Part shown: positions 1-32,463 of the stretch, piece after piece
Position numbering within the stretch: position 1 is the first letter of the stretch
Layout: each line of letters starts with the position of its first letter
Source of the DNA: Escherichia coli
GTDB lineage: Bacteria; Pseudomonadota; Gammaproteobacteria; Enterobacterales; Enterobacteriaceae
NCBI RefSeq assembly: GCF_003334385.1
Contig: NZ_QOWN01000051.1
Length of the DNA: 32,463 nt
Reading direction: 5' to 3' (one strand)
Translations under genes and position numbers: made by a program
The notes under the pieces: model-generated
Told to the model about the DNA's origin: nothing
Seen by the model: the letters and a program-made list of their open reading frames with translations, nothing else
The model's database searches: none

Positions 1-8474: not shown

Positions 8475-10508
8475 TCACGCGTCCGGGAACATCACGCTAT
8501 GGCCCGGCGCTTCACGATGGAGATGAATAAAGTTAAGGTGCCGCTCGTACTGGTCAAGAATATCGGTGATCACCTGCTCTTTGCTGTAGTCCATCAGGTC
8601 GTTGCCCTGGCTGCCTTCTAACAGGAAGGTTTCCAGCCGGTAGTAGGTCGATTTACCGCTGCGTGCGCGGTAGGTAAAGCCCGGCACCGAATATTGCTGC
8701 GGCCAAATCTGATAGACAAAGTTTTGCTCTTCGCCCATATGCACCAACAAATCCAGATGACCCAACTGCTGTCCCTCTTCCGGTGGCAGGCTTTTTAGCT
8801 CCACGTACGCGCCGCGCAACCGCAACTCCTGCGCCACTTCTTCCATTGCCGGGTAACAGACCGTCTCCATCATCTGTTTAGTGTAACGCGTGCCCGGATA
8901 ATTCATCAGGCGCGAGAGACGTTTTTTCCAGCTCAGGCGATCCTGAAGCCCCAGCGGTCGCGGTGCGGTATCGCGGTTGGCACTTTCACGGCGGTAATCT
9001 TCTACCTTCAGAGATTTATACAACCCCGCCATCACGAAGAAGATCACAAAGCTGAACGGCAGCCCCATAATCACCGTGGTGTTTTGCAGCGCGGATATCC
9101 CGTTAGTCATCAGCATGCCGAGCGTCAGCAGGCCAATCGCCACCGACCAGAAGACGCGCAGCCAGCCGGGGGCGTCGCTGTTGATATCTTTAAGCTGCGA
9201 GGTGAAATTCCCCAGCACCAGCGCCCCGGAGTCCGCCGAGGTCACATAAAACAGCAGGCCAGTAATGGTGGCGACGGAGGCGCTAAAGGTAAACGCCGGA
9301 TACTGCGCCAGCAGGCTGTAGAAGCCGCGCTCCGGATGGACCATCGCTTCCTCGGCAAATGCCGCGCCGCCGTGGATGATTTCATACAGCGCGCTATTGC
9401 CGAACACCGAGAGCCATAACAGCGTGAAGGTAAACGGAATAATCAACGTGCCCAGCACGAACTGGCGAATGGTACGCCCACGCGAGATACGCGCCAGGAA
9501 CAAGCCGACAAACGGCGACCATGCCACCCACCATGCCCAGAAGAAGAGCGTCCAGTTATTCATCCACTCAACCGGACGGTCGAAGGCAAAACTGTTGAGC
9601 GTCATGCCCATAAAGCGATTCACATAGTCGCCAACATTCAGCACCAGTGCATTAAGCAGGAACGAAGTGTCGCCCATAAACAATACGAACAGGATCAATC
9701 CCAGCGCCAGCGCGACATTAAGCTCCGATAACACGCGAATGCCCTTATCGACACCGGAGGTGACAGAGATCGTGGCGATTATCACCGACAAGGCGATCAG
9801 TGCCGCTTTCGCCGCCATCGAATCGGGAATATCAAACAGTACGCTCAAGCCATAGTTAAGCTGCACCACACCGATACCGAGCGTAGTGGCAATACCGAAG
9901 ATAGTGCCGATCACCGCTGCAATATCCACTGAGTGACCTATCGGCCCGTTAATCCGTTTACCGAAGATCGGGTACAGCGCCGAGCGGATGGTGAGCGGCA
10001 AATTATAACGATAGCTAAAGTATCCGAGCGCCATGCCCATCAGCGCATACATCGACCAGCCGGTTAAGCCGTAGTGAAACAGCGTCCAGACCATCGCCTG
10101 ACGCGCGGCCTCAATCGTCTGTCCCGCGCCTTCCGGCGGCTGCATATACTGCGTTACCGGTTCGGCTACGGAGAAGAACATCAGGTCGATACCGATCCCG
10201 GCAGCAAACAGCATCGCCGCCCAACTCAGCAGGCTGAATTCCGGTTTGGATTGTTCTGGCCCGAGCTTCACCGAACCAAAACGCGAACAAGCGATACAGA
10301 CCACAAAGACAATATAGAGCGTTGCCGCCAGCAGATAGTACCAACCGAAGGTTTTAGAAACCCAGTCCAGCGTGCGGCCAATCCACAGGGCCGAGAAGTC
10401 GCGAAACAGGATCGTTGTCAGGGAAAACAACAAAATCAGTCCGGCGGAGGTGTAAAACACCACCGGATTGATTTTGTCCTTTTCCCTGCTGTGTGAAAGG
10501 TCTGTCAT
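8475..10508 (-). CDS. betT: High-affinity choline transporter, BCCT family (677 aa)
   Basis: 677-aa polytopic ORF with BCCT-like sequence (WTLFFWAWWVAWSPFVGLFLARISRGRTIRQF); divergent from betI. Confidence 0.95.
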   Translation of the reverse strand: MTDLSHSREKDKINPVVFYTSAGLILLFSLTTILFRDFSALWIGRTLDWVSKTFGWYYLLAATLYIVFVVCIACSRFGSVKLGPEQSKPEFSLLSWAAMLFAAGIGIDLMFFSVAEPVTQYMQPPEGAGQTIEAARQAMVWTLFHYGLTGWSMYALMGMALGYFSYRYNLPLTIRSALYPIFGKRINGPIGHSVDIAAVIGTIFGIATTLGIGVVQLNYGLSVLFDIPDSMAAKAALIALSVIIATISVTSGVDKGIRVLSELNVALALGLILFVLFMGDTSFLLNALVLNVGDYVNRFMGMTLNSFAFDRPVEWMNNWTLFFWAWWVAWSPFVGLFLARISRGRTIRQFVLGTLIIPFTFTLLWLSVFGNSALYEIIHGGAAFAEEAMVHPERGFYSLLAQYPAFTFSASVATITGLLFYVTSADSGALVLGNFTSQLKDINSDAPGWLRVFWSVAIGLLTLGMLMTNGISALQNTTVIMGLPFSFVIFFVMAGLYKSLKVEDYRRESANRDTAPRPLGLQDRLSWKKRLSRLMNYPGTRYTKQMMETVCYPAMEEVAQELRLRGAYVELKSLPPEEGQQLGHLDLLVHMGEEQNFVYQIWPQQYSVPGFTYRARSGKSTYYRLETFLLEGSQGNDLMDYSKEQVITDILDQYERHLNFIHLHREAPGHSVMFPDA

Positions 10509-10572
10509 CCAGTATCCCCACTGTTATTGTTACTATTTAAAATCAAATTCGTAACAATTAAGACACATTTTA

Positions 10573-10592
10573 TATTGAACGTCCAATCAATA
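10573..10592. promoter_or_regulatory. Inverted repeat TATTGA-N8-TCAATA in the betT/betI divergent promoter region; candidate BetI operator
   Basis: Directly visible palindrome TATTGAACGTCCAATCAATA in the 128-bp AT-rich divergent intergenic region; TetR-family repressors bind such dyads. Not checked against a defined operator. Confidence 0.45.
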
Positions 10593-10636
10593 ACCGCTTT
10601 AATAGATAAACACCGCTGATGAATGGAGTGGCGAAA

Positions 10637-11224
10637 ATGCCCAAATTGGGGATGCAGTCGATCCGGCGCAGACAACTGATCGACGCCACACTGGAAGCAA
10701 TAAATGAAGTGGGCATGCACGATGCAACGATCGCGCAGATCGCCCGCCGTGCAGGCGTTTCTACGGGGATCATCAGCCACTATTTCAGGGACAAAAATGG
10801 TCTGCTGGAAGCAACCATGCGCGATATCACCAGTCAGCTGCATGACGCGGTTTTGAATCGATTACATGCACTTCCGCAGGGCAGTGCAGAGCAGCGATTA
10901 CAGGCGATTGTTGGCGGAAACTTCGATGAAACGCAGGTGAGCAGTGCGGCGATGAAAGCCTGGCTGGCGTTCTGGGCCAGCAGTATGCATCAGCCGATGC
11001 TCTATCGTTTACAGCAGGTCAGCAGCCGCCGCTTGCTGTCGAATCTGGTGAGCGAGTTTCGTCGCGAATTGCCGCGCGAACAGGCACAGGAAGCGGGCTA
11101 CGGCCTGGCCGCGCTGATTGATGGATTATGGCTGCGCGCGGCTCTGAGCGGCAAACCGCTGGATAAAACCCGCGCTAATTCCCTGACCCGCCACTTTATC
11201 ACTCAGCATCTACCCACCGATTAA
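10637..11224 (+). CDS. betI: TetR-family repressor of the bet regulon (195 aa)
   Basis: TetR HTH ([27 protein letters not shown]). Start chosen at [13 protein letters not shown], the third ATG in the track ORF, to give the 195-aa length I recall for BetI. Confidence 0.9.
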
Positions 11225-11237
11225 CCGAGGAGACGTG

Positions 11238-12710
11238 ATGTCCCGAATGGCAGAACAGCAGCTTTATATACATGGTGGTTATACCTCCGCCACCAGCGGT
11301 CGCACCTTCGAGACCATTAACCCGGCCAACGGTAACGTGCTGGCGACCGTGCAGGCCGCCGGGCGCGAGGATGTCGATCGCGCCGTGAAAAGCGCCCAGC
11401 AGGGGCAAAAAATCTGGGCGTCGATGACCGCCATGGAGCGCTCGCGTATTCTGCGTCGGGCCGTTGATATTCTGCGTGAACGCAATGACGAACTCGCAAA
11501 ACTGGAAACCCTCGACACCGGAAAAGCATATTCGGAAACCTCAACCGTCGATATCGTTACCGGTGCGGACGTGCTGGAGTACTACGCCGGGCTGATCCCG
11601 GCGCTGGAAGGCAGCCAGATCCCGTTGCGTGAAACGTCCTTTGTGTATACCCGCCGCGAACCGCTGGGCGTAGTGGCAGGGATTGGCGCATGGAACTACC
11701 CGATCCAGATTGCCCTGTGGAAATCCGCCCCGGCGCTGGCGGCAGGCAACGCAATGATTTTCAAACCGAGCGAAGTTACCCCGCTTACCGCGTTAAAGCT
11801 GGCTGAAATTTACAGCGAAGCGGGCCTGCCGGACGGCGTATTTAACGTGTTGCCGGGCGTGGGCGCGGAGACCGGGCAATATCTGACCGAGCATCCGGGC
11901 ATTGCCAAAGTGTCATTTACCGGCGGTGTCGCCAGCGGCAAAAAAGTGATGGCTAACTCGGCGGCCTCTTCCCTGAAAGAAGTGACCATGGAACTGGGCG
12001 GTAAATCACCGCTGATCGTTTTCGATGATGCGGATCTCGATCTCGCCGCCGATATCGCCATGATGGCAAACTTCTTCAGCTCCGGTCAGGTGTGTACCAA
12101 TGGCACCCGCGTCTTCGTTCCGGCGAAATGCAAAGCCGCATTTGAGCAGAAAATTCTGGCGCGCGTTGAGCGCATTCGCGCGGGCGACGTTTTCGATCCG
12201 CAAACTAACTTCGGCCCGCTGGTCAGCTTCCCGCATCGCGATAACGTGCTGCGCTATATCGCCAAAGGCAAAGAGGAAGGCGCGCGCGTACTGTGCGGCG
12301 GCGATGTACTGAAAGGCGATGGCTTCGATAACGGCGCATGGGTTGCACCGACAGTGTTCACCGATTGCAGCGACGATATGACCATCGTGCGTGAAGAGAT
12401 CTTCGGGCCAGTGATGTCCATTCTGACCTACGAGTCGGAAGACGAAGTCATTCGCCGCGCTAACGATACCGACTACGGCCTGGCGGCGGGCATCGTGACA
12501 GCGGACCTGAACCGCGCGCATCGCGTCATTCATCAGCTGGAAGCGGGTATTTGCTGGATCAACACCTGGGGCGAATCCCCGGCAGAGATGCCCGTTGGCG
12601 GCTACAAACACTCCGGCATTGGTCGCGAGAACGGCGTGATGACGCTCCAGAGTTACACCCAGGTGAAGTCCATCCAGGTTGAGATGGCTAAATTCCAGTC
12701 CATATTCTAA
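11238..12710 (+). CDS. betB: Betaine-aldehyde dehydrogenase (490 aa)
   Basis: Aldehyde dehydrogenase signatures (ELGGKSP; catalytic-Cys region [13 protein letters not shown]); start 13 nt after the betI stop. Start placed at the second ATG (MSRMAEQQ). Confidence 0.95.
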
Positions 12711-12723
12711 CCAGGAGGTTTAT

Positions 12724-14394
12724 TTGCAATTTGACTACATCATTATTGGTGCCGGCTCAGCCGGCAACGTTCTCGCTACCCGTCTGACTGAAGATCCGAA
12801 TACCTCCGTGCTGCTGCTTGAAGCGGGCGGCCCGGACTATCGCTTTGACTTCCGCACCCAGATGCCCGCTGCCCTGGCATTCCCGCTACAGGGTAAACGC
12901 TACAACTGGGCCTATGAAACGGAACCTGAACCGTTTATGAATAACCGCCGCATGGAGTGCGGACGCGGTAAAGGTCTGGGTGGATCGTCGCTGATCAACG
13001 GCATGTGCTACATCCGTGGCAATGCGCTGGATCTCGATAACTGGGCGCAAGAACCCGGTCTGGAGAACTGGAGCTACCTCGACTGCCTGCCCTACTACCG
13101 CAAGGCCGAGACTCGCGATATGGGTGAAAACGACTATCACGGCGGTGATGGCCCGGTGAGCGTCACTACCTCCAAACCCGGCGTCAATCCGCTGTTTGAA
13201 GCGATGATTGAAGCGGGCGTGCAGGCGGGCTACCCGCGCACGGACGATCTCAACGGTTATCAGCAGGAAGGTTTTGGTCCGATGGATCGCACCGTCACGC
13301 CGCAGGGCCGTCGCGCCAGCACCGCGCGTGGCTATCTCGATCAGGCCAAATCGCGTCCTAACCTGACCATTCGTACTCACGCTATGACCGATCACATCAT
13401 TTTTGACGGCAAACGCGCGGTGGGCGTCGAATGGCTGGAAGGCGACAGCACCATCCCAACCCGCGCAACGGCCAACAAAGAAGTGCTGTTATGTGCAGGC
13501 GCGATTGCCTCACCGCAGATCCTGCAACGCTCCGGCGTCGGCAACGCTGAACTGCTGGCGGAGTTTGATATTCCGCTGGTGCATGAATTACCCGGCGTCG
13601 GCGAAAATCTTCAGGATCATCTGGAGATGTATCTGCAATATGAGTGCAAAGAACCGGTTTCCCTCTACCCTGCCCTGCAGTGGTGGAACCAGCCGAAAAT
13701 CGGTGCGGAGTGGCTGTTTGGCGGCACTGGCGTTGGTGCCAGCAACCACTTTGAAGCAGGTGGATTTATTCGCAGCCGTGAGGAATTTGCGTGGCCGAAT
13801 ATTCAGTACCATTTCCTGCCAGTAGCGATTAACTATAACGGCTCGAATGCAGTGAAAGAGCACGGTTTCCAGTGCCACGTCGGCTCAATGCGCTCGCCAA
13901 GCCGTGGGCATGTGCGGATTAAATCCCGCGACCCGCACCAGCATCCGGCGATTCTGTTTAACTACATGTCGCACGAGCAGGACTGGCAGGAGTTCCGCGA
14001 CGCAATTCGCATCACCCGCGAGATCATGCATCAACCCGCGCTGGATCAGTATCGTGGCCGCGAAATCAGCCCCGGTGTCGAATGCCAGACGGATGAACAG
14101 CTCGATGAGTTCGTGCGTAACCACGCCGAAACCGCCTTCCATCCGTGCGGTACCTGCAAAATGGGTTACGACGAGATGTCCGTGGTTGACGGCGAAGGCC
14201 GCGTACACGGGTTAGAAGGCCTGCGTGTGGTGGATGCGTCGATTATGCCGCAGATTATCACCGGGAATTTGAACACCACGACAATTATGATTGGCGAGAA
14301 AATAGCGGATATGATTCGTGGACAGGAAGCGCTGCCGAGGAGCACGGCGGGATATTTTGTGGCAAATGGGATGCCGGTGAGAGCGAAAAAATGA
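12724..14394 (+). CDS. betA: Choline dehydrogenase, GMC oxidoreductase (556 aa), probable TTG start
   Basis: N-terminal FAD-binding motif [15 protein letters not shown]. The sequence I recall for BetA begins MQFDY, which corresponds to a TTG at 12724 sitting 7 nt after an AGGAGG; the track ATG at 12679 would overlap the betB 3' end. Confidence 0.9.
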
Positions 14395-14430
14395 GTCGTG
14401 ATGTGAACTAACGCAGGAACCGATCAGATT

Positions 14431-14489
14431 GAGAGTTACCGTTCCAGAGAGGGGGACCGAATCCTTATATAAACACTGAGGTAACTCTC
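14431..14489 (+). terminator. Long stem-loop (10-bp perfect arms GAGAGTTACC/GGTAACTCTC, 39-nt interior) 37 nt after the betA stop; possible terminator or structured 3' element
   Basis: Directly visible inverted repeat; the next 30 nt include GCGGGCTTTTTGC. Confidence 0.35.
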
Positions 14490-14606
14490 ATGCTTCATAT
14501 CCAGTATTCATGATGCGGGCTTTTTGCTGATATTTAACCCGAACATTCCTGATACAGACTATTAATACAACCTTATCTGCGACAGATTTTATTCTCTGGA
14601 TATATT

Positions 14607-15275
14607 ATGCGTGAACAAATCAAACAGGATATCGATCTGATTGAGATTTTATTTTATCTGAAGAAAAAGATTCGTGTTATCCTTTTTATTATGGCTATAT
14701 GTATGGCTATGGTGCTGTTGTTTCTGTATATCAATAAAGACAATATAAAAGTGATTTACAGCCTAAAAATAAACCAGACAACGCCAGGTATACTTGTTAG
14801 CTGTGATAGCAATAATAATTTTGCCTGTCAGACTACAATGACTGAAGATGTTATTCAGCGAATTACTACATTTTTTCACACCAGCCCAGATGTCAAGAAC
14901 AGAGAAATAAGGCTGGAATGGTCAGGAGATAAGAGAGCTTTACCAACTGCTGAAGAGGAAATATCTCGCGTGCAGGCCTCTATTATCAAATGGTATGCGT
15001 CAGAATATCATAATGGCAGGCAAGTTCTCGATGAGATACAAACGCCTTCAGCAATTAACAGTGAGCTTTATACAAAAATGATATACCTGACCAGGAACTG
15101 GTCATTGTATCCGAACGGTGATGGCTGTGTAACTATAAGCTCACCAGAAATAAAAAATAAATACCCTGCTGCCATTTGCCTGGCTCTGGGATTTTTTCTA
15201 AGCATTGTAATTTCTGTAATGTTTTGCCTTGTCAAAAAAATGGTAGATGAATACCAACAAAACTCTGGGCAGTAA
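14607..15275 (+). CDS. ykgH: Bitopic inner-membrane protein (222 aa), function unknown
   Basis: Hydrophobic segments near both N-terminus (VILFIMAICMAMVLLFLYI) and C-terminus (AAICLALGFFLSIVISVMFCLV) flanking a hydrophilic domain of about 140 aa; markedly AT-rich coding sequence. Confidence 0.8.
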   Translation: MREQIKQDIDLIEILFYLKKKIRVILFIMAICMAMVLLFLYINKDNIKVIYSLKINQTTPGILVSCDSNNNFACQTTMTEDVIQRITTFFHTSPDVKNREIRLEWSGDKRALPTAEEEISRVQASIIKWYASEYHNGRQVLDEIQTPSAINSELYTKMIYLTRNWSLYPNGDGCVTISSPEIKNKYPAAICLALGFFLSIVISVMFCLVKKMVDEYQQNSGQ

Positions 15276-15517
15276 TAAACAACATTCTGATAGAGAGTGC
15301 CTGTATAAAGCTGAAGTGACAATGACCGGGAAGGGAACCCGTTTTCAGGAATGGATGCCTGTCTTTTTCACTGTAAATATCCTGGCATTGGTAATACCAG
15401 GATATTTACAGAAGAGCAGCATAACCATGACGGAACGGGGTTAAGTCAGGTTGTCCTAAACGCTATTTTCAACCTCGTATGCCTTCTTCAGGTTTATGTC
15501 CAGACTTCATATCTCTC

Positions 15518-16213
15518 TCAACAATCCTCAATAATCAGATACACCGCTTTCACCGGGCCATGAACTCCGACGACTTTGATAAGCTCAATATCCGCCGTTG
15601 AACTGGGGCCGCTAATGATGTTAATGCAGGAAGGCATTCGTTCACCGGCCTGCGCTTTCTGATGCAATTTTTCTGCGAGTTGCGCTACACGCGGCAGGAT
15701 AGTGCTTTTACGCAGGATAAAAAGAGAATATTCCGGGAGCAGGCTCAATGAACGCCCGCGCTCGGCGGCGGAAAAAAGAACCACACCTCCCGATTCGGTT
15801 AAACCATATTCAGCATACACAACACCCACTTTAGCCTGCTCTGCCTGCGAGATATTCTCGGCACCTTTCGCCGGATCCCAAACAACGGCATTGCATTCCT
15901 GCTGCAAACGTTCGCTAATCCCCAATTCCTCCAGCCTCGTGTCACCGCTAATCACGACCGACTGATCTCCCAGCTCTTTACACAGACGTATTGCAGCTTC
16001 TGCCGCCTTCGCCTCGCTGGTCAGCTCACAGCGCGTCAACATAACATCGCTGGCAAACTGAATAAACGCGTCACAGCGCTGCTGTTGGTTAAGTTGGGTA
16101 AGCCGCTCGTTAGCATAGTTGTTAAGCGGCGCATCTTCTGCTTGCGGTTCAAGTCGCAGCGGGCGACCCAGTGCCTGAGCAACGTTATTCAAAAATTCGC
16201 CTCGATTATCCAT
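15518..16213 (-). CDS. ykgG: LutC-like subunit of a LutABC-type three-gene oxidase system (231 aa)
   Basis: Start chosen at MDNRGEFLNNVAQALGRPL (231 aa), which overlaps the ykgF stop by 8 nt; the track ORF extends 51 codons further upstream into ykgF. Confidence 0.85.
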   Translation of the reverse strand: MDNRGEFLNNVAQALGRPLRLEPQAEDAPLNNYANERLTQLNQQQRCDAFIQFASDVMLTRCELTSEAKAAEAAIRLCKELGDQSVVISGDTRLEELGISERLQQECNAVVWDPAKGAENISQAEQAKVGVVYAEYGLTESGGVVLFSAAERGRSLSLLPEYSLFILRKSTILPRVAQLAEKLHQKAQAGERMPSCINIISGPSSTADIELIKVVGVHGPVKAVYLIIEDC

Positions 16214-17633
16214 TCTTTTTCTCCTGCGCCTGATGTTTCTTAAACCAACTACGGAAACTCTCTCCGTCAGCTTCAGGAAGATCGCGTGCTTCCATCCAGT
16301 CGCTAATCGCGCCAAATTTGAGTGGTGTTTTGCCGCCATTGATAAACCAGCTTGCCGCATGAGCACCGGCCATCATCCCGACTTTCCACAATCCTGGATG
16401 ACTATTGGCATAAGCGAACATTTTTATCGCCCGTTGCTCTGCTTTTGCGGTGATCCCTTTTTCAGCCATCACCCGACGATGACGCAAAATCAGTTTTGAC
16501 AGCGGAATACGCACCGGACACACGTTGTCACAAGCTGTGCATAAAGAGCAGGCGTAGGGTAAATCTTTAAAATCTTTATAGCCGCCAAGTAGCGGAGAAA
16601 TCACCGCACCAATTGGCCCTGGATAAATAGAGCCATATCCATGACCGCCAATATGGCGATATGCCGGACAAGTATTCATACAAGCCCCGCAGCGAATACA
16701 GCGCAGCACATCCCGAAATTCAGAGGCCAGCACCTCAGAACGCCCGTTATCGACAATAACCAGATGAAACTCTTCAGGACCATCAACGTGCCCAGCTTCG
16801 CGCGGTCCTGTCAGCCAGGTGTTGTATCCCGTCAAACGTGCACCAACGGCACTGCGCGCCAGCATGGTGATCAATACATCTACCTCGGCAAACGTGGGGG
16901 CAATACGCTCCATTCCCATCACTGCAATATGCGTTTTAGGCAGCGTGGTACACATTCGCGCATTACCTTCATTGGTCACCAGGCATACCGAACCGGTCTC
17001 TGCCACCGCGAAATTACAGCCGGTAATACCTATTTCAGCACTGAGGAAATCTTCGCGGATTTTTTGCCGGATGAATAAGGTCATCGCTTCAGGCGTTTCC
17101 GGCCCCTCATAGCCCAGACGTTCGTGTAGCACTCGACGGATCTGATGGCGATCTTTATGAATTGCCGGGACCACAACATGAGATGGCGGATCTTGATCCA
17201 GCTGGAGAATATATTCACCCAGATCGGTTTCAATCACCTGAATGCCAGCATCCTGCAACACATGATTGACACCAATCTCTTCGGTCACCATCGATTTAGA
17301 TTTCACCACCTTCCGGGCATTTTTGCGTTGGGCAACCTGTAAAATGTAGCGGGTAGCGTCTTCTTTGGTTCTTGCAAAATAGACGTGACCGCCGTTTTGC
17401 GTCACTTTTTCTGAGAGCTGGTACAGATAAGCGTCGAGATTACTCAGAACATGATCACGTATCTGGGCGGCCCGATCGCGCCACTCCTCCCAGTGCCCCA
17501 ATTCATCGACCATTTTTTGCCGATTTGCCCCAATACGCTGCTGCGCGTTTGCCACCGCTTTGCGCATGATCGGATCTTCAATTTGCTGACGGATGCGTGT
17601 CTTAAAATCTGTATTACTGGTTTTGATCGACAT
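16206..17633 (-). CDS. ykgF: LutB-like iron-sulfur protein with two 4Fe-4S ferredoxin-type cysteine clusters (475 aa)
   Basis: CxxCxxCxxxCP motifs visible (CIRCGACMNTCPAY and CSLCTACDNVCPV). Confidence 0.9.
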   Translation of the reverse strand: MSIKTSNTDFKTRIRQQIEDPIMRKAVANAQQRIGANRQKMVDELGHWEEWRDRAAQIRDHVLSNLDAYLYQLSEKVTQNGGHVYFARTKEDATRYILQVAQRKNARKVVKSKSMVTEEIGVNHVLQDAGIQVIETDLGEYILQLDQDPPSHVVVPAIHKDRHQIRRVLHERLGYEGPETPEAMTLFIRQKIREDFLSAEIGITGCNFAVAETGSVCLVTNEGNARMCTTLPKTHIAVMGMERIAPTFAEVDVLITMLARSAVGARLTGYNTWLTGPREAGHVDGPEEFHLVIVDNGRSEVLASEFRDVLRCIRCGACMNTCPAYRHIGGHGYGSIYPGPIGAVISPLLGGYKDFKDLPYACSLCTACDNVCPVRIPLSKLILRHRRVMAEKGITAKAEQRAIKMFAYANSHPGLWKVGMMAGAHAASWFINGGKTPLKFGAISDWMEARDLPEADGESFRSWFKKHQAQEKKNG

Positions 17634-17643
17634 CTTTATATCC

Positions 17644-18363
17644 TCAGCGGCTCATCAACACTTCAGCAATATGCATCACTTTGACTTTCTGCCCTTCCCG
17701 TTGTAATCGCCCACTGATGTTTAGCAGGCAACTCACGTCAGCACCAATTAAATACTCAGGGCGGACTTCCATCAGGTGCGCAACCTTTTCTTTCACCATC
17801 TCGCCGGATATTTCGGCCATTTTGACCGAGAACGTGCCGCCAAATCCGCAGCAGGTATCCTGTTCAGCAAAGGTCAACAGCTCCAGTCCACGCACATTTT
17901 TCAGCAGCGTAAGTGGCTCGTCCTTCACTCCCAGCTTACGGGCCAGGCTACAAGATGGGTGATACACCGCTCTCCCTTGCAAACTGGCACCTACATCGAC
18001 TACCCCTAATTTATTAACAATAAAAGAGGTGAGATCCTGCATACGCGCGGCAACCTTTGCGGCACGTGATGCCCATTCAGGTTCATCCGCCAGATACGTC
18101 GGGTAACTTTTTACGGCATAGGTGCAAGAGCCAGCCGGTGAAATAATGGGATCGTCGTTATCCTCCAGTGCGGCGATCAGATTTTTCATCCCTGGAATCG
18201 CTTCTTTGATATAACCGCTATTGATCGCAGGCTGACCGCAGCATCCCTGTTTCTCCGGGAAATTTACGCGACAGCCGAGTTTTTCCAGTAGCAGCACGGA
18301 GTCTCGTGCCATTCTTGATTTCAGGGCGTCACCAATACAGGTGACAAAGAAATTGACATTCAC
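17644..18363 (-). CDS. ykgE: LutA-like cysteine-rich (CCG-domain) Fe-S oxidoreductase subunit (239 aa)
   Basis: Cys-rich motifs (CCGQP, CSL, CCGFGG) typical of CCG domains; 10 nt upstream of ykgF. Confidence 0.9.
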   Translation of the reverse strand: MNVNFFVTCIGDALKSRMARDSVLLLEKLGCRVNFPEKQGCCGQPAINSGYIKEAIPGMKNLIAALEDNDDPIISPAGSCTYAVKSYPTYLADEPEWASRAAKVAARMQDLTSFIVNKLGVVDVGASLQGRAVYHPSCSLARKLGVKDEPLTLLKNVRGLELLTFAEQDTCCGFGGTFSVKMAEISGEMVKEKVAHLMEVRPEYLIGADVSCLLNISGRLQREGQKVKVMHIAEVLMSR

Positions 18364-18889
18364 AACTAATACTCCATTACTTCATGCCCATTTATGCCCG
18401 ATGTTTCCCCCCCACCGGGGGATCAATCATCAATAAATATGGCGTTCTTTTTTAATTGGCTAGCAACATACCCCCCCTCATTTGTATGACAAATGATAAT
18501 CTTTCATCCAAACGTCAAATGCAATAACTAATTTTATTTCTTTCGGCATCGCTCACATTTTATGGGGAAATCGACGATCATTTTTGGCATAAGAAATCCA
18601 TTTAAAAATGGCTACATCCCTTATACCTATTCAGAGCTACTTATTCAGGGGTTATTGAGATATACACTGATGGTGTACAAAAAAATCACCGACAATAATC
18701 ACGTATCAAGTAATAGTCGGGATTTTATTTAATTGAAGCAATTTAGTTTGCATTTTTATTTAAAAACTGAGCTAGAGTCCATCAGAAAAAATATATAAAG
18801 CCCAAACCACCGTTGGAAATAGAAATAGTTGAAAGGCTCACAACTCCCGGAATGCGGATTATCTTTGCCCTGATTTCTGGCGGTTTTAT

Positions 18890-19744
18890 TCAGGGTGCAA
18901 GCTGTCTGACCCTTTCCCGATATTCTCCCGGGGTACAACCAAACTCGCGGACAAACGCCTTGTGAAAAGATGATTCACTGGCATAGCCTACTGACTCAGC
19001 GATCACCACAACAGGGAGCGTTTCCCGGGAAAACATCTGGGCCGCTATTTGTAGACGCAACTTTGTTAATACAGCCAGCGGCGTGGTTCCGGAAACATCA
19101 CGGAAAAGCTGGGCAAAACTTGCCCGGGACATGTGAGCGATGCTGGCCAGCGATTCGACGGTCCAGGCGTGTCCTGGCATTTCCAGCATTTGCTGTATTA
19201 CCGCACCAAGACGTGGATGCAGAAGCAAACTGAGAATGTTTTTCTCAGTATTAACCTGTGCAATCCACTCACGCACCGCGAGGGTAAAGAATGTAGCGCA
19301 GATCTGGCTACACAGTGCATCCACTCCCGGCATTGCCGATCTGGATTCCTGTTGTAAAAACGGGATCGCCTCCCTCAGCCAGTTATATTCCACGCTGTGG
19401 TTAACCGGTGCTAAAAACAGCGTTTCCGGCAAAGACGTTAAAAAATAACGCGCCGAATGTTGCAACCGAAGAGTGCCGCAGACAATACAGGTCGATTCAT
19501 TATCGACATGACTCAGGCGATGAGCTGAATTTTGTGGTAGCAGGACCACATTTCCCGGGCGTAATGTAAAAATCTCCCCCGTCGGCATTTCCAGCTTCGC
19601 CGCTCCTTGCGTTAACGCATGCCAACGAATAACCGATAATTCCCCGGCACCATGTGGAAGCTGCCAGTCACTTCCTAACACGCAATTCTTATCGATCGTT
19701 CCTTGTGGAGCGTTAAGCATCAACAAACGGCTAAGGGCATCCAT
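18890..19744 (-). CDS. rclR: AraC-family redox-sensing activator of the reactive-chlorine-stress operon (284 aa)
   Basis: C-terminal AraC-type HTH; N-terminal cysteines at about positions 21 and 89, matching the redox-sensing Cys pair I recall for RclR; divergent from rclA. Confidence 0.9.
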   Translation of the reverse strand: MDALSRLLMLNAPQGTIDKNCVLGSDWQLPHGAGELSVIRWHALTQGAAKLEMPTGEIFTLRPGNVVLLPQNSAHRLSHVDNESTCIVCGTLRLQHSARYFLTSLPETLFLAPVNHSVEYNWLREAIPFLQQESRSAMPGVDALCSQICATFFTLAVREWIAQVNTEKNILSLLLHPRLGAVIQQMLEMPGHAWTVESLASIAHMSRASFAQLFRDVSGTTPLAVLTKLRLQIAAQMFSRETLPVVVIAESVGYASESSFHKAFVREFGCTPGEYRERVRQLAP

Positions 19745-19969
19745 ATCAGACTCCTGAGTGGTTTTTGATTACAAACACCAACAATCTTAGTAAATAACTA
19801 ATCTAATACCATCAAATAGTTAATCATGATTTTTGTTTTGTGATTCTGATTAAGAAAAAGAAAATATCAGACGATAAGACAAAATATCAAGCGTTGTGAA
19901 GAAATGTTATTTGCTCTTTTGCGTCTATAGTCATGATGTCAAATGAACGCGTTTCGACAGGAAATCATC

Positions 19970-21295
19970 ATGAATAAATATCAGGCAGTGATTATTGGTT
20001 TTGGCAAGGCTGGAAAAACATTAGCCGTCACGCTGGCAAAAGCAGGTTGGCGAGTGGCTCTCATCGAACAATCAAATGCAATGTATGGCGGGACCTGTAT
20101 TAATATCGGCTGCATCCCAACCAAAACATTGGTTCATGACGCACAGCAGCACACAGATTTTGTCCGTGCCATACAGCGTAAAAATGAAGTGGTTAATTTT
20201 TTACGTAATAAGAATTTTCATAATCTTGCGGATATGCCCAATATCGACGTGATCGACGGCCAGGCGGAGTTTATCAATAATCATAGCCTGCGTGTTCATC
20301 GGCCTGAGGGAAATCTGGAAATTCATGGCGAGAAAATTTTTATTAATACCGGTGCACAAACCGTGGTTCCGCCAATTCCTGGAATTACCACCACGCCAGG
20401 AGTATATGACAGCACCGGATTACTTAATCTAAAAGAATTGCCTGGGCATTTAGGTATTTTGGGCGGCGGATATATTGGCGTTGAGTTCGCCTCTATGTTC
20501 GCTAATTTTGGCAGCAAGGTAACCATTTTAGAAGCAGCTTCGCTGTTTTTGCCTCGGGAAGATCGGGATATTGCTGATAATATCGCGACGATTTTACGCG
20601 ATCAGGGCGTCGATATTATCCTCAATGCCCATGTGGAGCGAATCAGTCACCATGAAAATCAAGTGCAAGTGCATAGCGAGCACGCCCAACTGGCGGTGGA
20701 TGCACTGTTAATAGCTTCCGGTCGTCAACCGGCTACCGCTTCGTTACATCCAGAAAATGCCGGTATCGCAGTAAACGAGCGCGGGGCAATTGTCGTTGAC
20801 AAGCGATTACATACCACCGCAGACAATATTTGGGCGATGGGAGATGTTACCGGCGGGCTGCAATTTACTTACATATCACTGGATGATTACCGCATTGTAC
20901 GTGATGAGTTACTGGGTGAAGGCAAACGTAGTACTGATGATCGGAAAAATGTGCCTTATTCCGTATTTATGACACCGCCCCTGTCCAGGGTTGGTATGAC
21001 AGAAGAACAAGCCAGAGAGAGTGGTGCTGATATTCAGGTGGTGACATTGCCTGTAGCTGCAATTCCGCGTGCCAGAGTGATGAATGATACTCGTGGGGTA
21101 TTAAAAGCGATTGTTGATAATAAAACCCAACGTATGTTAGGGGCATCACTGCTGTGTGTTGACTCCCACGAGATGATCAATATAGTGAAAATGGTGATGG
21201 ATGCCGGGCTGCCTTATAGCATATTACGCGATCAGATATTTACTCATCCGTCGATGAGCGAATCACTCAATGATCTATTTTCATTAGTCAAATAA
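19970..21295 (+). CDS. rclA: Pyridine nucleotide-disulfide oxidoreductase family flavoprotein (441 aa)
   Basis: N-terminal FAD dinucleotide-binding motif (VIIGFGKAGK) and redox-active CxxxxC (GGTCINIGCIP). Start chosen at MNKYQAVIIGFG with an upstream GGA-rich RBS. Confidence 0.9.
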   Translation: MNKYQAVIIGFGKAGKTLAVTLAKAGWRVALIEQSNAMYGGTCINIGCIPTKTLVHDAQQHTDFVRAIQRKNEVVNFLRNKNFHNLADMPNIDVIDGQAEFINNHSLRVHRPEGNLEIHGEKIFINTGAQTVVPPIPGITTTPGVYDSTGLLNLKELPGHLGILGGGYIGVEFASMFANFGSKVTILEAASLFLPREDRDIADNIATILRDQGVDIILNAHVERISHHENQVQVHSEHAQLAVDALLIASGRQPATASLHPENAGIAVNERGAIVVDKRLHTTADNIWAMGDVTGGLQFTYISLDDYRIVRDELLGEGKRSTDDRKNVPYSVFMTPPLSRVGMTEEQARESGADIQVVTLPVAAIPRARVMNDTRGVLKAIVDNKTQRMLGASLLCVDSHEMINIVKMVMDAGLPYSILRDQIFTHPSMSESLNDLFSLVK

Positions 21296-21403
21296 ACTCA
21301 AAATCAGACGCCAGAACAAATATTCTGGCGTCTCAGAGAAAAGAATCTTATTAATTCTCTGTTACTCTATAACTTCTTAATCACTTCATTGATGGTATTT
21401 TAT

Positions 21404-21640
21404 ATGTTTAAAAAATCTGTTTTATTTGCAACACTATTATCTGGCGTTATGGCATTTTCCACCAATGCAGATGATAAAATAATTCTGAAACATATCAGCG
21501 TCTCGTCAGTATCAGCATCACCGACAGTTCTGGAGGATACCATTGCTGATATAGCCAGAAAATATAATGCTTCATCCTGGAAAGTCACATCGATGCGAAT
21601 TGATAATAATTCAACCGCAACAGCAGTATTGTATAAATAA
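21404..21640 (+). CDS. rclB: Small periplasmic DUF1471 (YdgH/BhsA-like) protein (78 aa)
   Basis: Signal-peptide-like N-terminus MFKKSVLFATLLSGVMAFSTNA; start chosen at MFKK. Confidence 0.85.
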   Translation: MFKKSVLFATLLSGVMAFSTNADDKIILKHISVSSVSASPTVLEDTIADIARKYNASSWKVTSMRIDNNSTATAVLYK

Positions 21641-21651
21641 GGATGTTCACA

Positions 21652-22245
21652 ATGGAAAAATACCTGCACCTGTTAAGTCGGGGAGATAAAATTGGCCTGA
21701 CATTGATTCGTCTGAGTATTGCAATTGTTTTTATGTGGATTGGGTTATTAAAGTTTGTCCCTTACGAGGCAGACAGCATTACACCATTCGTCGCAAACAG
21801 TCCACTAATGTCGTTCTTTTATGAACACCCGGAAGACTATAAACAGTATCTGACTCACGAAGGCGAATACAAACCAGAAGCAAGGGCATGGCAAACGGCC
21901 AATAATACCTATGGTTTTTCCAACGGTCTTGGCGTCGTGGAGGTGATTATTGCTCTGCTGGTTTTGGCTAATCCTGTCAATCGCTGGTTAGGTTTATTGG
22001 GAGGACTGATGGCATTTACCACGCCGCTGGTAACACTCTCATTTTTAATCACCACCCCGGAGGCATGGGTACCCGCATTGGGTGACGCTCATCATGGTTT
22101 CCCTTATTTATCCGGTGCTGGTCGCCTGGTATTGAAAGATACTCTGATGCTGGCAGGTGCAGTCATGATAATGGCAGATTCGGCGCGGGAAATTCTTAAA
22201 CAACGCAGTAATGAATCCAGTTCAACGTTAAAAACTGAATATTGA
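21652..22245 (+). CDS. rclC: Inner-membrane protein of the rcl operon (197 aa)
   Basis: Multi-TM hydrophobic ORF immediately after rclB; start chosen at MEKYLHLL. Confidence 0.85.
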   Translation: MEKYLHLLSRGDKIGLTLIRLSIAIVFMWIGLLKFVPYEADSITPFVANSPLMSFFYEHPEDYKQYLTHEGEYKPEARAWQTANNTYGFSNGLGVVEVIIALLVLANPVNRWLGLLGGLMAFTTPLVTLSFLITTPEAWVPALGDAHHGFPYLSGAGRLVLKDTLMLAGAVMIMADSAREILKQRSNESSSTLKTEY

Positions 22246-22403
22246 TAATCCGAACACTGTCTGTTGTTCACTTTTTCAGGCGTCAGGCCCCCTTTCTGAT
22301 GATGAAGCCTGACGCCATATTACCGGAGATATGACAGAGTGAAGATCAATATCACTCCCTGTTAAAAGGTTTTTGTCGTCTTAGGTAAAATACATGATTA
22401 ATA

Positions 22404-22571
22404 TCAATCATGTATTTTTACAGCAAGACAACCACGAACAAATTCAGGATTAAAATGTTTTACCGACTCCCCAACATAACCCAAATCAAGCGAACTAATT
22501 TGTGCCATTTCTTTATCTGTCAGTGAGAAATCGATTTTTGATGGGCATCTGCAATACTCTGAAGCAGACTA
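22404..22571 (-). pseudogene. C-terminal remnant of an aldo-keto-reductase-like gene (ykgQ-like pseudogene)
   Basis: Hand translation of the minus strand gives ...KIDFSLTDKEMAQISSLDLGYVGESVKHFNPEFVRGCLAVKIHD*, resembling AKR C-termini; an in-frame stop sits immediately upstream and another frame carries a further fragment (...VCFVVPENREV...), so the gene is disrupted. Confidence 0.4.
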
Positions 22572-22834
22572 TACGGAAAATTCCACTGTCAGTCCCTCCA
22601 TTAGGCATGAACAATGAGTCTACGTTAAAACGTAACCTCAAAGTAGTATGTGGATTTTGATATCACTTATGCAAAAAATTCATTAATAATGTAGGACTGA
22701 AACCTCTCTATTTTCGGGGACAACGAAGCAGACGCTACCAGTGCTTTTGCCTTCGCCCTTGCTATTTTTGATACACTTAGGGCCCAGGGTATAACGAAAA
22801 TGTGCGATATGACAAAGAATTAACGGAGAATGAG

Positions 22835-23686
22835 ATGATCAGGCAGAATATTCTACAGCAGCTCCTGGAGTGGATTGAGTGCAATCTTGAGCACCCTATT
22901 TCAATCGAAGATATCGCACAGAAATCTGGCTACAGCAGACGCAACATCCAGCTTCTGTTCCGAAATTTCATGCATGTGCCTTTGGGAGAATACATTCGCA
23001 AACGAAGGCTTTGTCGTGCCGCCATTCTTGTCCGGCTCACCGCGAAATCTATGCTTGATATTGCACTCTCTTTGCATTTTGATTCACAGCAGTCATTCAG
23101 CCGCGAATTTAAAAAGTTATTCGGCTGCTCTCCCCGTGAATACCGCCACCGTGATTATTGGGATCTCGCAAATATCTTCCCTTCTTTTTTAATACGTCAA
23201 CAGCAAAAGACGGAGTGTAGATTAATCAACTTTCCTGAGACACCTATTTTTGGCAACTCATTTAAATATGACATTGAAGTGTCGAATAAATCACCGGATG
23301 AAGAAGTCAAACTACGACGTCATCATTTAGCCAGATGTATGAAGAATTTTAAGACGGATATCTATTTCGTTTCCACGTTTGAACCGTCAACAAAATCGGT
23401 CGATTTGCTCACGGTTGAAACTTTTGCTGGTACGGTATGTGAATATGCTGACATGCCAAAAGAGTGGACAACGACCCGAGGACTTTATGCCTCTTTCCGT
23501 TATGAAGGAAACTGGGAAAATTATCCTGACTGGGTGCGTAACATCTATCTGATAGAGTTACCTGCCAGGGGGTTAGCCAGAGTGAACGGCAGCGATATTG
23601 AGCGCTTTTATTACAATGAAGATTTCGTAGAAAAGGATGGCAATGATGTTGTTTGCGAAATTTTTATTCCCGTTCGTCCGGTTTAG
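22835..23686 (+). CDS. ykgA: AraC-family regulator with N-terminal HTH and C-terminal GyrI-like effector domain, apparently full length (283 aa)
   Basis: AraC-type HTH near the N-terminus (ISIEDIAQKSGYSRRNIQLLFRNF...FSREFKKLFGCSPREYR). Start chosen at MIRQNILQQLLEW. Confidence 0.8.
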   Translation: MIRQNILQQLLEWIECNLEHPISIEDIAQKSGYSRRNIQLLFRNFMHVPLGEYIRKRRLCRAAILVRLTAKSMLDIALSLHFDSQQSFSREFKKLFGCSPREYRHRDYWDLANIFPSFLIRQQQKTECRLINFPETPIFGNSFKYDIEVSNKSPDEEVKLRRHHLARCMKNFKTDIYFVSTFEPSTKSVDLLTVETFAGTVCEYADMPKEWTTTRGLYASFRYEGNWENYPDWVRNIYLIELPARGLARVNGSDIERFYYNEDFVEKDGNDVVCEIFIPVRPV

Positions 23687-23714
23687 TTGGTCACTATCTC
23701 TTATTGAGTTTTAT

Positions 23715-23750
23715 CCTTGCCTGATACTATTTAATCAGTATCAGGCAAGG
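23715..23750. terminator. Perfect 14-bp inverted repeat (CCTTGCCTGATACT / AGTATCAGGCAAGG, 8-nt loop) between convergent ykgA and eaeH
   Basis: Directly visible; no strong T-tract on either side, so terminator function is an inference. Confidence 0.45.
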
Positions 23751-23825
23751 TATTCAGTGAATAATGGCGTTGAATATTTCAACACCATTATTCTTTATTA
23801 GATCGTAACTTTCATACTATTCAAA

Positions 23826-26800
23826 TTATGGCATCTCCTCCTCGCCATTTTCAGTCTCTGCAGCAACGGCGTTAATTGTCACCTTCACAGGCGTCATTTC
23901 GTACCCGCCATACGTCAGTGCGTTGAATGTGAACGTATAGACACCTGGCTTGCTGGTACTAAATGTACGCGTGATTTTCCCACCTGAGAAATGGTCAGCC
24001 TTCGACGGCAGGAATTGATAATCCTTCTCCGTCACTCCTTCCGGAGCCTCAATGTCGACCCACATACTTCCTCCTACGGGATTGACTCCCGCCATCAGGG
24101 TAACCGTCATTGTTGCAGTAGTCTTCCCGTCCGCCACCAGAGAATCTACACGTTCTGGAGATGCGGCGAGCACCGCGTTTTTATCATCCGCGACGAATTT
24201 AGATTCAGCAGTTTTCGTCGATACCTGACCGTTGGCCTGTTCCACTTTCGCCGTGAGTGTATATGTCGCTGCGATAGTGGTAGAGCCGGTGAAAACAGCC
24301 TGTCCTTGCTCATTAGTTTTCGCCGTCCCTTTAGGATCCAGAACTAAATTTTCCGAGCTGGCAGTCAGCGTCACGTCGCTATCCTTCAACAGGTTGTTAT
24401 TGGCATCAGTCACCGTAACTTTATACGTCTGTTTGGTTTTGCCATCCGCCACTGCACGGTTGCCAATCACCTCAATACTGGAGATGGTCGCCGTAGTCTT
24501 ATCGGCCACAAACGTTACAGACTGCGCATTCGAAGGCTGGTCATTTCCTGCCGACGCCGTGATCTCATACGTTCCGGCAGTCACGGAGACCACTTTCAGT
24601 TCCGCTTTACCCTCCTTGTCGGCGTTCACCATGATATTACCGTCTGCAAGCGGTTTGACGCCCCGAGGCAGATTAAAGACGACCACAGCGCCAGGCAGAA
24701 GGTTGCCGTATTGATCCTTAACCGTTGCCGTCAGCGTAAAGGCATCATTGTCGTTTGCCACTTTTGGCGTGCTGCCATCAACCTCCAGGGTCGCCTGACC
24801 GGTACTGAAATCCGCCTTGAATTTCACCGTAACCGTCTTCTGAGCATTATTCACTGAGGCCGTGATGCTGTGTTCCCCCGCAACCGTTGACATAAGCTCA
24901 ATGTCCACTTTCCCTGCCGCATTGGTTGTTACTGTATTCCCCGTCTTGCTGGTCACACCCTGCGGTAAAGTCAGCGTAACTTCTTGCCCCTGCAACGGGT
25001 TACCATAGCTGTCCACGACGGTCAGGGTTATCTGGTTAGCAGACTGTCCATTAGCCAGTTGGTTATTAACCTTCACTGTCATATCACGAATCTCAGCCTT
25101 AGATGCGTCACCTGCAACGTTCAGCACCAGTGGCTGAGCAACGGCATTTTGGCCGTTCACTCGCGGCATCACAGACAACTGACCCGCGGCAGATCCCAGC
25201 GTTAAGGTCGCCACGTAGACCCCATTACCTTTCTCTGTCCAGTTTCCTGCTGAAGGACGCTCACTCCCCGTGCTGGCGGCACCGCTAAACACTGGTGCAT
25301 CTGGCTTCAGCCCGGTGACCGGGTTCCCGTACGCATCCTTCACGGTGAAGGTGAGTTCCGTCGTCATTTTGACGGTCGGAGCCTTATTGTCCGCAACAAG
25401 CGTAGAGTTCGCTGATGACATCTCTCCGGCGATGACCGTCAACTGCGCGGCTTCGGTGGCTGCTGGCTGGCCGTTGAAGAGCGGCATGACACGAAGCTCG
25501 CCCGTCTTTCCGCCTGTAGTTAACGTAGCAACATAGGAACAGTCACCTTTTTCGGTCCAACTGGAAACGGTCGCCCCTTCAGAGGCGGTCCCCGTCAAAC
25601 TTGCCGACAACGAAAGACCACTGATAGTGTTGCCATGTGCATCTTTTGCAATAAGCGTCACGGTTGTGCTTTCGCCGGCTTTTACGTGATCTTCTGCGAC
25701 AGAGACTTTCGACTGGTTTGAAGATAACGCATCAGCCACCACGGTTACTTTTGCCGCATTTGCTGCCGCATCCTGTCCATTTAGCTTCGGCATAACTTCT
25801 AATTCACCCGCCGTAGAGCCGAGAGTAATCTGCGCAGTCCACGTCCCATCACCATTATTTGTCCAGCCAGATGCCGTAGAACCTACAGCAGCGGCACCCG
25901 CTAATGACGGCGCTTCCGGCGTGAGGCTGGTCACAGGGTTGTCATAGGCATCTTTTGCCGTCCAGATTGCCGTAACTGTACCGCCAACCACCGGTTTATC
26001 AGGATTCAGGGTGATGGACGAATGTGCTGCATCAAGCGGACCGGCAACAAACTTCAGCGTTTGTTGTAATGTGCCCAGCTGATACTGCTCGCTGAAAGCA
26101 CGCACAACAACGTTTCCGGCACGGGTCGAAGAAACCGTGGCGCTGTAAACGCCTGGTTTTATTTCCGAAATGGCACCAACGGTTACACCATTAGTGTCTT
26201 GCGGAACAAATCGCAAGCGGCTGGCTTCTCCCGTCACCGGATTACCCTCGGAGTCCACCGCAGTCAACGTCAACGTATAGGCTTGCTGACCATCAGCAAC
26301 CACATCACCTGACGGCTCGTTAGCGCTCAGGGTGGAGTTTGCCACATCCATCATCGTGGCCCGCAGTTCTGCAGTGACGGTTTTGCTCATGCCATCAACG
26401 CTAACAGTAATCGTTGCCTCACCTGACTGCGTTCCGGTAGTAAAGACAGACTGATACACCCCTGCTTCAGTTTCGGTGAACTCACCCAGTGTTGGCTTTG
26501 CCTGTGATTTAGTGGCCTTCAGGGAACGAGTCACAATATTTCCAGCCGGTTTGAAGGCTAGTTCAGTCTTGATCTGATCTTTCATGCCCGTGACTGGCTG
26601 CCCCTCGGCGTCGCGCAGAGACAGCACCAGCGGTCTTTGCTCATTACCGTTAGCAAGCATTTGAATACGGCTCTGACCGTCAAGCGTTAACGCCGTGCGA
26701 TCGGCGCTCATACCTGCTCCGGTAATGACCACCTCTGTCTGCACGCGTTTTGAGGCATTGCCTTTGTTATCGTAGGCAACCGCAGAAATCGCATAATAAT

Positions 26801-28082
26801 TGTCTTTGCCTGGACGATAAGCCGGGAGCGTTACTTGCCACTGACTACCCTGACCGGTAATTTTGCCACCCTCAGCCAGTAATGACGGCGCTTCCCACTG
26901 CACATTTTTCAGTCCGTGAGTTGCTTTGCTGACCACAAGCCCCAGGGAAAGTGTCTGACCACCCTTACCTTCAATACGTTCAGGCAGAGCAATACGGATC
27001 ACTTCAGATTTGCGGTACTCAAGAACGATGTTGTTATTACGCTCAACCAGGTCATAGCGGCTGCCTGCCAGTACCCGACGCTCGCGAATGCTGTCTGTAT
27101 CGAGTTGTTTCGCCAGAGGTTCGCCAATCCGATAATTAACTTCCAGGCCAAAGCGAGTGTCATTCTCACCACTCTTGCCCTGCTTATGCCCGGCGCTCAG
27201 TGTCAGAAGAGGCACTGGCGTATAGGTCACCTCGGCAGAAATAGCATGCGGGTCTTTCTGGCGCTTATCTTTACCAAACAGCCCGACTTCATCGCCATAA
27301 TACTGTTCATACATCAGGCTTGCGCCAAGCTGCGGCCAGGCGGGTAAATAGCCCTCAGCACGAATATCCCAGCCATTCGCCGGGCGTTCCTGATAATCCT
27401 CAATATCCGGCGATTTTTTCCAGCCAGAAGCCCGAATATAACCATTGGCGCTCAGTTTCAGATAATCGCGCCAGTATTCCGCACCAACACCAATGCGGGT
27501 ATGACTACGGGATAAATCATGATCGATAAAAGTATTCACCCCCGCCATCCAGTCATTTCCTGAAAAATGACGCCAGCCAAAACCAATATTTGACTGAGTA
27601 CGATCGTCTGTACGATGTATTGCCCCCTGAGTGAACAACATATTTGTCGGCGTATCATAAATCGGATAAAGCATTTCCAGCGAAGAATCCTTCAGCGAGA
27701 AATCTTTATCGACATTCAGTTTGACGCGCGCAGTACCATATTTCCCGAGCCACTCCTGTATTTCCTGGTTAGCTTTAGCTGTGGCCATTCCGGTAATAAA
27801 GTTACGTGTCGCATCGCTATCTGGCTGACTGCTTAAAAATGTCCCGGCATTTGCGGCAAACGACGCGACATTTTTCTCCACGTTATTATCAGCAGTTACC
27901 GTAGTATTTCCCATGCTCAACCGTGGCTGAACCGCATGCTGCGCACGTGCCGCCATTACTGGGGTAAAGGTGACAGCGAGTGGAAAAAGAACCTGAACAG
28001 AGATATTTGCCCACGCCACGCAGCGGGCCAGAACTGAATAACGAAATCGTGATTGTTTATGACCTGTTTTATAATGTGACAT
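23826..28082 (-). CDS. eaeH: Intimin/invasin-family inverse autotransporter adhesin (FdeC/EaeH type), full length, 1418 aa
   Basis: N-terminal signal-like segment, then a beta-barrel-sized region, then a long tail of tandem Ig-like modules with recurring WTEKGNGVYVATLTLGSAAGQLSVMPRVNGQ-type motifs and T/V/S-rich beta-strand composition. Uninterrupted here. Confidence 0.9.
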   Translation of the reverse strand: MSHYKTGHKQSRFRYSVLARCVAWANISVQVLFPLAVTFTPVMAARAQHAVQPRLSMGNTTVTADNNVEKNVASFAANAGTFLSSQPDSDATRNFITGMATAKANQEIQEWLGKYGTARVKLNVDKDFSLKDSSLEMLYPIYDTPTNMLFTQGAIHRTDDRTQSNIGFGWRHFSGNDWMAGVNTFIDHDLSRSHTRIGVGAEYWRDYLKLSANGYIRASGWKKSPDIEDYQERPANGWDIRAEGYLPAWPQLGASLMYEQYYGDEVGLFGKDKRQKDPHAISAEVTYTPVPLLTLSAGHKQGKSGENDTRFGLEVNYRIGEPLAKQLDTDSIRERRVLAGSRYDLVERNNNIVLEYRKSEVIRIALPERIEGKGGQTLSLGLVVSKATHGLKNVQWEAPSLLAEGGKITGQGSQWQVTLPAYRPGKDNYYAISAVAYDNKGNASKRVQTEVVITGAGMSADRTALTLDGQSRIQMLANGNEQRPLVLSLRDAEGQPVTGMKDQIKTELAFKPAGNIVTRSLKATKSQAKPTLGEFTETEAGVYQSVFTTGTQSGEATITVSVDGMSKTVTAELRATMMDVANSTLSANEPSGDVVADGQQAYTLTLTAVDSEGNPVTGEASRLRFVPQDTNGVTVGAISEIKPGVYSATVSSTRAGNVVVRAFSEQYQLGTLQQTLKFVAGPLDAAHSSITLNPDKPVVGGTVTAIWTAKDAYDNPVTSLTPEAPSLAGAAAVGSTASGWTNNGDGTWTAQITLGSTAGELEVMPKLNGQDAAANAAKVTVVADALSSNQSKVSVAEDHVKAGESTTVTLIAKDAHGNTISGLSLSASLTGTASEGATVSSWTEKGDCSYVATLTTGGKTGELRVMPLFNGQPAATEAAQLTVIAGEMSSANSTLVADNKAPTVKMTTELTFTVKDAYGNPVTGLKPDAPVFSGAASTGSERPSAGNWTEKGNGVYVATLTLGSAAGQLSVMPRVNGQNAVAQPLVLNVAGDASKAEIRDMTVKVNNQLANGQSANQITLTVVDSYGNPLQGQEVTLTLPQGVTSKTGNTVTTNAAGKVDIELMSTVAGEHSITASVNNAQKTVTVKFKADFSTGQATLEVDGSTPKVANDNDAFTLTATVKDQYGNLLPGAVVVFNLPRGVKPLADGNIMVNADKEGKAELKVVSVTAGTYEITASAGNDQPSNAQSVTFVADKTTATISSIEVIGNRAVADGKTKQTYKVTVTDANNNLLKDSDVTLTASSENLVLDPKGTAKTNEQGQAVFTGSTTIAATYTLTAKVEQANGQVSTKTAESKFVADDKNAVLAASPERVDSLVADGKTTATMTVTLMAGVNPVGGSMWVDIEAPEGVTEKDYQFLPSKADHFSGGKITRTFSTSKPGVYTFTFNALTYGGYEMTPVKVTINAVAAETENGEEEMP

Positions 28083-28952
28083 TGAGATAATTTCCTGATG
28101 AACGAATTAACGAACATAGGCAGACACAAATAATGGCGTCTGCTTGTCAGAAAAACCGGGGATTTCCCGATTTCCTTTTCCGCAGAAAAGGAAATACCTT
28201 TATGTAAGAAAGTGCACCGCCACCTAATATATCCAGTGCCTATAGCCACTCATCAGGTGGTTGGGCGCGGGATTATATTTTTATTTATGGGGGAAAATTT
28301 AGCTTTTTGTGCAAGTCATTAAATAGATACCTAAGTTATATTTCTTACTCTGCGGACAGTGAATAATTCACTATTCAGAGTGAATAACAATGACCTGCCT
28401 TTAATTAAAACTATTGGAAATACGTCGAAATAGGTATATATGCCAGGATAAACCAATATATTTTTTATGGATATTCATTTTCCTTCATCGGACTGTAAAT
28501 TGCGGAGATATCGAACTTGCACTACCCATCGCAACACTCAAACAGATTTATGAATTTCGTTCATAACCCCTGACAAATTCTGCCGTCTAATCGAGCTTTT
28601 CCCTTTACGTTATGCTTCTCATGAACGATAACACAACTTGTTCATGAATTAACCATTCCGGATAAACTATGGGATCAAATTCAGGCATCGAAAGGAACTG
28701 GCTGGTTTCCGTTAATGGATTAAATATCTATTATTCTCCCGAGAGTAAAACTATCAAATCAATGAGTAACCGATACAGCCTCACAAATTCTTTCAGATAA
28801 TTAACCCGTCACTGCGGCACGTTCTCTCATAAGGCGTGCCTGCAGTGTAATCCAGTATGTATCCGGCATAGTTGACGGTTTAATAGAACTCAATTCCTCT
28901 CCCAGGTCACCAACAACGATATCTTGTATAACACCCCAGGAGATACGACATT

Positions 28953-32463: not shown

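Follow-up and report, generated by a model that had tools for sequence, protein, structure and literature searches.

Register of the probable BetI recognition element between the divergent betT and betI genes of Escherichia coli

In the window (the whole 32,463-nt stretch of E. coli DNA that was analysed), the inverted repeat TATTGA-N8-TCAATA at 10573-10592 very probably lies inside a single BetI operator, whose recognition element is ATTGAAC·GTCCAAT at 10574-10587 (a centred dot marks an axis of symmetry throughout) and whose halves form the predicted −35 hexamers of both the betT and betI promoters. Judged by conservation among relatives, the conserved symmetric element is ATTGAAC·GTYCAAT, and the axis of the inverted repeat lies 2 bp to the right of its own. 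The BetI operator is already known: it is textbook E. coli biology and is routinely used as a part for synthetic gene circuits. The analysis corrects a detail, placing the axis at 10580/10581, and the half-sites double as predicted −35 boxes. The corrected register bears on the design of BetI operator mutants and on motif models. The initial annotation had itself listed the region as known biology, and rightly, as the bet divergon and the BetI operator were reportedly characterised in 1996 by Lamark et al. and by Rokenes et al.

The betT-betI locus

The genes and the intergenic region were assigned as follows.

8475-10508, minus strand: betT, choline BCCT transporter (ORF and RefSeq annotation; NCBIfam NF007399, 1314.8 bits against a cut-off of 695).
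10637-11224, plus strand: betI, choline-responsive TetR-family repressor (NCBIfam NF001978, 306 bits, cut-off 118; TIGR03384, 267.9 bits, cut-off 201.3).
11238-14394, plus strand: betB and betA, which follow betI in the betIBA operon (RefSeq annotation, mapped).
10509-10636, no strand assigned: betT-betI intergenic control region, 128 bp (sequence, ORFs, RefSeq annotation).
10625-10628, plus strand: Shine-Dalgarno sequence GGAG of betI (read in the sequence; at least 90% conserved).

Since betT begins with an ATG at 10508 (minus strand) and betI is annotated from an ATG at 10637, exactly 128 bp lie between the two genes, and the spacer measured 126-129 bp in 37 related species with a divergent betT. 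The region was 100% identical to that of E. coli K-12 MG1655 and was found in 5178 of 5426 complete E. coli genomes. BetI scored above the curated cut-offs of two equivalog models, NF001978 and TIGR03384, and the domains PF00440 and PF13977 (TetR_N and TetR_C_6) are recorded for close BetI homologues. The initial annotation's description of a 128-bp divergent betT/betI control region was confirmed by the ORFs, the RefSeq annotation, the identity to MG1655 and the NCBIfam models, and its identification of BetI as a TetR-family repressor agrees with the equivalog scores. The locus and sequence are those of the E. coli K-12 bet control region, with its divergent overlapping promoters, single operator and BetI that remains bound with choline (PMC5934670), and no biological difference from that system was seen.

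An in-frame ATG at 10619-10621, 18 nt 5' of the annotated betI start, was the start listed by the ORF tool. The start of betI was placed at 10637 rather than 10619 because the GGAG at 10625-10628 serves 10637. In addition, since the betI transcript is predicted to begin near 10610, no ribosome-binding site would be possible for the ATG at 10619.

Symmetry and register of the BetI box

Three overlapping elements, none assigned to a strand, were distinguished in the spacer.

10573-10592: inverted repeat TATTGA-N8-TCAATA proposed in the initial annotation (seen in the sequence; axis 10582/10583).
10574-10587: conserved BetI box core ATTGAAC·GTCCAAT, a 12/14 palindrome (axis 10580/10581; conservation and axis scan).
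10568-10593: longer conserved block, probably the full operator, TTTTATATTGAAC·GTCCAATCAATAA (column conservation, Acinetobacter alignment and the synthetic promoter PBetI).

Positions 10573-10592 read TATTGAACGTCCAATCAATA, that is TATTGA (10573-10578), 8 nt and TCAATA (10587-10592), so the repeat is present exactly as first described. The 128-bp spacer was shuffled 5000 times with dinucleotides preserved. Of the shuffles, 55% held one or more perfect 6+6 inverted repeats with arms 0-20 nt apart, and 5.6% held one with a spacer of exactly 8 nt. As a bare pattern, TATTGA-N8-TCAATA is statistically unremarkable and within chance, and a functional reading therefore needs outside evidence. The 40-mer that carries the repeat (10562-10601) was matched at every position by 5134 of the 5182 E. 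coli records.

Outside evidence was taken from a scan of one genome per species, which gave 80 Enterobacterales betI loci whose BetI proteins were 73-94% identical; the operator counts cover the 76 other Enterobacterales loci with enough upstream DNA. All 76 carried ATTG-N6-CAAT, at −60 to −66 from the betI ATG. Core sequences included ATTGAACGTCCAAT (43 species), ATTGAACGTGCAAT (16) and ATTGAACGTTCAAT (12), the last being a perfect palindrome. TATTGA-N8-TCAATA was perfect in just 9 of the 76 species, its right arm being TCAAAA in 63 and TTAAAA in 4. The TCAAAA arm of most relatives still matches at 5/6 positions, so the outer right arm is not evolving freely. The columns from 10568 to 10593 were at least 90% conserved with the exceptions of 10583 and 10591, and the variable base 10591 is the one that makes the outer repeat of E. 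coli perfect.

Every possible symmetry axis was then scored over 74 unique Enterobacterales sequences. The axis at 10580.5 was the best at all half-lengths, with 6.12/7, 7.16/10 and 9.96/13 complementary pairs; the axis at 10582.5 scored 3.88/7, 5.99/10 and 7.04/13. For E. coli by itself the two axes were tied at 7/10 complementary pairs, the outer repeat being perfect and the inner box having one mismatched pair (A10578/C10583).

The geometry of the two elements also differs. The arm centres of TATTGA-N8-TCAATA are 14 bp apart compared to about 10 bp in the conserved box. A single TetR-family dimer typically has half-site centres approximately one helical turn apart, as in the TetR-tetO and QacR-IR1 structures. 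With its 14-bp arm spacing and a symmetry kept in 9/76 species, the outer repeat departs from the pattern of a single TetR-type dimer site. The E. coli sequence at 10574-10587 has the betI-box geometry of the ATTGA-N4-TCAAT type (ATTG-N6-CAAT), which the N8/N10 pairing lacks, and it lies 50-63 bp upstream of the betI ATG, between the divergent genes. The proposal that the inverted repeat is a dyad suited to a TetR-family dimer therefore stood as to its location on the BetI operator and not as to its geometry, the conserved axis being 2 bp to the left (76/76 versus 9/76). No BetI-DNA complex was found in the PDB.

The same box was seen well outside the Enterobacterales. A tblastn search with BetI against plasmid and chromid records gave beta-, gamma- and alpha-proteobacterial loci, and the DNA upstream of betI was searched for palindromes in an unguided way. 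Of 12 distant chromid or plasmid loci, 9 had an ATTGAAC·GTTCAAT-type element (Burkholderia, Photobacterium, Vibrio, two Acinetobacter, Pseudomonas, Caballeronia as a variant, Paracoccus and Sinorhizobium M103). The palindrome was absent from the other three of these 12, a Sinorhizobium meliloti pSymA paralogue and a Mesorhizobium locus, neither of which is beside betBA, and an Azospirillum locus of unannotated context. When 10-mers were counted without guidance in 13 upstream regions, GTTCAATCAA (9/13) and TGAACGTTCA (8/13) came out on top. Among further loci, which were 50%-identity cluster representatives of metagenomic or genomic origin, the box was present in 3 of 6 (L095, L099 and L100). 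The palindrome stood at −33 to −145 upstream of betI in lineages with differing promoter layouts.

When aligned on their axes, the distant sites read TTATTG ATTGAAC·GTTCAAT CAATAA. In distant lineages the palindrome was often extended to TTATTGATTGAAC·GTTCAATCAATAA, as in the Acinetobacter site, with which the E. coli block at 10568-10593 aligns. Acinetobacter and Vibrio had perfect palindromes of 20-38 bp, those of Acinetobacter being up to 38 bp long. A betI box consensus has been published, and the BetI1 palindrome of Ruegeria pomeroyi, ATTGACG·CGTCAAT, lies within a 29-bp DNase I footprint (PMC12442346). The E. coli element thus shares ATTG-N6-CAAT upstream of betI with R. pomeroyi BetI1, Acinetobacter, Vibrio and Burkholderia, and differs from these boxes by one core mismatch (A/C) and the loss of the outer-left ATTG, whereas Acinetobacter has the perfect 38-bp palindrome.

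Two distant sites showed other spacings. In L096, a metagenomic locus, positions 24-43 read GATTGAAT-GGTC-GTTCAATC, so that 4 bp more separate the half-sites (ATTG-N10-CAAT). In Caballeronia (L088, about 2428-2447), TATTGATTGACCAATCAATA contains ATTG repeats at a 4-bp offset, giving N2, N6 and N10 registers. Given these two sites, the family does not have one strictly invariant half-site spacing.

Comparison of the halves suggests how the off-register repeat arose. The ancestral operator half-site appears, from the aligned sites, to hold a tandem ATTGATTG/CAATCAAT. In E. coli the outer copy is kept on the right (CAATCAATAA) and absent on the left (TTTTATATTG), and the outer left repeat was degenerate in all enterics examined. 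The right half, GTCCAAT-CAATAA, matches the Acinetobacter half at 12/13 positions, and the left half, TTTTAT-ATTGAAC, at 10/13. With the tandem repeat kept only on the right, the inner-left TATTGA can pair perfectly with the outer-right TCAATA. The outer repeat would then be an off-register alias of the tandem CAATCAAT, in which the inner-left ATTG is paired with the outer-right CAAT.

It is unlikely that TATTGA-N8-TCAATA is itself functional in E. coli, with the dimer contacting 10573-10578 and 10587-10592 and the inner symmetry being secondary. Its 6+6 arms are perfect and nearly invariant within E. coli, its axis ties with the inner one at a half-length of 10 in this species, and the spacing of L096 is a match from one distant locus. 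However, its right arm is TCAAAA or TTAAAA in 67 of the 76 relatives while the inner box is universal, such a pattern is expected by chance in a spacer of this kind, and an arm spacing of 14 bp exceeds the approximately one helical turn usual for a TetR-family dimer. The synthetic BetI-repressed promoter PBetI also lacks the perfect right arm: it carries AATTGATTGGACGTTCAATATAATG (PMC7058928), which matches 10570-10591 in reverse complement and then has T in place of the genomic A10592. Since T replaces A10592, the perfect outer arm is dispensable in PBetI.

Predicted promoters and occupancy by BetI

The preferred recognition element, ATTGAAC·GTCCAAT, was compared with the promoters predicted on each strand.

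10575-10580, plus strand: predicted betI −35 hexamer TTGAAC (in the best sigma-70-like pair; conserved).
10598-10603, plus strand: predicted betI −10 hexamer TTTAAT (transcription start predicted near 10610; conserved).
10581-10586, minus strand: predicted betT −35 hexamer TTGGAC (paired with CTTAAT; right half of the BetI box).
10557-10562, minus strand: predicted betT −10 hexamer CTTAAT (transcription start predicted near 10550).

These hexamers came from a lax scan; a stricter sigma-70 consensus scan of 10400-10750 returned no promoter at threshold. On the plus strand, TTGAAC, 17 nt and TTTAAT formed the best sigma-70-like pair (9/12 matches); on the minus strand it was TTGGAC/TGGACG (10586-10580) with CTTAAT (10562-10557). 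The plus-strand hexamers and both −35 half-sites were conserved among relatives. ATTAAG, the betT −10 as read on the plus strand, falls within the conserved block GTAACAATTAAG but was kept mainly in close relatives, and a CTTAAT-like betT −10 was absent from Pantoea-type loci. The predicted betT and betI starts are approximately 60 bp apart, in agreement with the 61 bp between the betT and betI transcript starts reportedly described in 1996 by Lamark et al. and Rokenes et al.

The two half-sites of the BetI box coincide with the best divergent −35 hexamers of the lax-scan prediction, TTGAAC and TTGGAC. This double role could account for part of the core's conservation. The recognition core would sit in a conserved block of approximately 22-26 bp (10568-10593), and we infer that one BetI dimer on the box would occlude RNA polymerase sterically at both back-to-back promoters. 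A single dimer would block both because the two half-sites are the two divergent predicted −35 hexamers. In QacR-IR1 and TetR-tetO, a helix-turn-helix TetR-family dimer is bound to a palindromic operator overlapping promoter elements, as proposed here for BetI. Rokenes et al. (1996) reportedly saw a 21-nt DNase I footprint over both −35 boxes and a single BetI-DNA complex, with the footprint unchanged by choline. A core of 14 bp and this reported footprint are suited to one dimer, as in TetR-tetO, rather than to a QacR-type dimer pair.

Genomic SELEX with choline gave one BetI site in the E. coli genome, in the overlapping promoters of the betI-betT spacer (PMC5934670). Together with the use of 10570-10591 in PBetI (PMC7058928), this single site bears out the initial placement of the inverted repeat on the BetI operator. 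The accompanying view that BetI represses both promoters in response to choline, if read as simple release by choline, is at odds with published work: in gel shifts E. coli BetI remains on the operator with choline (PMC5934670), and a review reports that choline releases the BetI of Acinetobacter baylyi but not that of E. coli (PMC7876524). A mobility-shift assay with and without choline, which would be one way to look for release, should therefore show no loss of binding.

Occupancy in several registers, with either two dimers placed on the tandem ATTG/CAAT elements in a QacR-like manner or a single dimer shifted by choline between N6 and N10, is decidedly improbable. Both the one stable complex and the choline-independent 21-nt footprint reported by Rokenes et al. 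speak against it, as does the degenerate outer left repeat of all enterics. A register shift of the dimer would nevertheless explain how E. coli BetI could be derepressed without leaving the DNA, and the ancestral operator would have had four ATTG/CAAT elements at a 4-bp offset, of which three are left in E. coli. Support by analogy comes from R. pomeroyi BetI2, which has two overlapping palindromes with one flank in common and affinities tuned by choline (PMC12442346), and the binding of E. coli BetI in the presence of choline (PMC5934670) is also consistent with such a shift. The BetI2 divergon resembles the E. coli locus in its arm-sharing overlapping dyads, its betI/betT-type layout and an effector that modulates rather than abolishes binding; however, the BetI2 boxes depart from the betI box consensus.

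By the same analogy, choline-bound BetI might slide 2-4 bp between ATTG-N6-CAAT and ATTG-N10-CAAT, which have the left arm in common, and so uncover one or both −35 hexamers, although this is very improbable. If true, re-registering of BetI would account for the long-standing oddity of derepression while the protein is bound to DNA.

It is scarcely credible that the conservation reflects promoter elements only (the two −35 hexamers and A/T-rich flanks), with a dyad symmetry incidental to BetI: the half-sites do coincide with predicted −35 hexamers and a 6+6 repeat is expected by chance, but the same palindrome occurs upstream of betI in different promoter layouts (−33 to −145), is footprinted by BetI1 in R. 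pomeroyi and brings a synthetic promoter under BetI repression when placed in its spacer, and binding outside the native promoter context has effectively been shown with the synthetic promoter and the 29-bp R. pomeroyi probe.

Other repeats and sites in the window

A perfect 8+8 inverted repeat that is longer than TATTGA-N8-TCAATA, ATTGTTAC-N17-GTAACAAT (10526-10533 and 10551-10558), is also present in the spacer, in the promoter and leader region of betT. It was rejected as an alternative operator at 10526-10558, both arms existing in E. coli only. Relatives have TTTGTAAC as the left arm, which gives a direct repeat G[TC]AAC[AT]ATT approximately 23 bp apart, and the right element, TAACAAT, was kept in all Enterobacterales examined.

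On the minus strand of the same region (10522-10558), TGTTAC-N5-TGATTT-N5-AGTAAC was read by eye as three weak TGTTA-like direct repeats with 11-bp phasing. They fall downstream of the predicted betT start and could be the ArcA-P site responsible for the anaerobic repression that has been reported for the bet genes.

The sole candidate for a second BetI site, ATTGAACGTTATAT at 30821-30834, comprises half a BetI box with 2 mismatches in the AT-rich ykgL-ecpR spacer. It was rejected as probably a chance match, genomic SELEX reporting one BetI target. The ykgL-ecpR coordinates in the window are offset by approximately 2.1 kb from those expected from the MG1655-derivative record NZ_CP032667.1, the difference falling in about 14400-30300 of the window, and the best full matches of 30300-31300 were in two pieces spanning an IS1 element. 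The offset points to a strain-to-strain insertion or deletion difference within about 14400-30300.

What the first reader, a model, noticed from the sequence alone, without database searches (positions are those of the whole stretch)
14395..15517. AT-rich ykgH islet between the bet and ykgEFG operons, preceded by an unusually long stem-loop
ykgH has strikingly low GC compared with the flanking bet and ykg genes and encodes a protein with one TM helix at each end around a hydrophilic, presumably periplasmic, domain of about 140 aa with paired cysteines. That topology resembles polysaccharide co-polymerase and other periplasmic scaffold proteins. The composition suggests horizontal acquisition and probable H-NS silencing. 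The 10-bp-stem hairpin with 39-nt interior at 14431-14489 between betA and ykgH may be a structured RNA element rather than a simple terminator. The ~240-bp ykgH-ykgG convergent gap (15276-15517) holds no convincing gene.
Basis: partly seen in the sequence, partly recalled or inferred. Interest (0 to 1): 0.35.

Follow-up and report, generated by a model that had tools for sequence, protein, structure and literature searches.

The report
ykgH: short OpvB-type O-antigen length regulator
The AT-rich ykgH islet is what a 6-kb deletion left of a known E. coli pathogenicity island: its 'unusual hairpin' is the dead left end of an insertion sequence, and ykgH encodes a previously unrecognised relative of Salmonella OpvB, a protein that shortens the O-antigen.

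Summary
The sequence observations hold. ykgH (14607-15275) has the lowest GC (0.37) of 22 ORFs in the window, two TM helices, a ~140-aa periplasmic domain and an invariant Cys pair. The 11-bp-stem hairpin at 14430-14490 is real.

The interpretation needs revision in three places.

1. YkgH is a miniature polysaccharide co-polymerase. It is an end-to-end homologue of Salmonella OpvB (hhalign 99.5%, E 5e-23). OpvB imposes short O-antigen chains and confers phage resistance. Most relatives carry an OpvA-like peptide gene directly upstream; E. coli ykgH does not.

2. The hairpin is not an RNA element. It is the relic of the left end of an IS481-family insertion sequence (terminal repeat, leader stem, SD, ATG-CTT-CAT). 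In other E. coli the same IS pseudogene continues into the 6-kb PAI-X island (ipbA/fimX-hyxRAB). The window is therefore a deletion derivative, with the junction at 14497/14498.

3. The ykgH-ykgG gap holds no protein gene. It does hold a very strong 19-bp hairpin (15371-15411) and a published candidate Hfq-bound 3'UTR RNA.

Published hyxA/hyxR mutants make more short O-antigen, which gives a testable link to ykgH. That function is inferred, not shown.

The parts
14392..14499 (+). Relic of the left end of an IS481-family insertion sequence. It comprises a degraded terminal inverted repeat that overlaps the betA stop codon (about 14392-14420), the leader stem-loop, an SD at GAGG 14476-14479, and the first three transposase codons, ATG CTT CAT, at 14490-14498.
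   Evidence: Window 14426-14499 matches about 250 plasmids at 77-83% identity. In L032 the match is the 5' end of an annotated IS481-family transposase gene. A global alignment places window 14392-14499 on IS nt 3-113.
14430..14490 (+). The hairpin of the finding: 11-nt arms TGAGAGTTACC / GGTAACTCTCA with 39 nt between them. The right arm lies between the SD and the transposase ATG.
   Evidence: dG -20.4 kcal/mol, z -2.4. The arms are invariant in 9 E. coli haplotypes and identical in the plasmid IS copies, while the loop varies.
14497..14498 (.). Deletion junction. In PAI-X-positive E. coli about 5,989 bp lie between these two bases: the rest of the IS481 pseudogene, ipbA/fimX, hyxR, hyxA and hyxB/upaB.
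   Evidence: The BLAST break-points are window 14300-14498 = L004:813-1011 and window 14497-14698 = L004:7001-7202. IS homology continues to L004:1065.
14579..14606 (+). Sigma-70 promoter-like site GCGACA-16-TATATT, in a spacer that binds RNAP and H-NS in vitro. The hexamer assignment is doubtful because the -10 ends 1 nt before the ATG.
   Evidence: Consensus scan. The same hexamers and an H-NS mark are listed for the betA-ykgH spacer in PMC3946193.
14607..15275 (+). ykgH: a 222-aa inner-membrane protein and short OpvB-type polysaccharide co-polymerase. It has a Wzz-like N-terminal motif at residues 8-44, TM1, an alpha/beta base domain with the C66/C74 pair, a short helical hairpin at 109-167, and TM2.
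   Evidence: dN/dS is 0.13.
15276..15357 (+). ykgH 3'UTR, the region of the published RIL-seq candidate sRNA. The Northern probes map to 15319-15348 and 15334-15357. It contains a weak stem, 15327-15330 with 15338-15341, followed by UUUU.
   Evidence: PMC5145812 and PMC8175672. The fold is not exceptional (z +0.17). The U-run is lost in the B2 allele.
15371..15411 (.). Strong hairpin between the convergent genes ykgH and ykgG: 19-nt arms with a 3-nt loop, and no U-tract on either strand.
   Evidence: z -6.9 on +, -9.9 on -. The stems are conserved and the loop is variable in 5 strains, and two strains have a perfect stem.
15518..16213 (-). ykgG (LutC family), the core-genome right boundary of the low-GC tract.
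   Evidence: Annotation of the identical region in L001 and K-12. GC is 0.516.

Best explanation
The segment 14392-15517 is the remnant of a horizontally acquired, low-GC island. In many E. coli that island reads betA | IS481-family element - ipbA/fimX - hyxR - hyxA - hyxB/upaB - ykgH | ykgG.

In the lineage of this window, a single ~6.0-kb deletion with 2-nt microhomology removed everything from codon 4 of the already decaying IS transposase gene to 109 nt upstream of ykgH. What remains is three things:

(a) The IS left end. Its leader stem-loop is the 'unusual hairpin'. In active copies this stem would pair the region between the SD and the transposase ATG. That role is inferred, by analogy with other IS elements.

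(b) ykgH.

(c) The ykgH 3' region, with a strong hairpin facing ykgG.

ykgH encodes a miniature polysaccharide co-polymerase of the OpvB type. It has two TM helices, a Wzz-type juxtamembrane motif, the PCP alpha/beta base domain carrying a probable periplasmic disulfide (C66-C74), and only a short helical hairpin.

By homology with Salmonella OpvB, the most likely function is to engage the Wzy-dependent polymerisation machinery and bias O-antigen (possibly ECA) towards short chains when the gene is expressed. In this strain it lacks the OpvA-like partner peptide and the island's regulators, and it is probably largely silenced by H-NS.

Shown here: composition, homology, fold, IS relic, junction, purifying selection. 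Inferred: chain-length activity, disulfide, silencing in vivo, role of the IS stem.
For: Island and junction:
- PAI-X genes lie between betA and ykgH in other strains, with break-points at 14497/14498. PMC4844996 and PMC3789825 describe the island between betA and ykgH.

IS relic and direction of the event:
- Window 14426-14499 matches about 250 plasmids. In L032 this is the 5' end of an IS481 transposase gene.
- IS nt 4-165 align to L004:904-1065, across the junction, at 76% identity with E 3e-27. tblastn finds transposase residues 1-21 and 44-97 inside the island's left end.

PCP and OpvB relationship:
- Pfam Wzz hits residues 8-44 (E 0.0025) and 6 of 9 family members at E <= 0.1. GNVR hits 4 of 9 members, best 8e-8.
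- NCBIfam WzzB/FepE N-terminal models hit 7 of 8 members.
- The family profile against the PDB has WzzB 6rbg (E 0.0028) and FepE as top hits, with colinear N- and C-terminal matches.
- OpvB against the family profile gives probability 99.5%, E 5e-23, over 205 columns. OpvB-YkgH BLASTP gives E 6e-9 over 216 aa. OpvB-P0077 is 32% identical, E 2e-25.
- D10, P60, C66, C74, W129 and Y186 are invariant, OpvB included.

OpvB function:
- Published: short 3-8 repeat-unit modal length and phage resistance (PMC3350482, PMC4652898).

Selection:
- dN/dS is 0.13, with dS similar to the flanking genes. ykgH is found in 5221 of 5426 complete E. coli genomes.

H-NS:
-. The Tn5 insertion index in EC958 is low, 0.04 against 0.11-0.20 for the neighbours.
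Against: - No experiment links YkgH to any polysaccharide.
- YkgH and OpvB are only 19% identical.
- No OpvA-like gene or detectable relic lies upstream of ykgH. In Salmonella, OpvB alone competes poorly with WzzB.
- ykgH insertions had no serum phenotype in EC958 TraDIS (logFC -0.18, not significant).
- ykgH is a pseudogene in O157 and several other strains.
- The Pfam and NCBIfam matches are all below the curated thresholds.
- The invariance of the hairpin arms within E. coli (0 of 22 columns variable, against 23 of 84 in the adjoining columns) is not explained by a dead relic. It could mean the stem has been co-opted, for example as a betA 3'-end structure.
Confidence: 0.6

Rival explanations
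1. ykgH is an evolutionary leftover with no present function in E. coli. On this view it is an orphaned OpvB-like gene that lost its partner peptide and regulators and is drifting towards loss.
For: - Premature stops or frameshifts occur in O157 and in strains elppa4 and UTAK-2.
- Sizeable clusters of truncated products exist.
- No OpvA-like gene is present.
- There is no TraDIS phenotype.
- H-NS binds the spacer.
Against: - dN/dS is 0.13 across phylogroups, with dS comparable to the core neighbours.
- The intact 222-aa form dominates: the two full-length clusters hold 2167 and 5195 member sequences.
- The gene is present in 96% of complete genomes.
- The absence of a loss-of-function phenotype is also true of opvAB.
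Confidence: 0.15
2. YkgH works with adjacent surface adhesins rather than as a general chain-length determinant. For example, it could locally shorten or re-organise O-antigen or another polymer so that the short autotransporter UpaB/HyxB or fimbriae are exposed. Alternatively it acts on ECA, colanic acid or curli-associated matrix.
For: Family members recur next to adhesin genes:
- Downstream of hyxB/upaB in E. coli.
- Downstream of a 97%-identical hyxB and upstream of a second autotransporter in L008.
- After a 1608-aa autotransporter in L009.
- After a fimbrial operon plus a WaaL/PglL-like gene and a DsbA-like gene in L012.
- Between PapB-type regulators in Citrobacter.

In addition, ykgH appears in a Keio Congo-red/curli hit list (PMC5745457).
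Against: - The association rests on a handful of contigs.
- Plasmid-borne members have no adhesin neighbour.
- The one experimentally studied member, OpvB, acts on O-antigen length globally.
Confidence: 0.2
3. The 14430-14490 stem-loop is a functional RNA or DNA element of the host, such as a betIBA 3'-end stabiliser, a terminator, or a protein-binding site. On this view it is not merely an IS relic.
For: - The arms are invariant in 9 haplotypes while flanks and loop vary by 20-36%.
- The element sits 36 nt after the betA stop.
- It folds equally well on both strands.
Against: - No U-tract follows the stem and no Rfam family matches.
- The z-score is only -0.75 in context.
- No compensatory changes are seen.
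- The same arms, SD and ATG-CTT-CAT are conserved in active plasmid IS copies, which explains their origin.
- IS1 insertions in the loop are tolerated.
Confidence: 0.15
4. PAI-X inserted into a K-12-like empty site. On this view the window shows the ancestral state rather than a deletion.
For: - The island carries a tyrosine recombinase gene and has a lower GC than the core genome.
- The junction is identical in several flank haplotypes.
Against: - The IS481-like sequence is split by the junction. Its first 103 nt are in the window, and its continuation (IS nt up to 165, transposase residues up to about 97) is inside the island. An insertion would have to land by chance exactly inside codon 3-4 of a pre-existing IS fragment and bring the matching remainder with it.
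- There is no target duplication, only 2-nt microhomology.
Confidence: 0.05

Closest known systems
Salmonella enterica OpvB (STM2208) of the opvAB operon
   Same: - Similar size: 221 aa against 222 aa.
- Two TM helices and a Wzz-like N-terminal motif, with no long coiled coil.
- Low GC (38% against 37%) in a core-genome context.
- End-to-end homology, including the invariant D, P, C...C, W and Y residues.
   Different: - Only 19% identity.
- E. coli ykgH has no OpvA-like peptide gene upstream.
- There is no cluster of GATC sites like the four in the opvAB control region. The 212-nt spacer has a single GATC, at 14421.
- The genomic location differs (setB region against bet/ykg).
- The function of YkgH is untested.
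Class 1 polysaccharide co-polymerases WzzB, FepE and WzzE
   Same: - The same membrane topology.
- The same N-terminal juxtamembrane motif and TM2 region at profile level.
   Different: - About 100-150 residues shorter.
- The long periplasmic helical hairpin that forms the bell of Wzz oligomers is reduced to helices 109-143 and 153-167.
- All family-model scores are far below the curated cut-offs.
Gram-positive PCP-2b adaptors (CpsC/CapA, TIGR01006)
   Same: - Similar length (profile of 226 positions).
- Two TM helices and a small extracytoplasmic domain.
- A weak N-terminal match (E 0.013).
   Different: - Those proteins activate a separate cytoplasmic BY-kinase through a C-terminal tail. YkgH has only about 14 cytoplasmic C-terminal residues and no adjacent kinase gene.
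PAI-X / UpaB cluster (fimX/ipbA-hyxR-hyxA-hyxB) of ExPEC
   Same: - The same chromosomal slot between betA and ykgH.
- The window keeps both flanks of that island.
   Different: - The window lacks all four island genes.
- The literature treats ykgH as a core flank. Here it appears to belong to the same low-GC tract.
IS481-family insertion sequences (plasmid copy in K. pneumoniae pRGT40-1-181k, L032:2463-3671)
   Same: - Homologous terminal repeat, leader hairpin, SD and first three codons.
   Different: - Only the first ~108 nt survive in the window.
- No transposase gene and no right end are present.
Leader fold-back structures of IS elements such as IS10 (from general knowledge of IS regulation; not tested here)
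   Same: - A stem that pairs the translation-initiation region of the transposase in transcripts entering from outside the element.
   Different: - This mechanism has not been demonstrated for this IS481-family element.
- In the window the stem no longer precedes a gene.

Membership tests
OpvB-like short PCP family | Full-length sequence homology to OpvB | tested here: met
   hhalign gives 99.5% probability, E 5e-23, over 205 columns. BLASTP gives E 6e-9. P0077 bridges the two at 32% identity, E 2e-25.
OpvB-like short PCP family | About 220 aa, two TM helices, a conserved Cys pair and a WY motif in the periplasmic domain | tested here: met
OpvB-like short PCP family | OpvA-like small TM peptide gene immediately upstream | tested here: not met
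   Present in 6 of 8 non-E. coli members and in Salmonella. Absent upstream of ykgH. An HMM relic search scored 0.8 bits, against 2.1 bits for the 95th percentile of shuffled sequence.
OpvB-like short PCP family | Dam/OxyR phase-variable control region with clustered GATC sites | tested here: not met
   By reading, the 212-nt spacer has one GATC, at 14421-14424. opvAB has four.
OpvB-like short PCP family | Imposes short O-antigen modal length; confers phage resistance | not testable with these tools
   Needs LPS gels and phage assays.
Polysaccharide co-polymerase (Wzz/PCP) superfamily | N-terminal Wzz domain (PF02706) | tested here: inconclusive
   E 0.0025 for residues 8-44, and 6 of 9 members at E <= 0.1, all below threshold. 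WzzB/FepE NCBIfam models hit 7 of 8 members at E 1e-5 to 0.1.
Polysaccharide co-polymerase (Wzz/PCP) superfamily | C-terminal GNVR / TM2 region | tested here: inconclusive
   YkgH scores E 0.56. One member (P0060) scores 8e-8, and 4 of 9 score <= 0.1.
Polysaccharide co-polymerase (Wzz/PCP) superfamily | PCP fold: TM1, alpha/beta base, helical hairpin, TM2 | tested here: met
Polysaccharide co-polymerase (Wzz/PCP) superfamily | Long periplasmic coiled-coil/helical extension | tested here: not met
   The longest helix is 109-143, which is 35 residues. OpvB likewise lacks the coiled coil.
Polysaccharide co-polymerase (Wzz/PCP) superfamily | Oligomeric ring; interaction with Wzy | not testable with these tools
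   No multimer prediction or interaction assay was available.
IS481-family insertion sequence (for the hairpin) | Homologous terminal inverted repeat and leader | tested here: met
IS481-family insertion sequence (for the hairpin) | Intact DDE transposase gene and right inverted repeat | tested here: not met
   Only 3 codons are left in the window, and no right-end match exists in 14300-16000 or in the whole window. It is a relic, not an element.
Intrinsic (Rho-independent) terminator | GC-rich stem followed by a U-tract | tested here: not met
   The scan finds none at either hairpin. The sequence after 14490 is TGCTTCATATCC. After 15411 there is no T-run on either strand.
Known structured RNA families (Rfam) | Covariance-model match | tested here: not met
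   Only sub-threshold miRNA-type hits, caused by the 15371-15411 hairpin.
Hfq-dependent 3'UTR-derived sRNA | Hfq-bound chimeras with targets; discrete transcript; terminator with U-tail | tested here: inconclusive
   RIL-seq chimeras and a target motif are reported, but Northern blots were negative. There is only a weak 4-bp stem plus UUUU at 15327-15345, and the U-run is lost in B2 strains.

The most novel reading that the evidence does not exclude
YkgH is the missing effector behind the published but unexplained finding that hyxA and hyxR mutants of ST131 make more short O-antigen.

In PAI-X-positive E. coli, the FimX/IpbA-invertible hyxR switch would then control an OpvB-type chain shortener. 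That would be an invertase-driven counterpart of Salmonella's Dam/OxyR opvAB switch, trading serum resistance against phage resistance or adhesin exposure.

More broadly, OpvA/OpvB-like two-gene modules, found here unannotated in Citrobacter, in Providencia and as the sole cargo of 3.5-6 kb mobilizable plasmids, would be a widespread and portable way of remodelling O-antigen length in Enterobacterales.
Probability: 0.25. Interest if true: 0.7.

Novelty: new member of a known kind. Interest (0 to 1): 0.45.

Why it matters
ykgH is a long-standing y-gene present in about 96% of E. coli genomes, with no assigned function. Placing it in the OpvB family gives a specific prediction that is cheap to test: short O-antigen or ECA chains on expression.

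The placement also joins three literatures that do not cite each other in the searched open-access papers:
- Salmonella opvAB phase variation and phage resistance.
- Wzz structural biology.

It contradicts the published statement that OpvB has no homologues outside Salmonella. It also reveals unannotated OpvA-like peptides and plasmid-borne OpvAB-like modules.

The IS481 relic fixes the direction of a common E. coli presence/absence polymorphism: K-12-type strains lost PAI-X. It also removes a false candidate for a structured RNA.

Tried and rejected
- Genome-contig scan with YkgH. It returned only two tiny E. coli contaminant contigs, in Nocardioides and Amycolatopsis assemblies. It says nothing about distribution in other Escherichia species.
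- k-mer-seeded homologue searches. They saw only close Escherichia relatives plus Citrobacter, and did not find OpvB. OpvB had to be fetched through a primer-derived DNA pattern.
- OpvA relic upstream of ykgH. By eye, a 34-codon frame with one stop overlaps the ATG. The HMM test is no better than shuffled sequence, so the idea was rejected.
- Right-end (IRR) relic of the IS in the ykgH-ykgG gap or elsewhere in the window: none found.
- A 93-aa minus-strand ORF crossing the PAI-X left junction (L004:949-1230). It is open in two haplotypes, but the start codon is missing in one and most differences are non-synonymous. It lies antisense to the IS pseudogene and was treated as spurious.
- Phage collection tblastn and PADLOC defence models: no hits.
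- Rfam: nothing meaningful.
- Covariation analysis of the 14430-14490 stem: impossible, because the arms are invariant. In one search I also mis-set some coordinates and cut off the left arm, so that result is not used.
- Transcriptome supplement of the AutA/AutR paper: no ykgH entry.
Full report
**What is there**

The window is the E. coli betTIBA - ykgH - ykgGFE region. Over the finding it is identical to many strains, including K-12 derivatives.

ykgH occupies 14607-15275 on the + strand. Its GC is 0.369 and its GC3 is 0.368, the lowest of the 22 ORFs of at least 150 aa in the window. betA is 0.565/0.643 and ykgG is 0.516/0.523. The compositional observation is therefore correct.

Hydropathy and an AlphaFold model (pLDDT 83.8) give TM helices at about 18-45 and 184-214, with a folded domain of about 140 residues between them. 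The hairpin exists as described: 11-nt perfect arms at 14430-14440 and 14480-14490, with 39 nt between them.

**The protein**

A word-seeded search of 5.8 billion proteins found only Escherichia sequences at 76% identity or more, plus one fragment at 54%.

An exhaustive phmmer search of 1.84 billion cluster representatives found a handful of full-length relatives at 21-29% identity. They come from three sources:
- Providencia rettgeri.
- Citrobacter freundii.
- A 1004-member cluster on 3.5-6 kb mobilizable plasmids of E. coli, Salmonella and Citrobacter, which NCBI names 'GNVR domain-containing protein'.

Several independent lines point to polysaccharide co-polymerases (PCPs):
- Sub-threshold but consistent Pfam Wzz hits at the N-terminus and GNVR hits at the C-terminus across members.
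- NCBIfam WzzB/FepE N-terminal hits in 7 of 8 members.
- WzzB (6rbg) and FepE as the top hits of the family profile against all PDB sequences, with colinear N- and C-terminal matches.
- Foldseek top hits that are almost exclusively Wzc, WzzB, KpsE and WzzE.

The model has the PCP alpha/beta base but only a short helical hairpin (helices 109-143 and 153-167), not the long one of Wzz.

This architecture recalled Salmonella OpvB: 221 aa, 38% GC, Wzz-like but without a coiled coil (PMC3350482). I recovered the OpvB sequence from a metagenome contig, using a pattern taken from that paper's primers. The comparisons were:
- OpvB against the YkgH family profile: probability 99.5%, E 5e-23, over 205 columns from end to end.
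- OpvB against YkgH directly: 19% identity over 216 residues, pairwise E 6e-9.
- OpvB against family member P0077: 32% identity, E 2e-25.

D10, P60, C66, C74, W129 and Y186 are invariant in all ten sequences. YkgH is therefore a distant but secure homologue of OpvB.

OpvB is shown experimentally to impose a 3-8 repeat-unit O-antigen modal length and thereby to confer resistance to O-antigen-dependent phages (PMC3350482, PMC4652898). Those papers state that OpvB has no homologues outside Salmonella. No paper in the searchable library mentions both ykgH and opvAB.

**The partner peptide**

Salmonella OpvA is a 34-aa TM peptide encoded 1 nt upstream of opvB. I found an unannotated ORF of the same kind in six of eight non-E. 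coli family loci. It has the motif M-K/R-Y-T-x-x-A-K-x-F followed by a TM segment, is 29-31 aa long, and ends 0-10 nt before the OpvB-like gene. The six loci include the small plasmids, Citrobacter and Providencia.

E. coli ykgH has none. An HMM built from the seven peptides finds no relic in its upstream region. YkgH is thus a 'solo' OpvB-like protein.

It is nonetheless under purifying selection. dN/dS is 0.13 between phylogroup alleles, with dS close to that of betA and ykgG. It is present in 5221 of 5426 complete genomes. It is broken in O157 and some other strains.

**The island and the hairpin**

In many E. coli, about 6.0 kb lies between window positions 14497 and 14498. It carries ipbA (fimX), hyxR, hyxA and hyxB (upaB). 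This is the known PAI-X / UpaB cluster, which the literature describes as inserted between betA and ykgH (PMC4844996, PMC3789825).

The hairpin lies on the betA side, 8 nt from the junction. A BLAST of the spacer against plasmids gave an unexpected result. Window 14426-14499 matches about 250 plasmids from Escherichia, Salmonella, Klebsiella, Serratia, Erwinia, Xenorhabdus and others, at 77-83% identity. In K. pneumoniae pRGT40-1-181k the match is the 5' end of an annotated IS481-family transposase gene.

Aligned globally, window 14392-14499 corresponds to IS nucleotides 3-113. In order, the homologous parts are:
- A degraded terminal inverted repeat that overlaps the betA stop codon.
- The two 11-nt arms, identical to those of the IS.
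- An SD (GAGG).
- ATG CTT CAT, the first three codons of the transposase (MLH...).

In PAI-X-positive strains the homology runs on across the junction. IS nt 4-165 align to L004:904-1065 at 76% identity (E 3e-27), and tblastn finds transposase residues 1-21 and 44-97. So the AT-rich 'intergenic' left end of PAI-X is a decayed IS481 transposase gene, and the window retains only its first ~108 nt.

This fixes the polarity of the event. The window's arrangement is a deletion derivative of a PAI-X-bearing ancestor, not an empty insertion site. The junction shows only 2-nt microhomology.

The hairpin is therefore a relic of the IS leader. In an active element its right arm lies between the SD and the ATG, so the stem would occlude translation initiation in read-through transcripts. 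That role is an inference from general IS biology and was not tested.

One fact is left unexplained. Within E. coli the arms are invariant in nine haplotypes, while 14 of 39 loop columns and 9 of 45 upstream columns vary. Co-option, for example as a betA 3'-end structure, cannot be excluded. However, there is no U-tract, no Rfam match, no covariation, and only a modest folding z-score.

**The gap**

No convincing protein gene lies in 15276-15517. The gap does contain the most stable local structure of the region, a hairpin at 15371-15411 with 19-nt arms (z -6.9 on + RNA, -9.9 on - RNA). Its stems are conserved and its loop varies among five strains. No U-tract follows it on either strand, so it is not a canonical intrinsic terminator. 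A barrier or 3'-end-stabilising role for the convergent ykgH and ykgEFG transcripts is plausible but untested.

The first ~80 nt after the ykgH stop codon are the published RIL-seq candidate 'ykgH 3'UTR' sRNA. It is Hfq-associated and a shared target motif was reported. Northern blots with probes that map to 15319-15357 were negative, although RNA-seq reads accumulate there (PMC5145812, PMC8175672). The only terminator-like feature is a 4-bp stem plus UUUU at 15327-15345, and the U-run is lost in B2 strains.

**Regulation**

Genomic SELEX data list an RNAP-holoenzyme site with the hexamers GCGACA-16-TATATT (window 14579-14606) and an H-NS site in the betA-ykgH spacer (PMC3946193). The hexamer assignment is doubtful, because the -10 ends 1 nt before the start codon.

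In EC958 TraDIS data, ykgH has a low insertion index (0.04, against 0.11-0.20 for its neighbours) and no serum phenotype. H-NS silencing is thus plausible, but it has not been shown in vivo here.

**A link worth testing**

Phan et al. reported that hyxA and hyxR mutants of ST131 EC958 make more O-antigen of 2-6 units and less very long chain, and are serum sensitive. [quoted passage not shown] The phenotype resembles opvAB-ON.

The OpvB homologue ykgH lies directly downstream of hyxRAB, on the same strand. HyxA/AutA activates upaB and HyxR/AutR represses it (PMC4844996). hyxR itself is controlled by a FimX-invertible promoter.

A model in which YkgH is the effector is attractive, but the simplest version does not fit. 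If ykgH were simply co-transcribed with upaB, the hyxA and hyxR mutants should have opposite effects on chain length. I give the effector model about 0.25.

**Context of relatives**

Family members recur beside adhesin loci:
- An autotransporter in E. coli, L008 and L009.
- A fimbrial operon plus a WaaL/PglL-like gene and a DsbA-like gene in L012.
- PapB-type regulators in Citrobacter.

This suggests an adhesin-unmasking role as an alternative.

**Verdict**

The finding's observations are sound and its PCP intuition was right. The hairpin interpretation is wrong, because the hairpin is an IS relic. The 'islet' is a deletion remnant of a known island, and the gap is not empty of features.

The new content is the assignment of ykgH to the OpvB family, the wider OpvA/OpvB-like module family, and the polarity of the PAI-X polymorphism. 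That makes it a new member of a known kind, of moderate interest.

Noticed in passing
window 14460 (loop of the hairpin); L005:5066-5122; hits H1, H25, H70: Several E. coli strains carry IS1 insertions in or next to the hairpin loop. In strain E41 the IS1 is followed by ykgR, so ykgH through the ykg/rcl genes are deleted. Strain MB50 has IS1B inside the 1123-nt region.
   Followed up: partly
L008:280-1098 (ENA metagenome contig): This is a ykgH allele only 50-58% identical to YkgH, frameshifted here but intact as P0088. It sits directly after a hyxB C-terminus that is 97% identical to E. coli, and it is followed by a second HyxB-like autotransporter gene. The arrangement is absent from all 5,426 complete E. 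coli genomes. It suggests cassette-like replacement at this slot.
   Followed up: partly
proteins P0007, P0008 (E. coli ykgH alleles), corresponding to window ~14804-14825: There is an in-frame length polymorphism of a Asp-Ser repeat between the two invariant cysteines: CDSNNNFAC in the window, against CDSDSDSDNNFAC and CDSDSDSDSDNNFAC in these alleles.
   Followed up: no
L010:1017-1112, L017:7905-8000, L013:~343-438, L009:~7364-7456, L014:243-335, L016:~386-475: Unannotated OpvA-like small TM peptide genes (motif MKYTxxAKxF) lie immediately upstream of OpvB/YkgH-like genes on small plasmids and in Citrobacter, Providencia and metagenome contigs.
   Followed up: yes
L022 (E. coli plasmid p3_MLi104-1, 3713 bp) and about 50 other plasmids of 3.5-6 kb: Small mobilizable plasmids carry an OpvA/OpvB-like pair as their only evident cargo. 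This is reminiscent of the Wzz gene on Shigella pHS-2, a comparison from memory that was not checked.
   Followed up: partly
window 14388-14394; L026 and L028 annotation: The betA stop codon lies inside the degraded IS terminal repeat. In some strains betA is annotated 17 nt longer. The IS insertion may therefore have reshaped the betA 3' end.
   Followed up: no
L012:2867-3886 and 5062-7866: In one metagenome contig a reverse-transcriptase (RVT_1) gene sits inside a fimbrial operon. A 605-aa WaaL/PglL-like (Wzy_C) gene and a ScsC/DsbA-like gene precede the YkgH-family gene, and an enterotoxin-A/pertussis-S1-like ADP-ribosyltransferase gene lies downstream.
   Followed up: no
L020, L021: Contigs of 256 and 272 bp in the Nocardioides malaquae Y6 and Amycolatopsis orientalis DSM 40040 assemblies encode pieces of E. 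coli YkgH at 100% identity. This is almost certainly E. coli contamination of those assemblies.
   Followed up: no
L001:7124-7819 (strain 63-2) vs window 15518-16366: ykgG is annotated as a pseudogene with an internal stop in a strain whose ykgH region is identical to the window. In the window the frame is open for 282 codons, reaching upstream of the annotated ykgG start and overlapping ykgF.
   Followed up: no
window 22387-22418, 23715-23750, 30116-30150, 5772-5819: The window holds other strong inverted repeats or palindromes outside the finding: a 16-nt perfect-adjacent palindrome and two 14-nt perfect stems with 7-8 nt loops.
   Followed up: no
hits H79-H85 (F' plasmids of K-12 strains, 214-242 kb): The whole bet-ykgH region is carried on laboratory F-prime plasmids. 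This explains some of the 'plasmid' matches to this chromosomal locus.
   Followed up: no
L004:6963-6995: In PAI-X strains a GC-rich 12-bp stem (CCTGCAGGCAGC...GCTGCCTGCAGG) follows the hyxB stop, just before the right deletion end-point. It bears on whether ykgH can be co-transcribed with hyxB.
   Followed up: no

Follow-up and report, generated by a model that had tools for sequence, protein, structure and literature searches.

The three genes considered here are the already known chromosomal ykgEFG operon of Escherichia coli K-12, which is for an iron-sulfur enzyme that oxidises L-lactate. We analysed the operon within a stretch of 32,463 nucleotides of E. coli DNA (GCF_003334385.1 NZ_QOWN01000051.1), hereafter the window, which has 99.9% identity to E. 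coli K-12, and RefSeq annotation was taken from the matching stretch of strain MG1655. The explanation that we favour, with a probability of about 0.78, is that ykgEFG is an L-lactate oxidoreductase operon repressed by YieP and activated anaerobically, and that the spacer upstream of it is otherwise what remains of lctP, a lactate permease gene. The operon already has a name, in the best-studied of bacteria, and its phenotype and promoter dissection have been published; in the form given by an earlier note on this DNA it offers little that is new. The new element is that the spacer holds two collinear relics of a divergent lctP, truncated at rclR.

Operon structure and family assignment

The earlier note had described three tightly linked genes of LutABC type, for a CCG-domain protein, a double 4Fe-4S ferredoxin protein and a LutC-like protein. 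Open reading frames and the MG1655 annotation confirm that all three are real and lie on the minus strand at the places given there (Table 1); the note was right about the gene identities, about a LutABC-type architecture and about a tight operon, and domain scans bear out each protein description. The reported spacing also agrees with our measurements: 10 nt (17634-17643) separate ykgE from ykgF, and ykgF and ykgG overlap by 8 nt (16206-16213, ATGGATAA), which suggests that their translation may be coupled. The Shine-Dalgarno sequence of ykgE is kept in other Escherichia species. An extension of the ykgG reading frame to a GTG at 16366, which appeared in the ORF listing, differs from the annotated start and was not adopted.

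Table 1 Features of the ykgEFG locus. Positions are counted from the first nucleotide of the window.
Feature	Position	Strand	Description
Inverted repeat, 19-bp	15371-15411		Spacer between the convergent ykgH and ykgG, 107 nt beyond the ykgG stop; 95% complementary, 3-nt loop
ykgG	15518-16213	minus	231 aa, ATG start (MDNRGE); LutC/LldG-type subunit
ykgF	16206-17633	minus	475 aa, starts 10 nt past the ykgE stop; LutB/LldF-type subunit
ykgE	17644-18363	minus	239 aa, GTG start; LutA/LldE-type subunit; RefSeq name ykgE
Shine-Dalgarno GGAG	18372-18375	minus	8 nt before the ykgE GTG; read directly from the sequence
Hairpin CCCCC-GGT-GGGGG (CCCCC-ACC-GGGGG on the given strand)	18409-18421	minus	Putative 5' UTR; no function assigned
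YieP operator ATTTGTCATACAAAT	18480-18494	minus	ChIP-exo motif and Reg-Seq energy matrix
-10 GATTAT	18496-18501	minus	Reg-Seq RNA-polymerase footprint p72-78, persisting in the yieP deletion
-35 TTGCAT	18519-18524	minus	Reg-Seq footprint p48-55; 17-nt spacer to -10
Activator site, reported as FNR	18539-18561	minus	Reg-Seq site -102 to -80
Relic, lctP promoter/5' region	18723-18774	plus	81-90% identity to the sequence 44-82 bp before the lctP start in Citrobacter and Tenebrionibacter
Relic, lctP coding sequence	18827-18899	plus	Codons about 341-365; tblastn and blastn
rclR	18890-19744	minus	Flanks the operon upstream
rclA	from about 19943-19970	plus	Flanks the operon upstream

Pfam scans found two CCG cysteine-rich domains in YkgE, a LUD, a Fer4_8 and a LutB_C domain in YkgF, together with two CxxCxxCxxxCP motifs, and a single LUD domain in YkgG. 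Three adjacent, co-oriented genes thus carry the set that defines the LutABC/LldEFG family (CCG twice; LUD with two [4Fe-4S] motifs and LutB_C; LUD). YkgF scored 778.7 bits against the NCBIfam equivalog TIGR00273 (LutB/LldF), whose cut-off is 444.8. No NCBIfam model exceeded its cut-off with YkgE, the best being the C-terminal half of a fused LdhH model (183.8 bits versus 800), and none matched YkgG, which RefSeq names 'LutC/YkgG family protein'; YkgF and YkgE taken jointly give an end-to-end alignment with the fused 'L-lactate dehydrogenase (quinone) large subunit LdhH' model. None of the nine cysteines of YkgE varies among 71 orthologues, the most distant at 64% identity; the eight ferredoxin cysteines and C206 of YkgF are likewise invariant in 72 orthologues, and C196 and 24 other residues of YkgG are invariant in its orthologues. 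A sequence search of the PDB returned only HdrB and HdrC, and no LutABC structure; HdrB subunits are the nearest solved relatives of YkgE.

At the downstream end, nothing fitted the terminator pattern after either rclR or ykgG. The repeat at 15371-15411, which has no T-run on either strand, may mark the end of the transcript.

Promoter and regulators of ykgE

The ykgE promoter has been dissected by Reg-Seq and ChIP-exo, which showed repression by YieP and activation under anaerobic conditions by a factor called FNR (PMC7567609, PMC7642389). We placed the published footprints on the window by converting Reg-Seq position p to coordinate 18574 - p, the Reg-Seq zero point being a computational prediction. 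YieP was identified at this promoter by mass spectrometry, the operator footprint is lost in a yieP deletion, and the ykgE operator is described as the strongest possible YieP binder (PMC7567609); deletion of yieP derepresses ykgEFG about tenfold, and ChIP-exo yielded a YieP motif (PMC7642389). The site in the window matches that motif, atTTGTaTGAcaAAT, exactly and equals positions 80-94 of the Reg-Seq energy matrix. The inverted-repeat search (I3) found it as the palindrome TCATTTGT/ACAAATGA at 18478-18496, with arms at 18478-18485 and 18489-18496, and its core TTTGTCATACAAAT (18480-18493) does not vary among three Escherichia and 12 Citrobacter loci; Citrobacter has T at the outer base, 18494. 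The operator starts one base (18495) downstream of the -10 element and covers the probable transcription start, which the footprints place at about 18487-18490, ~125 nt upstream of the GTG. Both by its motif match and by a placement able to block RNA polymerase, this is a YieP-repressed promoter.

The promoter elements are themselves strongly conserved: TTGCAT of the -35 is invariant in 16 sequences, and ATTAT of the -10 is invariant across Escherichia and Citrobacter. A candidate from a consensus scan, TTGTCA-16-TATGTT (18492-18465), was rejected; its -10 and G-run spacer are unconserved even within Escherichia, and the Reg-Seq polymerase footprints fall upstream of it.

The activator footprint appears only under anaerobic conditions and peaks at -98 to -94, which corresponds to TGTGA (PMC7567609). 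The core of the site reads TGTGA (18553-18557)-N6-CCGAA and is centred ~61 bp upstream of the probable start, and the block AAAATGTGAGC...CCGAAAGAAATAAA shows little or no variation in Escherichia and Citrobacter. Phylogenetic footprinting between the two genera left exactly four invariant blocks, namely the activator site, the -35, the -10 and the operator. The FNR consensus TTGAT-N4-ATCAA, which a class I FNR-activated promoter should resemble at its activator site, has, with up to three mismatches allowed, no match between 18395 and 18666; with three mismatches, the search gave 188 matches against 155 expected, and zero at the footprinted site. TGTGA resembles a CRP-type half-site more than an FNR one, so the identity of the activator is not secure. 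The promoter is reported to behave as an anaerobically activated one, with an FNR assignment that comes from Reg-Seq and that the sequence did not confirm. The suggestion in the earlier note of non-trivial regulation is accordingly right as to a YieP repressor and an anaerobic activator; these were already known, however, and lie at 18478-18562, not at the palindrome that the note had singled out, and the better palindrome in the spacer, the YieP operator, had been overlooked.

Remains of a lactate permease gene in the spacer

Upstream of ykgE, a spacer of 526 nt with 36% G+C (18364-18889) extends to rclR. Within it, the relic of the lctP 5' region and the other conserved segments are collinear. 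For the relic of the coding sequence, tblastn of Citrobacter LctP against the window gave 19 of 25 identical residues (E = 3e-6) and blastn gave 81% identity over 69 nt (E = 4e-14), the query protein being an LctP-family permease by TIGR00795; on the opposite strand, the final three codons of rclR and its stop overlap this relic. Truncation of the relics at rclR makes the adjacency of ykgEFG to the chlorine regulon a rearrangement scar, from which no functional tie to the reactive-chlorine genes should be deduced. The length of the spacer and its position beside the rcl genes, both previously taken to hint at regulation, are explained by a decayed lctP and by rearrangement. The window holds only relics and no intact lactate permease linked to the operon, such linkage being supportive and not strictly defining.

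Two other readings of the region were set aside. The K-12 leader (18386-18477) has no similarity to the dld-containing modules of E. coli or Citrobacter, as a remnant of a deleted dld should. E. coli chromosomes with an intact lctP beside ykgEFG carry a different, IS-flanked module, about 83% identical, and not the native arrangement.

Among relatives, an LctP-family gene adjoins ykgE in 41 of 72 species loci, and two Citrobacter loci have dld between ykgE and the same promoter. The lctP-dld-ykgEFG module is matched by 206 plasmids, including 141 whose match covers 80% or more of it. Neighbours of ykgEFG in other Enterobacterales are lctP, dld, yohJK and cfa. The latter two lie by the operon in Samsonia and Dickeya, where the genes run yohJK - araC-type regulator - cfa - ykgEFG, in Kosakonia and Phytobacter, where they run araC - cfa - ykgEFG, and in Serratia. 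In Pectobacterium, cfa is about 3 kb upstream of lctP-ykgEFG, and the starts of the intervening ORFs suggest a riboflavin-synthase-like and a MATE-pump-like product.

It is conceivable, if rather doubtful, that the YieP regulon of E. coli is an ancestral cluster that has become dispersed, with YkgEFG taking part in a coordinated response to lactate or small hydroxyacids and YieP sensing lactate, pyruvate or a related acid. If so, YohJK would provide transport, standing in for the lost LctP, while YkgEFG would provide oxidation and Cfa membrane protection. The conserved operator before lactate modules in several families makes lactate or pyruvate candidate signals for YieP.

Substrate and physiology

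In E. coli MP1, deletion of ykgEFG causes a fitness defect during anaerobic growth on L-lactate plus nitrate and none on D-lactate, and the authors concluded that YkgEFG is a respiratory L-lactate dehydrogenase (PMC9701030). This genetic evidence suggests that the enzyme oxidises L-lactate to pyruvate and feeds the respiratory chain. The description of the substrate as unsettled, given in the earlier note, no longer stands as worded. To our knowledge, no LutABC-type enzyme has been purified far enough to define its catalytic cofactor and acceptor, work for which E. coli would serve well as a host.

We consider it unlikely that YkgEFG is instead a broad 2-hydroxyacid (or other small-acid) oxidoreductase within a YieP-controlled organic-acid response, with L-lactate as one of several substrates. 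A passage of PMC13279387 that cites Malfoy 2024 does group YkgEFG with LldD and Dld as membrane-associated lactate oxidoreductases oxidising 2,4-dihydroxybutyrate, and the operon is co-repressed with yohJK, which confers tolerance to 3-hydroxypropionate (3-HP; PMC7642389); the proximity of yohJK and cfa in the genera listed above and the loss of the dedicated permease in E. coli could be read in the same way. The sole growth phenotype is stereospecific for L-lactate, however (PMC9701030), a lactate permease lies beside most orthologues, and a ykgEFG deletion lacks the change in 3-HP tolerance seen in a yohJK deletion (PMC7642389). The adjacency of cfa may moreover be inherited gene order, as the arrangement in Pectobacterium illustrates.

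It is less probable still that ykgEFG persists in E. coli as a mostly silent remnant of evolution, with the transporter lost, expression repressed and LldD making it redundant. The reduction of lctP to two short relics would fit such a history, as would the roughly tenfold repression in laboratory conditions (PMC7642389), the lack of a fitness effect of the deletion in the mouse gut in two colitis models (PMC9701030), an earlier study cited by a later paper as having found no ykgEFG phenotype in K-12, and the ykgF frameshifts picked up in a laboratory evolution experiment. Yet 5105 of 5426 complete E. coli genomes (94%) have the operon intact, every conserved cysteine is kept, across genera the promoter elements, the activator site and the operator stay invariant or nearly so, and the defect on L-lactate plus nitrate is measurable (PMC9701030).

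A G/C hairpin in the leader

The leader contains a hairpin with an all-G/C stem of 5 bp and a 3-nt loop, formed from a C7 run and a G5 run (G7 on the mRNA strand). Such a hairpin occurs in 0.35% of mononucleotide shuffles of the spacer and is thus unlikely to be due to chance. It had been described as a palindrome at 18408-18420 and taken as a hint of regulation; the feature is present, although one base away (Table 1) and not a true palindrome. Among E. coli strains the hairpin varies, with a variant in ST131 that breaks the stem and with no compensatory changes; in other Escherichia it is shorter, with a C-run/G-run version at the same place in three lineages, and the Citrobacter alignment has no counterpart, the region not being alignable. 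The fold of the leader is no more stable than that of shuffles (z = +0.48), and Rfam searches at gathering and permissive thresholds gave no match in the leader, only a chance mir-338 elsewhere and two naRNA4 at 1-160. No T-run follows the stem, no minus-strand terminator was called in the spacer, and the left arm of the hairpin, when mutagenised, gave no signal in the Reg-Seq footprint.

With no U-run, no curated RNA family and a stem that varies, the hairpin does not qualify as an intrinsic terminator, attenuator or riboswitch, and its variability within E. coli, its absence from Citrobacter, its silence in Reg-Seq and its unexceptional stability leave the regulatory role that had been suggested unsupported. 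Although a stem of this kind is rare in an A+T-rich spacer, recurs at the same place in three other Escherichia lineages and could in principle lose its C-run to a second G7 run (18471-18477), that G-run too varies among E. coli strains and the loop varies as well as the stem length, and we therefore see next to no likelihood that the hairpin is an RNA control element of ykgEFG such as an attenuator, pause site or ligand-sensing leader. As part of the explanation that we favour, it is probably a homopolymer-run feature with no detectable role.

Proposed mechanism

We propose that YkgEFG works as an L-lactate:quinone-type oxidoreductase of the LutABC/LldEFG family, built of three subunits, with iron-sulfur clusters and independent of flavin. 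On family knowledge (HdrBC, GlpC, type-E succinate dehydrogenase), the LUD domains of YkgF and YkgG would presumably handle the substrate, and the two [4Fe-4S] clusters of YkgF would hand electrons on to YkgE, whose CCG-domain clusters would deliver them, by a path and to a quinone acceptor that we infer, to the membrane quinone pool. The three genes would be co-transcribed and translationally coupled, driven by a sigma-70 promoter (TTGCAT-17 nt-GATTAT). YieP, a repressor of the GntR/FadR type, binds the palindrome over the start site and represses the operon about tenfold, and the anaerobic activator reported as FNR, bound ~61 bp upstream, turns the operon on without oxygen; anaerobic activation fits the one known phenotype, the use of L-lactate in nitrate respiration. 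The rest of the spacer would be the remnant of a divergent lctP, the companion of the operon in many relatives, and would hold no regulatory machinery. About 1 kb of lctP would have been deleted and the remainder cut off at rclR.

Comparison with known systems

HdrBC and GlpC, a subunit of anaerobic glycerol-3-phosphate dehydrogenase, are the nearest solved or curated relatives of the YkgE CCG domains and the YkgF ferredoxin module, and this kinship supports an iron-sulfur electron relay. The matches lie far below the family cut-offs and therefore indicate kinship at the level of fold only; HdrBC and GlpC work with a thiol/disulfide site or a flavoprotein partner, whereas the substrate part of YkgEFG would be its LUD domains.

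LutABC of Bacillus subtilis and LldEFG of Shewanella oneidensis (also of Campylobacter and Helicobacter) share gene order and domain set with ykgEFG, and the likeness extends to the LutB/LldF equivalog that YkgF passes, to an L-lactate-specific genetic phenotype and to frequent linkage with a permease. The chromosomal copy in E. coli differs in having no permease and in being regulated by the unlinked YieP, where the other systems have an adjacent gene of the LutR/LldR type. It also matters only in anaerobic nitrate respiration, since LldD covers aerobic growth (PMC9701030).

The lctP-dld-ykgEFG modules of Citrobacter and of Klebsiella and E. coli plasmids (e.g., of the pFec10 type) contain orthologous enzyme genes, with YkgE 93-95% identical in Citrobacter, and have the same activator site, promoter and YieP-type operator as the window, with collinear segment order. 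In these modules the divergent lctP is intact, and in some of them the operon begins with dld; the window, in contrast, has relics of 73 and 52 bp, and no dld.

In E. coli, ykgEFG and yohJK answer to YieP directly, and cfa does so through the YieP-repressed small RNA RydC. Compared with the YieP regulon (yohJK, sdaC, rydC and adiY), the ykgE operator is a perfect match to the regulon motif.

Identity and substrate of the ykgEFG enzyme

The ykgEFG locus is already known, as is its regulation by YieP from published work; the earlier note's observation of the operon was confirmed, while its interpretation is partly supported yet superseded by that work. Its view of the substrate as unsettled has been overtaken by a published L-lactate phenotype of a ykgEFG deletion: in E. 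coli MP1 the deletion caused a competitive defect anaerobically with L-lactate and nitrate and none with D-lactate, from which its authors concluded that ykgEFG encodes a respiratory L-lactate dehydrogenase. In two mouse colitis models the mutant showed no defect (PMC9701030). A later paper counts three membrane-associated lactate oxidoreductases in MG1655, lldD, dld and ykgEFG, and cites work in which the products of all three oxidised 2,4-dihydroxybutyrate (PMC13279387). Comparative genomics also argues for lactate as the substrate, given that ykgE has an LctP-family (lactate permease) gene immediately beside it in 41 of 72 species loci.

The window is E. coli DNA. Its positions 15400-19000 are 99.9% identical to MG1655 (K-12), and of 5426 complete E. 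coli genomes 5105 contain at least 80% of this stretch. RefSeq annotates ykgG, ykgF, ykgE and rclR here, with ykgH and betA at one flank and rclABC at the other. The minus-strand open reading frames bear out the reported spacing of three genes with a 10-nt gap and an 8-nt overlap. Pfam domains comprise two CCG domains in YkgE, the set LUD, Fer4_8 and LutB_C in YkgF, and a single LUD domain in YkgG. YkgF passed the NCBI LutB/LldF equivalog model (778.7 bits, cut-off 444.8), and YkgF and YkgE together tile, end to end, the model for the fused "L-lactate dehydrogenase (quinone) large subunit LdhH", which provides independent support that both subunits work as one Fe-S unit. In alignments of 71-72 orthologues, one per species, all nine Cys of YkgE were invariant (9/9), as were the eight ferredoxin Cys and C206 of YkgF. 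No solved LutABC structure was found by sequence, the closest chains being heterodisulfide reductase subunits B and C.

Elsewhere in the window, the spacer where ykgH and ykgG converge holds an inverted repeat, which may serve as a bidirectional transcript end or as a protein site; it lacks a T-run after it on both strands. The ykgH protein matched no NCBIfam model, and the first of two naRNA4 matches is cut by the window edge.

Features of the window and of the loci of other genomes compared with it (L-numbers); p, position in the Reg-Seq sequence of the ykgE promoter
Feature	Position	Strand	Details
naRNA4 (nucleoid-associated noncoding RNA 4, CssrE)	1-160	+	two tandem Rfam matches, above gathering score
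ykgH	14607-15275	+	222 aa; N- and C-terminal segments hydrophobic
Inverted repeat	15371-15411		19 bp, 95% complementary, 3-nt loop
ykgG	15518-16213	-	ORF, 231 aa
ykgF	16206-17633	-	ORF, 475 aa
ykgE	17644-18363	-	ORF, GTG start, 239 aa
Shared promoter, third collinear piece	18478-18564		common to Citrobacter arrangement
-10 GATTAT	18496-18501		polymerase footprint p72-78; 17 nt from TTGCAT
-35 TTGCAT	18519-18524		polymerase footprint p48-55
lctP upstream relic	18723-18774	+	matches DNA just 5' of Citrobacter lctP start
lctP coding relic	18827-18899	+	LctP codons 341-365: 19/25 residues, E = 3e-6; DNA 81% identity, E = 4e-14
YieP-type operators	L012 2842; L016 5858; L029 5814; L033 5819 and 4152; L036 5819; L039 188; L042 and L067 4144
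yohJK/araC/cfa-type neighbourhoods	L022 2481-8855; L073 2436-8849; L017 3515-8849; L072 3874-6540; L021 and seven other Kosakonia/Phytobacter loci

The ykgE promoter and the YieP operator

Deletion of yieP raises ykgEFG expression about tenfold, and ChIP-exo yielded the motif atTTGTaTGAcaAAT (PMC7642389). The ykgE promoter has been dissected by Reg-Seq, in which mass spectrometry and a knockout identified YieP, and a further regulator, an activator acting anaerobically, was assigned to FNR (PMC7567609). Positions 80-94 of the Reg-Seq YieP energy matrix read ATTTGTCATACAAAT, whose single occurrence in the window (18480-18494) fixes the conversion, window = 18574 - p. The YieP footprint (p81-93) is lost in the yieP deletion; both polymerase footprints remain. 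From the mapped footprints we infer a transcription start near 18487-18490, inside the YieP operator, the start being an inferred one because the Reg-Seq zero point is a computational prediction. The anaerobic-only footprint, once converted, peaks on TGTGA (18553-18557); the centre of this activator site would thus lie ~61 bp upstream of the start, a class I position, and the leader would be ~125 nt long. The site has no match to the FNR consensus within three mismatches and resembles a CRP-type half-site, so that the FNR identity rests on the Reg-Seq growth-condition evidence.

Alignment of the upstream region with three other Escherichia lineages and twelve Citrobacter species revealed exactly four invariant blocks: AAAATGTGAGC...CCGAAAGAAATAAA, TTGCAT, (G)ATTAT and TTTGTCATACAAAT. 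Downstream of the YieP operator, Escherichia and Citrobacter are wholly unalignable. A TTGTCA/TATGTT promoter from a consensus scan was rejected, as it is not conserved. In the cattle strain E. coli 148 (L076) the -10 is GACTAT rather than GATTAT (aligned to 18499) and a base beside the operator is altered; expression from the ykgE promoter may be lower in this strain. Promoter differences in BL21(DE3) have also been noted (PMC7642389).

The spacer, the hairpin and the reactive-chlorine genes

The long spacer and the rcl neighbourhood had been taken as a hint of regulation, and both have another explanation. The window keeps three collinear pieces of the Citrobacter lctP-promoter-ykgE arrangement, and ~1 kb of lctP is absent between the two relics; the spacer is therefore for the most part a dead permease gene. 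The coding relic overlaps the end of rclR (last three codons and stop), and neither relic, both lying between rclR and the ykgE promoter, is annotated in RefSeq. Only in E. coli does ykgEFG lie beside the reactive-chlorine genes, other Escherichia species having an aldo-keto reductase where rclR would be, and this adjacency is uninformative on function.

The "palindrome" described in this spacer is present at 18409-18421, one base from the position first reported, and is a C-run facing a G-run rather than a true palindrome. Given the base composition, such a hairpin would seldom arise by chance (0.35% of shuffles have one). Four E. coli strains carry CCCCCGGTGGGGGGG, CCCCCGGAAGGGGGG, CCCCCGGAAGGAGGG and CCCCGGGTGGGGGG, which differ in run length and loop with no compensatory change, and a G7 run upstream varies among strains too. 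The hairpin is shorter in other Escherichia and absent from Citrobacter; it has no T-run after it and no Rfam match, the stability of the folded leader does not exceed that of shuffles (z = +0.48), and the left arm gave no signal when mutagenised in Reg-Seq. Proposed as a regulatory hint, it is assigned no function.

lctP modules and gene neighbourhoods in relatives

In Citrobacter, a divergent gene of 517-524 aa upstream of ykgE passed the LctP-family model, and at two loci dld lies between the conserved promoter and ykgE. The lctP-dld-ykgEFG module had matches in 206 plasmids, mostly of Klebsiella and E. coli, with at least 80% of the module in 141. Some E. coli chromosomes carry it, IS-flanked, as a second type, and an intact lctP ~85% identical to the Citrobacter gene is found on about 90. 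On the single chromosome examined, from an ETEC strain (NZ_LR883000.1; L077, 9001-15608), the module is IS1/IS5-flanked, ~83% identical to the native operon and a horizontally acquired second type.

A search of 879 kb of loci, allowing at most two mismatches to ATTTGTCATACAAAT, recovered 25 YieP-type operators, 24 of them in front of ykgE or lctP. The loci bearing them belong to distant Enterobacterales (Tenebrionibacter, Pluralibacter, Leminorella, Pragia, Proteus and the metagenome-assembled Enterobacteriaceae genome L036) and to Photobacterium. In Budviciaceae the operator and the end of lctP overlap, suggesting that ykgE has an internal promoter there.

Where lctP is missing, other neighbours recur directly upstream of ykgEFG: yohJK, an araC-type regulator, cfa and ykgEFG in that order in Samsonia and Dickeya oryzae; yohJK, araC and ykgEFG in Dickeya undicola and Serratia; and araC, cfa and ykgEFG at eight Kosakonia/Phytobacter loci. 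Although scattered in E. coli, yohJK and cfa both fall within the YieP regulon there: YieP acts directly on yohJK, its other tenfold target (PMC7642389), and on cfa via RydC, a small RNA that it represses. Together, these neighbourhoods and the YieP control of yohJK and cfa suggest that these genes and ykgEFG may form a functional module. Shared ancestry of gene order would be sufficient to explain the same proximity, and cfa also lies near lctP-ykgEFG in Pectobacterium. Nearly all Vibrionaceae and Moritella loci (Photobacterium, Vibrio and Moritella; L042-L071, about 8900-10100) have a LysR-type regulator just 3' of ykgG, its best match being YafC-like and below cut-off. This association differs from the regulator association in Enterobacterales.

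Follow-up and report, generated by a model that had tools for sequence, protein, structure and literature searches.

The window, a stretch of 32,463 nucleotides of Escherichia coli DNA, carries between positions 18890 and 22245 the already described rclR/rclABC locus. The allele is an ordinary one, since it is identical to the K-12 version: over 3.8 kb the DNA shows 100% identity with that of E. coli K-12 MG1655. Gene coordinates (Table 1) were taken from the open reading frames and from the RefSeq annotation of MG1655, whose sequence is identical here. The proteins RclR, RclA, RclB and RclC all exceed the cut-offs of their NCBIfam equivalog models (4/4), and these scores together with the identity to MG1655 confirm the gene identities and the orientation proposed in an earlier sequence-only reading of this DNA. 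Gene order, proteins and control region all match the MG1655 rclR-rclABC locus (ykgD-ykgCIB; Parker et al. 2013). However, the flanks differ, ykgA and eaeH being intact in the window and interrupted by IS3 in MG1655, and the window therefore belongs to another strain that carries the K-12 rcl allele. Of 5426 complete E. coli genomes, 5047 (about 93%) have the full rcl locus. Taken as a whole, the stretch is very probably the chromosomal E. coli rclR/rclABC locus in its K-12 allele, with a predicted operator, a possible internal promoter and a proposed joint role of RclB and RclC, as discussed below.

Table 1. Genes and regulatory features of the rcl locus in the window.
Feature	Position	Strand	Description	Basis
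rclR (ykgD)	18890-19744	-	AraC-family redox-sensing activator, 284 aa	NF040475; MG1655 annotation
Divergent rclR-rclA control region	19745-19969		225 bp, 31% GC	
Box 1, predicted RclR operator	19863-19901	+		Conservation, PWM
Candidate -10 of PrclA, TATAGT	19926-19931	+	57 nt after box 1 start	
rclA (ykgC)	19970-21295	+	Group-I flavoprotein disulfide reductase, 441 aa	NF040477; 6KGY/6KYY
Box 2, second RclR-box-like element	21300-21338	+		PWM, hairpin
Weak candidate -10 of possible internal PrclB, TACTCT	21363-21368	+	57 nt after box 2 start	
rclB (ykgI)	21404-21640	+	DUF1471 / YdgH_BhsA-like periplasmic protein, 78 aa	NF040474
rclC (ykgB)	21652-22245	+	DUF417 inner-membrane protein, 197 aa	NF040476, Pfam DUF417

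RclR matches its NCBIfam model with 557 bits (cut-off 400) over residues 1-283 of 284, and Pfam recognises in it a Cupin_6 domain (6.4e-18, residues 2-162) followed by HTH_18 (1.1e-22, residues 199-278). Its cysteines lie at positions 21, 86, 89, 145, 149 and 270. The redox pair expected at about positions 21 and 89 is indeed there. A formal alignment with 16 further regulators, which range from Salmonella to Pseudomonas and Novosphingobium, has Cys21 and Cys89 in every one of them, while Cys86, Cys145, Cys149 and Cys270 are not conserved. The accounts of the K-12 protein given in PMC7464077 and PMC9335216 describe an AraC-family activator that senses reactive chlorine species and HOSCN through the oxidation of Cys21 and Cys89, the oxidised form raising the transcription of rclA, rclB and rclC 100- to >500-fold.

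RclA reaches 870 bits against its model (cut-off 740) and matches the crystal structure 6KGY/6KYY over residues 1-441 (E 2.4e-296). The predicted CxxxxC motif corresponds to Cys43-x4-Cys48 (GGTCINIGCIPTK; active site C43-INIG-C48) and is invariant in the aligned Salmonella, Proteus and Pantoea orthologues, the sole exception among the aligned RclA sequences being a decayed plasmid pseudogene in which both cysteines are replaced by tyrosine. Formal alignment has then found both the cysteine pair of RclR and the CxxxxC motif of RclA, the absence of either having been named beforehand as evidence against the assignment. As a cytoplasmic FAD/NAD(P)H enzyme, RclA reduces HOSCN by means of C43 and C48, and it also reduces Cu(II) (PMC9335216, PMC7527725). 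It has the flavoprotein disulfide reductase fold in common with S. aureus MerA and the Gram-positive RclA-family HOSCN reductases, as well as the CxxxxC active site, and the related solved structures include 8AJJ, 8AJK and 8UUB. Against the NCBIfam hypothiocyanous acid reductase MerA model RclA scores 597 bits, below the cut-off of 650, and it is therefore a sister group of these enzymes and not a member. Moreover, the genes of the Gram-positive HOSCN reductases, unlike E. coli rclA, have no linkage to RclR, RclB or RclC. We also observed that an RclR-independent rclA copy, flanked on both sides by IS1, is carried by >200 Enterobacterales plasmids.

The sequence-only reading had titled the module a hypochlorous-acid resistance system, a label that reflects the 2013 view and is now outdated, as RclA has become known mainly as a HOSCN reductase (PMC9335216, PMC12096828). 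The older view has its own grounds: in the summary of Parker 2013 given by PMC7464077, specificity for reactive chlorine species marked the discovery of RclR, rclB was induced 100- to 500-fold by HOCl as well as by N-chlorotaurine, and MG1655 single mutants had raised sensitivity to HOCl. However, RclA is highly active in the reduction of HOSCN (hypothiocyanite), HOSCN induces rclA >256-fold, and the protection against HOCl is called modest (PMC9335216); ΔrclC had no HOCl phenotype in uropathogenic E. coli (UPEC), and neutrophil killing was unchanged by ΔrclABC (PMC10312555). We consider it unlikely that resistance to hypochlorous acid is the primary role of the module.

The two remaining proteins are less well understood. 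RclB scores 152.7 bits against NF040474 (cut-off 100), with weaker secondary matches to YhcN and BhsA, and a Pfam run on its orthologues found that they carry PF07338. It has an N-terminal signal peptide (…AFSTNA/DD) with a hydrophobic segment at residues 6-20, and zero cysteines. RclC scores 341.7 bits against NF040476 (cut-off 275) and covers the whole Pfam DUF417 model (1.2e-80), DoxX_3 reaching just 0.082. Its hydropathy profile contains three clear hydrophobic segments and one weaker, in keeping with a multi-pass membrane topology; it also has zero cysteines, and two long loops with many Tyr, Trp and His residues (33-87 and 134-157) are predicted to lie on the periplasmic side. The rclC ATG at 21652 is preceded, at a distance of 8 nt, by the Shine-Dalgarno sequence AAGGA, and an alternative in-frame ATG at 21643 would lengthen RclC by three residues. 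Mutants of rclB and rclC are HOSCN-sensitive (PMC9335216, PMC12096828), and each protein, the periplasmic DUF1471 RclB and the inner-membrane DUF417 RclC, adds resistance to both HOSCN and HOCl. The phenotype of ΔrclB resembles that of ΔrclC, and the periplasm is not sensitised to HOSCN by deletion of rclB (PMC12096828). The earlier remark that the roles of RclB and RclC are poorly defined still held in 2025, when their mechanisms were said to "remain to be determined" (Meredith & Gray 2025, PMC12096828). Most likely, RclB and RclC would act jointly at the periplasmic face of the inner membrane.

In this respect, the pairing of DUF1471 with DUF417 recurs in the UPEC rcrARB system (CFT073 c3599-c3601), in which RcrA is the DUF1471 and RcrB the DUF417 protein. 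Like rcl, rcrARB is oxidant-induced, combines a small secreted protein (RcrA) with an inner-membrane one (RcrB) and is controlled by a cysteine-oxidation sensor; its regulator, however, is a TetR-family repressor, that of rcl being an AraC-family activator, and an RclA-type reductase is absent from it. RcrB, a short protein of the DUF417 family (142 aa), is 25% identical to RclC and has neither of the two loop insertions of RclC. Its protection covers HOCl and not HOSCN, and there is no cross-complementation between RclC and RcrB either way, RclC having failed to complement ΔrcrB (PMC10312555). The quenching of HOCl by RcrB is reported to take place through periplasm-facing Lys and Trp residues, Lys43, Trp44, Trp60 and Lys128 being essential (K33, W34, W50 and K118 in RefSeq numbering; bioRxiv 10.64898/2026.03.12.711259). 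In a pairwise alignment RclC keeps two of these four residues, K34 and the Lys of VLKD, and the Trp positions are occupied by Phe35 and Pro51. With the lysines kept, both tryptophans lost and an identity of 25%, RclC may therefore work similarly without being a member of the RcrB subgroup.

The control region between rclR and rclA is, as had been stated, exactly 225 bp long and AT-rich: its GC content compares with 48.6% for the whole window, and 2.3% of 225-bp windows are equally AT-rich. Several short direct repeats had also been reported in it. Our repeat search returned six two-copy families, and only the pair 19856-19875 / 19876-19895, with a spacing of 20 bp, coincides with sequence conserved in other genera. 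The other five families, short two-copy matches outside the conserved block, have no such comparative support and look like chance. About 40 bp of the 225 bp remain as the candidate operator. A sigma-70 consensus scan of the region gave 13 sites against 12.3 expected, which is not above chance.

The predicted operator, box 1, reads atatcAGACGATAAGACAAAATATCAAGCGTTGTGAAG (consensus AGACG-N4-GACAA-N8-GCGT), with the invariant core AGACG..AAGACAAAA at 19869-19884. It is the sole conserved block in an alignment of seven intergenic regions from four genera, 15 of its 20 columns being invariant against at most 4 in windows clear of the block, and polymorphisms among E. coli strains cluster in the rclR-proximal half of the region and largely spare the box. 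A position weight matrix (PWM) built without E. coli finds in box 1 its best match in the 32-kb window (32.9 bits), and 13 of the 14 exact motif matches in a metagenome scan lie between rclR and rclA homologues. The core adjoins rclR homologues in Citrobacter, Hafnia, Yersinia, Shimwellia and Pseudomonas, ahead of rclA, rclB or rclC; the rclR-adjacent regions of Serratia and Enterobacter gave zero PWM matches. E. coli box 1 can be read as two direct repeats spaced by 20 bp (ATATCAGACGAT / ATATCAAGCGTT), and this repetition is strong only in E. coli (19/28 matches, as against 10-11/28 elsewhere). The start of the box is found 100-106 nt from the rclA ATG in the aligned intergenic regions, 131 nt in Hafnia and 146 nt in Yersinia. 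Fourteen boxes, which come from ten genera and stand ahead of rclA, rclB or rclC, were compared, and in 12 of them a -10-like hexamer follows the box start by 57±1 nt; PrclA has no recognisable -35 (AATGTT/ATGTTA at 19903-19909).

These features suggest that RclR would bind the asymmetric box of about 40 bp, which ends at the expected -35 position. A box ending there, with no good -35 and with the candidate -10 at 57 nt, would point to class II activation, as by AraC at araI1-I2; RhaS and MelR are further class II activators of the AraC/XylS family. As at these class II sites, the predicted operator is asymmetric and measures about 40 bp; it would begin at about -76, with its core starting at -70, and end at about -38, would abut a poor -35 and would have direct-repeat half-sites about two helical turns apart. 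In E. coli, two direct half-sites 20 bp apart would fit a dimer joined via the cupin domain. The signal differs: RclR, whose mode of binding we infer, responds to cysteine oxidation in its Cupin_6 domain, whereas AraC responds to sugar binding. We found no report of an RclR binding site in the literature surveyed, and it is possible that the site was already mapped in Parker et al. 2013.

A different explanation, which we regard as very improbable, would see in the conserved block core promoter sequence of the divergently oriented rclR, or a site for some other regulator. The minus strand of the block does overlap sigma-70-like matches (TTCACA-18-TATCGT and TTGATA-16/18), and in Pantoea only about 38 nt separate the block from the rclR start codon, which means that the rclR promoter must overlap it there. 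Nevertheless, in alignments read by eye these minus-strand hexamers are not conserved, TTCACA being replaced by TCCGCA in Salmonella and by GCCGTA in Pantoea. In addition, the spacing between block and rclR ranges from 38 to about 125 nt, whereas that between block and plus-strand -10 is fixed at 57±1 nt, and the box also recurs downstream of rclA, ahead of rclB or rclC, where no rclR promoter exists. The two roles are in any case compatible, because their overlap would result in autoregulation. We keep the reading of box 1 as the predicted RclR operator.

Box 2 (caaaatcAGACGCCAGAACAAATATTCTGGCGTCTCAGAG) is located 98 nt upstream of rclB. It is the second-best PWM match on both strands of the whole window, with 14.8 bits against 8.7 for the next one; matches at this level occur 0.03 times in shuffled windows, and the probability for a shuffled 140-nt region is about 1e-4. 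Hafnia (20.9 bits) and Yersinia (28.6 bits) have clear boxes at the equivalent place; in Salmonella and Citrobacter the counterpart is recognisable yet degenerate and has a PWM score of about 0. The box is separated from rclA by intrinsic terminators in Salmonella, Citrobacter and Hafnia, and in Enterobacter rclR is directly divergent from rclBC, without rclA. The presence of a clear box after a terminator in other genera suggests that rclBC may have its own RclR-dependent promoter. Box 2 may then drive rclBC separately from rclA, with TACTCT as the putative -10 of an internal PrclB. For the K-12 allele a weak box 2 is probable, and transcription of rclBC would probably come mostly by read-through from PrclA. 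Some E. coli strains have TATTAT at +57, among them O139:H1 W13-16, which also has a consensus-improving A-to-G change in box 2.

There is a somewhat less than even chance that box 2 acts solely in the RNA, as a hairpin by which the 3' end of the rclA message is marked or stabilised; its likeness to the RclR box would then be due to ancestry or chance, and rclABC would form a single transcription unit in this strain. Box 2 can indeed fold into a hairpin with a perfect 11-bp stem (21306-21333; RNA fold z = -4.5), 10 nt past the rclA stop codon; in E. coli the -10 is weak and no terminator lies upstream of box 2, and published work describes rclABC as one operon (PMC12096828, PMC9335216). On the other hand, the plus strand of box 2 has no U-tract, and the Hafnia and Yersinia boxes in this position keep the -10 at +56/57 and are not hairpins. 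The true terminators upstream of the box in Hafnia, Salmonella and Citrobacter, and the joint improvement of box and -10 in natural E. coli alleles, also speak against the hairpin reading.

It is an evenly balanced question whether the RclR regulon is modular and not one operon, with an RclR box and a -10 at +57 placed separately before rclA and before rclBC or rclC, and with a wider pairing of RclR and RclC. On the modular reading, rclBC may constitute its own RclR-dependent transcription unit in many Enterobacterales, weakly so in K-12. The association of RclR with the DUF417 protein RclC may also be wider than the literature states, including Pseudomonas, with looser parallels in Novosphingobium and Bacteroides, and RclC may have a small secreted partner, a DUF1471 protein in enterics and a DUF2790 protein in Pseudomonas, just as RcrB has RcrA in UPEC. 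In P. aeruginosa, an RclR homologue responsive to HOCl and HOSCN adjoins its own target gene (RclR-RclX; PMC7950407, PMC9335216), the target being an AhpD-like peroxiredoxin and not RclABC. Other Pseudomonas species have an RclR-like regulator with rclC and a small DUF2790 protein.

The rcl locus itself adds nothing new, as it is named, curated and studied both structurally and biochemically. A usable lead is the prediction of an operator of about 40 bp in place of a region of 225 bp. Furthermore, an RclR-dependent promoter belonging to rclBC, if true, would affect how polar effects in ΔrclA strains are read, as well as the interpretation of the near-identical transcriptomes of ΔrclA, ΔrclB and ΔrclC. 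Finally, the recurring DUF1471 and DUF417 gene pair offers a lead into the mechanism of RclB and RclC.

The segment at 18890-22245 is the already known, curated rclR/rclABC locus, and it was correctly recognized from the sequence alone. The four ORFs are present in the arrangement described by that sequence-only reading, and RclR, RclA, RclB and RclC each score above the curated NCBIfam equivalog cut-off. In megablast searches of complete E. coli genomes, K-12 MG1655 and many further strains match the whole of 18700-22500 at 100% identity, and at least 80% of the stretch is present in 5047 of 5426 genomes; gene coordinates were taken from the RefSeq annotation of the MG1655 segment, which is identical. 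The flanks differ from those of MG1655, where IS3 interrupts both ykgA and the inverse autotransporter gene. As both genes are intact here, the window is not MG1655 itself. The crystallised enzyme 6KGY is a full-length match of RclA (E = 2.4e-296), and a search for a deposited structure of the RclR sensor domain found none. Among the megablast matches, several E. coli genomes have the 3.8-kb rcl stretch split in two by an insertion sequence, being ISVsa5 (IS10-like) in the K-12 derivatives ER3413, ER2796 and ET12567 and in the wild isolate RM10410, and IS3 or IS30 in two further isolates; the whole region is absent from MC4100 (PMC9600549). Also, a 10-bp GC-rich inverted repeat with an 18-nt loop (GGCGTCAGGC … GCCTGACGCC, 22279-22316) lies 34 nt past the rclC stop; a T-run is absent from both strands, and the terminator scan made no call there. 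An aldo/keto reductase pseudogene remnant is annotated beyond it, at about 22404-22532.

Coordinates of the rcl genes, the flanking genes, the second RclR-box-like element and the plasmid-borne rclA fragment
Feature	Coordinates	Strand	Remarks
rclR	18890-19744	-	RefSeq annotation of identical MG1655 segment; Cupin_6 + HTH_18
rclA	19970-21295	+	RefSeq annotation of identical MG1655 segment
Box 2 (RclR-box-like element)	21300-21338		between rclA and rclB
rclB	21404-21640	+	RefSeq annotation of identical MG1655 segment
rclC	21652-22245	+	RefSeq annotation of identical MG1655 segment; DUF417
ykgA	22802-23686		AraC-family, 294 aa, intact
Inverse autotransporter gene (eaeH-like)	23826-28082		1418 aa, intact
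rclA-only plasmid fragment	window 19916-21446; L002 6001-7532; L003 6001-7505		IS1 ends both sides

Upon exposure to HOCl or N-chlorotaurine, RclR raises rclABC expression 100- to >500-fold through its Cys21/Cys89 pair (PMC7464077). RclA, first described as a Cu(II) reductase (PMC7527725), was later shown to be a highly active HOSCN reductase which requires C43 and C48, with rclA being induced >256-fold by HOSCN (PMC9335216). The label of hypochlorous-acid resistance module initially given to the locus is dated. The redox cysteines that had been noticed by eye are present, Cys21 and Cys89 in RclR (which also has Cys at 86, 145, 149 and 270) and the CxxxxC active site of RclA as C43-INIG-C48. 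RclR was aligned with regulators from three Salmonella lineages, two Proteus, two Pantoea and an Enterobacter plasmid, from Citrobacter, a second Enterobacter, Hafnia, Yersinia, Serratia and Shimwellia, and with the rclC-adjacent regulators of Pseudomonas and Novosphingobium. Without exception these regulators retain Cys21 and Cys89, while the other four cysteines vary. C43 and C48 of RclA are likewise invariant in the Salmonella, Proteus and Pantoea orthologues, except for one truncated plasmid copy with Tyr at both positions. Given the conservation of the Cys pair and of CxxxxC, the earlier interpretation stands unrefuted.

RclB and RclC were regarded as poorly defined, and this was still so in 2025. 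Loss of either rclB or rclC makes cells sensitive to HOSCN (PMC9335216). For RclB, a model based on outer-membrane porins was tested and rejected, and the mechanisms of both proteins 'remain to be determined' (Meredith & Gray 2025, PMC12096828). The oxidant-induced rcrARB cluster of UPEC CFT073 (L026 42496-43826) encodes the same family pair, as RefSeq assigns rcrA to DUF1471 and rcrB to DUF417, but is controlled by a TetR-type repressor instead of RclR. Pairwise BLASTP gave E = 1e-5 for RclB against RcrA and E = 1e-9 with 25% identity for RclC against RcrB. Since the term DUF1471 is absent from the Dahl-lab papers searched and the 2025 Gray-lab paper makes no mention of RcrA, the recurrence of the DUF1471 and DUF417 pair may be under-appreciated. 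RcrB is reported to quench HOCl at the periplasmic face in a glutathione-dependent manner that needs Lys43, Trp44, Trp60 and Lys128 (2026 preprint, bioRxiv 10.64898/2026.03.12.711259). RclC keeps the two essential Lys but has lost the Trp residues, and it has two extra Tyr/Trp/His-rich loops, predicted to be periplasmic; there is no cross-complementation between RclC and RcrB (PMC10312555). A role of RclC as an RcrB-type quencher was rejected because the essential Trp are not conserved, and one as a DoxX-like quinone protein because the Pfam match is non-significant (E = 0.082). ΔrclB leaves the periplasm un-sensitised to HOSCN (PMC12096828), a finding that speaks against a simple quenching role in this compartment. 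Proteins of the RclC type (50-79% identity) extend far beyond Enterobacteriaceae, being found in Pseudomonas, Massilia, Burkholderia, Rhizobium, Novosphingobium and Bacteroides. Their genes often have an AraC-type regulator and redox genes as neighbours, the latter being an RclA homologue in Bacteroides finegoldii, AhpD-like genes in both Rhizobium and Novosphingobium, and wrbA in Burkholderia. Our best guess is that RclB and RclC work jointly on the periplasmic side of the inner membrane, by a mechanism akin to that of RcrB and yet distinct from it.

The divergent region between rclR and rclA (19745-19969) had been called AT-rich; it measures exactly 225 bp and its 31% GC places it in the lowest 2.3% among windows of that size. 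The rclR loci of Salmonella, Proteus and Pantoea were fetched for intergenic comparison, those of Proteus and Pantoea consisting of the divergent rclR-rclA pair only. We found that seven aligned intergenic regions share one conserved block, at 19863-19901, within which AGACG..AAGACAAAA (19869-19884) never varies and GCGTTG (19891-19896) is kept in all except Proteus. Across four genera, 15 of 20 columns of the block are invariant, against at most four in windows clear of it. A metagenome scan with the motif AGACGNNAAGACAAAAANNNNNGCGTT, written to exclude E. coli, retrieved 14 loci, and in 13 the motif lies between rclR and rclA homologues and points to rclA. Among loci from seven more genera retrieved via RclC homologues, the box adjoins rclR in Citrobacter, Hafnia, Yersinia and Shimwellia, and also in Pseudomonas with the core AGACTTATAGACAAAA; the rclR-adjacent regions of Serratia and Enterobacter gave no PWM match, and a degenerate GAACGAAATGACAGG was read by eye in that of Enterobacter. 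With a PWM built without E. coli, the top match in the window is that at 19861 (32.9 bits).

From the start of the core to the rclA ATG there are 100-106 nt in the compared intergenic regions (131 nt in Hafnia, 146 nt in Yersinia), and between 38 and about 125 nt separate the core from rclR; a reading of the box as the rclR core promoter was rejected as the main one. In 12 of 14 box-promoter pairs a -10-like hexamer is found 57±1 nt past the box start, being TATAGT in E. coli, TATACT in Salmonella and Citrobacter, TATCAT in Proteus, TAGAAT in Shimwellia and TATTAT in several promoters, with TAAGCT at +56 in Pantoea. No -35 consensus was found in these pairs. We take the block as the predicted RclR site, which would span roughly -76 (core from -70) to -38 and suggests class II activation. 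As to the several short direct repeats previously noticed, one pair spaced by 20 bp makes up the E. coli block, while families D2-D6 lie outside it and were dismissed as chance, as were the inverted repeats I1-I6. A 20-bp direct-repeat model of the RclR box is suggested by the E. coli sequence; self-similarity at shift 20 is clear in E. coli only and weak in other genera. Sigma-70 and terminator consensus scans remained at chance level and did not pick up the rclA promoter (PrclA), and within-species variation in E. coli (≤3%) is too low for footprinting. In the literature searched, which did not include the primary RclR paper (Parker et al. 2013) or Königstorfer et al. 2021, the box sequence was not found, nor did the papers searched for RclR describe a site for it.

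An rclA-only fragment, about 98.8% identical and bracketed by IS1, is found on >200 plasmids of Escherichia, Klebsiella, Salmonella, Enterobacter, Shigella and Hafnia, including tet(X4) and IncHI2 plasmids. Among the matches listed, all that reach its left edge end between 19915 and 19916, so that rclR and the RclR box are removed. At the IS1 end, TTGGCA precedes the native TATAGT by exactly 17 nt, from which a constitutive hybrid promoter is predicted; this junction occurs in at least 213 plasmid records. No description of IS1-bracketed plasmid rclA was found in the literature searched. The Enterobacter cloacae plasmid pM12X01451 (L010 4283-4840) carries an intact rclR with a degenerate box (AGACGATTAAACAAAA) beside the truncated rclA lacking both active-site Cys (GGTYINIGYIP), and looks like a decaying rcl module on an IncF plasmid. 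Separately, a FAD-dependent oxidoreductase gene with a stretch of about 70% DNA identity to rclA occurs on 58 Lactococcus plasmids, many from dairy, and on a Streptococcus infantarius plasmid from fermented camel milk. As milk contains the lactoperoxidase/HOSCN system, these enzymes could be HOSCN reductases.

Gene content beside rclR is variable (L032, L034, L035, L036, L037). In an Enterobacter contig rclR is directly divergent from rclBC and rclA is absent; Yersinia has rclA-rclC without rclB, no remnant of which was found in the gap; Serratia has rclR divergent from rclC-DUF302-rclA, and Shimwellia from rclC. In Pseudomonas rclC is divergent from the gene of an RclR-like regulator and precedes that of a DUF2790 protein of 72 aa, whose signal is lipoprotein-like. 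In Salmonella 4,[5],12:i:- NZ_CP149222.1 (L011 3463-4785), a 'plasmid' record that resembles a chromosome fragment, the rclA frame ends after 209 aa, which could reflect a frameshift, a sequencing error or a real pseudogene.

The second PWM match in the window, at 21298, scores 14.8 bits (the next, 8.7); 0.03 matches at that score are expected in shuffled windows, and a shuffled rclA-rclB spacer attains it in 1 of 10,000 trials. This element, box 2 (AGACGCCAGAACAAATATTCTGGCGTCTCAGAG), begins 10 nt past the stop codon of rclA, 98 nt ahead of the ATG of rclB. It is at the same time a hairpin, whose stem has 11 bp (z = -4.5), and it lacks a U-tract. At the equivalent place Hafnia has a box of 20.9 bits and Yersinia one of 28.6 bits ahead of rclC, and those of Salmonella and Citrobacter are recognisable and degenerate (ATACG…GACAAAT…GGCGT). 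All four have a -10-like hexamer at +56/57, and a canonical intrinsic terminator separates rclA from the box in Salmonella, Citrobacter and Hafnia. E. coli W13-16 has TATTAT in place of TACTCT at +57 and an A-to-G change that brings box 2 closer to consensus. In our reading, rclBC would be an RclR-dependent unit of its own in many Enterobacterales. For the K-12 allele, the candidate internal rclBC promoter would be weak at best and read-through from PrclA probably dominates; the chances that box 2 is functional in this strain seem about even. The predicted RclR box and box 2 would represent modest, testable refinements of a known locus.

Follow-up and report, generated by a model that had tools for sequence, protein, structure and literature searches.

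The ykgQ relic between rclC and ykgA of Escherichia coli: deletion anatomy, allele frequency, and an adjacent stem-loop

Gene content around the rclC-ykgA spacer

The window, that is, the whole stretch of 32,463 nucleotides of Escherichia coli chromosomal DNA analyzed here (RefSeq assembly GCF_003334385.1, contig NZ_QOWN01000051.1), carries rclA (19943/19970-21295) followed by rclB and by rclC (21652-22245), the final gene of rclABC, all on the plus strand. The limits of rclC come from the ORF list and from PGAP, whose annotation of the same sequence in K-12 was transferred to the window. Then follow a spacer of 589 bp (22246-22834), the gene ykgA (22835-23686, plus strand), coding for a Rob-like regulator of the AraC family, and an intact fdeC/eaeH gene on the minus strand (23826-28082). 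The spacer was 100% identical to its K-12 counterpart, and the relic that it holds on the minus strand is not new: it is the pseudogene ykgQ (b4631), already annotated in the K-12 reference as well as by PGAP. Our additions are the exact anatomy of the deletions, the frequency of the allele, and evidence that the intact gene appears to be selectively maintained elsewhere. The spacer also contains a GC-rich stem-loop close to rclC, an AT-rich palindrome, and a control region retained from the lost gene.

Both ykgA and fdeC/eaeH are uninterrupted in the window, whereas in K-12 both carry IS3 and ykgA is a truncated pseudogene; the window therefore comes from a strain other than K-12. The RobA model matched residues 4 to 281 of YkgA with a score below its curated cutoff. 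Between ca. 23400 and 24870, divergence from the O157 and EC11 types reached 10 to 39% per 100 nt, compared with ca. 1% in the preceding sequence. This divergent stretch runs from the final third of ykgA through the ykgA-fdeC spacer into the 3' end of fdeC, with a 2-codon indel and with substitutions clustered in the part of ykgA that encodes the GyrI-like domain, and it has the look of a recombination block linked to the adhesin gene. A hairpin on the minus strand (23713-23752), located between the convergent stops of ykgA and fdeC, is probably their shared terminator; its sub-threshold Rfam matches to microRNA precursors reflect only the hairpin shape. At the left end of the window, two tandem copies of naRNA4 (REP325/CssrE; 1-160, plus strand) scored above the Rfam gathering threshold. 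Beyond fdeC/eaeH, ca. 3 kb (28083-31100) had no ORF of at least 150 aa; the counterpart interval in K-12 holds ykgR and the pseudogene ykgP.

Remains of the reductase gene and its two deletions

The largest piece of the relic (22404-22532, minus strand) corresponds to residues 248 to 289 and the TGA stop of an aldo-keto reductase (AKR). PGAP labels the identical K-12 sequence "aldo/keto reductase, incomplete, missing N-terminus," and ykgQ of MG1655 (317439-317567) maps exactly to these positions. When the intact O157 AKR was compared with the whole window by tblastn, residues 248 to 289 aligned with 22532-22407(-) (E = 4e-22, 97.6% identity), and a second match placed residues 199 to 223 at 22579-22502(-) in another frame (E = 5e-4). 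The orthologs of Klebsiella, Vibrio, and Marinomonas recovered the same C-terminal piece with E values of ca. 1e-21 to 1e-23. The second match reflects a middle scrap of 47 bp (LLQSIADAHQKSIS; 22533-22570, to 22572, minus strand) coding for about residues 203 to 216, in a frame other than that of the C-terminal piece. The third piece is the residual 5' end of the ORF (22569-22586, minus strand), which reads GTG GAA TTT TCC GTA and then TAG. The remaining residues (1 to 5, about 201 to 217, and 248 to 289) lie in three different frames. The sequence-only reading had placed a frame-disrupted AKR-like C-terminus on the minus strand at 22404-22571, limits that proved almost exact to the base for the C-terminal piece plus the scrap; the original GTG start and the four codons after it (22572-22586) lie just beyond them. 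Sequence, position between rclC and ykgA, and PGAP label are the same as those of ykgQ in K-12. The annotation there covers only the 129-bp C-terminal piece, leaving the 47-bp scrap, the residual start, and both deletion junctions unannotated.

That this similarity might be compositional chance is a reading to which we give no credence. The one observation in its favor is that the generic AKR model of Pfam did not match the 42-aa remnant. Pfam misses this peptide because it consists mostly of a lineage-specific C-terminal tail, and recognition therefore rests on the orthologs. Against chance stand the E value and identity obtained with the O157 protein, the values of ca. 1e-22 obtained with orthologs from three other genera, the collinearity of the three pieces with a gene that is intact at the same locus in ca. 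2,950 genomes, and the agreement of two independent annotations (PGAP and the MG1655 record). No evidence against the pseudogene reading was found among these data.

Base-level alignment with the genomes of O157:H7 and SE15, which carry the whole gene, showed that the window allele is the intact allele minus two deletions. Window positions 22524-22572 align to 2880-2928 of the intact allele L002, in which the coding sequence, aligned to the residual start in the window, begins at 3529. The first deletion removed 100 bp, and its junction (22524-22532) is the one surviving copy of a 9-bp direct repeat, TGAGAAATC, whose two copies in L002 (2780-2788 and 2880-2888) flank the lost segment. The second removed 587 bp between what are now 22571 and 22572, with a 2-bp microhomology (AT) at the junction; the TAG after the residual start was formed there. 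Two nucleotides to the left of this junction, at 22569, the window has a C where the intact alleles have a T, and the junction was identical in the window, K-12, EC11, and STK77-E. Thus, the frame is indeed disrupted, as had been proposed, but by two internal deletions rather than by point frameshifts.

The ancestral state would have been a 289-aa AKR gene, convergent with rclC and divergent from ykgA, from which two internal deletions in one lineage took out codons 6 to 200 and 217 to 247. From the signature of 9-bp direct repeats, we infer a slipped-strand or microhomology-mediated event for the 100-bp deletion; at the 587-bp deletion the microhomology is 2 bp. Because translation from the old start now meets a TAG after five codons, the allele can no longer yield an AKR. 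The window copy encodes neither the catalytic tetrad nor the (alpha/beta)8 barrel of a working enzyme: the putative tetrad Asp-Tyr-Lys-His, which we take to be D44, Y49, K78, and H112 by motif and from knowledge of the family, maps entirely to the deleted part. In addition, the K-12-type remnant has a nonsynonymous E-to-D change.

The intact gene and the spread of the short allele

A formerly intact oxidoreductase had been postulated for this spacer, and O157:H7 and SE15 have one at exactly this position, an 870-bp gene of 289 codons for amino acids that converges on rclC and diverges from ykgA. Its product matched the NCBIfam DkgA model over residues 6 to 265 (E = 1e-69) and the structure 1vp5 (E = 9e-85), and PF00248 is precomputed on all of its homologs, which together indicate a genuine AKR. 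Given that its scores were far under the NCBIfam equivalog cutoffs for DkgA (234.3 versus 425 bits) and DkgB (164.1 versus 327 bits), the protein is a separate paralog. Like AKRs of the DkgA/DkgB and YvgN/YtbE types, it aligns to 1vp5, 3b3d, 3d3f (YvgN), and 1mzr (DkgA) and shares the motif positions of the Asp-Tyr-Lys-His tetrad, but it adds a conserved C-terminal tail of 24 aa outside the generic models and, in the window, its gene is destroyed.

The dN/dS ratio of intact copies was 0.04 to 0.06, whether they were compared with one another in E. coli or with those of Salmonella salamae and Vibrio, values that point to strong purifying selection. Orthologs with 80 to 87% identity were found in Klebsiella, Kluyvera, Enterobacter, S. 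salamae, and Vibrio, in unrelated neighborhoods and without a ykgA-like gene, and the rclC loci of other genera had neither the AKR nor ykgA downstream. Within this sample, the rclC-AKR-ykgA arrangement is specific to Escherichia. Control of the AKR by YkgA was considered as well and is weakened by the orthologs elsewhere that lack an AraC-family neighbor and by the spacer itself, in which no marbox-like site was found at up to 2 mismatches. As a separate observation, the AKR protein (P0063, P0071, P0094, and others; L041) was ca. 80% identical between Enterobacterales and Vibrio/Marinomonas; its gene stands alone in unrelated contexts, and synonymous sites are saturated. These features suggest either very tight constraint or horizontal transfer, or a combination of the two.

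In order to place the short allele within the species, we used 5,426 complete E. coli genomes. The spacer was present in 5,064 of them, and 2,927 covered at least 80% of the intact-length allele. Deleted segment 1 was found in 2,952 genomes and deleted segment 2 in 2,950, so that about 2,950 of the 5,426 have the intact 289-aa AKR at the locus. Both deletions together occur in ca. 2,100 genomes, or some 40% of the E. coli sequenced, among them K-12, BL21, and O104:H4. With a difference of only 2 genomes between the two segment counts, linkage of the deletions is almost perfect, and a spread sample of 60 rows contained no single-deletion intermediate. The double-deletion allele was found in phylogroup A, in part of B1, and in the EC11-type background. 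In the divergent background of EC11 and STK77-E, the junctions were identical, including the C at 22569, in an allele otherwise like the intact O157 type. Such a pattern indicates one origin, with later descent and recombination, rather than recurrent deletion. The double deletion thus appears, from these alignments, to be one old haplotype, which would have arisen once and then spread to its present share of the sequenced strains.

We regard as weak the further proposal that such a relic marks a rearrangement hot spot, and these data speak against it. At least 80% of the spacer query was covered in 4,992 of 5,067 locus-bearing records (98.5%), a level reached by both main configurations, the deletions belong to a single haplotype, and insertions of IS1 or IS903B were only sporadic. 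The exceptions were an IS1 within the remnant, an IS903B in an intact gene, and a replacement bounded by IS1. The last type was seen in LB858871 (L006, 5060-10059), where IS1 lies in the loop of the GC-rich hairpin, homology to the window ends at 22304, and, downstream of the IS1, a hypothetical gene and a large gene with a NACHT domain, possibly a defense island, stand in place of the AKR relic and ykgA. A different kind of anomaly was NZ_CP026085.1, labeled "DH5alpha" (4.83 Mb), which has an intact AKR allele of 1,277 bp, unlike the K-12 records RV308 and MG1655, and is probably not a true K-12 derivative.

The relic itself is of little consequence overall, and what we add to it is descriptive. 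Because the gene is intact, and by its dN/dS strongly selected, in ca. 2,950 genomes, K-12 would be a natural knockout of a conserved enzyme. For studies of the Rob paralog YkgA or of the AKR, strains like O157:H7 or isolates of B2 are preferable to K-12.

Stem-loops and control sequences left in the spacer

Thirty-four nucleotides past the rclC stop lies a GC-rich stem-loop (22279-22316) with a perfect stem of 10 bp and a loop of 18 nt. Its arms, GGCGTCAGGC (22279-22288) and GCCTGACGCC (22307-22316), are complementary at 10 of 10 positions, with 8 G-C pairs, and its folding energy of -19.7 kcal/mol compares with -7.7 ± 2.0 for shuffled sequences (z = -5.9), none of 200 shuffles being as good. 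We estimate that chance alone would give ca. 0.02 perfect 10-bp inverted repeats with loops of <30 nt in 589 bp. The inverted repeat pointed out in the sequence-only reading is real. However, it has no U-tract in either 3' tail, neither on the rclC strand (AUAUUACC, plus) nor on the other (UGAAAAAG, minus); on the rclC strand, a T5 run precedes the stem instead. The loop also exceeds the 3 to 8 nt expected of an intrinsic terminator, with only a 2-bp inner helix predicted inside it. A consensus scan of the spacer for promoters and terminators returned no terminator-like site, and Rfam gave no match in 22246-22834 at E values of up to 1, nor at gathering thresholds in a search of the whole window.

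With a 59-nt query and a sensitive blastn mode, the hairpin was found at a median of 1 place per genome, which rules out a dispersed repeat of the REP/BIME kind. It resembles those palindromes in being stable, GC rich, extragenic, located in a 3' untranslated region (UTR), without a U-tract, and a possible block to exonucleases, but it is single copy and has no match to a Rfam model of the REP family; the genuine REP325/naRNA4 elements of this window are those at its left end. Among six E. coli alleles, SNPs were found in the loop and flanks of the hairpin, and the stem was invariant in all but one, the EC11-type allele. There, the loop is completely different and the stem has one uncompensated G-to-A change, yet the predicted energy is still -21.3 kcal/mol. 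A stem that is kept while its loop is replaced offers, in this comparison of alleles, modest support for selection on the structure.

The EC11 and STK77-E variant (ca. 176 genomes) has a further peculiarity. At 1492-1570 of its sequences (L004/L005), which correspond to window 22240-22306, divergence is strong across the rclC 3' end, the left arm, and the loop, and near-identity resumes with the right arm. Since the divergence ends at the right arm, a recombination breakpoint appears to lie inside the hairpin.

Across species, we compared the rclC loci of 31 others, among which only Salmonella arizonae and diarizonae kept the order rclABC. Both have an unrelated canonical terminator ca. 30 nt past rclC. 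In the other genera sampled, no copy of the hairpin followed rclC, and none was found beside the AKR orthologs of Klebsiella, Vibrio, and S. salamae.

The second structure in the spacer is an AT-rich, near-perfect palindrome of 32 bp (AAAATACATGATTAAT/ATCAATCATGTATTTT; 22387-22418), centered on the AKR stop codon. Its 16-nt arms are 94% complementary and bordered by A4 at one end and T5 at the other, and its folding energy is -13 to -14, with z scores of about -6 for both strands. No variation was seen in the coding arm, and SE15 and AF57 have substitutions that break pairs in the noncoding arm. Although its stem is weak, the element may serve the convergent rclC and AKR genes as a weak bidirectional terminator.

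The rclABC operon is barely expressed without HOCl. In the Term-seq tables of Adams et al. (2021), obtained under conditions that did not induce rclABC, rclC, ykgQ, and ykgA have no 3' end assigned to them. That the hairpin is the working Rho-independent terminator of the operon, as the sequence-only reading had suggested, accords with its place soon after the stop codon in a convergent intergenic region, its strong GC stem, the invariance of that stem in all but one of the alleles, and the canonical terminator at the same relative position in the two salmonellae; but a 3' tail, AUAUUACCGG, without a U-run, a T5 on the wrong (upstream) side of the stem, the long loop, the empty pattern scan, and, as weak evidence given the lack of induction, the missing rclC end in the Term-seq tables make this unlikely. 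Less likely still is that the AT-rich palindrome is the real bidirectional terminator of rclC and, in intact strains, of the AKR, leaving the GC-rich hairpin as only a stabilizer or incidental: the A4-stem-T5 shape and the z scores on both strands speak for such an element, whereas there are only two G-C pairs above an A-U-rich base, it overlaps the AKR stop codon, the noncoding arm is broken in SE15-type strains, and the Term-seq tables report no 3' ends there.

The GC-rich hairpin is not a canonical terminator, and our best reading is a putative 3'-UTR structure with a stabilizing or weakly terminating role. From its position in the shared 3' region of two convergent genes, we infer that it could block exonucleases after Rho-dependent or read-through termination or act as a weak intrinsic terminator. 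The absence of a U-tract, the 18-nt loop, the empty scan, the uncompensated change in the EC11-type stem, and, weakly, the missing rclC end in the Term-seq tables argue against either role, and this best reading, of a stem-loop that sets or shields the 3' end of the rclABC mRNA, falls slightly short of being probable.

Toward ykgA, the divergent control region of the AKR and ykgA, with 5' UTRs and promoters, is retained (22587-22834), with 5 differences from O157 over 248 bp. The consensus scan found a single promoter-like site in the spacer (22362-22391, plus strand), fewer than in shuffled sequences. In K-12, a ChIP-positive predicted site for AtoC, ACTATACGGAAAATTCCACT, was reported in what that 2011 paper already named the "ykgA-ykgQ" intergenic region (PMC3118216). 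We located it at 22568-22587 of the window, where it covers the 587-bp deletion junction together with the former GTG start of the AKR; the published intergenic site thus actually lies across a deletion scar, and only strains with the deletion allele have it in its exact form.

These remains could mean that the relic has been co-opted, with the promoter and 5' end of the AKR driving a new noncoding RNA, or with one of two candidate small ORFs (34 aa, 22404-22508; 42 aa, 22513-22641; both minus strand) being functional. The almost unchanged promoter region and start codon and the AtoC site would fit such a reading. Nevertheless, we consider it very improbable, since Rfam has no match here, the MG1655 reference annotates only the ykgQ pseudogene in the interval and no small-protein gene, no Term-seq end is labeled ykgQ, one strain that appears to be viable has IS1 within the remnant, and the K-12-type remnant has changed an amino acid. 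The small-protein genes ykgS, ykgU, and ykgV were also considered as occupants of the spacer and rejected, as ykgU and ykgV map elsewhere and none of them is annotated in MG1655 313000-321000. Improbable too, to a lesser degree, is a more eventful account in which loss of the AKR was adaptive, recombination spread the null allele across phylogroups, and YkgA was left an orphan, or in which the HOCl-induced rclABC mRNA has in the conserved GC-rich stem-loop a functional element of its 3' UTR. The spacer is, with high probability, the nonfunctional wreck of a DkgA-like AKR gene, ykgQ, that would have suffered its double deletion once, beside a hairpin past the rclC stop.

A neighboring RNA end does appear in the Term-seq tables of Adams et al. 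(2021). It lies inside rclB, ca. 13 nt before the rclB stop and just upstream of rclC, at MG1655 318344 (minus strand), which our coordinate mapping places at window position ca. 21627 (plus strand).

Follow-up and report, generated by a model that had tools for sequence, protein, structure and literature searches.

Among the described systems, the closest to YkgA is Rob of E. coli (PDB 1D5Y, 7VWY), an activator that responds to multiple drugs and to bile salts. The two proteins have a common two-domain layout and can be aligned from end to end (289 aa in Rob, 283 aa in YkgA). MarA, SoxS and RamA align without gaps to the N-terminal domain of YkgA (E values of 2e-27 for SoxS, 3e-21 for RamA and 2e-18 for MarA). 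However, these proteins lack a C-terminal domain and are regulated through their synthesis and proteolysis, whereas YkgA differs in its helix α3 and possesses a sensor domain like that of Rob. The combination of an AraC-type helix-turn-helix with a GyrI-like domain is also present in STM3175 (YgiV), the albicidin-binding protein of Salmonella (PDB 7R3W), which is matched in sequence (E 1.3e-14) and in fold. STM3175 is far more remote than Rob, with 20-21% identity to YkgA and a whole-chain TM score of 0.35-0.38, which means that the domains are arranged differently. The MerR-type regulators BmrR, EcmrR and BrlR have the drug-binding GyrI-like fold in common with the C-terminal domain of YkgA, but they carry a MerR-type DNA-binding domain and activate by promoter distortion, and the kinship is at the domain level only.

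The window, a stretch of E. coli DNA of 32,463 nucleotides, carries an intact ykgA gene. An earlier note on this DNA had described the gene as full length, and an open reading frame of 283 codons plus stop is indeed found in the ORF list and the sequence, from the ATG at 22835 to the stop at 23686 on the plus strand. The features of the locus are the following.

22404..22532, minus strand: remnant of an aldo/keto reductase (AKR) gene, C-terminal 43 codons, divergent from ykgA (PGAP annotation of identical sequence)
22835..23686, plus strand: ykgA coding sequence, intact (ORF list, sequence, PGAP annotation, dN/dS)
22835..23170, plus strand: N-terminal AraC/XylS double helix-turn-helix DNA-binding domain, aa 1-112 (Pfam HTH_18/HTH_AraC, gap-free alignment to SoxS, Rob, RamA and MarA)
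23213..23677, plus strand: C-terminal GyrI-like small-molecule-binding domain, aa about 127-281 (Pfam, AlphaFold2, Foldseek)
23490..27206, no strand assigned: segment absent from K-12, with IS3 in its place (junction mapping against a K-12 derivative; K-12 resumes at 27207)
23715..23750, no strand assigned: perfect 14-bp inverted repeat between ykgA and fdeC (read from the sequence)
23826..28082, minus strand: fdeC (eaeH), intact, for a 1418-aa inverse autotransporter adhesin, convergent with ykgA, proposed YkgA target (ORF, annotation, pairing with ykgA orthologues in four genomic contexts)
28083..28213, minus strand: conserved 5' leader of fdeC with three hairpins (cross-genus alignment, RNAalifold)
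28272..28277, minus strand: perfect -10 hexamer TATAAT, 18 nt 3' of the box
28296..28315, minus strand: 20-bp marbox-like box CTTGCACAAAAAGCTAAATT, forward relative to fdeC, proposed YkgA binding site (marbox match, conservation, recurrence)

If translation of ykgA began at an alternative GTG, located at 22802, the protein would be 11 aa longer. The ATG at 22835 is preferred, because it is preceded by GGAG at a distance of 8 nt, because all YkgA orthologues begin with M-I/V-R at this position, and because PGAP places the gene (WP_016232027.1) at the same coordinates in SCU-104, which is identical to the window across 22600-23830. Comparison of ykgA with its orthologues yields dN/dS ratios of 0.1-0.25. 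When the domains are treated separately, ten orthologues give 0.03-0.09 for the N-terminal and 0.14-0.30 for the C-terminal domain. Hence, purifying selection acts on both. A sigma-70 promoter scan near the gene was uninformative (5 sites, 4.2 expected), and no autoregulatory box matching at least 12/14 marbox positions was found 5' of ykgA in Escherichia, Salmonella or locus L009. The sequence AATGTATATTATGTTAAAT, which agrees with 11/14 marbox positions, is common to the ykgA upstream regions of Kosakonia and locus L019.

The proposed architecture, an AraC-type helix-turn-helix followed by a GyrI-like domain, is borne out by sequence profiles and by structure prediction. Pfam detects HTH_18 (2.4e-19) and HTH_AraC (2.8e-11) in the N-terminal part, and the GyrI-like family PF06445 over model positions 2-155 of 155 (E 5.3e-9); these matches are far beyond chance for an ORF. 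The AlphaFold2 model has a mean pLDDT of 89.5. It contains seven helices in aa 2-104 and, in the C-terminal domain, two strand-strand-helix-strand-strand repeats, mostly with pLDDT above 84. In Foldseek searches, the best matches to the complete model are the Rob structures 1d5y and 7vwy (TM 0.76-0.78), in keeping with the suggested likeness to multidrug-sensing activators. Further Foldseek hits are the C-terminal domain of Rob (7vwz_I, TMt 0.72), SbmC (1jyh, TMt 0.61), and also BmrR (1bow), CTR107 and SAV2435. In the model, the C-terminal domain of YkgA thus has the GyrI-like fold, i.e. the duplicated beta-alpha-beta-beta module of SbmC/GyrI and of the C-terminal domains of Rob and BmrR, as the earlier note had expected of a fold prediction.

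Rob from the PDB matches YkgA over the full length (E 2e-38), with about 32% identity overall, 44% in the N-terminal and 24% in the C-terminal domain. The NCBIfam model NF012228 (RobA_TF) is matched over positions 2-286 of 286, but with 194 bits against an equivalog cut-off of 380 bits, so that YkgA, as judged from sequence, is a paralogue and not an orthologue of Rob. The genomic contexts differ as well, since rob is flanked by creA and gpmB and has no box of the kind discussed below in its vicinity. The base-reading contacts of Rob (S34, W36, Q39 and R40 of helix α3, Q86 and R90 of helix α6) were taken from PMC9178005. Both residues of helix α6 are kept in YkgA, as are the backbone contacts R55, D83, S84, K93 and K94 and the αCTD-contact residues W13 and G32. 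In helix α3, S34 and Q39 are retained, whereas W36, H37 and R40 of Rob are replaced by R36, N37 and L40. By this alignment, YkgA has the fold of the MarA/SoxS/Rob group and one of its reading heads, while the other reading head is altered. The motif 'YSRR' is a signature of the YkgA clade. In the ligand pocket, the glutamate E262 of Rob corresponds to E256 of YkgA, which is at least 90% conserved in 18 homologues, whereas W164 and K190 of Rob are not conserved.

As the earlier note had stated, the K-12 copy is a truncated gene, annotated as a pseudogene, beside an insertion sequence. In a K-12 MG1655 derivative, ykgA has the same ATG, but the gene breaks off after 654 nt, with IS3 directly behind it, and carries the flag 'incomplete; missing C-terminus'. 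Over 655 nt, the K-12 and window sequences differ by one nucleotide (N5K), and then the K-12 sequence continues into IS3. K-12 keeps 218/283 codons, and the possible objection that its gene might be of the same length therefore fails. The 23490-27206 segment that is missing from K-12 comprises the final 65 ykgA codons, the hairpin between the genes, and about 1125 codons of fdeC, those for the C-terminal part of its product. The ykgA-IS3 junction is present in 313 of the 5426 complete E. coli genomes, whereas full-length ykgA DNA is found in 4612 of them (85%), about 15% being without a full-length match. Therefore, intact ykgA is the norm, and the state of the K-12 gene is due to a lineage-specific, IS3-associated deletion of 3.7 kb, in which most of fdeC was lost too. 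The truncation has been known: RefSeq flags it, and the locus was drawn with truncated genes in K-12 by Nesta et al. 2012 (PMC3324786). An intact ykgA is thus ordinary rather than new, and by itself of little weight, since it is the common state and since the K-12 truncation is annotated and published. It has one practical benefit. Owing to the single-base difference from the K-12 remnant over the shared 655 nt, the window allele is a natural template to repair or express K-12-type YkgA.

Downstream of ykgA, the window carries an intact fdeC gene in convergent orientation. Between the two genes, the perfect 14-bp inverted repeat at 23715..23750 probably forms a bidirectional terminator hairpin. 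A simple terminator scan around ykgA made no call, because the hairpin lacks a T run. A search of Rfam over 22200-29200 returned only sub-threshold miRNA-type matches on the same hairpin, which are spurious and due to the inverted repeat. The arrangement with fdeC is not confined to E. coli. The ykgA orthologues of Salmonella enterica, Kosakonia sacchari and a metagenome contig (63-67% identity) are all placed tail to tail with an FdeC-like inverse autotransporter gene, although their other flanks differ, and on a Siccibacter plasmid a 44% YkgA homologue adjoins a different inverse autotransporter. A contig scan with the orthologue alignment, which used two narrow peptide patterns and is not a census, detected five loci, including those of E. 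whittamii, Escherichia sp. E1V33 and E. coli E69. A convergent layout is unusual for a regulator and its target, and this counts against a regulatory link.

The retention of ykgA beside the same neighbour in other genera also bears on the possibility that the gene has lost its function in present-day E. coli and is in decay, its intactness in the window being incidental. In its favour, disruption in K-12 causes no phenotype that is obvious in the laboratory, reports of a function are lacking (PMC2064960), and about 15% of the complete genomes are without a full-length match. Nevertheless, we regard this explanation as highly improbable. It does not account for the purifying selection on both domains, nor for the full-length DNA in 85% of the genomes. 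Moreover, the ykgA transcript was reportedly induced in an adherent-invasive E. coli strain during growth on ethanolamine (PMC9220930).

The promoter of fdeC suggests what the neighbourhood may mean. The box TTGCACAAAAAGCTAAAT lies 18 nt 5' of a perfect TATAAT, and a -35 element is lacking (match 0/6). In forward orientation, it agrees with 13 of the 14 specified positions of the marbox consensus AYnGCACnnWnnRYYAAAYn. In 32 kb, 0.8 marbox matches are expected, so the single match at fdeC alone is not above chance. What gives it weight is its conservation among the genera and its repeated presence beside YkgA-family genes. The core of the box is invariant across E. coli, E. whittamii, Salmonella and Kosakonia, except for one central A/T substitution in Salmonella, despite saturation of the synonymous sites of ykgA, and the sequence ATAAAAATATAATCCCGC at the -10 element is invariant across the genera as well. 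Judged by its sequence, the promoter corresponds to the description of class II marbox promoters, with an asymmetric 20-bp box that is in forward orientation and overlaps the -35 region. For such promoters, Martin et al. 1999 reportedly gave a spacing of 18-19 bp. The geometry resembles that of the Rob site at micF. With numbering from the predicted start, G -47, A -45, G -38 and A/T -35/-34 agree with the bases that Rob contacts at micF, as seen in the Rob-micF complex (PMC9178005). The box keeps the canonical GCAC, although helix α3 of YkgA differs (R36, N37, L40). The idea that the W36R and R40L replacements force a changed A-site sequence was dropped, since the recurrent box keeps GCAC as well.

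The predicted transcription start of fdeC is close to 28265 and would imply a leader of roughly 180 nt. Between promoter and coding sequence, the 5' leader of fdeC is 86-91% identical across genera. RNAalifold predicts 45 base pairs, 5 of which are associated with compensatory changes. In the predicted fold, the U-rich stretch UUUUUCUGA pairs with the Shine-Dalgarno sequence.

The box agrees with the marbox consensus in general and may therefore be bound by MarA, SoxS or Rob. In the extreme case, it would be an ordinary marbox, fdeC would belong to the mar/sox/rob regulon, and YkgA would have other targets or merely overlap with its paralogues. The agreement at 13/14 marbox positions and the class II geometry fit this explanation, and so does the absence from YkgA of equivalents of W36 and R40, the A-site readers in Rob. 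Moreover, Salmonella and Kosakonia, as enterobacteria, presumably carry the canonical MarA/SoxS/Rob regulators, and the GCTAAAT half of the box agrees with the marRAB marbox. An ordinary marbox leaves the conservation of T3, A8, A9, A11 and A12 unexplained, all of which are N in the marbox consensus. A literature search found no paper that joins eaeH/fdeC with a marbox, or that reports regulation of eaeH/fdeC by MarA or SoxS.

The distribution of the box weighs further against a general marbox. YkgA-family genes are accompanied by the box in at least nine unrelated contexts, although some of the box-bearing loci are homologous to each other (L005/L145/L144; the fdeC promoters), so that truly independent contexts are fewer than sites. 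The consensus of the recurrent box is TTGCACAAWAAGCTAAR. Locus L009 is particularly instructive. It has a 65% ykgA orthologue but no inverse autotransporter gene, and the box together with ATAAAAATATAAT precedes a convergent EAL-domain gene instead. Hence, the regulator is tied to the promoter, and not to the adhesin gene. In seven further contexts, the box is found beside 35-53% YkgA homologues, each time 17-19 nt from a -10-like hexamer. In six independent contexts (64.9 kb), there are 2, 4 and 8 matches with at most 1, 2 and 3 mismatches, whereas 0.002, 0.016 and 0.26 are expected from shuffles, and the observed values were reached in 0/500 shuffles. In a prospective check of three newly fetched loci, the box was present with at most 2 mismatches in two; no box was found at the YkgA-homologue locus L143 (Buttiauxella). 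The other 25.8 kb of the window contain no match with up to 3 mismatches, and 14.9 kb around rob none with up to 4. A metagenome scan for DNTGCACAAAAAGCTAAAT matched at least 120 contigs, with a median G+C content of 36% among the matches listed, and among these no YkgA-like or FdeC-like protein was found. The exact 17-mer is expected about as often by chance in such a collection, and the scan neither supports nor refutes the link. Regulation by MarA, SoxS and Rob alone would not explain why the box accompanies YkgA-family genes in unrelated loci, plasmid-borne ones among them, about 250 times as often as expected by chance, nor why ykgA is associated with the box promoter upstream of another gene in L009. 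We therefore consider it unlikely as the full account.

The earlier note had looked for targets of YkgA elsewhere, in the AKR remnant and in the rcl genes. This suggestion is not upheld, as the YkgA-family box was not found near either; the better candidate is fdeC. No other box is present in the rcl genes or the rest of the window, even with up to 4 mismatches. Control of the rcl genes is already accounted for by RclR. A full-length copy of the AKR gene lies divergently about 250 bp 5' of ykgA in 2932 of the 5426 E. coli genomes (including CFT073 and O157:H7), and about 375 bp 5' of it in E. whittamii. The ancestral and main target of YkgA could thus be the AKR gene, the two forming a pair that senses xenobiotics or aldehydes, as YqhC does with yqhD-dkgA. 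In that case, the target would be dead in the window and ykgA an orphan. Against this, the AKR-ykgA intergenic regions of CFT073 and E. whittamii contain no box with at least 11/14 matches, and no AKR gene adjoins the orthologues in Salmonella, Kosakonia, L019 and L009. In contrast, the box promoter is present in every case in which the contig extends that far, namely in Salmonella, Kosakonia and L009; the L019 contig ends within the adhesin gene, short of its promoter. We find an AKR target improbable.

The cross-species comparison suggests instead that YkgA switches on the neighbouring fdeC gene. The window encodes a wild-type, full-length Rob paralogue, whose gene was damaged in K-12 by the IS3-associated deletion. 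As a whole, the data seem best explained if this protein acts as a ligand-gated class II activator of fdeC via the box, a reading to which we assign a probability of roughly 60%. Like Rob, YkgA would bind as a monomer to one asymmetric 20-bp box (TTGCACAAWAAGCTAAR) overlapping the missing -35 element, and box-bound YkgA would recruit RNA polymerase at a class II promoter. In E. coli, it would be a dedicated activator of the FdeC adhesin, operating through the fdeC promoter box 28315-28296, and the GyrI-like domain would gate its activity in response to a putative small molecule. In a literature search, we found no paper linking YkgA to fdeC. What is new here is the linkage of the orthologues to fdeC, the invariant box of the fdeC promoter, and the recurrence of this box beside YkgA-family genes.

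A wider proposal is more tentative, and we would sooner doubt than accept it in full. YkgA and its 'YSRR' relatives might form a distinct Rob-like branch, whose members would act via TTGCACAAWAAGCTAAR as class II activators under ligand control and would be devoted to loci for surface functions and adhesion (the FdeC inverse autotransporter, chaperone-usher fimbriae, EAL phosphodiesterases). In the E. coli region studied here, fdeC would be the sole target, the trigger would be a host-derived small molecule that the GyrI-like domain senses, and a single IS3-mediated deletion would have cost K-12 both the regulator and its target.

The adhesin FdeC is broadly conserved and also a vaccine antigen. 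It has been reported to be silenced by H-NS, to respond to temperature, and to be switched on at host contact. A 2024 study found no more than indirect control of fdeC, exerted by unknown regulators (PMC11657066). The prediction of a dedicated activator that has a defined 20-bp site and a domain for ligand binding makes the switching of FdeC experimentally approachable. If the proposal for the 'YSRR' relatives were true, it would account for the silence of FdeC in culture and for its appearance at host contact. Activation of fdeC by YkgA, if true, would provide a function for the fourth, orphan member of the MarA/SoxS/Rob group.

The ykgA gene at 22835-23686 on the plus strand has 283 codons, is open throughout, and is thus full length, as the earlier note had claimed. 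An alternative GTG start at 22802 would make it 11 codons longer. The ATG is the better start, because a GGAG lies 8 nt 5' of it, because all orthologues have an M-I/V-R N-terminus at this position, and because PGAP assigns exactly the same coordinates to the gene (WP_016232027.1) of strain SCU-104, which is a 100% match to window 22600-23830. In Pfam, the first 110 residues match HTH_18 and HTH_AraC, and the rest covers the whole model of the GyrI-like domain. The protein can be aligned with the NCBIfam RobA model over its whole length, but the 194 bits it scores fall short of the cut-off of 380. Rob is the best solved relative (1D5Y, 7VWY; E 2e-38, full length). An AlphaFold2 model, built from 18 homologues, has a mean pLDDT of 89.5 and a pTM of 0.83. 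Foldseek searches with this model return Rob first (TM 0.76-0.78), followed by other proteins with GyrI-like domains, SbmC/GyrI and BmrR among them. The proposed architecture, an AraC-type helix-turn-helix (HTH) joined to a GyrI-like domain, is therefore correct.

The earlier note described the K-12 copy as truncated or a pseudogene next to an insertion sequence, and this is the case. In an MG1655 derivative, the coding sequence begins at the same ATG but ends after 654 nt and carries the annotation 'incomplete; missing C-terminus'. IS3 comes directly after it, and then a fragment from the 5' end of the inverse autotransporter gene. K-12 and the window differ once in 655 nt of ykgA (N5K) and not at all in the 235 nt upstream. 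In a base-by-base comparison, homology ends at 23489 and restarts at 27207, and therefore 3717 bp have been replaced by IS3. The K-12 protein keeps residues 1-218, versus 283 in the window, and continues with ten codons read from IS3. Counted from the GTG start, the remnant has 239 aa, which matches the length of the UniProt entry. The missing residues 219-283 make up the larger part of the second half of the GyrI-like fold, including the conserved E256. The sensor domain of K-12 YkgA cannot fold, but its DNA-binding domain is intact. Taken with the Pfam, structural and Rob matches, both results by which the earlier note could have failed, equal length in K-12 or a C-terminal domain without a GyrI-like fold, therefore turned out in its favour. 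The convergent fdeC was described in 2012 as a truncated pseudogene in K-12, and a figure legend in the same paper assigns light colours to the truncated genes of the cluster (PMC3324786).

Among 5426 complete genomes, 4612 contain at least 80% of the ykgA query, which was counted as full-length DNA, and 313 contain the ykgA-IS3 junction, laboratory strains and the XL1-Blue F' among them. CFT073 and O157:H7 carry intact alleles of 285 aa. Thus, an intact ykgA is the normal state, from which K-12 departs, and this was known already. Pairwise Nei-Gojobori comparison of ten orthologues gives dN/dS values of 0.08-0.25 overall, 0.03-0.09 for the DNA-binding and 0.14-0.30 for the GyrI-like domain. 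Both domains are therefore under purifying selection, which contradicts the idea that ykgA is a decaying relic.

The region 23355-23948, which takes in the final third of ykgA, the hairpin between the two genes and the fdeC 3' end, is a local high-divergence patch between E. coli lineages, with 72-82% identity to CFT073 between flanks of 96-99%. Synonymous divergence of ykgA from CFT073 or O157:H7 is 0 over the first 111 codons and 0.28-0.29 beyond, which implies a recombination breakpoint within the gene.

According to PMC2064960, neither a function nor targets had been assigned to YkgA. Downstream, beyond a perfect 14-bp hairpin, lies the convergent fdeC, which is intact and encodes an inverse autotransporter adhesin of 1418 aa. 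Close YkgA relatives are found almost exclusively in Escherichia. Rare orthologues of 63-67% identity occur in one Salmonella enterica genome (L003), Kosakonia sacchari (L008) and two other contigs (L019, L009). In L003, L008 and L019, the orthologue stands tail to tail with the gene of an FdeC-like inverse autotransporter (70%, 59-80% and 45% identity, respectively). The other flank varies, with HipA-like, DUF4440 and PrpR-like genes in place of the aldo/keto reductase (AKR) and rcl genes of E. coli. On a Siccibacter IncFII plasmid, a 44% homologue adjoins a different inverse autotransporter. It is the adhesin gene, and not the AKR gene, that travels with ykgA.

Fragments of ykgA and fdeC are also present on short contigs of two metagenome-assembled genomes that are assigned to Gram-positive taxa (labelled Collinsella sp. 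and Bacillota bacterium). They are 100% and 89% identical to E. coli, and are most likely mis-binned Escherichia sequence. In a plasmid collection that includes L145 (CP042619.1) and L146 (CP098942.1), 176 records (158 from Escherichia) encode YkgA/Rob-like proteins, in 163 cases of less than 60% identity and in some with up to three copies. Examples lie beside an EAL gene and fimbrial operon or a TolC/HlyD/ABC export cluster.

Upstream of the adhesin gene, alignment of E. coli, E. whittamii, Salmonella and Kosakonia reveals non-coding blocks that are more conserved than the proteins. One of them reads TTGCACAAAA(A/T)GCTAAATT, followed by a variable stretch and an invariant ATAAAAATATAATCCCGC. 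The promoter elements are as follows.

28315-28296, minus strand: marbox-like 20-mer CTTGCACAAAAAGCTAAATT (the box), directed at fdeC, matching 13 of 14 specified positions of the marbox consensus
28277-28272, minus strand: perfect -10 TATAAT of fdeC, 18 nt beyond the end of the 20-mer

The hexamer in the -35 position agrees with TTGACA in 0 of 6 positions. Numbered from the TATAAT, the box has G at -47 and -38, A at -45 and A/T pairs at -35/-34, and these are the bases contacted by Rob in the class II complex at micF (PMC9178005). As 0.8 marbox matches are expected by chance in 32 kb, a single one is not above chance, and the argument for the box rests on conservation and recurrence.

The last ~130 nt before the fdeC start (28083-28213, minus strand) are 86-91% identical among E. 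coli, Salmonella and Kosakonia, where the proteins are 59-80% identical. RNAalifold predicts three hairpins for this leader, with compensatory changes in 5 pairs. One is terminator-like (CCGGG-AAATC-CCCGG, then a U run), and UUUUUCUGA pairs with the Shine-Dalgarno region UCAGGAAA in the predicted fold. The leader has no counterpart in Rfam and may act as a fourU-like thermosensor or as an attenuator. Such a role would agree with the control of fdeC by temperature that has been reported.

The AKR remnant and the rcl genes had been suggested as targets of YkgA, but the spacer between the AKR gene and ykgA contains no box, and none was found at the rcl genes. The AKR gene, of which a divergent 129-nt remnant lies upstream of ykgA, is full length in E. 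whittamii and in 2932 of the 5426 E. coli genomes, and is absent beside the ykgA orthologues of other genera. This absence and the lack of a box in the spacer weaken the case for the AKR gene as the main target. Neither rclA, rclB nor rclC was found in the 8 kb upstream of ykgA in Escherichia sp. E1V33, E. whittamii and E. coli E69, and in E. whittamii the AKR gene immediately follows ykgE. This suggests that the rcl cluster was either inserted only in E. coli proper or lost from these lineages.

Compared with the intact E. whittamii gene (L013 6737-7624), the AKR remnant (22404-22590) has at least two internal deletions, and the intergenic DNA on its ykgA side is preserved. The 20-mer ACTATACGGAAAATTCCACT in the ykgA-ykgQ spacer, reported as an in vivo AtoC-bound site (PMC3118216), lies at 22568-22587, exactly at one deletion junction. 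Upstream of ykgA, E. whittamii has ~147 extra nt (L013 about 7780-7925; insertion point near 22737) with a REP-like palindromic sequence (GCCTGATGCGCTA...TAGGCC) that is absent from E. coli.

The 17-mer TGCACAAAAAGCTAAAT was used as the box query in all loci collected for YkgA relatives.

Boxes beside genes of the YkgA family (identity of the regulator to YkgA; mismatches to the 17-mer; position)
L009: 65%; 0; before an EAL-domain gene that converges on the regulator, and followed after 18 nt by the same ATAAAAATATAAT
L021: 47%; 1; upstream of a fimbrial chaperone-usher pair, with two more boxes (3 mismatches) on the opposite strand
L020: 53%; 2; in the interval from the regulator to another AraC/GyrI-like gene
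L005 (Enterobacter): 43%; 2; ~95 nt 5' of the regulator itself
L145 (E. coli plasmid): 41%; 2; ~95 nt 5' of the regulator itself
L144 (Edwardsiella): 39%; 2 and 3, in tandem; ~90 and ~120 nt 5' of the regulator itself
L142 (Siccibacter plasmid): 44%; 1; ~390 nt 3' of the regulator, opposite strand
L146 (E. coli plasmid): 36%; 2; upstream of the regulator
L146, second box: 36%; 3; upstream of a convergent EAL gene preceding a fimbrial operon
L004 (Klebsiella sp.): 48%; 3 and 4; in front of a convergent decarboxylase-antiporter operon
L010 (Salmonella): 47%; 3; in front of a gene that precedes a fimbrial usher gene by ~3.4 kb

Every box is followed, 17-19 nt downstream, by a -10-like hexamer, and L009 has no adhesin gene. 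Across 64.9 kb, the six contexts that have no relation to the fdeC promoter contain 2, 4 and 8 matches with up to 1, 2 and 3 mismatches, versus 0.002, 0.016 and 0.26 expected from shuffles that preserve local composition; the observed counts were reached in 0 of 500 shuffles. When three loci were added as a prospective test after the hypothesis had been formed, two had a box with at most 2 mismatches, and none was found in the third (Buttiauxella, L143). As controls, the rest of the window (25.8 kb) contains no box with up to 3 mismatches, and a 14.9-kb region around the true rob gene contains none with up to 4.

Since the box fits the consensus of MarA, SoxS and Rob, one of these proteins may read it. 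However, this would leave its co-occurrence with YkgA-family genes unexplained. The consensus of fifteen sites, nTTGCACAAWAAGCTAARW, fixes several positions that are free in the marbox. All box-associated regulators share a 'YSRR' motif (one of the two L146 genes has 'YCRR'), where MarA, SoxS, Rob and RamA have 'YSKW'. Cross-talk of MarA, SoxS and Rob at the box is likely, whichever reading holds.

We consider a regulatory link between YkgA and the box in the fdeC promoter somewhat favoured, with a probability of about 0.55-0.6. In the literature library that was searched, no paper links ykgA with fdeC, or eaeH/fdeC with the marbox, MarA or SoxS. The proposed mechanism follows that of Rob, in that YkgA would occupy the box as a monomer. 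Helix a6, identical to that of Rob in the base-reading positions, would be placed on the GCTAAA half on the polymerase side, and helix a3 (R36, N37, L40) on the TTGCAC half. YkgA would contact sigma-70 region 4 and the alpha C-terminal domain, standing in for the missing -35 element; Rob W13 and G32, which contact the alpha C-terminal domain, are invariant in the YkgA family. The activity of Rob is controlled by bile salts, decanoate and dipyridyl, and the GyrI-like domain may control YkgA in a similar manner. The pocket Glu of Rob is kept in YkgA, but other pocket residues differ, so that the ligand is probably a different one. Identity, fold, truncation, selection, synteny and the joint occurrence of box and gene family are direct results of the analysis; DNA binding, activation and control by a ligand are inferred. 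What the analysis adds to the already known intact gene is a concrete hypothesis, open to testing, of what YkgA does.

Follow-up and report, generated by a model that had tools for sequence, protein, structure and literature searches.

Diverged Ig-like domains in a chromosomal inverse autotransporter adhesin of Escherichia coli, almost certainly FdeC

Results

The fdeC locus

We analysed a stretch of 32,463 nucleotides of Escherichia coli DNA (GCF_003334385.1, NZ_QOWN01000051.1), hereafter the window, in which the ORF list places a single unbroken frame of 1418 codons, from ATG to stop, on the minus strand at positions 23826-28082. The initial annotation had described an uninterrupted frame of this length at the same position, without its strand, and had taken it for an intimin-like adhesin of the EaeH/FdeC kind; both statements are borne out by the evidence given below. 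The features of the locus, with the evidence for each, are as follows.

22835-23686, plus strand: ykgA, an AraC-type HTH/GyrI-like regulator (ORF list, RefSeq records of colinear genomes, Pfam on homologous loci)
23490-27206, no strand: interval absent from K-12, where IS3 lies in its place (K-12 NEB10-beta alignment and annotation)
23826-28082, minus strand: fdeC (eaeH) coding sequence, 1418 residues plus stop (ORF list, nucleotide identity, exact public protein)
23829-24176, minus strand: distal domain D10 and acidic tail, residues 1303-1418 (weak Invasin_D3 match, AlphaFold model)
24177-25103, minus strand: Ig-like domains D7, D8 and D9 of Big_1 type, residues 994-1302 (Big_1 matches)
25104-26033, minus strand: Ig-like domains D4, D5 and D6, residues 684-993 (Invasin_D3 matches; PDB 4E9L covers residues 595-1008)
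26034-26663, minus strand: Ig-like domains D2 and D3, residues 474-683 (Invasin_D3; boundaries approximate)
26664-26969, minus strand: barrel-proximal Ig-like domain D1 of D00 type, residues 372-473 (6tqd match and domain alignment; boundaries approximate)
27033-27857, minus strand: inverse autotransporter beta-barrel, residues 76-350 (PF11924 IAT_beta)
27858-28082, minus strand: N-terminal region, residues 1-75, with a basic N-terminus, a hydrophobic stretch and a short periplasmic segment (hydropathy scan)
28083-28633, no strand: AT-rich region upstream of fdeC, with the presumed promoter inside (composition profile, CFT073 comparison)

The annotated fdeC of E. coli FORC 064, W5-6 and other strains (WP_000020219.1) is 100% identical in nucleotides to the window gene, and the exact window protein is present in a public collection under the name FdeC, in a cluster of 17,949 members. 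Additionally, the FdeC crystal fragment (PDB 4E9L) aligns with an E-value of 7.5e-248. An NCBIfam scan passed no model at its curated cut-off, the top sub-threshold matches being IatC, Ilp and intimin; identities as IatC (643 against a cut-off of 2400), Ilp (407 against 1125), YrIlm (394 against 750), SinH (305 against 999) or YchO/YchP (285 against 508) were rejected because every score fell below its cut-off, and the assignment is accordingly based on near-identity to sequences named FdeC instead of a family HMM. There is little doubt that the gene is an intact chromosomal fdeC (synonym eaeH), whose product is an E. coli adhesin of the inverse autotransporter class (type Ve); fdeC/eaeH is already known from the literature as a broadly conserved adhesin and vaccine candidate. 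FdeC of the ExPEC strains IHE3034 and CFT073 (ECOK1_0290; PMC3324786) and EaeH of ETEC H10407 share both gene and chromosomal locus with the window copy. CFT073 fdeC is 94.4% identical to the window gene in DNA, and the window allele encodes 1418 residues, compared with 1416 in the studied ExPEC FdeC; at residue 11 it carries Ser, where 27 homologues, with sequences compared in full, have Pro.

The surroundings of the gene are conserved, and in the annotations of FORC 064, K-12 NEB10-beta, CFT073 and SCU-104 fdeC lies between ykgR/ykgM-ykgO and ykgA/rclCBA, with ykgA convergent with fdeC, intact in the window and truncated in K-12. The AT-rich upstream region has a GC fraction of about 0.39-0.42 and, by comparison with CFT073, ends where ExPEC strains hold six extra genes. 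The CFT073 locus carries six reductase, hydrolase and LysR genes upstream and an aldo/keto reductase gene downstream, all of which are lacking from the window, whose locus is the reduced form also seen in K-12 and FORC 064. Consensus matches for promoters and terminators in the vicinity of the gene did not outnumber those in shuffles, and so neither was assigned.

At the far edge, the final 76 nt of the window (positions 32388-32463) are one end of a multi-copy element of the IS4 family (IS186/IS421 type) that has inserted between ecpA and ecpB; the earlier statement that the window holds no IS or transposase is correct as to transposase ORFs, of which there are none inside it, but not as to IS sequence. 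This IS186-type insertion splits the neighbouring ecp pilus operon.

Domain architecture

The basic N-terminus is followed by a hydrophobic stretch at about residues 19-45 in the hydropathy scan, which, judging from the N-terminal sequence, is probably a Sec signal peptide. The inverse-autotransporter barrel that had been proposed is complete: PF11924 (IAT_beta) matches residues 76-350 over model positions 3-279 of 279 (E = 1.6e-109), and the solved barrels of intimin (4E1S) and invasin (4E1T) match the same region with E-values of 6e-71 and 5e-82, respectively. The passenger consists of ten Ig-like modules, in keeping with the nine to ten first estimated. Nine are Invasin_D3 or Big_1 matches spread over residues 474-1387, including D2 and D3 (E = 2.9e-09 and 4.7e-11), D7-D9 (4.4e-21, 5.4e-16 and 4.8e-15) and a weak match for D10 (0.0014), and the tenth is the D00-like D1, recognised by a match of the intimin D00-D0 structure (PDB 6tqd) to residues 358-474. 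In the AlphaFold model of residues 1197-1418 (pLDDT 84) the C-terminus is all-beta and forms two domains, whose folds come closest to those of intimin D0-D1, InvD, invasin and InvE; on this model the tip, D10, is predicted to be an Ig-like beta-sandwich and not a C-type lectin-like domain. The same architecture, a barrel and ten Big domains, has been described for FdeC in the literature (PMC4943183).

Loss in K-12 and retention elsewhere

The initial annotation took the K-12 gene to be interrupted by an IS3-family element. Alignment with the NEB10-beta locus, together with its annotation, confirms that the gene is broken beside IS3, but the lesion is an IS3-associated deletion of 3717 bp and not a simple interruption. 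K-12 keeps the first 876 nt of fdeC, followed by IS3, and is without the remaining 3381 nt of the gene, the spacer between the two genes and 197 nt at the 3' end of ykgA; no fdeC remnant lies downstream of IS3 at the NEB10-beta locus. Those first 876 nt are 99.9% identical between the K-12 eaeH pseudogene and the window, and the flanking genes are alike, whereas the K-12 copy is partial and that of the window complete. The pseudogene status of the K-12 copy and the function of FdeC have been reported previously (PMC3324786, PMC4943183, PMC11143625). Gene loss in K-12 and B-type laboratory strains is an IS-associated or illegitimate deletion.

At least 80% of the gene is found in 4586 of 5426 complete E. 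coli genomes (about 85%), with full-length fdeC kept across all phylogroups, and about 430 complete genomes retain only part of it. We consider it quite unlikely that the gene, while intact, is cryptic, that is, kept silent (H-NS at the AT-rich upstream region being one conceivable agent), devoid of a surface role and on its way to being lost, as happened in K-12 and B-type laboratory strains. The low upstream GC, the partial copies and the loss from the locus of the ExPEC upstream genes and the aldo/keto reductase gene are all compatible with such a course. Control of FdeC by H-NS and temperature is reportedly described by Easton et al. (2014), a paper cited in PMC4943183 and PMC11143625. FdeC expression is absent in standard culture and is induced by contact with host cells (PMC4943183). 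Conditional expression, however, differs from a lack of function; the 4257-nt frame is open and identical across several independent isolates, and retention at full length in most complete genomes, across all phylogroups, argues for purifying selection.

Divergence of the Ig-like modules

The initial annotation had pointed to three near-identical repeat blocks, at roughly 24150-26300, that could drive recombinational expansion or contraction of the adhesin stalk. The three peptides do exist, at residues 948-978, 842-872 and 740-770 (positions 25149-25241, 25467-25559 and 25773-25865), but within a far narrower span, 25149-25865, and they are not near-identical: in pairwise comparison they have 16-20 of 31 residues and 52-57 of 93 nt in common, and the longest in-register identical run among them is 8 nt. 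Over whole domains the D4-D6 sub-family, which holds these three WT-x-x-G-x-G blocks, shows 37-43% identity in protein and 45-51% in DNA, and across the array as a whole identity between modules is 9-43% in protein and does not exceed 51% in DNA. Tandem Repeats Finder, run over the gene with a minimum score of 30, returned no array; exact direct repeats within the gene reach 16 nt at most, compared with a maximum of 15 in shuffles; and a seed-and-extend repeat search of the gene gave short families only, the best being 37 nt at 62-70% identity. The ten Ig-like modules are ancient diverged duplicates, as opposed to near-identical recombining repeats, and provide no DNA substrate for homologous recombination.

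Domain number is correspondingly steady. The D1-D6 segment is carried to at least 80% in one place by 4585 of the 4653 complete genomes having it (98.5%), and all 59 sampled copies of it are a single piece of exactly 1411 nt; whole-gene spans in sampled genomes are 4230-4257 nt and the large protein clusters are all 1417-1418 residues long, these lengths being drawn from sampled copies and summary counts and not from a genome-by-genome enumeration. Repeat number in E. coli is effectively invariant, contrary to the variation between strains that had been anticipated, and the proposal of recombining repeats is refuted on the terms that the initial annotation had itself set. A repeat-variable surface protein was rejected as a description of FdeC on the empty Tandem Repeats Finder output, the 16-nt longest repeat, the 51% DNA identity of the best domain pair and this steady copy number.

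Differences between strains lie elsewhere. Between major E. coli alleles divergence concentrates in D8-D10, which are 70-80% identical, and strain-to-strain antigenic differences would stem from such allelic divergence, strongest in these distal domains. The variation first suggested is not supported as a product of recombining repeats, although rare length alleles rescue the idea of a changing stalk length in part.

Rare length alleles

In-frame deletion alleles of fdeC exist but are rare, occurring as singletons or small clusters. Their junctions show 0-9 nt of microhomology and are mostly out of register, which is the signature of illegitimate deletion and not of homologous recombination. 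The P0118 allele (1112 residues) has lost exactly three domains in register, with its junction at the GNPVTG motif conserved in D3 and D6. An assembler artefact is an unlikely source of these alleles, as assemblies of different runs, from NCBI and from Logan, are in agreement and P0118 occurs on 24 contigs. Deletions of 665 bp in HSP425 (a complete genome) and 3019 bp in DL21 were rejected as repeat contractions: both genes are annotated pseudogenes, and the HSP425 deletion breaks the reading frame and does not keep to the domain register.

Alleles of about 7, 9 and 12 domains occur in nature. FdeC-like proteins with 12 domains (1627-1630 residues) are found in Escherichia marmotae, E. ruysiae and cryptic clades; they are orthologous to the window FdeC over their whole length, with the same barrel and domain types and 67-68% identity in the best local alignment overall, and differ from it by a 213-residue insertion of two extra D4-D6-type domains after residues 884-887. 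The two extra domains are merely 29-44% identical to their neighbours and are therefore old. Stalk length can change, by microhomology deletion and also by ancient duplication or allele replacement.

That near-identical units drive RecA-dependent expansion and contraction, and with it stalk-length and antigenic variation, is very unlikely and largely refuted. The rare in-frame alleles, the in-register loss in P0118 and the two additional domains of the 12-domain form would each fit such a mechanism; against them stand the lack of tandem repeats, a longest exact repeat at about shuffle level, the low DNA identity of even the most similar domains, the mostly out-of-register junctions, the near-universal full length of D1-D6 among genomes having it, and the age of the additional domains.

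Five independent natural in-frame deletions begin at gene nt 1359-1361 (window 26722-26724), at the D1/D2 boundary, with differing right ends and almost no microhomology, and another junction that recurs is found at gene nt 2168-2170. Chi sites were rejected as the source of the recurrent end: there are none in the gene and three in the window, at 506, 2947 and 11290. It is conceivable, if unlikely, that the D1/D2 boundary is a sequence-specific deletion hot spot and that, taking both junctions together with the alleles of about 7, 9 and 12 domains, a directed or structure-driven mechanism now and then resets the length of the stalk, with selection acting afterwards; were this so, O-antigen or capsule depth and immune pressure would be possible selective pressures.

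Discussion

Intimin (Eae), Yersinia invasin and FdeC are all inverse autotransporters, with the same mechanism, a homologous N-terminal barrel and an Ig-like rod. Intimin and invasin have four Ig-like domains, compared with ten in FdeC, which, unlike them, is without LysM and without a C-terminal C-type lectin-like receptor-binding domain. That the gene encodes a true intimin or invasin, a receptor-specific adhesin whose C-terminal lectin-like domain binds Tir or beta-1 integrins, is practically inconceivable despite its Ig-like domains of invasin D3 type, being refuted by the domain tests (Pfam finds no LysM in residues 1-450, where IAT_beta is the sole match, and no Intimin_C in residues 219-1418, and the C-terminus has an all-beta Ig-like fold), by an NCBIfam intimin (NF033627) score of 386.5 bits against a cut-off of 1400, with the match limited to the barrel region, and by a position in the conserved ykg locus and not in the LEE island.

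As FdeC, the protein would be exported via Sec, as its N-terminal sequence suggests, and residues 76-350, being homologous to the solved barrels of intimin and invasin, would fold into a 12-stranded barrel in the outer membrane. The C-terminal passenger would then cross this barrel, probably with the help of BAM and TAM, which has been shown for the assembly of CFT073 FdeC (PMC4943183), and would form a rod of ten Ig-like domains with an Ig-like tip in place of a lectin. By analogy with studied orthologues, this rod may mediate adhesion to epithelial cells and collagen as well as contact between bacteria; adhesion and bacterium-bacterium contact have been shown experimentally for orthologues more than 91% identical (PMC3324786, PMC4943183), and FdeC is described in the literature as a protective antigen (Nesta et al. 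2012, PMC3324786). Variation between strains arises by point and mosaic allelic divergence, with the array not serving as a recombination substrate and gene length in E. coli fixed except for rare alleles.

An intact fdeC is the normal state in E. coli, and K-12 is the exception. The locus is of little importance beyond annotation, and the possible deletion hot spot, the 12-domain form and the IS186-type ecp insertion are minor leads for specialists in adhesin evolution. The useful outcome is a negative one, in that the Ig-like modules do not make up a contingency repeat tract, and vaccine and typing work therefore has no need to allow for length variants within E. coli proper; the diversity relevant to such work is the sequence of the distal domains.

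Identity and domain organization of FdeC

We show that fdeC, also known as eaeH, encodes in this window an uninterrupted inverse autotransporter adhesin with a complete barrel and ten Ig-like domains, numbered D1-D10 from barrel-proximal to distal:

Window 23826-28082, minus strand: fdeC, uninterrupted ORF of 1418 aa, ATG at 28082 to stop at 23826 (ORF list)
FdeC aa 76-350: complete IAT_beta barrel (Pfam PF11924, E 1.6e-109)
FdeC aa 358-474: tenth Ig-like domain, barrel-proximal, matching intimin D00 (PDB 6tqd)
FdeC, between aa 474 and 1387: nine Invasin_D3/Big_1 domains (Pfam)

The initial annotation had proposed an intact EaeH/FdeC with about 9-10 Ig-like modules behind an invasin-type barrel, and in this it was correct. 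The gene runs in a single frame, and the ORF list of the window holds no ORF of >160 aa overlapping it in other frames. A Megablast search of 5426 complete E. coli genomes found 100% nucleotide identity across 4257 nt in FORC 064, W5-6 and others, the matched copies being annotated throughout as 'fdeC: inverse autotransporter adhesin FdeC', and the exact protein is present in the public collection as FdeC, where clustering at 90% identity groups it with a family of 17,949 member sequences. The modules resolve into nine Pfam domains plus one of D00 type. In a PDB search, the crystal structure of an FdeC fragment (4E9L) matches aa 595-1008 (E 7.5e-248), and the invasin/intimin barrels 4E1T and 4E1S match aa 113-357. 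GC content is 0.50-0.55 over the gene and 0.39-0.42 upstream.

These features agree with a well-described protein. FdeC has been reported as an adhesin of 1416 aa, carried by 92-100% of isolates according to pathotype, with >91% protein identity, 95% identity to EaeH of ETEC H10407, and a truncated pseudogene in K-12 (PMC3324786). It has 10 Big domains, its assembly is aided by TAM, and the largest subgroup of inverse autotransporters takes it as prototype (PMC4943183). A catalogue of FdeC sequence variants, drawn from thousands of genomes, is also published (PMC11143625).

Since Pfam reports IAT_beta alone in aa 1-450, FdeC lacks a LysM domain. There is likewise no Pfam match to Intimin_C in FdeC. 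The distal tip is Ig-like rather than lectin-like, because the AlphaFold model of aa 1197-1418 (pLDDT 84) consists of two all-beta sandwiches whose closest folds in the PDB are intimin D0-D1, InvD, invasin and InvE. Assignment to IatC, Ilp, intimin, SinH or another named NCBIfam family was rejected: all scores fall far below the curated cut-offs, which places FdeC outside these families, and the sub-threshold matches are mostly confined to the barrel. At the N-terminus, a hydropathy scan reveals a basic start followed by a hydrophobic stretch at about aa 19-45, a pattern compatible with a long signal peptide. Codon 11 (window 28050-28052), in the basic region before this stretch, encodes Ser in the window allele and in FORC 064, and residue 11 is Pro in 27/27 homologues read full-length.

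Similarity among the internal repeats

The tandem modules had been described as near-identical blocks, which is not what we found. The three peptides quoted in support of that description lie in D6, D5 and D4 (window 25149-25241, 25467-25559 and 25773-25865, respectively) and have 16-20/31 residues and 52-57/93 nt in common, the longest in-register identical run being 8 nt. By domain alignment, identity among whole D4-D6 is 37-43% at the protein level and 45-51% at the DNA level; protein identity is 23-37% for D7-D9 and 9-32% for the remaining domain pairs. Tandem Repeats Finder, at a minimum score of 30, reported nothing in fdeC, and the best family returned by a repeat finder is 37 nt long with 62-70% identity. 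The longest exact direct repeat measures 16 nt; in shuffled sequences this length averages 11.4 nt and reaches at most 15. Taken at the nucleotide level, fdeC contains no stretch of identity long enough for efficient homologous recombination. Chi sites are absent from fdeC.

Module number in E. coli and other Escherichia

Repeat-mediated length variation, as proposed in the initial annotation, is not supported in E. coli. A match to fdeC occurs in 5083 of the 5426 complete genomes, with at least 80% of the gene in one place in 4586; 35 full-coverage matches, sampled across the ranking, span 4230-4257 nt, each in one piece. We also searched with the 1411-nt segment from the end of D1 to D6, sized so that the loss of one module would bring coverage below 80%. 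This segment is matched in 4653 genomes, 4585 of them at 80% coverage or more, the remaining 68 being an upper bound that includes paralogue and pseudogene matches, and 59/59 sampled full matches are unbroken and exactly 1411 nt long. Plasmid-labelled records account for 11 of the 5100 places matching fdeC and for 4 places matching the D1-D6 segment. Representatives of the big protein clusters (17,949, 3112 and 3064 members) are 1417-1418 aa long. The number of Ig modules in E. coli fdeC is essentially constant.

Module number does differ at the scale of the genus. FdeC proteins of 1627-1630 aa occur in E. marmotae, E. ruysiae and cryptic clades (database proteins P0099, P0106 and P0135-P0146). 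Compared with the window protein, this 12-domain form has 213 additional aa after aa 884-887 (approximately window 25422-25431), between D5 and D6, corresponding to two further modules of D4-D6 type. These share only 29-44% identity with their neighbours and are therefore old. E. marmotae additionally has a 10-domain FdeC of 1407 aa.

Rare deletion alleles

A scan of 148 FdeC proteins (the best 120 database proteins and 28 fetched cluster members) revealed 24 different internal deletions that keep the frame and remove 13-306 aa, almost all of them from one or a few contigs. Most fall on direct repeats of 5-9 nt, such as ATTACCGG, TCAGGTGA and ACGCTGAC. In P0118, a 1112-aa protein from 24 contigs, exactly three domains are gone, in register, at the GNPVTG motif of D3/D6, and the junction DNA has a mere 2-nt crossover within an imperfect 13/18 match. 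In two complete genomes sampled with partial fdeC coverage, HSP425 and DL21, the gene has lost 665 bp (out of frame) and 3019 bp, respectively, and both copies are RefSeq pseudogenes. The junctions point to illegitimate, microhomology-type events, and unequal crossing-over between near-identical repeats was rejected as the source of the deletions on this basis.

Two junctions recur. Five independent alleles, from different samples and with differing right ends, all break on the left at ...GGTGGTCATT(A), gene nt 1359-1361 (window 26722-26724), with 0-3 nt of microhomology; three alleles break on the right at gene nt 2168-2170 (window ~25913-25915). Recurrent-junction deletions have 0-3 nt of microhomology, versus direct repeats of 5-9 nt in the others, and NCBI and Logan assemblies concur on these alleles.

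The K-12 locus and IS content of the neighbourhood

The K-12 gene had been described as interrupted by an IS3-family element. It is indeed broken beside IS3, but by a deletion of 3717 bp and not a simple interruption. In the K-12 derivative NEB10-beta, fdeC ends after nt 876 and is followed by an IS3 transposase gene, beyond which ykgA is annotated by RefSeq as incomplete at its C-terminus; direct alignment finds window 23490-27206 absent from K-12. The lesion is an IS3-associated deletion. A match to fdeC without the D1-D6 segment occurs in 430 complete genomes, and laboratory strains probably make up a large part of them, since the three sampled (NEB10-beta, EC600 and DL21) are all such strains.

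Comparison with other genomes located four features around the gene:

Window 32388-32463: terminal inverted-repeat end (ATAAGCGCTAACTTAAGGGTTG...) of an IS4-family, IS186/IS421-type element, in the ecpA-ecpB spacer, GC-rich target
Window 28632: breakpoint of the CFT073 block (comparison with CFT073)
Window 28634-28723: 90-nt relic of the CFT073 block (RefSeq: incomplete hypothetical protein)
Window 22404-22532, within interval 22404-22570: 129-nt aldo/keto reductase relic, between ykgA and rclC

Window 1-32387 is colinear with FORC 064 without gaps, and its counterpart there carries no IS annotation. The last 76 nt (32388-32463) have no match in FORC 064 or K-12, are multi-copy (median 3, up to 22 copies per genome) and occur on plasmids too. 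Aligned over its full length, the window is 99.89% identical to SCU-104, where the identical junction leads into an 'IS4-like element IS421 family transposase' between ecpA and ecpB, flanked by a GGGTAGCCCCCC target duplication. Because the tail is multi-copy and the same junction precedes the transposase in SCU-104, the right edge of the window holds an IS186/IS421-type terminus. The absence of any transposase ORF, claimed initially, stands; the absence of IS sequence does not. The ecpRABCDE common-pilus operon is probably split by this IS186-type insertion.

Between ykgR and fdeC, CFT073 has six genes that the window locus lacks, in a block of 6.2 kb (a flavin oxidoreductase, an alpha/beta hydrolase, and two each of LysR regulators and aldo/keto reductases). 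Similarly, the downstream aldo/keto reductase gene is intact in CFT073 and mostly gone from the window, its relic being found equally in K-12, FORC 064 and SCU-104. At the other edge, the yahH end (window 1-215), a 93-nt unit of REP/BIME type is present in 2.3 tandem copies, with two Rfam naRNA4 (RF02564) matches above gathering score.

Allelic variation

The fdeC gene of this window was correctly recognised from the outset; it is already well known, and being intact is its normal condition. As for variation between alleles, the barrel and D1-D3 of the window protein are 97-100% identical to P0067 and P0080, which represent the two largest divergent clusters, and D1 falls to 91% against P0090, from the third. 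D8, D9 and D10 drop to 70-82% in all three alike. By this pattern of identity, the antigenic diversity of FdeC is allelic and distal, in agreement with the published conservation map (PMC4943183).
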